NCBI GenBank assembly: GCA_964016885.1
Contig: OZ024742.1
Location: 320,168,001-320,232,000 of the forward strand
Length of the DNA: 64,000 nucleotides
From: Eledone cirrhosa
Lineage: Eukaryota
Reading direction: 5' to 3'
Shown: positions 1 through 64,000 of the stretch, piece after piece
Layout of the letters: each line of letters starts with the position of its first letter
Position numbering within the stretch: position 1 is the first letter of the stretch
Translations under genes and position numbers: made by a program
Notes under the pieces: generated by a model
Database searches by the model: none
Seen by the model: only the letters and a program-made list of their open reading frames with translations
Told to the model about the DNA's origin: nothing

Positions 1-319
1 GTCCGGATGTGTTTCTTTTATTCATTTAATTGATTCAGTCATTAGACTGTGACCTTGTTATGGCATGCACCGCCTTAAAGTAATTATCTTTTCAAATATG
101 GTATTCATTTTATCGATCTCTTTTTGTGGAACCGCTAGATTACAGGACATATACACAGAAATAATGCAAACATAAACCCACACACACATTTACATATATC
201 CATGAGCCAAATTTTATTCACAAGGCATTGATCAACCTGAGACTACAGTCAAAGTATTTTGTTGAAGTTGCCACGCCGTGGGATGAACCTGAAATCATGT
301 GGTTACGAAGTGAACTCCT

Positions 320-575
320 TCTTCTTCTTCGCCCACTTATTCTTGAGAGGGTCGTGGGGGCAGTCCTCAAAGACTCCCTATAGTGGGTCCTGTCAGAAGC
401 AACCGTCTCCAACTAATCCGGCTGGATCCCCAAGCGTTACCAGTCAAGCTCATGGATATTATCCAACCATCTTGCTCGGTGTCTACCGCTGGGTCTTTTG
501 CCGGTTGGTTTTGTCCGTAAAATCTGTCCAGCGATTCTTTCCTGAAATATTCTAACCACATGTCCATAATATAGA
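320..575 (-). mobile_element. RTE-like LINE 3' fragment, related to 27610-27840
   Basis: Shares ggttggttttgtccgtaaaatctgtcca.cgattctttcct with 27773-27813. Confidence 0.65.
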
Positions 576-1389
576 ACTCCAGACAAATCATATGTATTTA
601 GCACTGATTAACTGATTATTAAAATAATTAATGAGCAGAGCAGTTTGAAATGGGGCCTTACATTTTAAATATGGGTCTATTACCAATTCTGGAGCCCAAT
701 ATTTCACATCTGGCTTGGGTCTATAACTCTGGAACCTTACATTTCACATTTAGTTAGAACCTGTCACTAGCATTGTACGGACCTGCCAACATCCTTGTTG
801 TTATTTCACTTTGCTGACATACGAAATGATTTTGGATACGCTATTGACATCAAAACTCATACCTCACTTTTCTTTTGAAGTAAGCTGAACTAGACATTAA
901 TTAATTAGAAAAAAAATAAAACCTTGGATCACCAAATGTCAGGCTCTTAGCTCTTCTATTTATGGCAACAGTAGGTGGATTTGTAAATATTTATCCTGAT
1001 ATTTACATACAATGTACAGGCATTCAACAAGCAGTTTCTTTCTGATTGTCTTCGTATGCATAAACAAATCCCAACCTGCTTCAATATAACACAAACTAAA
1101 AATAAAACAAAATTGTTCTTAAACTATTTACGAATTGTGTGAAAGCTATACAGAGAATATGAATGGTTACATTTTCCAAAAGTACTCTTCTGGTCATCCA
1201 CACAAACAACAACAGTTCTTACTCAGTGAAGTAACATCTGCAGTTGTTCAGAGAACAATTGCTGAAACCAAATGGCATACAAAAACCTATACACATAATG
1301 TCATGTGAATATGTCTTAAACAAAGGCTTGATTAAGTAGCCGACAAACCTCGTGTAAAATCTAAATGGTTGCTTTATTATTTGAGAACA

Positions 1390-1605
1390 GTGGATTGGCA
1401 GAATCGGTAGAGCAACGAACAAAATAGCTTGCGTTATTTAGCTACAGCTCTTTACGTTCTGTGTTCAAATCTCGCCATGGTTAGCTTTGCTTTTCATCCT
1501 TCCGGGGTCGATAAAATAAAGTACCAGTCTAGTATTGGGTCGACCTAATCGATTTTCTCTTCCCGCGAAAATTGTTGGCCTAGTGCGTAAATTAGAAACC
1601 ATTAT
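1390..1605 (+). mobile_element. tRNA-derived SINE family 1 copy
   Basis: tggcagaatcggtagagc ... gttcaaatc ... tttcatcctt.cggggtcgataaaataaagtaccag core. Other copies or fragments at about 4068-4190(-), 21770-21856, 26995-27085, 31000-31120(-), 40250-40333, 41570-41760(-), 52850-52960(-), 56650-56790(-), 58930-59047. Confidence 0.8.
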
Positions 1606-2669
1606 CTATGAACAGCTGATACGGTTTCAATTCCCATAAAAGAAATAAAATTAATTAATTTTGGTTTGGAGGGAGCAGCGATATGCCGATGGTCATCGCA
1701 AGTCCACCGGTGAGATAGATGCGTTAATATTCCATTTAGTTAGTGAAAGAATGGCCTCCTCCAAAACATTTTTGCAGAGCCCTTGAGACTGGTTGTGGGG
1801 TGGGGGAGGGAAGAATAACCCACTATTCGCACCAAAAACCTGATCGGAATTCTTGCAGCAATAAAGTGGATTCCACAAAAGGGATGTAGTGGTGTTGGTG
1901 ATAAACCGGGCAAAGATTAAGTAAGTCTACCACCCAACTAACAATAAATACATACCCAGTCCATCTTACAGGCTCCCACATAGTTTTCATCCACCCATTT
2001 TCAGTAACAACGACTTGGGTCGACCAGCCGCTATTGTAGATAGCACTTGCCCCAAAATGCTGTGCCGTGGTGGTGGGGGAATCAAAATGAATCAAAAACT
2101 AATGCCCAAATAGTCGTCGACTGAGCGTTCGACTTGTTAGTTAACGTTTAAGTGGCTGAGGATTCCGCAGATATGTGTATAGAATGGACCTTTGTCGATT
2201 TCGGCGAAGACTGTTCATGTTGTTCGATTAACGGAACAGCCGGCTCATTCCTTAACCTAATTCTCAGGGAGATTCAGTGTAACAGAAGCTCACCTTTTGA
2301 ATTACAACTACAGTTCATTTAACGGGCTTCCAAATAGTTACTGTCCATCGAATTTCCCCCATAAGGCTTGGGTTGACCCAAGGCTATGGTAAATGACATT
2401 TGCCCAATATGGGACGCAGAAGCTATGGTAAATGACACTTGCCCAATTTGGGACGCAACGAAATCCGGCCTGAGACTTCATGATTACGAAGCGAACTTTT
2501 CAGCCAGGTCGGCGTTTACACATTGGACAATGTAGTCTTTTACACACATGAAATTTGAAATGTAGGCTTCCCAATGTCAATGACTACAATAATAGTGTAT
2601 CACTATAAATAATAGTTAATAATAGGAAATCGGGTAAAGTACTCTTGAAGACTGAAAACGCGAGCAGAG

Positions 2670-2745
2670 GCTCCTGCGAGGTATCGAACCCCGCATCCTC
2701 TCGGATATCGGATGAGTACGTTAACTACTACCCTAAGAGTTCTCA
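2670..2745 (-). mobile_element. tRNA-like SINE head or tRNA pseudogene
   Basis: Minus strand has A-box-like tagggtagtag and B-box ggttcgatacc. The cloverleaf is imperfect. Confidence 0.5.
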
Positions 2746-5700
2746 ATTGTCGTCTTCTAGAATAGTCATAGGCACACTGCGGCCCATTTGGTTTTCTGAA
2801 TGGCACGCCTAATTTCAAAATTGCTTTGAAATTTTTAGTAATGTGATGTTACATCCTATGCGGCCCACTACTGGAAAAATGTTGCTCATATCTGTTCTAG
2901 AATATCTTAAGCTAGTACTTAAAAGTGTGATCATTCGGTTGATTAAAAAAAAAACAAACACATTGGGTAACTTATTTACGATTTACATTGGGACGCTTAT
3001 ATTTCAAAATTCCACAATATTTCTCAAGTCAACCCGTACGTTATGTCTCTACCCACTTCCAGCAGGGCCCTTATCACCCTCTCTTCCTCTAAACAATGCC
3101 CTATTAACTTTTATGCTGCTAACTCCTCAGTTCTGTTGCGATTCACTTTCTTACTCCATATCATCTACTCAGTATATCTTGCCTCATCCAGTCTGACTGA
3201 CTTTTATTTTCCTTATACTTGTTCGATTTAACTATCGTACATCTATTTTATTGTTATTTTTGCCATTGCCGTGTTTCGTCAGATATGGTCTCCGTTCATG
3301 TTTTGTTTACTTTATCGTTCCTTATTGCGTTCTTATACCGTTTCTTTCCGCCATATTTCTCGTCCTTTAATATACTCCAGTACAGTGTTTAACTATCGTA
3401 TTCAACATTGTGGACCTAAATAGACGCCGAATGTGTGTACGTAGCTTTCCAATTACCACGACAGATGTTTGTCCTGTTACAACTTTTTTTTATGAATTAT
3501 GCTGACGATTTTCACTCCCTTAAAGAAGGTATTTAACAATATATATATCTAACAAACGACAATCCCAGATCCTCAAGTCGCTTATTATTTGGATGGTTTG
3601 AGAAATAATGGAAATATTTGATATGAAAAATTAATTGTAATGAATCTTCCGTCAGTATCGACGGCGAGCATTCAGTTGCCCGATCAACTAAACGTCCAAA
3701 CCCGTGAATTAACTTGTAGTTGGTTGAGTATTCCACAAATACGTGTACCCTTATAGTAATTCTAAAGCTGAATGAGCATAACAGAATATGGCAAGGCTGG
3801 ACCTTTCAATTAAGGTACAATCCATCCAACAGGTTCCATGTCGACCTAATTTCATAAAAGGCTTGGGTCGAACTATATAAAACCACTTGCCCCCAAAACG
3901 CCAGTGAGATCGAACACGAACCACATAATTGCGAAGCGAACTTCTTAACCAATTGGCCATGCTGCATCCACTTGAAAAAAAAAATGTACTTTTAGTTTCA
4001 GATACCCTTATTATTTGGCTGACTGGAGAAATAACGGAAATATATTTGATTCAGACACGCACTAATAATTGTTTCTATTTTAGGCACAAGGCCAGCAATT
4101 ACTGGTACTTTATTTTATCGACCCCGTAAGGATGAAAGGCAAAGTTAACCTCGGCCGGATTTGAACTCAGATCATAAAGGGACGTAACGTTTCTAATTTA
4201 TGCACAAAGCCAACAATTGTGTGCGTTGGGTGGTGAGAGTCTATTAAATCAATTCCAATACTCGACTCGGGCGAGGATGAAAAGCAAAATTGATCATGTG
4301 GGATTTAAAATCAGAGTGTGAAGTGTCGGAACAAATATTGAAAATCATTTTGTTCGACTCTCAAATGATTGTGTCAATTTATCACCATGGCACGAATTAA
4401 TAACGGTTTCTGATCTTGGCACAAGGTCAACAATATTTTTTTGGGTGGGTAAGAGAAAATAAACCGTGTAACTTAGAACGTAGAGCAGGAACAAATGTCG
4501 CAAAGCATTTTATCCAACACTACTACCGATTGTGCCAATCCACCGCACTAATAAAAAATCAACTGAATCAAACCTTTCAGCTATTAATTATATTATGGCA
4601 GTTTTCAGATTAAAGAAAACTAGATCAAAAATAGGAAACGAAGTCTCCATTCCTGATACTATCTACTGGTTGCGACTCTTGACAGGTGGTGGTATATTCG
4701 AGGATGACTTGGGGTTAAACAGCACTTACTTGAAACATAGCAAGTATTATCTATCACAATAATTGAATTGGTAGAATAGTATACTTTGGTAATTATCACA
4801 CTTGATTGACAGATAGAATTGTAGCATTGAGTACGACTCACACCAAGATTCTTTTACTGGTTTTAGACATTAGTGAAGAATCAACTTGATTCCTGCCTGT
4901 ATGAGGAAGAGTAAGATTCCGTCTTCTCAAGTCATACCAAACTCAATTTTATAAATTTTGCCGACGACAGACCACTACCAATATACTGTTTCTAGCGTGG
5001 AAGGCAGTTTAACCCTCTCCAACACATCTGGAAATTTTACCGCGTCTAGGGCAAAAGTTGCGTAAACCATAAGCCAAAACGTTTTTTTTCAAAATGGAGA
5101 TGCACCTACGAGGCTGAGAAGTATGGTAACTTCGATACCCCCCCCCCCCCTCAATAAAACATTGATCTAGAATAGATGAACCATATACCTCTTAAGAGAT
5201 GACTAAAGGGGCTATGCCAAGGTCTGTAAAACATTAACTAAAAAGCTATCATGGAGTCCGCAAGGCTAACTTACTTCAGCAGGGAAAATCAACCAGCCAA
5301 AGGATTTGTCCACAAGACCAGAAACTCAATGTCACCTCACCTTAGAAAAGCTCTATCATCCTGTAACAATTCCAAAGGTACAAACAGAGATGAATTACAT
5401 AAAAGATAGGATCACAGCTAATGTTCTAAATGGGCCACCATTCCAATCAGTCAGCTAATGTATTTCTATTCGACAGCATGTCGAAACCCCTACACCTCGA
5501 GTTTTCACATCATTGGTGACAATTACGATACATAAACTCAAGTAAAGACGCCTAGCTTAGTGGTGTTCCTGTAATCCTAAGGGTCAGTCTTGTCACGTTG
5601 AATCTCCGCAAGATCCGTGTTGGTAGAAAGCTCAGCCAATTACATTAATTTCATCTGCAGGCTGTTGTAAACACAGGAACAAATGAAAGTAACACGTGTA

Positions 5701-7843
5701 AACCTAGATTGGTTGGAGCTACTTACTTTCATTTATCACCTTGTCTGTATTGCACATCTAAAAAGAATTGAATTGTTAGTCATATTGATGACTACAGCTA
5801 TTTAGCTGGTGTACATTTTCGTAAAGCTGATCGTCTTAGAACCTCTTCCTGTAACTTAGAATCCTTTTGTTAAAGGAATAGATATCCATTGGTTTTGATG
5901 AATGTTCCAGTTGTTCATGACAAGGCTGTCTTTTTGAATTACAGGTATAGTCCATTGCACAGGCTTCTAACCAATTTCTGTCTAATTTCACTCAAACCTG
6001 TGATAAAAGACTTGTCCAAGATGCCATGCTACATCACCCTTTGGCAAGACTCGACATGATAAAATAAGCAAGCAGAGAGAGATAGTGGAACCAACGAGTC
6101 TCTTTCAAAGGCTACAGAACCTGCAAAAAAATAGCTTAGGTCTTCTTTAAATTAGTCAGATAATCTAGGCTTTAAGACATATCTTAGCAATTTCATTTAC
6201 TAAAGAAATTAGATAATTCTCAGACCTGCTTGATCCAGGCTGACCTATGGGTTAAATCTAATTCTTATTGTCCCTAACTTGAACAATACCATCTCTTTAT
6301 AGATAAAGCTATCTGATGTAGTTTTGAAAGTGTAAGAATACTGCCAAGTATGCTTAAATACAATACTTAGCATTTACCATAAACGGAAGCCACAGGAAAA
6401 TATTGCCAACAGCAAATTCCGTATGTGTGAGAATAAGTTCAAGATCCTACTTGATTGGTTCTACCACCCACAATGTGAATTAGTACAATCTGGTAGCAAT
6501 GATGAATGTGTTTGGCAAAAAAAAAAAAAAAAAAAAAAAATCCAATGGTGTAAAGTCTGCTAGCTAAGAACTAAACCTGTAAACCAATTCTAGGGCAGTG
6601 TTTGCATAATGGATCATACCCGTCAAAGATATCTTAGTAATTCACCTACATTTAATATACGGCACATAAAAACCTGACTGCACTGTAGTGGTGCCAGTAC
6701 CACATCCAAAAGCACCCATGGTACAAGTCAAACGATTGGCATTATGCAAAACGATCCAAGAGCAAGAGGCAGTCACTTGACCTAGATTCAGTACATGGCA
6801 GCCTGTTGAACCTATGCAAACATGGAAGTTAAACTACTGATGACAATATAACTTCAAAATGTCAGTAAAGAACATGACAGTGCAACTGTCACAAATAGTA
6901 CATTGGGAAAAATCAAAACACTAATTATTGACAGAACCTGCATAGAAGACTTATGTGCATCTTTGTATATTCTTTGAGTTTATGATTGACTAAAAACCTT
7001 AAAAAGGCAGTGGTGAAATAGAATAAGAGAAAGTTATTCCGTTTAATATCCTTTAAATTACTTACTGGGTGTTAATAAAACATGTTCACACTGGTTTATC
7101 TCGGGTCAAACTTTCAAAGCCCAGAAAGTTTAAGCGATAAAGATAATTAACCACCAAAGAACATCTGCTTGCAGTCGTGTGACCTCAAAGTAAAGAGTTC
7201 TTTAGTCGGTGTTCCAGAACAATTTAAACACCATCTAAATGAGAAAATTTACACAAATCAAATAGTGCAGTTAATGATAAATTTAAAGCTACACACCCCA
7301 CTCCCAAACTGATCTGTAAGTGATATAGAGTTCTTTGATAAAATACATAGTATTTAGTTAAGTAGCTGGCTTTAGCAAAGGCATTCGAAAAATAGGCTTT
7401 TAGTATTAAGTGTTGGAATTCAGTCTGTACCAATGTAGGAAAAGCATGTCCACTTATATCAAATCAAAATAATTAGAGTTCATCTTCAAATTCCATAGCA
7501 CCAATCACAAGAGTGCAAGATGAAATTTGACCCAATGTTTTGGTTATCTAAATAGATGTTCCATTTGTGTGTCACTATTCACATGTATGGTGGGTAGATT
7601 CACCACAGCTGATAACTTAAATATATCTTTAAATGAATTGCACTCAAGATTCATTACTACTAAGTTTAAACCTGCACAAGACTACCATATAACTCTTTAG
7701 CATTTAAACCAGCTGTATCCGGCCAGAATTCTCACTTTTTTTCTGTTCAAACATGCTGTTGTAACTTATGTTAAGATATTGTTCTCAAAATCTCGATTCA
7801 ATATGCGAGATAAAGCCTTTGCCGTGAAAATACAACAGTGCGT

Positions 7844-7893
<50 letters not shown>

Positions 7894-10649
7894 ATGTAAA
7901 TGCTACTAGGTTAATGAGTTACTTTATATCAGTCTAAGTTTGATTACTTTTTAAAATTAGAAAGTACAGGCAGTACATTTCCATGTTGGAAAAGAAAAGG
8001 GTAAAAAAAAAAAAAATTTGCCCCTATCTTATTGATTGTCAGACCTGCAGAATTATGAAAAACAAAATGCTATGGGGAGGGGGTTTATTTGTTGAAAATT
8101 GAAAAGTTATGCTAAACCACGAAATTAATGCAGTTGAGTGGAGTCTGCCAAAGATACCCAAGAATCAGCTGGTGGTGTTAAACCAAATAGATTAAGCTCA
8201 CCACCCAGAATGCAAATTCTGGCATGCACTAACCATAACTTTACTCCATAATCAAAATTGTTACTCTAAAATACAAAAGCAGTTGTTTATCGGTCTCATA
8301 CCTAAGGTGCTTCTTCTGTACATGCCAGTCACCTTAAGTACTGAGAACCACCCTATTAGATTTGAAAAAGCATGCACATGCATATTTTAGAAATACCAAC
8401 CTGTCATTAAAGTGCTTTTCATAGAACCAATATTTTGTTTAAATTTTTACAAATTTGACAATTCACATTCACAGAATTGCAGAAAAACAGACTTAGTGCC
8501 TGTCTCCAAAACTAAGTAGGCATCAAACCTAACAAGACCTACCAATATAAAACTTTTTCAAAGTCTAACTTAAAAAAAAAAAGAAGAAAAAAAAAAGAAC
8601 CGTTAACCCCTTTTGATAGTAACCCGCTCCTGGTTCTACGGTACAACCAACAATAGTAGCAGCTGCTTACTAATGGAGTTTATTACTAAAATCTAACATT
8701 AGCAGTGTATTTCACTAGAAATTTGGTAAGGGGTTATGTCCGAAACATCAAATTAACATCTTATAATGGTGTAGCAGAAAATATCTAAATTGGTTTCCTA
8801 AATCATAACTCAAATTTTTGTGAAAATCTGTATTTAAGATCAAAACGTCCTGTATAACAAACATTAAAGTTGATGACATTATTAGCATCTTTCAGAGGTT
8901 TAATTACAAAAATGGTTTGTTCATAGTATTCTGACAAGTTTTCACTTCATTAAAAAATTTGAGAACAATCCAGAAGCCTACATGCAACTAAACCTAATTG
9001 TCTTTCCCTATTTCCAGCTAGTTTCAAACACACTATTCCAGAATTACGTATTTTAACTATCTAGTAAGTGGACTTGTACAGACCAGGAAAATAGAATGCT
9101 AGCAATGAAACATCTCATACATAATCCATAAACCAAACTGCCTGAATATTTCCTGATTTTATGCATATCTAAAAAGAAAACCCTGCCATCATAATTTTAT
9201 AAGCACTTAAGTTGTGCTATACACTAAATCTTTCCAAAATAGACATTTTTCCTTAGAAATATGGTAATGAAAGGGTTATGGAAATTTGTTCAATGTTCAA
9301 GTCACTCAATCATTGACATCCACAATCCAAACACTTTCCATACTGTAAGGAATATAAATTCCAAAGTAAGGTTATTCTAAATTGTTCAAACAATTGGGAT
9401 AAAGTTGTTCCACGTGCACAAATATACTAGCTTAATCCAATCAGAATTAAACTCCTCAATGTGAGAGGAAGAAAAAAAAAAAAAATAAAATAAAATAAAA
9501 TAAATAAATCAAAAAGGCTATAAAGATAATCTAAACTGAAAATATTCTCGAACTATCATATTAGTAGAAACCCACTAAATTAAACATTATCCAGTTCTCA
9601 TTACATTAAAATGTACAACTGTGGTCCAATGGCTAATTGGAGATTGCAAGCTGAGCATTGACAAAGGCCCATAAGAAAAATCCTAATAAATATATAACCA
9701 AACAAACATTTACACATTTGAAAGTTTAAACCGAGACATGAGCCAAATGTTTTCTACTCAAGGGCCAGGTGATCAGTGTTAAACTGGATGATCACGACTA
9801 CCATTAAAGTTACAAAGGACTACTTCAGACAACCAAGAACCAGGGTAAAACCGGGCAAATTAAGCCTACCACCTAAATAGGTTACAATGTAACTTGAATT
9901 AAGAATGCAAATAGGAGCAAGTTCTGACTTCCATTATAACCACCTTGATTATCAGTTAACCATAAGACATTTCCATTTCAATTCACAACCTACTTAATAT
10001 CTAGCTAGCTAGCAATAAACCCACGAAAAAAAAAAAAAAACATGTCATTTTCACGCTTAACCTAAAATAAGGGGTCAAAATCTAAGCAAAAAATTAAGCC
10101 TTCTATAAAAGAATGTCAAAGACCACTGGCTAAGTGCATCATTAATTTTCATGATGGAAAATGCTAATGGTTTTTTTATAGCCAGCCAATCACTTTCACA
10201 GAGAAAGAATAGGCCCACGCAAGCGCATACTCCAGTTACATTAGCTTTTGTAATATAATGTAGTGGATGGTGAACAATGAATTAGATGAATGGAAACTAG
10301 ATAAGGCAGCCGACAGACACGAGGGGGAGGAGAGTACAATGAAAGAGATAAGAAATTGAAGCAGATGTCAATGTTTGTCATACATTTTTATAAAAGCCAT
10401 ATTTGGCATTGAGATTTTAGAAGGAAAAAAGTAAATTTTAGCCCATATAGAATCATTTGTTCACAGATGGGCTATGACAAGTACATGTGGATAACTTGCA
10501 CTTCATATTGGATACGAAAGAAAACTAAATTGCAATATTAGAAATAACCAAAGACCCAAATCTTAATAGAATCATATATAGTAGTTAATCAGTAAATGAA
10601 ATGGGTATTATTCCTTCTGAAAACCCATTCACACAGACTAAAAATACTC

Positions 10650-10746
10650 CATTTAAATACCTTTTAAGAATATTCTCCAATACGATAACTTAACTAACAT
10701 TTAAATACCTTTTAAAAATATTCTCCAATACGATAACTTAACTAAC
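10650..10746. repeat. Tandem duplication of a ~48 bp unit
   Basis: catttaaataccttttaa(g/a)aatattctccaatacgataacttaactaa occurs twice in a row. Confidence 0.85.
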
Positions 10747-10856
10747 AAAAATCAAAATGTTGGCAAAACTCTAAACTATTCAAACATGCACTGGTATATA
10801 TGTATCTATATACCTAAGAAAAATATAGGAAAAATTACTTCACAAAAAAAAAAAAA

Positions 10857-10862
10857 TTTATT
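10857..10862 (-). terminator. Candidate polyadenylation signal of actin (AATAAA followed by T-rich tract)
   Basis: TTTATT on + strand about 445 bp past the stop codon, followed on the minus strand by a T-run/TG element. Confidence 0.5.
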
Positions 10863-11155
10863 GCATAAATATTGGCTCAAATGGCACCTGAGAATGTTGT
10901 AAGTAGGAGAGATTAGGTAAAAAAAGACAACAAAAGATGTTTTGTGGGGAAATATTTGCATATTATCCTGAAATAAAATATAATTATAGGCATAAGAATC
11001 AATCAGCAGACAACATGGTTTGCGGTGACTTGTAAATGGAATCCTTCGAAACAAACATAACAGCAGCATGGTAATCTGTCACTGTAGCACCAGAGTACAC
11101 ATCTAGGTCTCTTGCTTAGCATTAGTTATTCTTGTTAGAGGAGAGAAGGGAGCAT

Positions 11156-11194
<39 letters not shown>

Positions 11195-11306
11195 GAATGA
11201 AAGAAGAGAAAGAAGGGTCATTTTAGTTAGGATCCATTGGGTTGCTGCAAGCAGAATTTTCTTAATGAGTTTCTTAGATGTTTGTGCTGGAAGTTAAGCT
11301 ATGTAC

Positions 11307-12311
<1,005 letters not shown>

Positions 12312-15070
12312 CTACAAATAAAAACAAAAAGTGTCAATATCATGTAAACGAGGAGTAATCTATAAATACAACATTCATATAGATTCGATTGCTCAAGGAA
12401 ACACCACATCACCCGGTCTGAGAATTGAACTCAACCTTTCGATTGCAAGGCCAATGCTCTAACCACTAAGCCATGTGCCTCAATGACCTATATATGACGC
12501 ATAATGAATCATTCAAAGCCTTGGTAGATCCAATGCAACGAAAGACCTGCGAAGCTACGAACGGGTATCATTAGAATTACCCAAACGCCTTCAATCTATC
12601 TTGAATAGTCACCCAAAAGGAAATGGTTAAAGTAGGTCGGCTTGCTCAAACAAACGACCTGGGGCTAAATACAACCAGACCGACCATAGATTATATATTC
12701 ATGAACCGAACATTCACAGCAGATCTTTAAAACTGGACCGACAGCTTGTGATTAAACATTCCACAAAACACCCAATAGCATAAATGAACACCACTGCGAA
12801 AGTCGTCTCATCAATCCATTCGCCACTTATCCTACATTCTTTTCCTCACTTCAAAAGTATTATTTTAACATTGAACAGCAATAGACAATGAACGAGCATA
12901 TATATTACATACAGAAAAGGAGATTGATGTCAGCTGAAACTTTACACCAGGAAAATTAATTGAAGAAAAAGGCGACAAAGAAAAACATTTTATATCGGAC
13001 ATGTACGAAAATGTAAAAGGAAACGTATAAAACTGTTTGTTTTATGTAAACCAGCTTAGTGTTAATGCTACCACTAGATTTTTAAAAATCAAAATTTTCC
13101 GCTTCGTAGTTGAATGTCAAGGATACGAAACGACTGGCATTGACAAGGAAAAAAAAAAAAAAAAAAAAAAAGTTTCCACGGGTCTTAAAAAAGATTCAAG
13201 TGATAGATTATACAGTCGCACTTAATTTTACAGAAAGGAAGTGGTTGGTTAGTTGAAGCGAAGAACGATGTCTAAGCCATCTGAGTTAATTGGCTTTGTT
13301 TTACACGATAAAATTCAAATCCTTGAAAACTAACCCCCCCCCCCCCTCCCTCCTCTTTAATCTTTATACGGATAGGTAGGTGAAACAAACGAACTAATAG
13401 TCTGATCCATGTATTTCTTCCTACAACCGTGTTCTGCACAGAATTAGGCCCAGATAATACGAGCCAGCCAAGTGATCTACCAATGAACATGCAGACCCAC
13501 TCCCACATCTAGCTTAACAAGAGCAGAATCACTATTGAAGCAGCTACAATGATTGAGGGGGGGGGGGGGAGATAAAACCACTGAGAAATATGGAGGAGGT
13601 ACTGATACACCCACAACCCTACCACCACTATGAACAGACAAGGCGAGTGTCAAATTTGTTTGAACTTGCCGTAAGTTGACTTGAGATTCGTATTTACTAA
13701 AAAAAAAAAAAAAGTCATTGTCACTGGAAAGAACGTTAATTTGTATGGTAATGTTCAATGCTTGCGAGTAAAGCAGCTAAGTTCGGTGTAGGCGTAGTCT
13801 ATCATTCTGGCTCGAATTCCGATTGGAGCTAATTTAATTTACATCACTACTCTTGAGATTTGCAACAAGACCCCCTACTCCCTATTTTCAGTGATTTAAA
13901 GCTCGTGCACTTATAGATATATAAATATATATATAAAAAAAACTCACCCCCCGGTCTTGAGTGGGAGACGAAAACCGGAAAAAAAAAACAAAAAAAAAAA
14001 AAACCCTGCTAGTCAGACTGCACACCCGCCCCATGTTAAGCCTTGATCGTCACGAGGTCCAAGTTAAAGTAATTTACCTTTTATAAGTCGCAAATTAAGT
14101 GTATTAGATTTTCAGAGAGCAAGAAATACTATTTATAATGATACTTTCCCAAAAGCATTGAATGCGCAAATAAGTTGGTGGAGGGGGACCCGAACCATTC
14201 TTGAAAACGGTGCAGTTCAGTCCATTTTCCATACCATTTCCAAACTAACGCCCAAGATAGGATATTTTATAATTGATATGAAACTTATAGAGAATGACAT
14301 TGGTGGAAGTAATGACGTCAACATCATTCTCAAAAGGAATTAAATCACTAAAATATTTTTAATGGGCGTGTGGGATAGGATTTAAACATTCATGATGTAA
14401 AAACCACCTTACAGTGAATCTGAATCCAAGTAAAAATTTGCGAGGCTAACAAAAAAAAAATAAAATGTTTTATTTAGATTACCATTTTATTCACCAAGTG
14501 GTATTTGAATAAGAAAAGTCTGCACTGCACACTATACGTAAATCCCCAATTTGGCTGCTCGTGGTTTAGCCTAAATTATGAGTTAGCTATGCGAGGAGGG
14601 GAAATGTCAGATTTAGCATTAATGGTCTTATTAAAGGAGAGAGGGCAGCCGGCCAGCCAAGCAAGCGAACAGCAAGTCAGGCTTGGAGGAAATCTTTCGT
14701 TACACATCGGAGCACGGTGTCAGCAGAAGCCTTTCTATGAACCGAGATAGGAGAGGAAGGTGATTGTCTTAGAGAACTAAGAGAGTAAATAGCAAGCAGT
14801 CGGTGGGTGCCACTTTGAATGCGAGGAAGTTGCCTGTGTGTCAGAAAGAGTGCGTACGCGTGAGAACAAGGGTGTATATATGCGTGTGTGAGAAATGGAG
14901 TGTATGCGTGTGTGAGAGGGTGAGTGTAGAAGTGTAGCAAGTCTTTCCTTTGTTCGTGAAAAAAGTCTGAACACGAAATGATTAAATTTAGCATGAAATA
15001 TTTTACAAACAATTCACCCGCATATAGCAGAGGAGCAATTGAATTTAACCAGCTTATATATGAATTTAAC

Positions 15071-15116
<46 letters not shown>

Positions 15117-15472
15117 ATAATATATTATATATATATATAATATATTATATATATATATATATGTGTGTGCGAAAAGAGGGGAAATAAAATACTTTTTCCA
15201 CGATTATTAAATCGTAAAATGTTTTAAACTAAAAGATTAACAAAAAAAAACAAAAAAAAAAAAAAAGAAATTATGAAACCTTAAGAGAAAAAGAGATATT
15301 AAATTATATGTAACCACCCACTCGCACGTGAATCAAATCCAGTTCAATGAAAATTTACCGGCGAGACTAATTACATATAGCAAAAAATCCATAACCTTAA
15401 AAAAAAAAAAAAACTTAATACATTTAATTATATATTTTAAATGAAGAAAATCTTATTAGGAAGTAGAGTTCA

Positions 15473-15646
<174 letters not shown>

Positions 15647-15796
15647 TTAAAGAGAAGTTGAAAAAAAGATTGCTCTTGTTCAAAAAGTACTGCCTAAAAG
15701 TAATATGGCGCGAGAAGGATTCGGTGATGTGGCCGCCGCAAAGGAGTGCTACAGACTGACTGGAGTGACGTCTCCTCACATAGAGAGTCGTTATTT

Positions 15797-15807
15797 CCTT
15801 TATATGG
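15797..15807 (-). promoter_or_regulatory. Actin TATA box in CArG-like context (CCATATAAAGG)
   Basis: TATAAA about 185 bp upstream of the ATG. Inr-like TCACT/TCAGT motifs lie about 35-45 bp downstream. Confidence 0.6.
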
Positions 15808-15900
15808 AAGTTGAATTCTCGTGATACTTAGTTGAATGGAAGTGGGGGGTGGCAGTGTGAGGCAAATAATTAATGAATTTATTTAAACTCACACACATAT

Positions 15901-15961
<61 letters not shown>

Positions 15962-18900
15962 AAGAAAGAAAGAAAGACAATATATGTAAATAGCAATGAT
16001 TAAAAAGAAATAAAGATATCAATGACAGAAGAAAGGAAGGAAGAGGGGGAAGGGGAGAAAGTGTTATCTTTGCAATGAACAGTAGTAAGAATTTTTAAGT
16101 TGCTACATTTATATTGCACCCCAAGCTGCCAGAATTTTAGTATATATTAAAATATTAAAACAAGAAGAATATTCGTTAGAATATTGATAGCTGTCATTCT
16201 ATCCAGCTAACGTATATGGTTGTTTTATTTAAAACCACTGAGATGGAATCTGTTTGTATTAAGGGTTCCTTTTTAGACCCCCCCCCCCTCCCTTCTCTGC
16301 TTTGTAGGACATCTCTTTAATGACGAACGACTATATATATATTTTATGCCCTTTTGAAAATACAAAATTAATGTAGGTAGAATCTACTTTCATATATATA
16401 TGACAGCCATTTTAACAGATATTTAAAGCTAACTGAACAAAAGAGTGGGTTATTAGAGACGAGTCATTGAGATAAGAAAATGTGTTTAAGATATATATAA
16501 CTATACATATACATATATTTATTGCAGTTAATATTTATTTCTTATTACGTTTATGTTTGAGACAACTCTCTTTTAAAATTTAGCCTTGAGTTCTTGTTCA
16601 GCCCTAAGTAATGCCTTGATCGAGTAGAGCTTATGACCAAACTATAATTATCCTGTCTTTTATTCCCTTATATATCTATATCTATCATATATATATTGTC
16701 TAAATCATCCTTTCCTTTCTTTAAAAATTTTAGCTGCTGTTTCTAGCTAGCAGGTCAAGCGACCAGTTAGTGACCGTTGTGTCACTTTTGAGTTTGTCAT
16801 GTTATTTAAAAAATGGATTTTAATATTCACAACGGAAAATGCAATATTAGAACTAGAAATGCAAAACTAGAACAAAACAGTCATGTTTTGAATAATTTAT
16901 ATTTTAAAGGAAACTTATCTTTAAATATGTGTGTATATATATGTGTGTGTTTAAAGCATTGACTCTCTTACATGCACACACATGCATCCAGATTTTGCTG
17001 ACAAAACTTGACAAATTAAAAAGAGAAATAAGTATTAACTAAACAAAGTGATTTCACTAATTTCTAAAATAATAATTATCATTGATTTTTTTTTATTTTT
17101 TTTTTTTTTTATTTTATTTTTATTTTTTTTTTTTTTTTCTATTAAAAAAAGAAAGAAGAATACTCGTAATGCCTCTATTGTTGTTGTTTAGCCCTTGGCC
17201 AGCTCTGAAAACTGTAGCCATAAAGATCACCCTCACATTTTTTTCTTCCAGGCATTCTGTATTTGGGATTATATTAGCTGACGTGTCTATTTATTTTTAA
17301 GACTTTAAAAGGAGTTATTTGAGGGAAATTTGGTGCAATTTTTACCGGTATTTTCGAGCGATATACATGGAGACTCCGATCGATTACTCGTTGTGGTGAT
17401 GCCGGTTATTATTACAATGAGTGGACATTATGCCGGTTATAAATGGATAACAACGTATCATTCTCGTTGATCATACAAATAAACTAGACAATAGCTATAT
17501 AGGAGAATTTTCTTTATATAATTATTTTCTCCTTCTTTTATCTTAGATCACCTGATTGATAATTAATTTAGCTACAAAACACAAAAAGATTTGTCCTTGT
17601 TAAATACGTTTTATTTGTGTATTTTAATCTTTTTTATATCGTTTGTGACATTTTCCTCTTTGTCACGATTTCTGGCTAATATCAATTCATATACAGGACA
17701 CAAAATGTACATATAATTTATTTAATTTCTAGTTGAGCTTAACCCTACATTCATGGATGCATCTTTCAAAATCACACACATCTTTGCTATTTTGTGATAT
17801 ATATATATGTGTGTGTATGTATGTATGTATGTATGTATGTATGTATGTATACACATTACAAAGATATAGATGTATATGCATGTTATGTGCACATATACAT
17901 ACATGCATACATATATGAAAGGTGTGTATCCATACTTTATTCAGCAAATTATATATATATATATATATATATAATGAATTTAAATATAGGTGATGACACA
18001 ATGAAAGTAATTTTACTTCAGATAATTCTGGAACCAAATGAAATAGACTAAAAATATTCTAAATAGTCATTTATTTAATGAAGTCTAGGAGGGTAAACCT
18101 TTATTAATGCAGTCATAGACATATATATTAAGGTAGGTGTTGGCACATGTCTATCGTAGTCAGTGCAGTTCTTCATATCCACTGGCAATTTAATCGCACA
18201 TTTCGAAGTGTAACGAAGGATTTTAGTATAAGAGAAAAGAAACGGACGTTGACAGTATTCGAACTCGTAACCATAGGCTTACAAAAATCTTCTACTCTGC
18301 AATTAAAACAATGTGTATGGCAGAATCGGTTGCGCTTTTTAGTTACGTCTCTGTACAATTTATGTTCAAATCCCCGCTAAGGTCGACTTCACTTTTCATC
18401 CTTCCAAGATTGACATTGGCCGATCTAATCGAATGCCCGCACCCCATCTCTTCACACCATCAAAAATAAATAGTGGTTTTGTGCTTATAGGTTATAGAAA
18501 TCATTTTATTTAGCATCATTGAAGACTGTCATTGGATTTAATTGTGTCATATTTCTGGCAAATAAATCTTAACAATTCGCTCGTCCTTCTTTTAACTGCA
18601 GCCATGTGGGTAAATACTAAAAAAGTTTCCTTTTATTTAAGGGGGTGTTTGTATTTTATACAGAAAGAATTATGAAAAACTACACTACAAACAAATGAGA
18701 AATGTCAATTGAACTCTCAACCAATTTGTCGTATAACAGTAGTCCCTAAAAAGGGAACCATTAAATAAATAAACAGGCTTTCTTACATATTTTAAAATAA
18801 GTTTGCGAATTCATGTTTTAAATGACATTTTACGTTACTGCTATATTTATAGCGTTGTTTCTCCTTTCCTTCTTTCAACCTTCTTGAATGTCGGCGCTGT

Positions 18901-21900
18901 CAACTTCAATATTCTATTTCAACCTAGACAAATAGACAAGGATGCATATACGTGATCTGATGACTTGCTAGAAATAGTAACATGATATATTTAAAACCAC
19001 ACACACGGTAAGGTGTGTGTATGAGAAAATGTCTTGAGAAAAAAAACACATTGTATGTAGTTTTATATAATATTGCCTTATAAAATACAGATTAAAAAAG
19101 CCGGATAATGTGAAGAAGAATGCATTTGATTATAGACTTGCTCGATCTGGGCCTACTTGGGAGTTAAACAGCATAATATAATATATATTTTAATCGATGG
19201 ATGGCATCTATACCCTAAGCCCCATACTTTAATCTGACACGACCCCTAAACACATACATGCATAAACATATCTCAATCAGTGACAATTTCAAATCATATA
19301 TAGAATGTTTTTAATCTATAAGCAAGCAACCCTAGCCAAGTTCTGTTTGCAGTTTTCAGAAATATATATATATATTCAATATTCAATTTAAGTGAAAAAA
19401 TTACATTTTATAGCTCAAATCACTTTATTATATGTAGTGTTTCTATGCTGATAATTTATTAAGCGGCTTTCGAAAATGCCGGTCGGGTCAGACCGTTGCA
19501 AAGTAAATAATACGACGTCCACTAGGTGATTCTTCGTTGTCGCTCGATCTACTAGAAATAGCAGGCAAATCTCCATCATATCACATCTTGTTGTTTAAAA
19601 AAGGAAAGAAGAAAAGATAAAAAACGGAGGAAAGACTGTGGATACTGTTAGTTCTAGGTACACAATGTCTATATAAAACAATGGCTGAGATGGTCACGAA
19701 TGGAACGCTTCTTAACCGATAAGTCTATTTGATCAACACTGACCAGGGGCTAAACAACGAGTCTTCTTTTTCCTCTACTACTACCACTATTACTACCACC
19801 ACCTGGTTGATTCATTGACGAAAAAACGAAGTAGTAGTAACTTAATCATAACCACAAAAAGTCATGATGTACGCTTACGTAATCTAGTAACGGAAATAAA
19901 GTCGCAGAAATATATTTCGGAGAGAATAAAGTCACAGCGGAAATAAAGTCAATGAAAAACTTCGTTAAATAAATGATTTAAGATGTTTTTTTCTTGTTTT
20001 ATTTTAAGATATTGAATAAAGGTCTCCCCTCTCCCATCGGTGCTAGCACGACTGAGGTTGAGGAGTTCAATTCGTAACCACGTGGCCTCGGGTTCTGTCC
20101 CTCAGTCTGACATATTGGGCAAGTGTCTGCTACTAATAACTTCGGTGGGGTTGACGATTGACCTTGTGAGTGAAATTTCGAAGACAAAAAACTGCTGAAG
20201 CCTGTCATATATATTTGCTCTAGGGTTCTTATATGCTTGATATATATTTATCCTTATCGAGCCCTCTTTGGATTTTAGTCTTCACATTTATTATTATTAC
20301 TATATATATATATATATATATATGCCATACTGTATCAAATCATGTATTATCAGTTAAGACATAACTTAAATTATTAGCTAATTACTTCAAATCTTAATAT
20401 TTATGGTATTCAAATGAAGTGCAACCTTTTTTGACCGTGTACATTTTTTTTCTAGCCAACAAAAATTGTGATTTTTAATGTCTTTATTTCCGTTCACAGA
20501 TTTACAAACTTGCTCAACGAGATTCAATAAACAGCCTTCGAGATTATGGTCTCAGCTAGTTTTAGATTTTTTTAGGCGTGGGGGAAACTATAAAACAAAG
20601 ATTCTCGACATTTTTAATGTGTATAAGATGGGAGAAAGGACAATGAATATATATATATATTAGAAAGAGTCGGGGCCCGACGGCTGAGCTGTTGCTATAC
20701 TCTATTATCCCATGTATCGAGTACTCTGTTTAAAACTGATACCTTATTAAAACGGTTGCTAGTGCATTATTTTAGTTATCTGACCTTCCTTAGGCCCTAA
20801 CTGTCTTGGGCAATTTAAACCTGACGGAGCCCATCATTTTCAAGGCCTGAATACAGCTGATTTCTTCCATCGAAAGAGAGCGGAGGTAAAAGCGGCTGGT
20901 TAAGAACAATCAACCTTAGTCCTGGACTGGTATTTTATTTATCAACTGCAAAAAATGGAAAGTAGATTTCGGCGAGATTTGAACACGGGGTGGAAAGGTC
21001 TAAAGCATAAAAAAAATAAAAAAACTTCTCAATTTAATTCGTCGAGTCCAGGGATTTGCAATTTATATTATTTGAAAATCAAGATGAAAATCCTTTAAAA
21101 TGATGCCGAAGATTTAATGATTGTCTTTGTCTTTAATTATGCATTGGTCTGTCTTAATCGAGCAGACTAAGATGCAAAAGCATTCTAGCTGTGACTAACT
21201 CAACCCAACCCAACCCAACCCGTCTTTCACCCACAGCTCATTTCAAAACGATATTTTCCAACATGTCCTTATTTCTTTTTTTTTTTTTCTTTCTAAAAGA
21301 TGATAAAGTGTGAATTGAGAGAGGGATATTTAGCTGTTATTTCTAGCAGGTCGACTGACCACCTCGATATACTCCCTCATTAGCACATGGAATTCCATTA
21401 ACGTTTATAACACTTGGTTGAGTAAAGGAGCATTTTCTTCATTTGTTCGTTTATCATATTCTTCTTTCAAGAATTATATTTATCGTTTTGTTTTAAAAGT
21501 AATTTTTGTTAATTATCAATCAGCTATTGATTAATTTATTTATGAAATTTTCTTAAGTCCACTCCTGCGTTGATAAGGTAGTAAATGATGGTATTTTATA
21601 TACAAGTTACAATTCCTTAAACTACGCCTACTAAACTACCAACAAAACCACCTGCATCATCATCACCATCATAATAATCATCAGCATCCGCGTCATCGTC
21701 AACAACACAAATCTATCTGCCGGCATCAACAACGATCAAGTAGAACCGGCAGAACCTTATTATTTGACTTTGCCTTTCATCCTTACGGGGTCGATAAAAT
21801 AAAGTACCAGTAATACACTAGTATTTGCTGACCTTGTGCCAAAAGTAGAAACAATTAAAATTTCTTATCATTTACTCTTTTATCTGTTCCAAGCCATCCG

Positions 21901-22041
21901 GTTGAGGCCATGCTGGGGCACCGCCCTTGAAATTTATATAAAAAATAAAGCAATAACATGTACAAACAACTTACATCGATCATTGAATTTAAATATAGAT
22001 TTTAAAAATTGTTTTATTTCATTGACGGAGAGCAAGCTAGG

Positions 22042-22074
<33 letters not shown>

Positions 22075-22391
22075 GGTGAATAGCACATATATAACATAAT
22101 ATAATAGGGGTTTACATGCTATAAATAATATCTACACTACTTTCTTTAAAGTATGAAGTACTATGTCGAATAATGGTTTACTAGTCTCAATTAGTAGCAT
22201 TTTATATCTCTCACGTAACCCATCTCGCCTATTTCTCTCTATATAATATATATACATATACATGATCCTGTGAGTACACAGGTAAAACTCCTAACTAACA
22301 AGACTCATCTCTTCGCCATAATTAAGAATATATATATACAAACACAGCTGATATAGTGTACTTTCTAGTGATAAAAAAAAAAAAATTATAA

Positions 22392-22638
22392 CCGAAAGAC
22401 TGAAGTTGTCCCCTTTCAAGTAGTCGTCAGTACATTATATATAGTGGTGTATAGTAGTCGTCAAATCAAACATTGGCTTGCCATTGCTACAGTTAGTGAT
22501 CATCAGCAATGATGTTCACATTCACTTCTTCTTTCTCTCCAAGACTCATAGACATTACCCTATTGCTCTCCTCATGCCGCTCTACTTGCTCATCCCACTC
22601 CTCTTTATGTTTGTCTCTCTTTCTTTCTCTCCATGTCA

Positions 22639-22690
<52 letters not shown>

Positions 22691-22937
22691 TGACATGGAG
22701 AGAAAGAAAGAGAGACAAACATAAAGAGGAGTGGGATGAGCAAGTAGAGCGGCATGAGGAGAGCAATAGGGTAATGTCTATGAGTCTTGGAGAGAAAGAA
22801 GAAGTGAATGTGAACATCATTGCTGATGATCACTAACTGTAGCAATGGCAAGCCAATGTTTGATTTGACGACTACTATACACCACTATATATAATGTACT
22901 GACGACTACTTGAAAGGGGACAACTTCAGTCTTTCGG
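22392..22937. repeat. Perfect 546 bp palindrome centred on (TA)n
   Basis: The arms are exact reverse complements. Mirrored ORFs 22478..22693+ and 22636..22851- give identical peptides. Confidence 0.95.
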
Positions 22938-23905
22938 AGTGTGCCCAGGCGCTCACCGCCCTCTGGCAGGCGGATCCGGTTATCAGTGGAGACTCCACCG
23001 CAACATTCTATAGAGGGCTGGTACGCAGCAGGTGCGACGACGCCCTCGGAGAAGCCCTAGACATGGAGGAGGACGAACTGGCCAGCCTTTTCGGTAGGAC
23101 ATTTAGCCCGGGACCTATGGACAACTTCCAGAAGTCCCTGGCCTGGCAGTGCTACCGAGGGGCTTTACCCGTTCGAGAAAGGCTCTACAGACACGGGCGC
23201 CCGGGTAGGGACCCCGCCAAAAAGATCTGTCCCAGATGCGTGTGCGACGAGGAAACCGTTGCACACGCATTAGTACACTGCTCGGGCGTAGCCGATCTGT
23301 GGGGCTATGTCGAACAACTGCTGTCAAGGGTGGGACCGATCCGGTTGACCACCGAGTCTATTGTAATGATCAAGCCGCCTCCCCCCTTCAAAGATGAAGC
23401 AGAGGCGGTGTTTCTGTGCGTAATAGCCATGGCGAAAGAGGTTGTATGGTGGACGCGTCTGAAAGGACTGAGGTCGGGCACCTTTCTCTCTGGCCAACAA
23501 CTGGTCCGTTTCTTCCGATATCATTTCGGAAGAAGGATCAGGATGGAGAGAGAGGTGCTGCACCCCAGCCGTTTCTATGAAAGATGGGTGAAAGTGGCGA
23601 GAATGGCCCGTGTGAATGGGCCTTCACTCTACATCAGACTATAGGTGAGGAAGATGAAAGACCAAGGGAGCACCCCTTCTCTGTGCTCCTGAGGAGAAGG
23701 GTTGCACACTTTTTTCGGGGGTGTGTGCGACCCCCCAAGGCGCCTCCTCTCTATTGAGGATTTTGTTAAAAATTTTATTTTTTGTTATATCTTATTTTAT
23801 TTTTATATTTTGTTATTGCCTTCTCCTTATTGAGGACGCCTTTTTGTGTAAACTCCCCCCTTTGTACTTGTCCCACTTTTGATGCCCTAGTGGCAAATAA
23901 AAGAA
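22938..23905 (+). mobile_element. 5'-truncated Tx1/L1-clade LINE: ORF2 C-terminal zinc-knuckle region + 3' UTR
   Basis: ORF 22910..23644 contains W.CYRGALPVRERL...CPRC...ETVAHALVHC...W, typical of the L1/Tx1 ORF2 C-terminus. AATAAA at about 23897 precedes (TA)n. Confidence 0.85.
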
Positions 23906-24359
23906 ATATATATATATATAATGTGTGTGTGTGTACATATATACATGTTTATAAACACACATACACATATATGTGTGTGCACGCATGTATATATATGAAA
24001 CTAATAACTGTAATTGTATCTCTGTGTTTGCGTTTTTTTGATCTTGAAATATATGTACATATTCCGGGCTGGTTGTCTGGCGAGCTTGTAAAAGGACGAC
24101 TCTAAACGAAAACACTTCTTAGCTTTGGTTAAATCATGTCTATAGGAGAAAGTTACTCTGATATAAAACCCTTTGTGCTGGGACTGCTCGTGTCCACTTT
24201 GAAAATCTTTTGGGATAGCTTAAGATTAGCCCTGGATTAACCATCAAGCAAAATAAGCATGTACTTAGTGCCTAAAGTAAAGAGGGCCTTACAATAATTG
24301 AAATGTACATATATTTTCATTTTTTTTTGTGAGACCCCTTTAATGTATTTTTTTAACGA

Positions 24360-24499
24360 AGGTACATGCCGCCTCGACCTGTTTCTGGACCAGGCCAGCA
24401 GGGTGAAGGAAAGGACCTATTAAGTGTATTTGGACCTAAAATGCATGAGCATTGCTGACTTTAGTCAGTGATAGTCTTCACCGAACACGACTGGTCAGC

Positions 24500-24542
<43 letters not shown>
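24360..24542 (+). mobile_element. Probable RTE-like LINE 3' end with (ATC)n tail
   Basis: Ends in cagccatcatcatc..., the same terminus as the RTE at about 62960 (gcagccatca). Confidence 0.5.
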
Positions 24543-24544
24543 GC

Positions 24545-24597
<53 letters not shown>

Positions 24598-25013
24598 CAA
24601 AAAGTTATGAAACGAAAGGAGCTGTGTGGTTACTAAAACAAGGTTTAGGATGGTGGTTAGGACGGAACAGGAGGAGAAAGGAAGAAAGGAGTTTCCATCG
24701 TCAGCTGTAAATGTTTCTCGAACCGATGTTTCGGCGCTGAATTACAGGACATCGGTGTATTTTTATTAATCAAAAGGCCAGGTGGAAAATGAGAGAGAAA
24801 GAGAGAAAAAAAGGGGAGAAAAAAGGAGAGAGAAAAGGAAAGAGAGGGAGGGAAAGGAGGAAGAACAGGGGGGATGAGGAGAGTGGAAGAAGGGGGAAGG
24901 GAAAAGGGGAAAATAGGAAAGGAATAGGAGAAAAAAAAATGGACAGGTCCCATCGTGGGAAGACACAGGTGAAAGAAACATGCAGAAAAGTAACCGTGGA
25001 AAAATAGGGAAAG

Positions 25014-25047
<34 letters not shown>

Positions 25048-25181
25048 AAAGTTAATCAAGGTTCAATGAATGTATCAAAGAATGAGTTTTACAATAGATT
25101 GGAAGCACTCAACAGTTATAAAAAAAGGTTATTAATATTAATTCAAAATATTAACAAAATAGATATTCTTGTGATCAATTA

Positions 25182-25248
25182 TATTTTATTATACATATTT
25201 CAGAGGTACTGAGTTAAGTTTAACAGTACGTCCTCATCAGATAAAATA
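25182..25248 (-). ncRNA. Minimal type I hammerhead ribozyme
   Basis: tattttat CTGATGA ggacGTACTG-ttaaacttaact-CAGTACctct GAAA tatgta TA ataaaata. Stem I is 8 bp, core intact, AUA triplet. Confidence 0.8.
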
Positions 25249-25369
25249 GGATGATGCATGACATACCCTGACATAGTAGATGGTTAAGATTCAGTCATGA
25301 CTGAATCTTAACCATTGTATAATAAAATATAATTGATCACAAGAATATCTATTTTGTTAATATTTTGAA

Positions 25370-25404
<35 letters not shown>

Positions 25405-25734
25405 AAATATATATGTATATATCTCTGACCCCGACGGCAGAGCTCAAGCCGTTTCGACGTCTATTTCTGGACGTCCAGAAATAGCCGTCGAAACGGCTTG
25501 AGCTCTGCCGTCGGGGGTCAAACATTTTCCTATTACCCACTCTACTACCCTAACTATTGAGTACCCTGGTGCGTTATGGTCCATCTGGTTCCTTACCACA
25601 CCTCCTTCGTTATATATATATATATATAACGAAGGAGGTGTGGTAATATATATAACATCTAGGTGTGGTAATATATATAACATCTAACTCTTATTTATAT
25701 CTATATGAATTAGTATAAATTTATCCCTATAAAT

Positions 25735-26595
25735 ATATAAGTATCTACACGTACATACATATATGTATACAGACGTACAGTAGTATGTATATATATATAC
25801 ATACATATATATGTACGTATGGATTCACCGAATATTTATTATAATGCTCGGTGTATTTGTAAACAAACATCCCGTATTAAGCCGTAGTGTCCAGCAACCA
25901 TCGTTGCTCGTTTGTTCAACACTGACAAAGGAACGCTGTACTAGTTTCAAGCTTATTAGCTATCGTCAGCAACGTATACTTTCCTGCCAGATTATTGAAC
26001 GTATATACTTACCTTATGCATATTAACGGCTGAGTAGCCCAATTTGCATATCGAGTGGGTTTATCGGCCGGGTGCACCGAAAACGATAAACGGAAAAAAT
26101 GAAACGAAATTTCATTTCCCACTCTTAGTACGGCTGTTACTTAAATATAAGTATGTTCACGTACATACATATATGTATACAGACGTACAGTAGTATGTAT
26201 ATATATATACATACATGCACACATATATATATATGTACGTATGGATTCACCGAACATTTACAATCTGGCAGGAAGGTATACGTTGCTGACAATAGCTAAT
26301 AAGCTTGAAACTAGTACAGCGTTCCTTTGTCAGTGTTGAACAAACGAGCAACGATGGTTGCTGGACACTACGGCTTAATACGGGATGTTTGTTTACAAAC
26401 ACACCGAGCATTATAATAAATGTTCGGTGAATCCATACGTACATATATATATGTGCGCATGTATGTATATATATATATATATATACATACTACTGTACGT
26501 CTGTATACATATATGTATGTACGTGTACATACTTATATTTAAGTAACAACCGCACTAAGAGTGGGAAATGAAATTTCGTTTCATTTTTCCGTTTA
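25735..26595. repeat. Complex fold-back duplication of an HHR-bearing element
   Basis: 25735-25995 is inverted at about 26256-26541. 26086-26260 repeats part of it directly and is inverted at 26420-26595. Mirrored ORFs 25811+ and 26247-. Confidence 0.85.
25933..25975 (-). ncRNA. Minimal type I hammerhead ribozyme
   Basis: acgttg CTGACGA tAGCTaataAGCTt GAAA CTAG TA cagcgt. Palindromic stem III, GUA triplet. The inverted copy at 26280-26322(+) has core CTGACAA. Confidence 0.82.
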
Positions 26596-27329
26596 CCTAT
26601 AAATATACCTATCAATTAAATTAATTTAATTTCTTTTTATAGATCTAAATTCCTTATGTTTTAAATAAGATTGATATTTTTTCACTAACACATTTATCGT
26701 AAAATTTTATTCTCCTTAGATTTTAACATTAGCATTATTCTTTAATAACATCAAATTTTCGTGTACCTTTCACCGGCTTGACCTATTTTCATCCGCAAAG
26801 TAATCTTTTTATTCAAAATACTCTTTCCATTCAAAACTGAAGTCTGCATTCCTCTACCCCTAAATTAAATTTCTGCTACTACTATTCTATTAACTTGACC
26901 ACTTACTACTTTTCTATTGGTCAATTCAAAACCTGTTCCCAAACAGACCTATTATATTAAATCTTTGTTGTTTTTTTTCAATAAACAAATATCATTCTGA
27001 GTTCAAATCCCGCCGAGGTTAACTTTGCCTTTCTTCCTTACGGGGTCGATAAAATAAAGTACCAGTAATGTACTGGGTAATTGCAATTATTTCTGAAGAC
27101 AGCATATATATGTGTAGGTATGTATATTCCTTCTGATAGTTTGTAAAATTTTTACATAGATATACATACCAACACACACATATATATCCAAGAAACGATC
27201 GTAGAATGATGATTTTTTTAATATAAGGAACTGTTTCTTTGTTTTTATTCATTATTTTTATTAATTTATATATATATAGGATGATGAGGATATATATATA
27301 TTAAGATGCTCACGATCATAGGGTCGACC

Positions 27330-27540
27330 GATGAAATCAATTCCCGGACAGGGTGGCGCGTTGTCTTTGATTAAGACATTTTATTTCACGTTGCTCAAAT
27401 AAAAAAATTGAATTACGACGACTGAGGTGCCAAGCTGTATCGGCCTTGTCTTTCCCTATGACCACATCAGTGATGTGGTGAGAAGTGACTGGCGTGCATG
27501 AGCGACTGCTGGTCTCCCACAAAATCATCTTGCGATGATG
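27330..27540 (+). mobile_element. SINE family 2 copy
   Basis: gcgttgtgtccttgagcaagacactttatttcac-type core. Also at about 35960-36230, 50465-50710, and inverted at 12390-12480, 55130-55690 and 56360-56480. Confidence 0.7.
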
Positions 27541-27609
27541 AGTCTGCGCTGTGGAGTAGGTGTATATATATGGTAGGTCATGACTGAAAACGGGGAGGAC
27601 TTAATATAA

Positions 27610-28870
27610 ATATCTTCTTTGCCCACTTATTCCTTACAGGGTCGGAGGAGCAGAATCCTCAGACACGCCTTCCAAAGGTAGCAACAATCAGTAGCAACAA
27701 TCTCCAAATGTTTTGACTGTAGATTATGGATGTTAATCATCTTGCTCGTAGTCTATCCTTGGGTTTCCTACTGGTTGGTTTTGTCCGTAAAATCTGTCCA
27801 ACGATTCTTTCCTTAGACATTCTTACCACATATCTGGAGTACCGGAGCTGTAATCATTCAATCTGGAGAAGTAGCGGCTCTACCTGGAACGACTCCCTGA
27901 TCTCCGAGCTACGCACTCTATCGAATAAGGTTACTCCAAAAACCATTCGGTCATCACCCAAGGTAACCCATAGGTAAGGGTTGACACGATCAGCGAATTG
28001 GTGATAGCGAGTTTGACTTTTACATTTACCTCCCTTCTTTTGATGACAGAATGCAGAAGCCGGCTCATTACTGCACCAGCTCCAGCAATTCTTGCATTTA
28101 ATTCAGCTTCTCGCCTTGCTTTACTTGAAAAAAAGGCTACCAGATACTTGAACTTATCCGCCTTCTTCAGTGGAACTCTGCTTACACGTAGAGTGCACTG
28201 CACAGGTTTTCTCGGGAAGACGAATGCCTTAGTCTTCGCAGTACTGATTTTCATTCCTGCAGCATCGCACTCAGCAGCAAACATATCCATTGCATGTTAA
28301 GTATTACCACATCTTCTGCAAATATCAACTGACTGATCCGACACCTACCGCCTTTGATATCACTTTGAACTTAGTTGCGCATTTCAACCCTATTTATGAA
28401 AATTATGAACAGGAGAGGGGACTATACGCACTTTTGGCTGAGTGCGACATCCATATTGAATGGTTTCAAATTAGCACCATTTATCCAAACACAAATACTA
28501 GAGTATTTGTATAGGACTTCAAGGCAACGAGAAGCTAGCCGTCGATCCTATATTACTGCAGAACCTTCCACAACAAGTCCAGTGGAACGTAGTCTTTTCA
28601 AACAAGCATACACACCGAAGTCCTGCCTCACAATGAATACTTCGCCGGCTGTGCTGCACCCAGGGTGAAAACCTTATTGTTCACCTGTTAGCTTGAATCC
28701 GACAGGATCTCTATATCTCTTTGCCAGACATTTAGCATAGACTTTACCGAGGAGGCTTAACAAGGAAATTCCTATATAATTAAAGCAATTTCTCTTGTCA
28801 CCCTTTTTGAAAATTAGGATTATCATTCCAAATTGCCATTGGTTTGAAGTGCAGGTAATACGATATGGCA
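27610..28870 (-). mobile_element. Degenerate RTE-like LINE (RT domain to 3' end)
   Basis: ORFs 28674..28871 (IFKKGDKRNCFNYIGISLLSLLGKVY) and 27931..28290 (GMKISTAKTK...FKYL). Frameshifted. Confidence 0.85.
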
Positions 28871-29525
28871 CTTGAACATAAAATTATGATTTTATGTTCA
28901 AGTTTTATGATAATCCTGGACACATGGTATTTCTAACTGTCAGATGCTCATAGAAGTATATAGATACGAGATACTTTCGTCAGAGTTAGTATAAAGAAAA
29001 CCGCATCTGTAGCTGTTTATATACAGAAACAGCTCAAGAATCAAATAGACAAATACGTACGATTTGCCTTGCAAGAGTGCTCAAATCACTGAAATCAAAA
29101 TTTAATGAATTTAAAATTAACATACGGAAATGTGCTGTTACATTAATTATATGGATAAATATTTCCTAGTTTTAATGAAAATATGGTTTGTGTACAAAGT
29201 GATTAACGAGTGTGGTATTTTCCTCTTTCTTTTTATTACCTTCGTTTTCTCTTTCTTTCTTATTATCTTTTTTTTTACCTTTGCGTTTTTTAATTTCTTT
29301 TTTTTATTTATTTATTTCCTCTATAACAATTTTCTCTATCCCCAGTCTACATATTGCCACTTACACTTGATCGAAATCTATAACGATATGCACTCGAAGA
29401 CCGGGAATGGGAAACTCTGAGTAACTGCTCACACTGTCTCGGCTTTGAATATATAATATTTCTTTCTACTTTGGCCAACATTATAGAATACATTTTTTTC
29501 ATTTTTTCTCTGAATTGAAAATCGC

Positions 29526-29562
<37 letters not shown>

Positions 29563-29746
29563 TGCGCGTGTGTGTGCGTGCGCGTGTGTACGTACTTTAT
29601 ATAAAGTAGTATAATTAATACGAAGCATCGTGAGATATGTAACTTATCGGTCTTTTATTACACACACGCACACACTGATATATATATATATGTGTCTCTC
29701 TCTCTCTGTGTGTGTGTGTGTGTATGGGTGTATACATATGTATATA

Positions 29747-29823
<77 letters not shown>

Positions 29824-29852
29824 GTATATATATATATATACACACATATATG

Positions 29853-29943
<91 letters not shown>

Positions 29944-31544
29944 ACCTTTTAAGCCAGTTAGTTAATCTCCTGTTCTGGTTTTTTTCTATTTCATTATCTA
30001 TCTATTTTCACCCTCATTATTATTTCCCGTTGTTTTTCTCATCTTTACTTTTATACCCAGCTCGTTGTACTGCGCTTCATTAAATCCCACTAGATATATA
30101 TACTATGTCTGAAATAATTATATATAGGGTGGTCATGGCTGCCATGCTTTTGATCATAAATCTGGTCGATCAGGACAGATAGAAAAAAAGAAAGAACGTT
30201 TTAGCTCACATCTCTGCGGGGCTAGCTGACCTCCTTTGAGGCTGCATACCACAGAACGTTTCTTGAGTGTTTTAATGATTGTGACATTGAGTAGACTGAA
30301 ATTATTTGGAGGTCCGTGTGATAAATTGTACCTATTGTCAAAAATTATGTCATACTGATTCTCCCTGAGAATTTTTACGTTAAGGGTAGACGTATCTGTG
30401 GAGTCACATGCTTGTTAATTTTACGTAAGTAGCCATTAAGACCTCTTATGTCTGCGAGCCCCGGGCTGCTGTTTTCCTTCGCTAATTCGGAATGAGGGCA
30501 TCACGAATGAGGACGTAGCTCCGCAAGATGGAATGGCTGATGCAGCGGTTATCTCTGGCTGTTCTTCGTATCAATGCTTTCGCCATCTTGCATGTCATCC
30601 AACCATCTTCCCCCCCCCCCCCCCTCGTGAAATTTCATACTTAAAAAAACAAAAGAAATAGACACAATTGGGAATAAATATAATCGACTAAATCAATACG
30701 GTGCCCCAGCATGGCCTTAACCATAATGGCTGAAACTAGTAAAAGAATAAATGAATGAATTTGGTTCATGATATAAGTAAGGTAAGGAGCGGATGGCCAG
30801 ATCAAACCAACGAATCTATGTTGCTATTGTTCTTATCACAGCTATACTATTTACCGGGCACAAATCCTGGCAGAAGACTGTGATGTTTGAACACAGAATC
30901 CAAAGAGTCGGATCAGATACCGCAAAGCGTCCCGTCTAACTCTTTTAACAGTTCCACCAGTCACCGCCCTCAACACCCAACCTTTCCGGGACTCGTATTT
31001 TATTTGTCAAGACCCGAAAAGATAAAAGGCGAAGTTGACCTCGGCCAGATTTGAACTCAGAACTCACACAGAACCGGAACAAATACTCACGTATTTAACC
31101 TGACACTTTCATAACTCTACCAACTGCAATCTGTTTTCTTTTTCCCCTTTTGTTTTGCAAGGAAACAAAACATATTAGTCATAAGTTTTTATTTTTTTAC
31201 TTCATCTAGCTGAACGTGTGTAATTATTAATCGATGGCACTTTTTCTTTCACTTTCTCATGAAAACACACGCACACACACACACACATATATATATGTGT
31301 GTGTGTGTGTGTGTATCTATCTATCTATCCATATAAATGTATATATATATATGTGTGTATATATATATGTATATATATATATACACATATATACACACAT
31401 TTGTGCACGCGTACACACACATACACATCTGATTGTCTTTCGTATGATTCAATTCATTCATCAGAAATCAGTCCAGCCTCTGTGAAAGTGTGTATTATAT
31501 AACGCAGATGCGTATTTGTAGAGAGAAATGAGTGGGGAGTAAGC

Positions 31545-31589
<45 letters not shown>

Positions 31590-31602
31590 GAAGTGCTGTA
31601 GT

Positions 31603-31676
<74 letters not shown>

Positions 31677-32294
31677 GTACAGTCACTCGTTTAATGGTCT
31701 CGGCTCGGGATATACAATGAATATCATAATATATTTTTACTGTCCTCCATTAACTAACTACTAGAGAAACATTTAAGCACGGCACTGCTGTACTCTTCCT
31801 GCATGTTCACAGCACTATTTTACATATAATAAAAAGAAGCAAAGGTTTAAATACAAGTGCCTCGGCGATTTTCCGACACTCTTATTTCCACATCAATGCC
31901 GGATTATCCATTTTGCAGGACCATATAATTTCACGAGAAATATATTAACGAAGTCGGAAACACTATCTGTAGCCCTTAATTATAATAATAATGAGACGCC
32001 AATTTTTTAAGATTCTATCTAATGACGGGAATTATTGGTTATTGTCCGATACAAAACTAAGCAGACTACACTATTCAATAAAGTACTATAATAGAATACT
32101 ACCAAGAAGACTACTAGTCAATAAAGTATTCAAAAACACATAAAGATCAACTGTTTTGGTTCACTCTCAGAACCTCGCCAGGGATGTAGTGTCCCAGCAT
32201 GACCGCAGTATACTGACTGAAATATGTAAAAGAATAAAATAACATGGCTATTAAGTCACACATAATAAATCAATATATATATATATATATATAT

Positions 32295-33899
32295 CGTTTC
32301 TGAATTTGTTTAGCAAGATTCTTTATCTGAAAACGTGTGTTGAAACCGATATTGTCATGTTGCCAATAAGAAACACACGCACCAGTGCTTTCACTTCAAT
32401 TTATTATAAATTAAATTATAAACTTAAAAATTTATAAATTTCCGGTTGGTTGGTTGGTTCCACAACCGGACGGTTGTTCATATATTGTCAAAGTTCTTTC
32501 GTCACACATTCTGTGACCTCATCAGCGACTGGGGATTCTTTTCTTTGTTTTGTGCCTCTCCTTTGTTCTGTCCTACGCCATCTTGTTTTTGTGTGTGTTG
32601 TGTGCTTAGTTTGCGCATGTGTTACATCCGGGTGTCTGTGTGTGTTTTTATTTGTTTATTTATTTGTTTATTTACATGTTACTAGTTAGTTGTTTGTTCT
32701 ATGTGTGTGTATGTTTTCATTTTGTCCTTAATTGTAAGTTGTGATGTTGCTATTCCATTCATGTTTTCTATTTAATTTTGGTTGGAGTTCATTTATGTTT
32801 ATTGCCTCTGTGATTTGTCTAAACATTGCGTCTTTTCTGTGCGTAGATTTTATTTTTATTTCTATGTTCTCTAATTTGCCCTTATGTTCTATTTTAGCAT
32901 GTTGGTGGAGTACTGATGAGTCTTTTCTATCTTGGAATTCTCGCCAGTGTTCATTTAATCGTTCTCCTGTGCTACGAGCTGTCTCGCCTATGTACATTAT
33001 ATTCTTATCTTTACATTGTCCCTCAGTACACCTTATGCTATATACTATGTTTTTAGTTTTACAGTTAATATGGGGGCTTAGTTTACAGATTATGCATTTC
33101 TTATCTATACAGGGAGGTCTTTGAAAAGGGTATGTATTACTAATAAGTATTTTTATGGAGGTACCTGGTCTTTCCACTATCTTAATATTTAGTTTAAGTT
33201 TATCTAGGGCCCTTCTAAATTTGTAAGCTAGTTCACCTCTAGGGGTTGTATTGATGAACATTACACTCTGGTATTTATTGCTATCATACCATGAGTTTAT
33301 TTTATTAACCTTATTCTTAATTCTTTCTATTCTATTCCAAAATTTGCTCCTATACAAGGGGCAGGTCCCAATGTATCATTATATACCATTTTTTCCCATT
33401 TGGTCTGGCTCCTCTATATACTGTGATTTTATCTCTCTGGTTGTAACCAGAGAACTGCATACGGTGGATGAAGTATTGTATGTGTCTCTCTAGTTCTTTG
33501 GGGTTGCACATGCGGGACACGTTCTTCATCACCTTTACTAAATCCGCAATCAGTAAGTTGATTTTGGTGTGATCCGAAACAGCTGAGTTTCGGTGGATCA
33601 GGTATTTGGAAGTCATGGGTTTGACATAATGGGAATGGAGGATTTGTATTTTTGTTATTAATGGTTTCTAACCAGAGCTCTGTGTCTAGTACAGGTAATC
33701 GATGGTTGGGGTGTTTGCTTGGGTAGTCTATAGTAACTTTAATACTCTGGTGGATGGAGTTAGCTATTTGCTGGATGCTTTCAATGGTGTTTTTCTCTAA
33801 TTCCTGACTATTCTCTAGTGGAGGTGTTTTTACTACGATGTTTATATCATCAACGTAGCGGGAGTACATAATCAGGGTTAAGAGGTTGCTGTCTTCTAA
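32295..33899 (-). mobile_element. 5'-truncated Penelope-like retroelement (RT C-terminal part + GIY-YIG endonuclease + 3' pLTR)
   Basis: YSRYVDD...LPVLD (33429..33869) and IVYSIRC...MYIGETAR...ERLNEH...TEAINI...LN (32728..33357). Frameshifted. 3' end abuts (TA)n at 32294. Confidence 0.92.
32487..32529 (-). ncRNA. Penelope pLTR hammerhead ribozyme
   Basis: gtcg CTGATGA gGTCACAgaatgTGTGAC GAAA gaac TT tgac. Confidence 0.8.
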
Positions 33900-33923
33900 T
33901 TAGAAGACAACAACCTCTTAACC

Positions 33924-34880
33924 TTCCGTATTCCCAATATTTGCTCCCAAATACAGGAAGTCCTCAACCAATTCTAGCGGCTTCCCGCCTACATTAGTGA
34001 TCCCATCTGGCTTCTCAACATTCTCTACCAGATATTTTGTTTTAGTCTCATTCATTCTCAGCCACACACTCATCGACACAGTCTCAACCGCCTGCATCAA
34101 ATCCTCTGCCTCCTTCACTGTATTTGTCACCAAAACTATGTCGTCGGCAAATTCAGCATCCGATATCTTTTTCGCCTTAACTCTCCTGCTCTGAGCCGGT
34201 GCTACAGTAAAGCCAGAGTCCTGGTGTTTCCCCAGTGCAAGGTGCATACAATAGTCCACTACGATGATAAAAAGGTAGGGAGCCATTGTATCTCCCTGGA
34301 GCACTCCAGCCAGTATCTCAAAGAACTCTGTCATCCCATCAGGTGTAATGACACGGGCTTTGGTGTTGGTGTAGAGCAGTGATATCAGGTCCACTATCTT
34401 CTTGAGGATTCCATAAGCCTGTAAGATCTTCATCAGGCAGTGACGGTCCACAGAATCAAAGGCCTTCCTAAAGTCAATGAAAACCATGACCGCAGGAAGG
34501 CACTTTGCTCTAGCTCCCTCTAATATCCTCCTCAGCATCAGGATGCGACTGGTGGTTGATCTTCCCTCTCTGAAGCCGTTCTGGATGAAAAACTCAGAGT
34601 TGTATGGGAGCCTCCCAAAAGTCAGCTCAAAAGTGACACAGAGGAAACTGAGGTTAGCTGGACATGCTCACCGACATCCAGAGTTGACATTGCACTCAGT
34701 GCTCCCGTGGGATCCCCTACATGGACACACTGGAAGAGGAAGATCAAAGTTAACGTATGTTGATGCCCTAAGGACAGACACTGGTCTGTTGGAGACGCAG
34801 GACATGGCAGCGATAATGAGGGACAGAGACCGCTGGAGAGAACTCGTCCATGGATCTCGGGAATTTTACCCGCCCTAGAA
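33924..34880. mobile_element. RTE-like LINE with inverted 5' segment (twin-priming type)
   Basis: RT motifs (QNGFR, FIDFRKAFDSV, GVLQGD, FADD, FLYLG) on the minus strand at 33924-~34585. The C-terminus (RLAGHAHRH...RGR...DRDRWR) is on the plus strand at ~34586-34878 and ends at TA/CA repeats. Confidence 0.88.
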
Positions 34881-34897
34881 TATATATACATACATAT

Positions 34898-35010
<113 letters not shown>

Positions 35011-35290
35011 ACAAAGGAATTGTGGTAAGGAACCAGATGGACCATAACGCACCAGAGTACTCAATACTTAGGGTAGTAGAGTGGGAAATAGAAAAAAAGT
35101 ATGACCCCGACGGGATAGAAATGATTTCTACGGGACTAGAACTGTTACATTCGTATGAAATCATTAGGAATGAAACAGTTCAAGTCTTGTAGAAGACATT
35201 TCTGTATAAAATAAAGAACCTTATTCTCTATTAACGTGTTGAGAATCTTATTTAACTACACACACGCACACGCATGCGCGCTCACGCGCA

Positions 35291-35351
<61 letters not shown>

Positions 35352-37091
35352 TGTTGTGTTTACTATGTAATAAATAGTACTTGATAGCAAATAGTTTCCA
35401 TTCAATGATATCTTTTCTATTTCCCAAAATAAAGTTTAGTTTTTATTGAGATAAATGTCAATTTAGACAAGAATAAGTCTATTGTGCTCTGAACTGTGTT
35501 GGTTAATAATAGTTTTATCAGATAAGAAAATCAGTGAAAAATTGTATAAATCGATACGAGTCAATTTTGCCAAATAATTTGGTAAAGGCTGTGAAATATG
35601 AAGTAATCATCTGGTCCACTGATTCTCAAACGGGAGTTACCAGAGGAGGAATTTTAGCCAAGGAGGATTTGGACAGCTGGATTGGGGTGGGAGATCCAAA
35701 TTTGGAAAGAGAATCACATAAAATACTAATATACCCAACTATAAAGGGGATCATGAATTTGCAATTTACAAAATAATCGTGCTTCAAGCTTAATCCCATT
35801 TGGGACTATACAATTATTGGGGTTTGAAAAACTTGCTCAAGTTAATTTGATGCTCGGGTGAAAAGTTATTAGATGACAAATATATATAAATTGAGGAAAA
35901 CTGGGATTGCAAGAGGAAGGATGCAGTCTAGGTCTCTGAGAACTATAGATCAACTGTTGAAGGCGCTTGGCTTAGCGTTTAGGTTGTTATGCCCCCAATC
36001 GTAAGGTTGTATGTGTGATTCTCGCACCGGGCGGTGCGTTGTGTCATTAAGCATGGCACTATATTTCACATTGCTCCAGTCCACTCAATTGGAAAAAAAT
36101 GAGTGTCTAGCTGTACCGGCCTTTACTCCCTTGAATAACATTGGTGGCGTCGTGAGGGAATGTATGGGCGACTGTTGGTCTTTCATAAAATTCCTTGCTT
36201 AGGCTTGCGCCTTAGACAGGAACATTCCAGGAGCAAATAACGATCGGCCTTTATGTAGTCCGCTGAATTTTGGATCCAGTTTTACGTCCTAAATATACTC
36301 ATGGCTGTGTGGTTAAAATGTTCGCTTCGGAAACAGATAATTATGGCTTCGATTTCATTGGCTGTACATTAACTCTTTTATTACCGTATTTTTAATGAAA
36401 TACACTGCATATGATTTTCAAATCAGTTTGAAAATAATTAAGAACTCTGAGGGATTATGAAGGGGCTGTTTAGAGTGTAACTTAACAACAACAACAAAAA
36501 CAAACAGATAAATAAAACAAAACAACCATTGTAGTATTTGTTCAGGCTTTTGTGCTCAAATCCGCTTGAAGACAACTTTAGATGAAATCAACCTTTAGAT
36601 GAGGCTGTCGAATGAGCTGTACCTGTAATTCAGAGAGTGAACCTTGTCATACACTAACTCTCTAAAAGTATAGCGTTAAGGACATATGAATTTGTGAAAT
36701 TTCTGTTAAACGTTAATTTAACAAGTGGGTCGTTCGGTTGATTGCACAATTAGAGCACTCATCGTCGAAACAACAAAGGTTCATTTTATTTTGATTCGTA
36801 AAGACTGCATGAAAGGTTCTGAGTATCCCAGATATTATTTACATCCGTCTTCATAGTAAAAGCAGAGCTGGTAACTTGGTTTAAAGAAACGAAATGAAGG
36901 GAAGTGAAGCGAAATGATGCGAATGTAAAATGAATTTATTACAATATACTATTTTAGATTACAATCATCACAATTTACATTCAAATCATCGAAAGCGTTA
37001 GAGTATCTGGCTTAGTGCTATACAACAACCAGGCTCGTGTCGACCTAGTAATAAGCCGAAGACAGGTATAAAATGGGCTCCCTCCTTCAAA

Positions 37092-37487
37092 GCTGGAAAT
37101 AGCCCCGGGCCAGATGTAAAATGTGGCGTCTAAACGTTAGTAATAGTTCCAGAGCGGATGTAAAATGTACCACCAACCAGCTGGTAATAGGCTCAGTCCA
37201 GATGCAAAATGTCACCCCCCCCCCCGCCCAGGTGGTAATAGGCCCAGACCAGATGTAAAATGTCTCACTGACTAGCTGGTAATAGGCCAAGTCCAAAGGT
37301 AAAATGTTGCCCTCTTCCCCACCCCAAGCTAATAGTAATCTTAGGCCAGAGGTAAAATGAGTGTCTTAAAAGCTGGTAATATGCCCGGGTCAAGTGTAAA
37401 ACGTAGACCCTAAAGCTGGTAATATGCCCGGGTCAAGTGTAAAACGTAGACCCTAAAGCTGGTAATATGTTTAAAGCAGATGTGAAA
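37092..37487. repeat. Minisatellite of about 38-43 bp units
   Basis: About 9-10 diverged units of gctggtaataggcc...gatgtaaaatgt. The last two are nearly identical. Confidence 0.85.
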
Positions 37488-38200
37488 AGTAAGCCATATT
37501 TCAAATTGCTCATTAAATAATTTTGTAATCAATGATAAATACATATAATTTTATGTATAAGTCACAGGCATATACATATAATGCATGCATGCACGATCCC
37601 GTAATTCCCCTGGGAGTCGTAGGGGCGCCGTATTGACATACGGCGTTTCTAGCGCATTTTAAAACTTGACAGAGACGATCTCCTCCACAGGTCTGAATAT
37701 AGATAACCAAGCTGTTAAATATATTGTTGCCTTTCTTGCTGTTGTTGCTGTTCTTTAACCGCAGGCTAAAGAATAAATATGATTTGAAGTTTATTTCTGT
37801 TTTCAAGAAGGGTCAAGAGATATATCTCACAGCTTGGGAACATAAACAAACAGTAAACGTAAACACAGACATGGACGCATACACAAGTATATATGTTATA
37901 TATACTTGTGTATATATACAAGTATATATTATGTATATATATATACAGTATATATAATATAAAAATGGCTTCCAAAGGGCTAGAACTGTTTCATTCAGAG
38001 GGCTTTCCTTATGATTTCATTCGAATGAAATAGTTCTAGTCCTGTAAAAGCCTTTTATATAATATAAAGTATATACTCTACTATGTATTGAGTATCCTAC
38101 TTACTGTGGTTAACCTCGATTGAACCCGGAATACACACACACGCACACACACACGCACTCGCACACGCGCACACACACACACAAACACTCACACACAAAT

Positions 38201-38236
<36 letters not shown>

Positions 38237-39890
38237 TTATATACACACACAACACACACATATATTATACATATTCATCTGCTAAGACTTGTCCCTTGTT
38301 CTTGTTAGTTAAAAACAAAACAATGATTTTTGTTTTTCATATCTCTAATTCGAATTATGTCGCCTAAAAGTATCTCGACATTTCTTGTCACATATAGCTG
38401 ATAAGGCATGAAAAAACAAAAAATAATAATAAGACTCGATTTAAACAAGTTAAATTTATAGTCAGATAATAGAAATAAGTAGCTTATTTATATATTTATC
38501 TATTTATTTACTTTTTGTATGCATGAGAAAATATTTCTCTAGCTATACTGACAAGTTGAATAAAAATAGTCTAAATTTCGGAGTTGTAGTTTTATTTTAT
38601 TTTTTACTATTATTTAGCCAGGGAAAGAATGGAAGTACCCCTTGACCCCTTTCAGGACCCCTGAAGCTAGTTAATAGAAGAGAAGACTGGAGATTTGGTG
38701 AATAAGAAGGACGAAGGTATCATAAAACTGGAGACCTGGTCGAAATGCTTGAAACAAAATAAACTCTACTCATGACATCGAAGGTGTAGGTGTTAAACAA
38801 TGTGACGGTTTAAGATCAAAGCTATTGTAGGTTTAGAGATCAGAGCACAAAGAACCGAAGCAAATATCGTAAGGTATCTAATTTGCTACTCTAACAATTC
38901 CTCCCAGTCAACCGCCCTAGACTGATACTTTAGACAGGACAAAAAAGCATTGCGGTATATGTTCAAGCTCTCTACTGTCTGGTTATCAAATCCTACCTTA
39001 AATATATACATATGTTAGGTAGCTCTCGAGTGCTACTGGTAACATATAACCCAGTACAACCTGTCGCATGGTCGGGTCATCGGCGACTAAACCGACAACC
39101 CCACCAAGCTTGTTTGGTGAGGAGGGTGATATTTGGACACCCTGCGGGATGAACACAAAACCCGGCAAAGGGTGGAGGAACTCAGCAGAGTCAACGGCCA
39201 TCCAAATAGTTGTTTTTTTAAATTTTTTTTTTCACCTAGGAGTGAATGAAAGGCCCTCAGTTGTTGTCACAACACCTTTCTAAGAGAGGGAAACTCTGAA
39301 AAAAACCTGCGGCTTCGGAAGCATCCGATGAATGATACAACTGACTTTAGGGATTTATAATCGCATTTTGAAACTTCATTATCTATTTACTCTCCACGTT
39401 AAGGGACGATGCAGTTGAAATATGTGTTCTTGATTTTAAAACTTTGTCTGAGGAGAATATAATTTCATTTATATTCGAAACAAAAGTGTTTCTGTAGATT
39501 ACCAGAACATAAAGAAAGTTAACTGCTCTGCTTTCCTTTATATTGAAGTCTATAATGTATTACAGGTCTGATTGGTAGGAGGATTAAAGTAACCTATGAC
39601 CTTTACACACACGCATATATATATTATTATTATTTTTAACACAATAGGATTTTGTACACATAGTTGTTTGAAAAAATATTTCAAAGAAACATAAAACATA
39701 GCCTTTCTTTGTGTTTTTTGTTGTTTTTCTTAGTCCATCGTCCGTTGTGTTTCTTCCCGGATAGCTATCCATTTAAGCTATTAATGCACTGTGGTGAATA
39801 GTCCTGTCTTTAATGCATTCGAAACTATAGTGATCCACAGAAAACAGCCGATGAGCGGGAACTGTTTGTGTCTCGTGTTTTCATCCACGT

Positions 39891-39937
<47 letters not shown>

Positions 39938-40329
39938 TATATTAGAGCAAACATCACGGGCGCTCTATCTCAAAATTATTTTTGAAAAGCATTAGAAATG
40001 CGCAACCGGTAAACACTTAAAACTAAAACTGAATACTAACCAATACTTATTACTAATTTTTACTTATTCCTAATTAAACTATTTTTCACTGGGAACAATT
40101 TGTCAGCATTTTCTTTTCATTTTACCAATATATATATATATATATATATACATATATGTAAAAACACAATGGTGAAAAACACGAAAGACACAAACAGTTC
40201 CCGCTCATCGGCTGTTTTCTGTGGATCACTATAGTTTCGACTGCATAACTTTCATCCTCATGGGGTCGATAAAATAAAGTACCAGTAATACCCTGGGATA
40301 ATTGCTGGCCTTGTGCCAAAAGTAGAAAC

Positions 40330-40409
<80 letters not shown>

Positions 40410-40829
40410 GTATGTATATATATGCATACATGCACACACGCGCACACGCACACACACACACATGCATATATTCACACACATATATTTGTGCTTTGGCAAG
40501 AGTTTTCATATGAAAGTGAGTAATGAAACAAAATATTGTTGTATTTTGGAAGTCAACTTTCCCAATGATTAAATAAACACAACGTGTGTGTGTGTGCATC
40601 TGTATGTATGGGTGTGTGTGTATGTGCGTATGTGTGTATGTGTGTGTATGTGTGTATGTGTGTGTATGTGTGTATGTGTGTGTGTGTATGTGTGCGTATG
40701 TGTGTTTAACTTATTGGACAATTATGAATCATGCAAAACATACACACACATATGAATACACATACATACAGACATACACACATATACACACTCATACTTA
40801 TAGCGCGCGCATGCATACATACACGCACT

Positions 40830-40990
<161 letters not shown>

Positions 40991-40991
40991 A

Positions 40992-41082
40992 CAGGGTGTC
41001 TCCAAAAAATGTATACTCCATTCTAATAAATATTGCCTGTACAGGTAATGAAAGTATTTATACATTTTTTGGGGACACCCTG
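40992..41082. mobile_element. Tc1/mariner-type MITE
   Basis: TIRs of about 24 bp: cagggtgtctccaaaaaatgtata / tatacattttttggggacaccctg. TA at the left flank. Confidence 0.8.
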
Positions 41083-42576
41083 TTTATATGAACAGAACAA
41101 TAGTAGTAAGCTATGTTGCATGAATCTAAGCTACTACTGACCCCTGTCAACCGAATACTAACGTAGAGAAATGCACGGAACACCTTTATTTCAAGATCCC
41201 CTAAAGTTCTCCAGCTCCATAGGCGGCAAATTGGCTGAATCGTTAGAGACTCTGAGGAAACAGCTTGCCAAAAACAGCAACAACAACAACAAAAACCCAT
41301 AACACAAATGAAATATGTTGTGTTCATTTGTAATGTTATTCAATCTATGGCTTAGTGCCATTACCATTAATCAATATTCTGTATTCTTAGTTCTTGAACC
41401 TATTCTGAAACATACCGAATATGTATAAAATAAAACGTGTTTATATGCGTGTTGATTTATCGATATGTGGTAATCAGCTGTATATATATGTCCATTTAAG
41501 AAAATGTATTTTCACTACGCTGTATTTTTGTATCATATAATCATAAGAAAACATTAATTTCTTTTAAAATAATTGTTTCTACTTTTAGCACAAGGCCAGC
41601 AATTATCCCAGTGTATTACTGGTGCTTTATTTTATCGACCCCGTAAGGATGAAAAACAAAGTTAACCTCGGCGGGATTTGAACTCAGACTGTAAAGGGCA
41701 CTAACTCTATGCTGCAAAGCATGGCATCCGACCCTCTACCGATACTGCCAATCCACCGCTCTTTTCTTATTAAATAATAATACTACATTTTGTATGGTCT
41801 CTCTGCTGGTTAGGATTATCAGCCAAATTTCCTTAAATCACACACTTCCATTTAAAAAAAAGTAAAGAAACATATTGGGCATACAGTGTCCACTATGCTA
41901 TAGATACACGAAGAGATGGGATGGTCGTGATTGGAATGCCTTTAATCATAGACTTTTAGGAGAGGCAGGTTCAATCCATTGCCCATCTTAACACAATTAC
42001 CTGATAATTAAGACACTTTTGCAGAGTTCACTTCATTGCAAAAATCCGGGTCAGATCTCCAGTTTGAGGATACATTTGTTTCACCCCCCCCCCCCCTCCA
42101 AATCTCGGAAGCCCCGAAAAGTGGTGTAACTAGAGTTTGTGTCGCACAGGGCGATCCTTGAGTTTATCCCTCTCCTTCCACGAAAACCATATTACAGGAG
42201 ATCAATAATTCTCAGACCACCCAGTTAACATTCCTCTTACAATTCAAGGGTTCCTCAATTCTTCCTCCATTTTGAATCACTATCAAGTCATTTTTCAACC
42301 GAGCCCCATATTAACACGAGCAAACTTTCAAACCTCATTTATGTAGCAATTATCTATCAACAACAACAGCGGCGACAACAACAACAGCAGCGACAACAAT
42401 AAAAGCAGTGACAACAACTACAGCGGCAACAACACAGCTTGTCACCCACAGTAAATTTATGTTTATTGTTATATAGGTACTTCAACAATATTATTAAACT
42501 GTAATAAAACTCTTTTGATTGGAAATCAATAATCGATATCTGTCTATCAAAACTATATATGTATATATATATATGC

Positions 42577-42688
<112 letters not shown>

Positions 42689-43133
42689 TAGATAAAATAA
42701 ACCATTTACTCATTGTATTCTCATTAGAAACCCTTTATATACTTGTTTAGCAGTAAATTGAATTACCATCTGTCATATACTATCCCCTCTCTTCTTCCTC
42801 TATTACTAATATAAATACTTCAATCTTTCTGATTTTATCCAATTTATCCAAAATCTCTGAAGAAGTGACAACTGTTTATACATTTGCTATCGAATGCTTG
42901 CTAACATTATATGATTACGCAAGCAGCGATACATAGGTATTCCGTCTGTTACAGAAACATATGTCAATACCTAATAAATTCCTTTTTTAAAAAAAGCACT
43001 TTCATTTTATATTCATCTTTTCTACATTTTCTCCGGAATATAATTTATACTCGTTGAGCAAACCTACACGTACGCTCTTCATCTCTAACGTAACGATATA
43101 TTATCACTACATTATTGATAACCTGAAATTTTT

Positions 43134-43185
<52 letters not shown>

Positions 43186-43204
43186 CATATATATATGCCA
43201 TATA

Positions 43205-43383
<179 letters not shown>

Positions 43384-43433
43384 GTATATATATATATATA
43401 TACGTATATATACATATACATATATATATACAC

Positions 43434-43484
<51 letters not shown>

Positions 43485-43556
43485 TACATGTATATATATA
43501 TACATATATGTATATATGTATATATGTATATATATATGTATATGTATATATATGCA

Positions 43557-44424
43557 GAGGTTATATTTAATTTGTTGGGATTCAACAAGCTTAAACATTT
43601 TTATAACTGATATAAAGCACTCAACAATTAGTGGAGTAAATACACAATATATTAATAAATGAAAACTATATTTATAAAACCATATTTATTTTATTTTACA
43701 TATTTCAAGGGCCACCAAGGCAAATTATGGTGCGCTTTGATCAGATAAAATACAGATTTGTTTTATAAATAAATATTGACATACCCGGAAAAAAGACAAC
43801 CTTAACGGTTGGAGCTTCCTGGATAGTGGAGATAATATTTTATTGAAGGTAATACAAAGTTATGAGTGAGTATGCAAATGATTTTAATAATTTTGATTTC
43901 TAATTTTTAATTTTAATTTAATTTTTCAACTTATTATAAATATTATAATCGCAACGTAATGAACCCTACATTCTAAATATTATTCTTCCACGTTAATCTT
44001 ATTTCTTCTTTCATTTCTTCTTTCACTTAGATATATTTACGCTATGTATATTTTTCCATTTAAACTTATTTCTTCATTCATTCTGACTTTCTTCAATATC
44101 ACTATGTATAATCGTTCTTTCTTTCCTCTTCTGGATTTCTCCTTCCTTTTCTTTTTTTCTTTTTTTCTTCTCTCTCCCTTACATATCATCCTCTTCCAAC
44201 AGTTTAATTTAAATAAACCGTTATCTTTTCAACTTTTCGGACACTCATTTGCATACTCACTCATAACTTTGTATTACCCTCAATAAAATATTATCTCCAC
44301 TATCCAGGAAGCTCCAACCGTTAAGGTTGTCTTTTTCCGGGTATGTCAATATTTATTTATAAAACAAATCTGTATTTTATCTGATGAAAGCGCACCATAA
44401 TTTGCCTTGGTTGCCCTTGAAATA
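43557..44424. mobile_element. Non-coding PLE-like element with ~180 bp inverted repeats carrying HHR motifs
   Basis: 43701-43881 is inverted at 44245-44424. HHR motifs at 43687-43752(-) (core mutated to CTGATCA) and 44373-44430(+) (CTGATGA...GAAA). Confidence 0.75.
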
Positions 44425-44425
44425 G

Positions 44426-45180
44426 CTATATATATAAAACAGAGGATGTCTGTTTGTGTGTCTGTTTCCCTAAAACTCGAGAAGTACCCAACCGTTTTTT
44501 TTCAAACTTTACACATGTAACCCGTATGGTCCCGGAAGTGTTTTGAGCAAAAAAAATTCAAATTATTCTGACCTAGGGATCGAATTAGTGAAGTAGCCAA
44601 TGTCTGTACATAATGAGGGAGTGAAAGGGGAGAGAAAGAAACGGAGTGGCGAAGTGAAGAAGTGGATCTCTACTCCTCCTCCTCCTTCTCCCCATTCGTC
44701 ACAGCGTTTTTCGATAGAGGGGAGAAATGTGAACGAGTTACAGAGAGAAAGAGTGAGAGTGAAAGAAACAGGCAGACTAAAAGAGGGGGTAGCGGGAGAG
44801 AGAGAGTGACAGACGCCGTCTTTTGAGAGTTGTATGCGTCAAAGATACATGACAGTGTGTAATAACTATTGCGTGTGTGTACGTGCGCGCGTGTGTGTGT
44901 GAGTTTGTGTGCGTTTGCATGCGAGAGTGTGTATGTGTGCGTGAGTGATTATAAACTCTCTCACATGGTCTGATAGAATTAACCCTTTAGCATTTACATT
45001 ACTCTATATATACTATCTTATTTTCATGGTAAAGGCTTTATCTCACATAATATAAAAATCTCAGATTTAATATTATTTATTTTGAGAACAATACCTTAAC
45101 CCTTTAGTATTAATGTGAGTGAGTTATAAAGAGAAAGAGTGAGAGTGAAAGAAACAGACAGACTAAAAGAGGGCGATAGC

Positions 45181-45237
<57 letters not shown>

Positions 45238-46569
45238 GCTGGAAGAGGGGAAGAAAAGCTATATGTCTTGCTGTCTGCATTACGATACATATATATACAC
45301 ACACGCACTGATCGCGTCATAATGACGTAATGCAGACAGCCAGATATATAGATAGATATTATAAGGGCGCAACGTTATATCTATGTATCTATCTAAAAAG
45401 AAAGACTAAGAATTATAGAGAGAGATCGCTAAATCGCCTAATGCGGTCCCTAGGGCATTGAAAATTAAAACACTCACAGGACCATAAGTATTACATGTGT
45501 AAATTTTGAAAACAATCGGTTGGGTGGTTCTCAAGTTTTAGTGAGCTGACAGGCAGACAGACAGACATTCTCTGTTTTAGATATATAGACTAGCAGAAAA
45601 CCACCCGGTGGGCGGTTTTCTGCTAGCAAATCTAGTGTATATACTGAAATTTTAATCATACCATTAGGTGTGAATAAGGAAATATTTTTTTATTGTCAAA
45701 ACAAATGTTCAAAAGTTAAAACTTCAATTTTTTGAATTATTTCCAATTTTTCCATGAAATTGAACACTGGACATTGGCTGCTGGAAATGGAAATTAAATC
45801 GTATTTAATTGTATTTAAATTTCTAACCTTATTTTATTATTTATATTTTCTCAATAAAAAAAAACAACAACAAAAATTGAAGAAAAAATTGAACAAATCA
45901 AACGTAGGTTATGGAACTGCGCAATCTGATTAATAAATTACCTCATCAGCAGCAACCTTCTTCAAATGGTCCTTATTATCAGCAGCAACAACCACAAATT
46001 CAATGGCAACCTTCTTCAAATGGTCCTTATTATCAGCAGCAACAACCACAAATTCAATGGCAACCTTCTTCAAACCACAAATTCAATGGCAACCTTCTTC
46101 GCATGGTGTCAAGTCAGAACCGCCTCGAACTGGTTACTTCTGGCTTGTGCAATGTGTCTCTATAGCAACCAGCGATTTCCTCGGCCTCAGTGACCAAAGT
46201 CAGTGGAGAGGGGAAGGTAATGTTTCTATAGCACGTGTTTTAGCGTCTATTCACTCTCTCTCTCTCTCTCCCTCTCTCTCCCCCTCTCTCCCTCCCGCTA
46301 TCCCCCTCTCGTAGTCTGTCTCTTTCTTTCACTCTCACTCTCTCTCTACGCACGTGTTTCCACTGTCGGACAGACAGACAGAGAAATTGCTGGTTATATA
46401 TATAAGTAGATATATATATAATTATATATTCGTGACAGATATTTTTGCATACACAATAACAAAATATAAATAAACGTATTTATTTCACGAGGCTCAATAA
46501 GGATAAATATATATCAAATATATAAGAACCCTAGAGCAAATCCCGAGTAACGCCGGGCCATTCTGCTAG
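44426..46569. mobile_element. Cluster of nested and tandem non-autonomous Helitrons
   Basis: 5' ends of type (T)CTATATATA...GTCTGTCTG at 44426(+), 45589(-) and 46410(-). 3' hairpin cccgagtaacgccggg + CTAG|T at 46542-46570. CTAG at 45590-45593. Shared internal GA-rich block at 44743, 45131 and 46290(-). Confidence 0.7.
45948..46100. repeat. 54 bp tandem repeat inside the Helitron
   Basis: caaccttcttcaaatggtccttattatcagcagcaacaaccacaaattcaatgg twice, plus partial units. Confidence 0.85.
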
Positions 46570-46621
46570 TATATAATAAAATAAATATGGTTTTATAAAT
46601 ATAGTTTCCATTTATTAATAT

Positions 46622-46680
<59 letters not shown>

Positions 46681-46682
<2 letters not shown>

Positions 46683-46942
46683 AAGGCGGGTAAAATTCCC
46701 GAGATCCATGGACGAGTTCTCTCCAGCGGTCTCTGTCCCTCATTATCGCTGCCATATCCTGTATCTCCAACAGGCCAGTGTCTGTCCCTAGGGCATCAAC
46801 ATATGTTAACCTTGGTCTTCCTCTTCTAGTGTGTCCATGTAGGGGCTCCCAAAGGAGCACTGAGTGCAATGTCAACTCTGGATGTCGGTGAGCATGTCCA
46901 GCCAACCTCAGTCTCCTCTGTGTCACTTTTGAGCTGACTTTT

Positions 46943-46945
<3 letters not shown>
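46681..46945 (-). mobile_element. 265 bp 3' end of the same RTE-like LINE as 34586-34878, embedded in (TA)n
   Basis: Translates [30 protein letters not shown]...GSREFYPP*. (TA)n on both sides. Confidence 0.9.
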
Positions 46946-47581
<636 letters not shown>

Positions 47582-47901
47582 TTTATAAGTCGTTTGGAAG
47601 CCCCGACAATGCAAATGGGTAAATCTCCCGGTAACAAGGTCCGGTGGTGGAGAGAGAGATATGTAAGTGGGTGTACGTTGAGATGCGTGGTGTGTATAAG
47701 ATGTGTGAGATGTGTAGAATGAAGGGAAGAGTAAAAGAATAAAAATAATAATAACAACACAAGAGAGAGAGTTACCTTGGGAGAGATTTAATAGTCCCTA
47801 TATATTTCGCATTCACATCCATCAACTGGGGTTTTTTCCGGGGTGGGGGAAAAGGTTGTCTGTCGGACAACTCGGAACGCGTCTTAAGCTGTTTGTTGAT
47901 T

Positions 47902-47985
<84 letters not shown>

Positions 47986-48487
47986 TAAAATAACAGATTA
48001 AAGTTTAAGCAAAGAATCACTGCTTTCACCCTTAACGGGATCTTCTGAAACTAACAAAGTCAATCTGTAAACGCAGAACTGGATATTTAAAAAAACGTTG
48101 CAACCGGAGGAAGACAGGAAGACGATACTTTGGTTCGTGGTAACGTTCGCTGGCAAAGAACGGGAAAAAACGAATAATACGTCATTAATAGGAGCGGTGA
48201 AAAACAATTACGCGCAAAGACAGAACCACGTTTATGGTATAAAAGAGGTCGTAGACTAATGTTCCCTTAGGTGGTGCATACAGACGTTCTCTGGCAATGA
48301 ACGAAAAAACGAAGATAATAAGTCAAATGTGGAGCGTGGAGAACAATAGCACGCAAAGACAAAATCACGTAAATGGTAAGCAGAATAGTCTTCAATTTTA
48401 TTATTATTATTATTATTATTTAATGCACTGGGTAATTGCTGGCCTTGTGCCTAAAGTAGAAACAATTATTATTATTATTATTATTAT

Positions 48488-48530
<43 letters not shown>

Positions 48531-48539
48531 TACATACAC

Positions 48540-48617
<78 letters not shown>

Positions 48618-48708
48618 GTGTGTGTGTGTGTATGTGTGTGTATGTGTGTGTGCGTATATGTATGTGTGTGTATGTATATGTGTATGTGTGTGTGTATGTG
48701 TGTGTGTG

Positions 48709-48800
<92 letters not shown>

Positions 48801-48946
48801 ATACTTTGGGAGGGTCATGTTGCCAATAAGAAACACACGCACCAGTTGCTTTCACTTCAATTTATTATAATAAATTTATAAATTTAAGAATTTATAAATT
48901 TCTGGTTGGTTGGTTGGTTCCACAACCAGATAGTTGTTTATATATT

Positions 48947-48989
48947 GTCAAAGTTCTTTCGTCACACATTCTGTGACCTCTTCAGTGAC
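48947..48989 (-). ncRNA. Penelope pLTR hammerhead ribozyme
   Basis: gtca CTGAAGA gGTCACAgaatgTGTGAC GAAA gaac TT tgac. Confidence 0.8.
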
Positions 48990-49606
48990 TGGGGATTCTT
49001 TTCTTTGTTTTTGTTTTTGTGCCTCTCCTTTGTTTTGTCCTACGCCATTTTGTTTCTCTGTGTATGTTGTGTGCTCAGTCTGCGCATGCGCCACATCCGG
49101 GTGTCTGTGTGTGTTTATATTCGTTTATTTATTTGTTTATTTACATGTTACCAGCTGGTTGTTTGTTCTATGTGCGTGTGTGTTTTCATTTGTCCTTAAT
49201 TGTAAGTTGTGATGTTGCTGTTCCACTCATATTTTCTATTTAATTTTGGTTGTAATTCTTTTATGTTTATTGCCTCTGTGATTTGTCTAAGCATTGCGTC
49301 TTTTCTGTGTGTAGATTCTATTTTTATTTCTATGTTCTCTAATTTACCCTTATGTTCTATTTTAGCATGTTGGTAGAGTACAGATGATTCTTTACTATCT
49401 TGAAGGTCTCGCCAGTGTTCATTTATCCGTTCCCCTACACTACGAGCTGTCTCACCTATGTACACTATATGTTTGTCTCTACATTGTCCTTCAGTACATC
49501 TTATGCTAGTAAAGAATCATCTGTACTCTACCAACAAACAAATGGCGTAGGACAGAACAAAGGAGAGGCACAAAAACAAAAACAAAAACAAAGAAAAGAA
49601 TCCCCA

Positions 49607-49649
49607 GTCACTGAAGAGGTCACAGAATGTGTGACGAAAGAACTTTGAC
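49607..49649 (+). ncRNA. Penelope pLTR hammerhead ribozyme (inverted copy)
   Basis: Same sequence as 48947-48989 on the opposite strand. Confidence 0.8.
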
Positions 49650-50146
49650 AATATATAAACAACTATCTGGTTGTGGAACCAACCAACCAACCAGAAATTT
49701 ATAAATTCCTAAATTTATAAATTTATTATAATAAATTGAAGTGAAAGCAACTGGTGCGTGTGTTTCTTATTGGCAACATGACCCTCCCAAAGTATAACAA
49801 TATCGGTTTCAACACACGATTTCAGATAAAGAATCTTGCTAAACAAATTCAGAAACGATATATATATATATATATACCTATATATGTATATATAACGAAG
49901 GAGCATACCGCACCAGAGTACTCAATACTTAGGGTAGTAGAGTGGGTAATAGGAGAAAGTATGACCCCGACGGCAGAGCTACACTTAGTCCAGAAATAGC
50001 CGTCGAGGGTGAAAGCAGCGATTCTTTGCTTAAACTTTAATCTGTTATTTTAATAAATATTTGCTCTACGGTTCTTATATATTTGATATATATTTATCCT
50101 TATCGAGCCCTCTTTGGATTTTAGTCTTCAAATTTATTATTATTAC

Positions 50147-50261
<115 letters not shown>

Positions 50262-51014
50262 ATTGAATTTTAGATGGCATCTGTGAGTAATAGCGTCGTT
50301 GCTTACAGGTTTCCATCAATCCAAGTATTTAACGATGACGAGAGTGGCAAGGATGTGTCTGATCAATTCAGACGGAAGAAATACTACACTATATCTTGGT
50401 TGGATAAAATCTAATGATTTAACGATGTCATTTAAAAATAAAAACGATGGAATTGGGTTGTGGTTGGAGATTTGACTATTGTTGCCAGATGGTGCGTTGT
50501 GTCCTTGAGCAAGACACTTTATTTCACGTTGCTCCAATTCACTCAGCTAGGAAAATGAGTTGCGATGTCACTAGTGCCAAGCTGTATTGGCATTTGCTTT
50601 TGCCCTGGACAACATTAGTAGCATGGACAAAGGACACTGATATGCATAGGCGACTGCTGCTCTTCCGAAAAAACATCTTGTCTGGTCTTGTGCTCCGGAG
50701 GGGAACTTTCTAGGTGCTAAATTTTTAATCATTCGCGACTAATGGGGGACTTCTTTTTTTACGTTTTTTGCTAAGAAAGATACAACCACATAAACATACA
50801 CTCTCATACACATACTTTATTTAACATTTGCCTTTAAAGTAACCAACTCACAATGCATTGGCCAACCCGAGACTATGGAGGAAAGCATATGCCCAACATA
50901 CAGTGTACTGAGATCAAAACCGGAATCATGTGGTTGCGAATCGGTATGTTAGCCACAGCCGCACGTTCGATATGACATGTTCCGCTAGCTCCTTGATCGG
51001 TAACCCGGTTTAAC

Positions 51015-51046
<32 letters not shown>

Positions 51047-53809
51047 CACTACCACCACCACCACCACCACCACCACAACCACTATATGACCTCTATAAGC
51101 CTTTAGCAGTGTTCTGTCTGTTGTAGTAAATCGGACCATGTCCCCTGATTGAGAATTACGTCTCTCTTCTTTCCATCAATGGCCCTGCATAAAGCTTTAT
51201 AAATGCTGCCTATTCTACTCCGACTAAACCATAAAAGCAGCCGTCTAGATTTAATCTCTCACCCAGTTTAACACCACCACCTATCCCTTTGATACCCTTA
51301 ATGGAATTCACCCTGCTGCAAACATTCGGTCTATGTCTCCGTTTTGAGGATAACTTGTTGGCTCTCTCTCACCAGTCTCGGGGGACCTGAAAAGTAGTAA
51401 TATGAACTGCCATCCCCGCCCTAACTAAACAAAAAAATACACATCCACTCTTAATTTGCCTCTAAATTTACTTGTAGCTAGTTTAAAATAATCCATTAAT
51501 TCTTCGTTTACTACACGGAGAATTGTGAAAGTATATAAATGGTTTTCTTTCCTGAATGTATATAGAATAAATTGCCAAACAAAGAGACAGTTTTACGATT
51601 TAAAAATATTTTAAGAAAGATGTTTCTTTGTTTTGCTTCTTTAAAGTCTACCCAACACAGCAGTATTGTTTAAGGTAGGGGACGTAATTGAAAGCAAACG
51701 GGTGTAACCGATTTAAAGTAGGCTCTATTGCAACGCCGTGAACGAAACTTTTACGTTGAAAAATGAATGGACTTTTATTTATTGGAATAATTAGTTGATC
51801 CGATGTGACTCTTATGACAAACTTACGACATTATGCAATGCCTCATGAGGTGTTGAAGTAAGAGTACAAGAAACAAGACAGTACAGATAAAGTTGCAAAC
51901 GTTCTTTCCATAATCGCACTTCATCGCTTAAACAAGGGTTTGTTTTGTCCATGGTAGTTTTTGAAAGTAGAACTTCTCTGACCTCGATTGCCAACCGTGA
52001 AATTTATTCTTTATATGATACATATTTACAGCTAAATTGATTGTGTCCTTGAGAATTACGTAAATATTTTTTGTCAGTTTCAACTAAACATATACATACA
52101 GCTCAGAGACGTGGATGAATAAGAATCAACGCGGCCTTCCGTTGGTAGGTATTTGACCTAGTTAACGAAATAAATGAATTATAGAAACTATATTTATCGT
52201 AGATAATATTCTGTGAGACAATGATAATTTATTAAGTAAGTGGTTGGTCGTAAACTAAGTTCAGTGTCGGGCTGCTATTATCTATGGTGAAATGGTGTAG
52301 GAGGAGGCTTGAAATGTGGAAGCTTGAAATATTGAGATTTGAAGTGTGGAGGTTAGAAATGCAGAGGTATGAAGAGTGGAGGTATGAAGTGTAGGAGTAT
52401 TAACTTGCTTGTGCTCTCAATAATTTAGAGTAAAAGTAAAGCACACTTTTAAAGGGAACAAAAAAAGGGGGGGGGGGATATGAAAATAAGAAAAATAAAA
52501 AAAAATAAAGCAACGAAAGAAAGGGAGAGGGGGACACATGAGTTTGAGCGGTGCCTCAGTCAGGCCCCGCGGACAAAAATTTACAGTTGTCTGTGTTTTT
52601 GGTGGCCGTTTTCTATAATCGGGAATTCTTTCTGTTTGAAGTATTACAACCCTCCCCCCTTCCCGCAGGCTACGACAATAATTTATCTGTTATAACTTAA
52701 CTACAGTAAAATGTGTATGTATGACTCTTTAAAAACATTTGTTGTCTATTATTTTTGCAAGTGCGGATAGATTTGTTTTTCTTTTGCTTTTTAAAGTCTT
52801 TTAATGGGATCTGCTTTTAGAGGGAGAAAGAGGTGAAGAATCAATCCCAGTTGCTGAACTTGGATTTTATTTATCAACCCCGAAAAGATGAAAGTTGGCC
52901 CCAAGTGGGATTTGAACTCTGAGAGCCAATGAATACCGCAAAACATTCTGTCCGATACCCTAACAATTCTGTCAATTCACTGTCTTTCTGCTTATGCTTT
53001 ACATAAAAGCTGAAACGTTATAATACCTTATTTTCCTCTTCCTCCTAAAATTATAGGGTCTTTGGGCCTTATATACAAAATGAACCCTATATTACCCCTA
53101 CTGTCAATACTACTGCTTATTTTTTGTTTTGTTTCGTTTTATTACTGCTGCTCCTTCCCACATCTTTCCCTCCCACTTCTTTGTTATTTTTACTGGTGCT
53201 CCTATCTCTTTCTCCTTATCCCTCCTCTAGCTCTCTTTCTCTTTCTTCCCTCCTCTCTTCTCTTCCCTCCCCTCTCTCTCTCTCTTCTCTAGCTCTTTCT
53301 TCCCTCCTCTCTCACTTCTCTCTCCTATCTCTTTCCTTCTTTGTCATTCTTATTGGTTCTCCTGTCCCTCCCCTCTCTCCCATTCTGTTTATCTCCCTCT
53401 CACCCCCCTCTCTCGCTGTTCTTTGTTATTGCTACTGCTGCTCCTGTTTCTCCACTCTCTCCTCTCTGTTTCCCTCCCTCTCTCTCTACCTTCATATCTA
53501 ATTCTCCTTTCTTATTATTGTTACTGGAGCTCCACTCTCTCTCTTTCCCTTACTTTGTCTCTCCCCCTCACGCCACCTTCTCTTTCTTTTCCCCCTCTAT
53601 CTCTCGCTTCTTTGTTGTTGTTATTGGTGCTCCTATCTCCCTCTTCTCTCTACCCTTCTCCCTCTTTTTCTACCCCCTCTCCCCCTCCCACTCGGACCCT
53701 CTCTCTACCCCTCTCTAGCTTGTTATTGTTACTGATGCAGCTGCTTCTGTCATTGTTAATATAGTTTGCACTACTTGCTGTTGTTAATGTTCTGGCTACT
53801 GTTTTATTA

Positions 53810-54565
53810 TTCGGTAGAGCGTCAGACACCATGCTTGCAGCATAGAGTTATGGCTCTTTACGTTTTGAGTTCAAATCCGCCGAAGTTAACTTTCATCCTT
53901 ACGGGGTCGATAAAATAAAGTACCAGTAATACTGGCCTTGTGCCAAAAGTAGAAACAATTATTAGGCAGGGGATTGGCAGTATCGGTAGAGCGTCGGACA
54001 ACATACTTTGTGGCAGACAGTTATGGCCCTTTACATTCTGAGTTCAAATCTCGCCGAGGTTAGCTTTACCTTTCATCCTTACGGTGTCGATAGAATAAAG
54101 TACCAGACACGCACTGTGATCGATTTAATCGACTTTCCCTTCCCCCAAAATTGCTGACTTCGTGTCTAAAACAGAAACCATTATTGGGGCGGGGGGAACA
54201 AAATCGTTAAAAATGTTTCGTGGTATTTCTTCCTGCTCTTTACGTTCTGAGCTCAAATCTCGTTGGGGTTAGCTTTGCCTTTTATCCTCACGGGGTCCAT
54301 AAAATAAAGTACCAGTAACGCACTGAGGTCAATTTAATCGACCCCCCCCCCAAAAAAAAATAGTTGGCCTTGTGCCTAAATCAGAAACCATTATTATTGA
54401 TCCACTTAGGGCGGTGGATTGGCAGTATCGGTAGAGGGTCGGACGCCATACTTTGCAGCATAGAGTTACGGCTCTTTATGATCTGAGCCGAGGTTAACTT
54501 TGCCTTTCATCCTTATGGGGTCGATAAAATAAAGTACCAGTCACGCACTGGAGTCGATTTAATCG

Positions 54566-54596
<31 letters not shown>

Positions 54597-54635
54597 AAAT
54601 TACTGGCCTTGTGCTTAAAGTAGAAACAATTATTA
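53810..54635 (+). mobile_element. Head-to-tail array of four SINE family 1 copies
   Basis: The core cggggtcgataaaataaagtaccag-like block recurs at about 53903, 54083, 54291 and 54517. Each unit ends in gaaac(a/c)attatt. Confidence 0.85.
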
Positions 54636-54689
54636 TTGATCTACTTAAGATAGTTGACACTTCTCATTTGCGCTATCTTCATATTCTGG

Positions 54690-55025
54690 TATGTTGCTGT
54701 TATTGATGTTGATGATGATGATAGTGCTGGCAATGTTGTTGTTGTTATTGTTACTATTGTTGCTTTTGTTGTTTTTGTAGCTGCGGCGATATTACTGTGA
54801 TTTTTTTTCGTCGTTGTTGCTGTTGTTGTTGATGGTGCTGGCGATGTTGCTTTTGTTGTTGTCGTTGTTGCAGTTGTTGTTGTTGTTGTCGTCGTTGTTG
54901 TTGTTGTTGATGGTGTTGGTGCTGGCGATGTTGCTGTTGATTTTGTTGTCGTTGTTGTCATCGTCGTTGTTGTTGTCGTCGTTGTTGTTGTTGTTATTGC
55001 TGTTGTTATTGTTGTGCTTGTTGCA
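54690..55025. repeat. (GTT/GCT)n low-complexity tract
   Basis: Degenerate trinucleotide repeat. Similar tracts at 63480-63700 and 42357-42435. Confidence 0.85.
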
Positions 55026-57915
55026 GTATAAGGATTGGTCAATCAGAGCTAATCGATCAAGACTAATCTGGAGTTACGGTTTCGACCATATGTGTTCTAG
55101 TTGTTTGATCAATAGAACAGCCTGCATGTGAAATTAACGTGCACATGGCTGAACAGTCCACAGACACGTGTAACCTTAACATATTTTGCGTGGAAATTTA
55201 GAGTAACAAAGTGTGTGACAAGGCTGGCCCTTTGAATTACTGATACAACCCCTTTTCCTCAGCTGAATGATCGGGTACAATAACATAAATGAAATATAGT
55301 GTCGAAATCTCGACCTTACGTCTATAAACCGAGGGCCCTAACCACGAAGTCACGTGCCTTCACAAACTATGTGTCGGACCTCCGTCGGTTCTGACGAGGA
55401 TGTTCCAGTTGTTTGATCAACGAACAGCCTGTCCGTGAAATTAATATGCATGTGACTGAGTATTTTCCAAAGAAATGGCTACCATTTAATATAGTTTTTA
55501 GTGAGATTCGATGTGACAAATTGTGTGACTAAACTGGCCCTTTGAATTACACGTACAACTGACCTTTTCCTAGTTGAGTGAACTGGATCAATGAGAAATA
55601 AAGTGTCTTGCTTATAGACACTACGAGTCGAACTCACGACCTTACAATCGTAAGCCGAACATCTTAATCACTAAGCCACATACCTTTAACACTCACGCAC
55701 GTACATACACTCACACACGATTATTTTCAAACTAAGCGACACAAAATCACTGCCTTCAACTAAAAAATAAACAAATAAAATGAAAGAAAAGAATGATAAA
55801 TAACAAGCGAATAAAACTATTGAATATTCACATTAGCATTATAAAACCGCGCAGCATTATTATACAAGGCTAGCTCAAAGTTCACCCGCTAGCCATTGTA
55901 GAATAGTTGAACTGTAGAAACTGATTTATGGCGATGAAAGTTTTGAATGTGATGTACATGCTAACATAAAAAAAAAAATATTGATTTCAAGTGCAAATAA
56001 TTGTTATACAGCTCTCTCTCTCACATTCTTTCTCTTATCTCCCTATATCTCTCTGGAAGAAATCGGCTGTGTTTTGACCTGAAGAAGAATGAACTACACC
56101 AAGCTCATAATATCCATTGCATGTGTTACTGTGAATATTGAAATATAAGTAATTTTTATTTTAAAATGAATTTTCCACCAATCCCGTCGATTTCAGACCA
56201 AATGCAGCAAGACACTATATCCGATGGTCCAGCGTCTCTGCCAATTCACCCTCTTTAGTTCCAGATATAATAAAAAGTTTTTCTTTAACCGAATAACGAC
56301 TGAATACCCAAGGATGTCAAGTCCATAGCAGGCTTAACATCTCAGTTGTCGCTGCTATCCATTTTCAGCTGAGTGGGATGGAGTAATATAAAAAAGGTGG
56401 TGTTTTGTTTAAGAATATAACGCACCGATCGGTTTGGAAATCGAACCCCTTGACTTTACGTAAGCACAACAGTCTAACCACTACAACAGTCAACTCTTTC
56501 TAGTGGTTGGCACAGCACTGACAAGGAAAATCGACTCTGTCGGTTGGGAGTCGGCAGTTACTTTTCAAAACTCAACATTGGTGGAATGGTCCGATCAGAA
56601 TGTTATGTGTGAGTATGGTGGCAATACAATGAGGTTATTAATAACGGTTTCTGATATAGGCACAAGGCCAGCAATTTTTGGGGAGGGGAAAGTCTATTAA
56701 ATCGATCCCAGCGCGTGACTGGTACTTTATTTTATCGATCCCGTAAGGATGAAAGGCAAGGCTAACATCGGAAGGATTTGGATTCAGAATGTAAATGAGG
56801 TTATTAATAATGCTAGTATTTCGTCTGCAATATATATATACGTATATATAGGACCAGGGGTTACCATTGAGGCTAACTAGACAGCTATTTAGGGCTCAAA
56901 CCTAAGAAAGGCGCATTACTGAACCTTAAAGAAACCCAGTTCTATATAACACTTGAATAATTAAATTGAATATAAAATAATTTTCTAGGATCAGTAAATA
57001 AATGACTAAAAATCTTTGCCGCGTAGCGCTGTGGAAATAGTCAAAACAGTAAAGAGGGTCCTAGGGTCTTTTGAGCTGTCGCATAATTTAGCGTGGAGGA
57101 GTAGGATCTGTATAGTGGAAAATACAGTGTTGGTAATTTTCTTAGCGTAGTCAGAGCAGGAGGTTTCAAGAACAAGGTTCATTAACTTATCAAGCTTAAA
57201 TTGAAAATATTTTATTTGGCAGAATGGGGTGCATAACTGGCAAAAGGTGTGCATATTGTAGAGCTAGCCAAGGGCATTAAATACCAAAGCACTGGCTCTC
57301 TCTCTATATATATACATGTATAAACACAAAAGAGACGAGAATGTTGCAGCATGCTGAAACGCTAAATCAGGGCTGATCTGAAGCTAAACAAACATATAAA
57401 TATATATGGTTTACTATATACAACATGAATAGGATTGATATAATTAGAAACGGATGTCACTTATCGAAGGAAATCATTAAATAAAGTAGGTACGGATATC
57501 TTGAACAGCCACATATCACTTCATCTTGTGTGTGCGCGCGCATGTGTGTATATACATACATACATGAATCTGTTGATAAAACCTTTTCTGCCTTTGTCAC
57601 CCTCATTTTAGCCTTAAAGAATTAGCTTCTAAAGAATTTCCCTTTTCTTTAAACCATTAAACCCCACCCATCCTGTAGACACCTGTCTTACAGGCATTGT
57701 TATTTTAAGTGATAAACAAGGATTGGCATTCCAATTTTGAACTTGTTTACAGTATTCTTTCTGCCTTTGTTGATATAATAACTTTAAAGAATTAGCTTTT
57801 AATGAATCCCCTTTCTTTAAATCCTTCAACCAATGACCTACACCCATCCCAATCCCCACCCTCTCCTACCACCAGATAAGGAAAGACATAAATACTACCA
57901 TTTACTTGGACAGCC

Positions 57916-57966
57916 AGCTTCCTGATGATTTCTCACGAATGAAACAGTTCTAGTCCTGTAGAAGCT
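57916..57966 (+). ncRNA. Type I hammerhead ribozyme
   Basis: agcttc CTGATGA tTTCtcacGAAt GAAA CAG ttctagtc CTG TA gaagct. All three stems present, GUA triplet. Degenerate relatives at 38001-38052 and 35130-35195. Confidence 0.85.
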
Positions 57967-58111
57967 ATTCTATATTAAAACTTTTATACTCTGCTATGTA
58001 TTGAGTACCTTACATCATATTCGGATGATGAAACTGGGCTATTGAAATATGTATAGTGTTTTCACGAAATTATGAAGTTTCCAGTTCCGACCTTCTGTTG
58101 TTTTTAATAAG

Positions 58112-58261
<150 letters not shown>

Positions 58262-60683
58262 TAAACCTCTTCTTAGGACATTAGTTGTCCTTAATCTGAC
58301 CTCTGACTGTGACTATTCGGGTTTATATTATTATCCGCGCTTGAAAAGCATGCTGTACTAAGAAGGTTCATTCAAGATTCGTGGCTGGAGTCTCTTGCTT
58401 AAGACAGTAATTGAACCCAATTCTTGACAAGTGCATTATTGACTTCACCGGTATTTGAACTCAACGTAAAGAGTCAGAATAAATATAGCAAAGCATTTTG
58501 TCCGATTCTCTAACGATTCTGATGTGCATCCAATAATGGATTCTGATTTAAATACCAGATCAGCAATTTTGGAAGAGAGCAAATGGGGTAAGTTAGTTAA
58601 ATCGACTCCAAGTACTTTATTTTATCGATGGCAAAGTTAACCTGAACTCAGAACTTAATTGAGCTGAATCTGGATTTGAATGCCGTATAGTGTTGTGTCC
58701 GACGTTCTAACGAGACTGCAACCTCACCGACTTTGAACGTAATTGCACAGAAAATATCGGAAACAAAAATATATAAATAAAGAATCAAATAAATAAATAT
58801 ACTGTATACAAATATAGTTATTAAAAAAACAGAACAGAAAACATTTTTAACTTTGTATAATAGAATAGATCATGATAGAATAGATTATGACAGCCTTTAA
58901 CCGCGATCACGTTGAGATATGTCTATATGATAGAGTTCAAATCCCGCCGGGGTTAACTTTGCCTTTCATCCTTACGGGGTCGATAAAATAAAGCACCAGT
59001 AATGCACTGGGATAATTGCTGGCCTTGTGCCAAAAGTAGAAACAATTATCTATATTGAGAAAGAATTTGCATGAAGAAACTTCATATAAATATCAAGGGA
59101 TGTATGACAAATCATAAGAAAAGGAACTGATTCATATCAGAGCAACGATAGAGGTTAAAACAACCTGTTCACCTCCAATAACGTAGTGACACATTCCCTA
59201 CTCATCAAGGAGACAGTCATGTATCTCCCCCTCTTGTCATTAGCATCAACTGCATACATAGATCCAGACTTGAAGGCTTCAAAATTCCATGGGACTGACT
59301 AAACAATTTACCCTTTTGATATCAACCTACCAGAAACCGTCTTTGGTTCTAAGATTTACAAAAAAAAAAAAAAAAAAAAAGAACCCTAACAAACCGTTCG
59401 TTTTAAAATGTTTATATTATTTTATATTAATCTTTCATTATAATTTTATGTAAGAAACTTTTCCTCAGTTTATAATCCAAACGCCGGCTTAATAACAAGA
59501 AAATCAGTTATTTTACTGAATCCCTCCAAATTTGTTTTTCGGAATTAATTGGAAATCATAGACAGTCTTTTATTAGAAATATGGTAAAGATTAAAAGAAA
59601 AAAAAAATCAATGTAAATTTTAAAATTGCAATATATAATGTCTGCTGCCTGCTTAGCAACAAGTAATGTTGTCAACAAAAAGTAAGAACGATTGAGTAGA
59701 GAGTTATGGTCGTTTCAGTCATGACCATCTTTCCCTTTATTCCAATATAGTGTATCTAAGACAACATTATCCAATATATGCCCCCATTTTCAGGACGGTA
59801 AAGTGTAATTTGAGGAAGATTTGGTTGCTATTTCTCGCATGTCAAGAGACTACGTAGAGACTTCTTCGTTGGCTCGTTATAGATAACATTGAAAGCATTA
59901 CAAAGACAGAATAGAATTTCCAATAAATCATTAATAATAATTTCTTTGAGAGATGAAACCATATAAGATCAAAGAAAGAAATAGCCGACATGCGAATACT
60001 AAATCTTGAGTCTATGTGAATTTCTAGTTTAGTACGGCGAAAGATTTTGATGGTGGCGAAGTGTCAGAATCGTTTGAGCGTCGAATAGAATGTCTTGCAT
60101 TTTACCTTAACTAACAGATTGCTATGCCATACCATGCCATGAGCCTTTAACATCTGACAGAGTCGTTATGGTATTTAAATCTGAAGGAGTCTATCCTCAT
60201 CCAGGTCTGAACATAGCTGATTTTCATTTCTTTCAATGAAAAGCAACAGTAAAGCAGAGCATAATTAAAAACAGTATATCAAAATGTAGTACTGTTTTTA
60301 ATACCGCTTCTGCTTTGCTGTTGCTTTTGATTGCTCTTGTAATTTGCAATATATTAATTGGTATAGTATGAACCTCATCTATGGTATGGAGTTATCTCTT
60401 GTATGTAATACATTTGAAACTTCAAACAATATCTAAACCCCTGAAGATATGAAGATATGTCGAGCGAGGGACAGATACCGCGTATGTATCGTAGTATGGC
60501 CCACCGCTCTACATTGAAACATATGTAGAATACAAATTATGTTTTAAGTATAAATTGGTTATTCACTCTCTATTAATATATATATATATTAATAGAGAGT
60601 GAATAACCAATTTATATGATATGTCCCAAGGCTCTGATACCATCAACACTATAAACACAGCTGGCATATCTAAGAACTGACTA

Positions 60684-60739
60684 ACTGCCTGATGAGGTCA
60701 TAGCCATTCAATGGCTATCATCGAAATATATATAGCAGT
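60684..60739 (+). ncRNA. Minimal type I hammerhead ribozyme
   Basis: actgc CTGATGA ggtcATAGCCATTcAATGGCTATcatc GAAA tatata TA gcagt. Confidence 0.85.
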
Positions 60740-60784
60740 AAATAAAGGATTATGAGTTCATGCAATTGACTTATGTTTCGTCAC

Positions 60785-60819
<35 letters not shown>

Positions 60820-60821
<2 letters not shown>

Positions 60822-62968
60822 TATACAGTCTGCTCAGGGAGGTGTATGGTCCGACCTGTTCACAAATATCACCACTTCGCTCCGGGGACGGCAAGGAATT
60901 GCTCAGAGATCCGAAGGAAATCCTGATCAGGATCAACAGACCATCAGAAATTGATGATGAGTTCATCCGGTCGATTCCATCCAGACCTACAAAGCTGGCA
61001 ATGGCTGATCCTCCTTCATTTGATGAGGTGGCGAAGGCCATTGTCAAATTAAACAGCGGCAAGTCATTTGGAATGGATGGACTGAGTGCCGAGATTTTCA
61101 AGTGTGCTGGTGATAACTTCTTAAACCACCTCACTGATCTCTTTGTGAATGTTTGGAATGAAGAAGATGTGCCACAGGATTGGAAAGATGCATTGATGGT
61201 GGTACTTTACAAAGGAAAGGGAGCCAAAGGTGACTGTGGCAACTACAGAGGTATTTCACTGCTATCTGTGGCTGGGAAGATCTTGTGCAGGATATTGTTG
61301 GACAGATTGATACAGCACATTGCTGTTGAGGTACTTCCTGAGTCCCAATGTGGCTTTAGGAATAGCAGAGGTACTGTTGACATGATTTTCTCGGCCAAAC
61401 AACTTCAAGAGAAATGCATTGAGCAGCGCATGGACTTATACCAAGTTTTTGTCGATCTGACCAAGGCATTTGACACCGTTAATCGGAAGGCTTTGTGGGT
61501 TATTTTAGAGAGATTGGGCTGTCCTAAAAAGTTTGTGAACATTCTGAAACTCTTCCACGATGACATGCAGGCATGGGTGAATGTTGGAGGTAAACTGTCT
61601 GAGCCAATCTCGGTTGAAAATGGTGTCAAGCAGGGTGATATACCTGCACCAACTTTGTTTGCCTTGTATTTCGCGATGGTGTTCTTCATGGCCTTCAAGG
61701 ATTGTCAACACGGTATCTATCTTAGATATCGCACTTTCGACAAGCTGTTTAACCTTAGGCGTCTCACTGCCAACACTAAGGGACTGAGTACCTTGATCAG
61801 AGAAATTTTATATGCAGATGATTGTGATCTCTTTGCACACTCCCAGAGTGACATGCAACACCTTATGGATTCTTTTTCCAATGCATGCAGTGCTTTGGGA
61901 CTGACAATCAGTCTGAAGAAGACTGTCGTCATGTACCAACCTGCTCCGAATAAAGTTTTCAATGAACCCTCCATACATGTATACGGTCAAAAGCTGAAGG
62001 CTGCTGACACATTTGTGTATTTGGGGAGTACTCTGAGTGTGACCTGTTCTCTGGATGCAGAAGTTGGTCTACGTGTTAGTAAGGCAAGTGAGTCATTTGG
62101 AAGGCTCAACGACCGTCTTTGGTGCAGGCGAGGAATCACAATGAGGACCAAGGTGAGAGTGTATGCTGCATGAGTGCTGTCAGCTTTGCTGTATGCATGT
62201 GAGATATGGGTTGCCTAAAAACGGAATAGCCACAGACTGGAACGGTTTCACCAGCAGTGTCTCAGAAAGATGCTTGGTATCAAGTGGCAGATGCATGTGA
62301 GTGATGTTGAGGTCCTTGAGAGAAGTGAGTGTCGGAGCATTGAGAGTATCATCCACCAACGGCGTTTGCGATGGACCGGACACCTCTGCAGAATGGAGGA
62401 TGATCGAATCCCAAAACAACTCTTGTATGGAGAGCTTTGTGAGGGTAAGAGACCACCTCACAAACCAAAGCTCCGATTCAAGGATTGTGTAAAGGACTCA
62501 TTGAAAAAAACTGGTTTGATGATGGCTGACTGGGAGATAGAAGCTCTTGAAAGAGAAACTTGGCGTGGAATGGTGAATGATGGGGTCCATATTTTGAGGA
62601 CAGACGTATAGGGCACGAGAAGATCAAAAGGGATGTGCGTAAGCAATGCCCTGGTGTATCTCTCGAAACGATCGGTGTCTCCATTGAATTGAAGTGCCCT
62701 GAGTGTGGAAAAATTTGCTTGAGCAAATCTGGTCTCAGGAGCCACAGTCACAGCCAGGTTCAAAGAGAACCAGTGAACTATGATCTCCACGGTGTTGTGA
62801 GGGTTCACGGGCAACCTGATGCGGGACCTCAAGCCAGGGAGATCCATAGTTGTCGTCAGTGTGTGAAGGAGTGCAAGTCTTTAGCAGACTTGAAAAGCCA
62901 TATCCGAGCGTCCCACATCTGAATCTGACAAGCAATTGCAATACTCTTGGCAGAGTTTGCAGCCATCA
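60820..62968 (+). mobile_element. 5'-truncated RTE-clade LINE with RT and C-terminal C2H2 zinc fingers (pseudogenised)
   Basis: ORF 60842..62173 (YRGISLLS, QCGFR, DLTKAFD, GVKQGD, YADD, YLGS) continues through stops to 62270..62611 (RRLRWTGHLCRM) and CPECGK...H / CRQCVK...H. Flanked by (TA)n on both sides. Confidence 0.93.
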
Positions 62969-62980
62969 TATATATATATA

Positions 62981-63140
62981 GGTAAAATTCCGTTATAACG
63001 AATTTTTCAGTATAATGAAACTTTTTTCAATCCCCGGCCACACGCTCGATGGGTTTCGGTCGATCTCGCTATAAAGAATTTTTCGTTACAACGAATTTCT
63101 TTTTATACCCCGTGAATTTCGTTAAAACGGAATTTCACTG
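62981..63140. mobile_element. pogo/Tc1-type MITE remnant
   Basis: aaattccgttataacgaa ... ttcgttaaaacggaatttcactg|TA inverted termini. The left terminus is eroded. Confidence 0.65.
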
Positions 63141-63141
63141 T

Positions 63142-63181
<40 letters not shown>

Positions 63182-63881
63182 GTGTGTATATAAGAATCTA
63201 TTGAGTACAAAGAGAAAAAAGGAAATAAGGAAGAAACACAGTAACCAACAAAGGATAAGAAAATATATTTCTTGTTCTTTTTATTAAAAATAATTGCCTC
63301 TCTGTTGTTATATATCAGGATATAACTTCCTCTTTTGGTTATCGTTGGGGAGAAAAAAAGGCGCATTGATTTCCTTACGTGTTCACTGGCTTATCAGTGA
63401 TCATCACAGGAGGTCCTATTTGTTGATTTACAATCACAGCTGTTTCTGTCGTTAGCTTCATCGATTTCAACATTTGCTGCTGTTATTGGTTTGTTGCTGC
63501 TATTGCTAATGTTGTTGGTGCTGTTGTTGTTGTTGATGTTATTGCTGCTTCAGCTCTGTCAACTGATTCTCCTGTAGTTGATGTTGCTGCTTTTGTATCA
63601 ACTGTGGATGATGCCACCTGCTTCTTAGTGGTGGTGCTACTGTTGTTGCAGTGTCTATTGCTGTCGTTGTTGTTGCTGCTGCTGCTGCTGCTGCTAGTGT
63701 GTTTAGTGGTACCTGTTCCAATGGAAACGATAGGAATGTTCACTAAGAAGTGTGTCTATAACATAGAAGAGGACATGACTTAGGAAAGAAAGTGCAGACT
63801 GGACAGAGAAAATAAATACAGCCTGGTCAGACTGCCACAGTGCACCTTATATAATAATAAACCTCTACAAAACTATTATAT

Positions 63882-63972
63882 ATCCAAGGAAGGCGCAGGC
63901 GCGCAAATTACCCACTCCCGGCACGGGGAGGTAGTCACGAAAAATAACGACGCGGTACCCTGTCGAGGCCCG
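63882..63972 (+). rRNA. Isolated 18S rRNA fragment (pseudogene-like)
   Basis: atccaaggaaggc-gcaggcgcgcaaattacccactcccggcacggggaggtagt.acgaaaaataac matches a universally conserved 18S segment. There is no upstream 18S sequence, and it has a 1 nt deletion against the consensus GGCAGCAGG. Confidence 0.88.
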
Positions 63973-64000
63973 GCGGGCTGCTCTCTGTTGTTTTTACCGA

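What the first reader, a model, noticed from the sequence alone, without database searches (positions are those of the whole stretch)
22392..23905. 546 bp perfect palindrome around (TA)n fused directly to a Tx1/L1 fragment
Seen: 250 bp of left flank is copied in inverted orientation across the TA tract with no mismatches. The sequence then switches at 22937/22938 into a LINE 3' fragment that ends in another TA tract. Inference: a broken (TA)n end snapped back on itself, was extended, and was then joined to LINE cDNA. Arm identity implies a very recent event. Such a palindrome would be cruciform-prone.
Basis: partly seen in the sequence, partly recalled or inferred. Interest (0 to 1): 0.7.

Follow-up and report, generated by a model that had tools for sequence, protein, structure and literature searches.

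The report
Foldback scar at a LINE insertion
A truncated jumping gene landed in a TA repeat and the broken DNA end copied its own flank backwards, leaving a perfect 546-base palindrome, which is a clean example of a rare but already described repair scar.

Summary
22392-22937 is a perfect, spacer-free palindrome: 250 bp, (TA)23, then the same 250 bp inverted. It is fused to the 3' 969 bp of an L1-clade LINE: 235 intact ORF2 codons with zf-RVT, a 3'UTR with AATAAA, then (AT)7A. Homology to relatives starts exactly at 22937, which both parts share, giving 1-3 nt of microhomology. Named relatives are cephalopod. The best reading is one insertion event into a (TA)n tract: the upstream end folded back on its self-complementary TA, was extended 250 nt, and was joined to the truncated cDNA. 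This structure is in print: foldback inversions of about 52-220 bp upstream of 0.3-0.4% of human somatic L1 insertions (PMC10191854), R2 snap-back junctions and yeast break foldbacks. Sequence cannot say which strand primed. The Tx1 label was not tested, no second copy or empty site was found, and no reads were available, so an artefact remains possible (about 0.12). Two shorter TA-centred palindromes in the window suggest TA foldback is common in this genome. Verdict: real-looking, a new member of a known kind, modest interest.

The parts
22392..22641 (+). Left arm: inferred original flank and template of the inverted copy. It has no other copy in the window and ends 6 nt short of an A13 run at 22373-22385.
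   Evidence: (blastn: only itself and the right arm)
22642..22687 (.). (TA)23, the centre of symmetry (22664/22665); inferred foldback primer and upstream part of the target tract
22688..22937 (-). Right arm: exact inverted copy of 22392-22641, inferred templated extra DNA at the LINE 5' junction
22935..22937 (+). Junction. G22937 is both the last base of the arm and the first base of the conserved Glu codon. Microhomology is 1 nt, or 2-3 nt if the preceding LINE codon was CTG/TTG/CGG/AGG or ACG.
22937..23644 (+). 5'-truncated L1-clade ORF2: C-terminal 235 codons with no stop or frameshift, GC 57%; zf-RVT at about 23132-23302
23645..23905 (+). LINE 3'UTR with a T-rich stretch and AATAAA at 23896-23901. 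It ends AAAAGAA, with no long poly(A).
23906..23920 (.). (AT)7A: inferred downstream remnant of the target TA tract. It could instead be an element-derived tail.

Best explanation
One retrotransposition event. SHOWN: the order is flank, (TA)23, exact inverted flank, 5'-truncated LINE, (AT)7A, unrelated flank. INFERRED: (1) an L1-clade ORF2 protein primed reverse transcription on the bottom strand inside a (TA)n tract and made about 970 nt of cDNA. (2) The top strand was cut in the same tract, leaving an upstream 3' end that finished in TA repeats. (3) Because (TA)n is its own reverse complement, that end folded back with no loop sequence and was extended 250 nt along its own strand, after resection or displacement of the bottom strand, by a host polymerase or the element's RT. 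(4) The new 3' end was joined to the cDNA 3' end through 1-3 nt of microhomology, and fill-in or replication fixed the palindrome. The product is a repair scar, not a functional unit. It should be cruciform-prone and would give a 273-bp hairpin RNA if transcribed.
For: LINE homology begins at the very base where symmetry ends: 28 of 70 usable alignments start exactly at that Glu, including the 7 most similar, and the arm-derived residues lack the W-H-L motif of the close relatives. TA tracts bound the inserted 1218 bp on both sides, as expected from a split target. [quoted passage not shown] In yeast, foldback, synthesis, displacement and joining with 0-5 nt microhomology (median 2) is described (PMC11724301 section 15). 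Resection leaves 3' ends, and the upstream top strand is the 3' end here (established knowledge). Two other perfect TA-centred palindromes with complex arms of 18 and 27 bp occur among 72 TA blocks, against 7 of 5112 mismatched flank pairs. Two other truncated LINEs lie between TA tracts without a palindrome. O. vulgaris has 13 recently active L1-Tx1 families with 421 insertions (PMC13282606 Table 1).
Against: There is one copy only: no empty allele, no second family member (searches found none) and no reads. The 1-3 nt microhomology is no more than chance would give. TA targeting by this family is not shown, and (AT)7A could be an element tail. The bases after the LINE end in TATAAT, which matches how the palindrome would have continued; 14 of 288 TA runs end that way (4.9%), a weak point for the two-step rival. 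The 250 bp arm is slightly longer than the 52-220 bp reported for L1. The host is only inferred to be a cephalopod.
Confidence: 0.55

Rival explanations
1. Same single event, other primer: the cDNA 3' end switched onto the bottom strand 250 bp upstream, copied towards the break through the TA tract, and its TA end then annealed to the upstream TA end.
For: It gives the identical sequence. R2 snap-back junctions are read this way: the cDNA 3' end primes on cDNA or, less often, on nearby rDNA (PMC11371274; PMC11331408; passages). Zebrafish LINE 5' extra nucleotides are copied from flanking DNA (PMC4760211 passages; PMC4245944 parts 2-3).
Against: It needs invasion of duplex DNA, or an exposed bottom strand, with only 1-3 nt of pairing, and the bottom strand is the one that resection removes (inference). 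The TA palindromes without a LINE 5' end show that foldback at TA needs no cDNA.
Confidence: 0.17
2. Artefact: a fold-back chimeric read or an assembly turn-around at the self-complementary (TA)23, later stitched to the LINE.
For: Perfect identity and exact centring on (TA)n are what such artefacts would look like (inference). Palindromic reads from amplified DNA are described (PMC13265396, search listing only).
Against: A second independent error would be needed to join the arm to a LINE with only 1-3 nt of overlap, at a point that looks like an ordinary 5' truncation. The window has no N. The short TA palindromes nearby include one followed by templated 25-nt repeats, which looks biological.
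Confidence: 0.12
3. Endonuclease-independent start: the TA tract extruded as a cruciform and was cut into a hairpin-capped end. That end was opened on the bottom strand at 22391/22392 and unfolded into the palindrome, and LINE cDNA primed on the other end bridged the break.
For: TA repeats are cruciform-forming break sites repaired by Pol theta MMEJ (PMC13645644 passages). LINE fragments of other types also sit between TA tracts here, so TA use is not peculiar to this element.
Against: The LINE has an intact 3' end with AATAAA directly at the TA tract, as in normal target-primed insertion. Nothing marks 22391/22392 as a nick site.
Confidence: 0.07
4. Two steps: an older foldback palindrome with 257-bp arms existed, and the LINE later inserted within its last 7 nt.
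For: The sequence after the LINE ends in TATAAT, matching the expected continuation TTATAAT; 14 of 288 TA runs end this way.
Against: It needs a hit within about 7 nt of the end of a still-perfect palindrome, plus a (TA)n tail on the element. A rough hand estimate using borrowed rates (421 recent insertions; 0.3% foldback) favours one event by well over tenfold, even allowing for the 20-fold hint.
Confidence: 0.06
5. The 546 bp is a hairpin MITE or foldback transposon that happens to abut the LINE.
For: The arms are perfect inverted repeats, and the arm (GC 42%) is richer in GC than the 1 kb to its left (30%).
Against: There is no target-site duplication (TATAA on the left, AGTG on the right) and no other copy in the window. 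No 5' part of this LINE lies to the left (tblastn with 4 long relatives). The centre is a pure microsatellite.
Confidence: 0.03

Closest known systems
Foldback inversion (inverted duplication) upstream of the target site at human somatic L1 insertions (Nam et al. 2023, PMC10191854; passage seen)
   Same: An inverted copy of upstream flank sits between the target site and the LINE 5' end, with a similar size (about 52-220 bp against 250 bp).
   Different: Here the element is a cephalopod-type L1-clade element in an assembled genome, not a somatic human clone. The turn is a (TA)23 tract, so the palindrome has no spacer. There is no long poly(A), and no TSD can be defined inside the repeat.
R2/PRINT 'snap-back' 5' junctions (PMC11371274, PMC11331408; passages seen)
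   Same: Reverse-complemented nearby target DNA is fused to the element's 5' end.
   Different: R2 uses a restriction-like endonuclease at 28S rDNA. The authors assign priming to the cDNA 3' end, and most snap-backs copy cDNA rather than flank.
Local foldback inversions at yeast double-strand breaks (PMC11724301; abstract and section 15 seen)
   Same: Hairpin priming at a resected end, synthesis, displacement, and joining with 0-5 nt microhomology.
   Different: Mostly 5-34 bp (up to over 150), a 41-nt loop, and no retroelement.
5' extra nucleotides of zebrafish LINE inserts (PMC4245944 parts 2-3 of 5; PMC4760211 passages)
   Same: Extra DNA at the 5' junction is templated from flanking sequence, with 1-2 nt microhomology.
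   Different: The text seen gives no lengths or orientation for the extra DNA. The primary paper (Kajikawa 2012) was not seen.
Microsatellite-targeting Tx1 elements Kibi (TC)n and Koshi (TTC)n (PMC4494074; passages and section 15 seen)
   Same: An L1-type element sitting in a simple repeat.
   Different: No (TA)n-targeting family was named in the passages seen. Targeting and Tx1 membership were not tested here.

Membership tests
L1-type non-LTR retrotransposon | ORF2 with AP endonuclease, RT and C-terminal zinc knuckle | tested here: met
   zf-RVT is in the fragment. Close relatives carry RVT_1 plus zf-RVT, and full-length ones (about 1150 aa) also Exo_endo_phos. Only the C-terminus is present at the locus.
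L1-type non-LTR retrotransposon | RT closer to L1 ORF2p than to R2 | tested here: met
   A profile of 7 relatives matches L1 ORF2p chains at E about 1e-26 and R2 at 1e-15 to 1e-11. Only these two kinds are represented among the 10 hits, so this is a coarse test.
L1-type non-LTR retrotransposon | 5' truncation with intact 3' end, poly(A) and target-site duplication | tested here: inconclusive
   5' truncation and AATAAA are present. There is no long poly(A), and a TSD cannot be defined inside (TA)n.
Tx1 clade | RT phylogeny grouping with reference Tx1 elements | not testable with these tools
No named Tx1 reference sequence was returned, and a look-up of source names could not be made.
Tx1 clade | Target preference (over 20% of copies in one target type, the criterion in PMC4494074) | not testable with these tools
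   There is one copy. Scans of the prokaryotic genome collection found no relative (0 of 45 and 0 of 57 candidate stretches), and no eukaryotic genome collection was available.
Foldback inversion at a LINE 5' junction | Inverted copy of the immediately upstream flank between target site and LINE 5' end | tested here: met
Foldback inversion at a LINE 5' junction | Inverted copy absent from the pre-insertion allele | not testable with these tools
   No empty allele or orthologous locus was available.
MITE / foldback DNA transposon | Target-site duplication and dispersed copies | tested here: not met
   There is no TSD and no other copy within the 64-kb window; this was not tested genome-wide.
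Known structured RNA / miRNA family | Rfam match at or above the gathering score | tested here: not met
   0 of 47 listed matches in 21500-24500 reach their gathering score; they are generic hairpin hits.

The most novel reading that the evidence does not exclude
In TA-rich cephalopod genomes, several retroelement types insert into (TA)n, and the self-complementary target turns a rare accident (0.3-0.4% in human L1) into a routine outcome. Retrotransposition would then be a systematic factory of perfect, spacer-free palindromes from unique DNA, seeding fragile sites and hairpin (siRNA or editing-substrate) RNAs. The window hints at this: 3 complex TA-centred palindromes in 72 TA blocks, one at a LINE 5' end and one at the end of another repeat.
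Probability: 0.2. Interest if true: 0.6.

Novelty: new member of a known kind. Interest (0 to 1): 0.3.

Why it matters
As a single locus it is an unusually clean record of how the 5' end of a LINE gets joined, a step that reviews still call mechanistically unclear (PMC12503042 passage on R2). It extends a junction type known from human somatic L1 and engineered R2 to an invertebrate genome assembly. It would matter more if a genome-wide count showed that TA targets strongly raise the foldback rate. That would tie microsatellite content, retrotransposition and the birth of long palindromes together in a way testable with existing cephalopod assemblies. It lies about 6.8 kb upstream of an actin start codon (15616, minus strand); no effect on that gene is shown.

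Tried and rejected
Two scans of the prokaryotic genome collection for contaminant contigs carrying this LINE gave no locus (0 of 45; 0 of 57), so the family's flanks and target preference stayed unknown. The viral and metagenome contig collections were not searched. A look-up of source names for five relatives could not be made, so the Tx1 label stayed open. blastn of the arm and of both outer flanks found no other copy in the window, so continuity of the two flanks across the insertion could not be tested. tblastn with 4 long relatives found no other piece of this LINE family in the window; its other hits were unrelated RT fragments at about 23-35% identity. Six-frame translation of the arm and left flank showed nothing gene-like. 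Rfam gave only sub-threshold hairpin hits. The first null for TA-centred palindromes used a complexity filter that miscounted, and was replaced. In one search, 1 of the 4 diagonal hits (15126) is all-AT simple sequence and was set aside, and the printed P value includes the finding itself. For the 2 remaining cases against about 0.1 expected, my hand estimate is P about 0.005. The element ends were placed by eye, mostly at TA edges, so those distances are descriptive and not a test. A search for an actin promoter near the locus found one CArG box at 18745 and nothing decisive. Literature: 10 searches listed no paper on TA-centred foldbacks at cephalopod LINE junctions.

Full report
Observation. 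The window holds a perfect palindrome at 22392-22937 with 273-nt arms, no spacer and no mismatch. Its centre is (TA)23 at 22642-22687, leaving 250 bp of complex sequence per arm. Symmetry stops abruptly, 6 nt short of an A13 run on the left. The fold is about 64 standard deviations beyond 20 shuffles, so chance is excluded. The arm has no other copy in the window, no gene-like frame and no Rfam match at gathering level (0 of 47 listed).

The element. From 22937 an open frame of 235 codons runs to a TAG at 23642-23644 and contains zf-RVT. Its best relatives are 59-66% identical. They carry RVT_1 plus zf-RVT, and full-length ones add an AP endonuclease domain. A profile of seven relatives matches L1 ORF2p far better than R2 in the PDB. 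The few named relatives are from Argonauta hians, Octopus sinensis and Acanthosepion pharaonis, so a cephalopod host is inferred. No Tx1 reference was available, so 'Tx1' is a plausible but untested label. After a 261-nt 3'UTR with AATAAA at 23896 comes (AT)7A at 23906-23920.

The junction. Close relatives read W-H-L-E-C at this point, and the window reads the arm-derived S-L-S and then E-C. Of 204 blastp hits, 70 extended far enough upstream to be informative. Of these, 28 begin exactly at the Glu, including the seven most similar; the rest extend a few residues by weak similarity or start slightly later. G22937 is therefore shared by arm and element. Depending on the unknown preceding codon, the overlap is 1-3 nt. 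This fits end joining but is not more than chance.

Age. Zero mismatches in 250 bp bound arm divergence at 1.2% (95%). The frame stayed open in 9% of 2000 simulations at 3% divergence and in 1.5% at 5%. Both parts look young, consistent with one event. Arm homogenisation in vivo or by polishing could mimic this (inference). In O. vulgaris, 13 L1-Tx1 families with 421 insertions are listed as recently active (PMC13282606, Table 1 passage); the window's species is not established.

Context in the window. Both ingredients recur separately. Truncated LINEs of another type lie between TA tracts at 46681-46945 and 60820-62966 with no palindrome; RTE is my recalled label for them, and their ends were placed partly by eye. 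Perfect TA-centred palindromes with complex arms occur at 25593-25646 (18 bp) and 60549-60616 (27 bp). Including the finding, that is 3 of 72 TA-containing blocks, plus one all-AT case set aside, against 7 of 5112 mismatched flank pairs at 15 bp or more. The 25593 case is followed by short templated repeats, which resembles iterative end-joining synthesis (recalled). So TA tracts here appear to be both landing sites and foldback points.

Mechanism. The most economical history is target-primed reverse transcription inside a (TA)n tract, cleavage of the top strand in the same tract, foldback of the TA-ended upstream 3' end, 250 nt of extension, and joining to the truncated cDNA. The structure is shown; every step is inferred. 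I give this route 0.55. The same product by cDNA priming on the flank gets 0.17, and by off-centre opening of a hairpin-capped cruciform break 0.07, so a single real repair event totals about 0.8. An artefact gets 0.12 because no reads could be examined, though it would need two independent errors. A two-step history gets 0.06: the bases after the LINE end in TATAAT, matching the palindrome's continuation, and only 14 of 288 TA runs end so, but a hit within 7 nt of a fresh palindrome's end is far less likely a priori. A MITE gets 0.03, with no TSD, no copies and no LINE 5' part on the left.

Comparison with what is known. Nam et al. 2023 (PMC10191854, passage) report short foldback inversions upstream of the target site in 3 somatic L1 insertions (0.3%), plus 1 with twin priming, attributed to about 52-220 bp of extra synthesis. 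R2 transgene insertions have a snap-back junction class that includes reverse-complemented nearby rDNA (PMC11371274; PMC11331408; passages). Yeast breaks give local foldback inversions joined with 0-5 nt microhomology (PMC11724301, abstract and section 15). Zebrafish LINE 5' extra nucleotides are flank-templated (PMC4245944 parts 2-3 of 5; PMC4760211 passages). L1-induced inverted duplications and foldbacks are described in PMC11702581 (passages), and TA repeats as cruciform break sites repaired by Pol theta in PMC13645644 (passages). Tx1 elements that target (TC)n and (TTC)n are described in PMC4494074 (passages and section 15). PMC2912911 (abstract) and PMC12503042 (passages) added little. 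The locus meets the structural definition of a foldback 5' junction; the remaining criterion, absence from the empty allele, could not be tested.

Novelty and verdict. This is a new member of a known kind. What differs is the organism, the slightly greater length and the TA centre that removes the spacer. The ten literature searches listed nothing on this in cephalopods, within a library that lacks most subscription journals. The bolder reading, that TA targeting makes retrotransposition a regular source of perfect palindromes in these genomes, is not excluded (probability 0.2, interest 0.6) and can be tested on existing assemblies. Overall interest is 0.3.

Noticed in passing
window 25593-25690: A perfect TA-centred palindrome with 18-bp arms at the end of a repeat that abuts TA tracts in all 3 window copies (also about 34993-35113 and 49856-49980). 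It is followed by 2.6 copies of a 25-nt unit built from the arm and TA, which looks like iterative templated repair synthesis.
   Followed up: partly
window 60549-60616: A perfect TA-centred palindrome with 27-bp arms, about 170 bp upstream of another LINE's 5' junction.
   Followed up: partly
window 25130-26600: A dense cluster of inverted structures: arms 25130-25195/25316-25381 enclosing a 36-bp palindrome at 25280-25315; an 88-bp palindrome at 25429-25516 (98%); and a larger inverted arrangement at 25735-26595.
   Followed up: no
window 33920-34879: A LINE copy (RTE-like, label recalled) whose RT part is on the minus strand and whose 3' end is on the plus strand, switching near 34590. This is a 5' inversion of the twin-priming type in a non-L1 element.
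   Followed up: partly
window 46681-46945 and 60820-62966: 5'-truncated LINE fragments bounded by TA tracts on both sides, without palindromes. The first is 93.5% identical to 34613-34904.
   Followed up: partly
window 32295-33900 and 48797-49857: Penelope-like fragments (GIY-YIG-like motif near 32994 and 49462; label recalled, no Pfam hit). The second has an inverted terminal segment and TA tracts on both sides.
   Followed up: partly
window 11307-15616 (-): An actin gene: ATG at 15616, intron after the RHQ codons, main exon 11307-12311. The finding lies about 6.8 kb upstream.
   Followed up: partly
window 43701-43881 and 44245-44424: A 181-bp inverted repeat, 97.8% identical, with a 363-bp spacer; the right arm ends beside a short TA tract.
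   Followed up: no
window 46946-47587 and 43134-43553: Very long interrupted TA arrays (about 640 and 420 bp). TA-containing alternating blocks cover 6.8% of the window.
   Followed up: no

Follow-up and report, generated by a model that had tools for sequence, protein, structure and literature searches.

A Penelope-like element and an RTE-like LINE joined between two TA microsatellites in Eledone cirrhosa

In a window of 64,000 nucleotides of the Eledone cirrhosa genome (contig OZ024742.1; coordinates are those of the window), a Penelope-like element (PLE) and an RTE-like LINE were found joined to each other between two TA-containing microsatellites. The locus is a composite of two known structures and is real and well-formed; one such locus was observed. 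Insertion of the PLE and the RTE in one repair event at one TA-tract break is plausible but unproven, and we put it slightly short of an even chance. Sequential insertion accompanied by deletion, its two forms taken together, stands at an even chance and is as likely as one event; these weights, and those given below, are judgements and were not computed.

Order, orientation and junctions of the composite

Re-reading of the sequence confirmed the order of parts given in the initial annotation, namely TA, PLE, hairpin, inverted RTE, RTE 3' end, and TA/CA repeats. The left target and primer site is an (AT)11 tract (32273-32294). It is followed by the PLE (32295-33899, minus strand), which is 5'-truncated, carries a C-terminal endonuclease, and has its 3' end on the left; a hairpin (33876-33923), a zero-loop palindrome whose 24-bp arms have a single mismatch; and an inverted RTE reverse transcriptase (RT) segment with an open frame (33924-34584, minus strand), which matches residues 498-717 of protein P0001 at 81% and Pfam RVT_1 with an E value of 6e-21. 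The RTE 3' end then runs up to the stop codon (34583-34878, plus strand; P0001 residues 797-892) and borders the right target, a TA/TACA/CA/TA microsatellite (34879-35009), after which an unclassified TA-associated repeat starts at 35010. The earlier statement that no host DNA separates the parts also held, the PLE, hairpin, and RTE pieces being contiguous from 32295 to 34878. The PLE and RTE had in addition been described as joined 5' to 5', which is wrong, because the PLE and the adjoining RTE segment both lie on the minus strand in the same sense. The downstream end of the inverted RTE segment meets the PLE head via the fold-back, and the only head-to-head joint, with 2 nt of microhomology, is the one between the two RTE pieces at 34583-34584, inside the RTE part.

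Both junctions rest on one assembly. Reads and contigs from 4 of 13 runs were aligned to 31700-34890, a range that excluded the right flank owing to its long CA repeat, and none of the 24 contig pieces that were listed, from a set with 49,097 more, spanned the PLE/RTE or the RTE/RTE joint. Both families were very abundant, with 21,083-26,918 contigs aligned in X1 and X5. An assembly chimera of abundant repeats would be in keeping with this abundance, with the missing spanning piece, and with the presence in the same window of a perfect palindrome (22392-22937; 273-bp arms, zero mismatch, a TA tract at the centre), which itself reflects either something very recent or an artefact of assembly; against a chimera stand the one-base difference between the hairpin arms, the 2-nt microhomology at the RTE joint, the twin-priming order of the RTE pieces, and the exact agreement of the outer ends with those of the families, so that we regard this explanation as very improbable. 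One X5 contig was identical to the left flank over 448 nt, its match ending at 32147 with 191 letters left over; the break at 32147-32148 is possibly an indel or a different allele.

The two elements and their relatives in the window

The PLE contains the end of the RT (YVDD), the thumb, a CX4CXXC linker, a GIY-YIG endonuclease, and the 3' region. P0121 was collinear with it in three pieces at 39-50%, crossing two frameshifts (tblastn), and frameshift indels relative to reads of the family lie near 33403 and 33648. The Pfam match to GIY-YIG had an E value of 0.0026, under the curated cutoff. The CX4CXXC linker was likewise present in 47 of 52 relatives with the YxGET motif, and a CX2-5CxxC linker upstream of GIY-YIG is described as a feature of the Neptune/Nematis clade in PMC8557442. 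Motifs and domain layout, rather than a tree, suggest a PLE of the Neptune/Nematis type. A terminal tail of about 59 nt (32295-32353, minus strand) was delimited by alignment to a second copy in the window, in which it is on the right arm and missing from the left arm; tails in PMC8557442 measure 30-40 nt, and the tail is optional in PLEs (PMC8557442, PMC11167929). The PLE 3' region also holds a candidate hammerhead-like core (32490-32530, minus strand), found by eye from CUGAUGA, a 6-bp stem, and GAAA, with a folding z of -0.91 and no Rfam match. This candidate was missed by a strict hammerhead-core scan, which gave four matches in the window (39448, 44381, 60689, and 25240) versus a mean of 0.43 in 30 shuffles.

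The right hairpin arm (33900-33923) repeats, in fold-back and with one mismatch, the final 24 nt of the PLE, and the region 33860-33940 folded with a z of -9.55, none of 200 shuffles being as stable. The hairpin was rejected as native PLE sequence, in that relatives align up to 33899 and a stop lies in frame across the right arm. A microRNA reading was rejected too, Rfam having given chance microRNA and snoRNA matches far under the gathering scores.

The second copy, 92% identical to the PLE at 32295-33899, serves as an internal control: at 48794-49857 two tail-out arms of the same PLE family mirror each other between TA tracts. This pair has a 30-nt fold-back at the joint, where 49507-49536 copies 49368-49397 from 109 nt back; the tail is on a single arm, and the arms differ at 3 of 258 positions. 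The left end of the PLE in the composite is the same base as the start of the tailed arm of this copy. Because the hairpin and the tail-out layout recur at 48794-49857, and also in PMC3846280 and PMC8557442, they are already known. The hairpin is therefore an ordinary PLE feature, a habit of the family, and the unusual point is that the RTE occupies the place of the mirror arm.

Several further inverted structures were observed in the window. A short unrelated element at 25045-25376, probably another PLE end or a retrozyme, carries a hammerhead core (25198-25240, minus strand) and is likewise arranged as a tail-out pair flanked by TA tracts, with an 18-nt zero-loop fold-back (25298-25315) and a 61-nt second arm without mismatch. 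The unclassified repeat adjoins TA tracts at three places (25429-25646, 35010-35113, and 49897-49973); at 25429-25516 it forms a palindrome with 44-bp arms joined to TA, and at 25593-25646 two of its ends point at each other, separated by TA. At 43701-44424, two inverted copies of about 180 nt share 98% identity and include a hammerhead core at 44381; this is possibly another tail-out PLE-like structure. In addition, a palindrome with 34-bp arms precedes a short hammerhead-bearing element ending in TA (60549-60788), and unclassified inverted repeats of about 260 nt and about 175 nt, at 92% identity, are nested at 25735-26595.

The LINE was assigned to RTE by its domain layout and by C-terminal motifs that we take to be RTE-like, not by a tree; its closest relatives, P0001 and P0004, have a single ORF with an AP endonuclease and an RT, of which the window holds the RT and C-terminal parts only. 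By codon count against P0001, about 234 nt of RTE sequence is missing between the inverted and forward pieces, and the only match to the missing stretch elsewhere in the window was the distant LINE family at 62126-62281. At the RTE/RTE joint, family contigs whose alignment breaks off there (in X5 at 34583 and at 34584, in X1 at 34584; 24 of 3,136 such loose ends were listed) supplied the native continuation on both sides, which gave the 2-nt overlap. At the hairpin side, a single X2 contig, from another organism, matched the RTE to 33923 and thus indicated an overlap of about 1 nt.

The internal control for the RTE was a solitary 3' piece of its family (46681-46946, minus strand), which has TA tracts on both sides, differs from the RTE 3' end at 34583-34878 by 15 mismatches in 266, and has the same end base, at the stop codon. 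A further 18 + 1 related loci were distant (32-61% identity) and informative for 3' ends only; among the 14 of these 19 that had a match near the C terminus and were examined, 10 had a short tandem tail from the stop codon and 1 had a TA tract there. An octopus RTE, RTE-2_OV, ends in a microsatellite right at the end of its ORF (PMC9115989). A 24-nt RTE-end pattern had 0 matches in metagenome and genome contigs, and relatives of the PLE and RTE proteins were absent from the viral contigs searched. A small minus-strand fragment of another LINE RT (28623-28844) was 36-38% identical to RTE relatives, and an RTE-like element also turned up in a contig assigned to a bacterial metagenome-assembled genome, probably as eukaryotic contamination.

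One repair event or successive insertions

Both families insert in TA tracts independently within the window, and a second, distant LINE family (about 60820-62968) also has TA on both sides. Five tract ends (25373, 25611, 34992, 49858, and 60788) carry two elements, and a TA spacer was kept in all five. The adjacency of PLE and RTE is accordingly unremarkable, which tells against the need for one event, and only the absent spacer needs explaining. A shared target duplication, which would have favored one event, was unreadable because both flanks are microsatellite, the best non-TA flank match being 8 nt of the CA/TA type. A target duplication taking in the hairpin end was rejected, with a best match of 5 nt.

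The initial annotation had proposed that the two ends of a break primed cDNAs on different RNAs. This stood in so far as both outer ends are genuine priming ends, given that the PLE start matches the tailed arm and the RTE stop-codon end matches both 46681-46946 and 10 of the 14 related loci; it failed in the number of cDNAs, three pieces rather than two being needed because the inverted RTE segment requires its own priming or a template jump. Built on the observed order, orientation, fold-back, microhomology, and family habits, one event would run as follows. A PLE endonuclease, by in vitro precedent from another PLE, would cut both strands in the TA tract, and the left break end would prime 1.6 kb of PLE cDNA from the tail. 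This cDNA would stop and fold back 24 nt, as heads of its family do, and the free 3' end of the fold-back would continue for 661 nt on RTE RNA, presumably by a template jump or by weak internal priming, an extension that would replace the meeting with a second PLE arm. The right break end would prime 296 nt on the 3' end of the RTE, and the RTE cDNAs from the two sides would anneal via 2 nt, followed by fill-in. The simultaneity of these steps and the enzyme acting on each piece are likewise suggested rather than read directly.

The fold-back bears on the choice between one event and prior formation of a PLE mirror pair, of which the right arm and the TA spacer would have been lost either when the RTE inserted with target deletion or through a later deletion or cruciform break between independent neighbours. 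The mirror pair is the normal product of this PLE family (48794-49857). Long inverted repeats and zero-loop palindromes are prone to breakage, and a cut at the hairpin base could be expected to fall near 33923. The endpoint of such a loss would nevertheless have had to land in a stretch of about 30 nt among several hundred, the locus retains nothing of a right PLE arm beyond the 24 nt, and 5'-inverted L1 insertions tend to have discrete duplications rather than deletions (PMC11702581). The 24-nt fold-back is also sized like those of the intact joints (30 nt at 49507-49536 and 18 nt at 25298-25315); both intact fold-backs run directly into the partner arm, and a random later deletion would rarely stop there. 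These points favor one event, and loss from a mirror pair appears unlikely.

The missing spacer bears on a second order of events, in which a 5'-inverted RTE was already present in TA and a single-armed PLE inserted on its left, its fold-back joining the RTE and removing the TA and part of the inverted segment. TA tracts common to different elements in the window are in line with this order, and PMC3846280 gives a case of a PLE that was joined into a different non-LTR element through microhomology, with a 5' palindrome and without target duplication. It requires, on the other side, a rare LINE inversion together with deletion of all TA, and the single-armed fold-back at 25429 retained its TA. 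The spacer was kept there and at both other RTE heads (46946 and 60820), so that its absence here speaks for one event. Furthermore, 5' inversions were nearly confined to human L1 among the LINEs tested in PMC4245944, a set without RTE. Insertion of the PLE into an older RTE is doubtful, and we rank it level with loss from a mirror pair.

The relative ages of the two parts separated these readings little. Positions at which at least 95% of the X5 depth read otherwise numbered at least 8 of 399 in the PLE and at least 9 of 661 in the inverted RTE (Fisher p 0.45), and X2 contigs set ceilings of 17 in the PLE and 15 in the RTE (8-17/399 versus 9-15/660). This is a weak test, drawn from 40 of 669 rows and one PLE stretch; the comparison of upper bounds, which gave p 0.10, was run with an RTE value of 16 although the ceiling is 15. 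In the hairpin, 1 of 24 pairs was mismatched. The overlap of the divergence ranges is weakly consistent with one event, and the PLE was not visibly younger than the RTE, as it should be had it inserted later. The repeat landscape of the window is like that of octopus genomes. RTEs and PLEs both have recently active copies in one octopus species (PMC13282606).

The RTE pieces themselves depart from L1 twin priming in ways that count against one event: the gap of about 234 nt compares with an L1 median of 14.5, and the forward piece (296 nt) is shorter than the inverted one (661 nt), opposite to L1 (both 10.1101/2024.08.27.596794), and the outer overlap of about 1 nt compares with 2-5 nt in about 70% of inverted L1 (PMC2912911). 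These departures would also fit a template jump and, equally, trimming of an older RTE, to which the gap and the small overlap would be due if the RTE came first. Two other informative PLE-like joints lead into an arm of the same family, no PLE-to-RTE joint was present among the 15 joints listed of 501, and neither a spanning piece nor an empty site was found among the contig pieces listed for 31700-34890, a range without the right flank. On the side of one event, cleavage and extension of both strands by a PLE have been seen in vitro (PMC11167929), and opposite-facing insertions of two RNAs are documented for L1 (PMC11702581, PMC13174262).

Implications and comparison with known systems

If the composite arose in one event, the presence of foreign RNA in the place of the mirror arm would mean that each arm has its own priming and that the end of the fold-back acts as a free and promiscuous primer; two retroelement classes would also have exchanged sequence at insertion. 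If it arose sequentially, it would amount to a commonplace accumulation of elements at a microsatellite hot spot. A wider proposal is that PLE-made double-strand breaks in TA tracts are used also by LINEs, with the PLE RT jumping from the fold-back to RTE RNA or the RTE enzyme taking over a PLE break, and that cross-class co-insertion is recurrent; we consider this more unlikely than either sequential order, though less so than an assembly chimera. Were it correct, the TA preference of RTEs, seen in 2 of 2 copies in the window and in the second LINE family versus 1 of 14 related loci elsewhere, would be partly borrowed from the PLE endonuclease. No PLE-plus-LINE co-insertion was found in the literature searched, which comprised papers without their supplements and few of the subscription papers.

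PLEs inserted head to head, with palindromes at the junction, a tail on one side, and a preference for TA, have been described (PMC3846280, PMC8557442), a lizard PLE is able in vitro to cut both strands and extend them (PMC11167929), and how PLEs build head-to-head structures is an open question according to PMC8557442. The present locus has in common with these insertions the tail-out layout, the head palindrome, the tail at one end, and the TA targeting; it differs in that the second arm of the same element is absent and RTE LINE sequence is found instead. With L1 twin priming it shares an inverted upstream segment that does not overlap the 3' piece, short microhomology, and an internal deletion. 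The differences are that the element is an RTE, that the gap is about 234 nt, that the inverted piece exceeds the forward piece, and that the outer overlap is about 1 nt; moreover, the left "primer" is the PLE fold-back, whereas in L1 it is host DNA.

Chimeras of two RNAs made by L1 form the third comparison. Among 452 Alu/L1 chimeras in PMC13174262, 83-88% were same-sense and the rest opposite, and PMC11702581 reports nine de novo two-transcript insertions, in which opposite orientation was read as the joining of two separately extended ends. In these systems (antisense Alu/L1, tRNA/L1, and 5S/L1 in PMC13174262; mRNA/L1 in PMC11702581), two RNAs are inserted at one site, and same-sense and opposite-sense joints both occur, as at the PLE/RTE locus. 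In the L1 chimeras, L1 ORF2p carries out all steps and a target duplication proves one event, whereas the PLE/RTE locus has no readable duplication and brings together two autonomous classes, each with its own enzymes.
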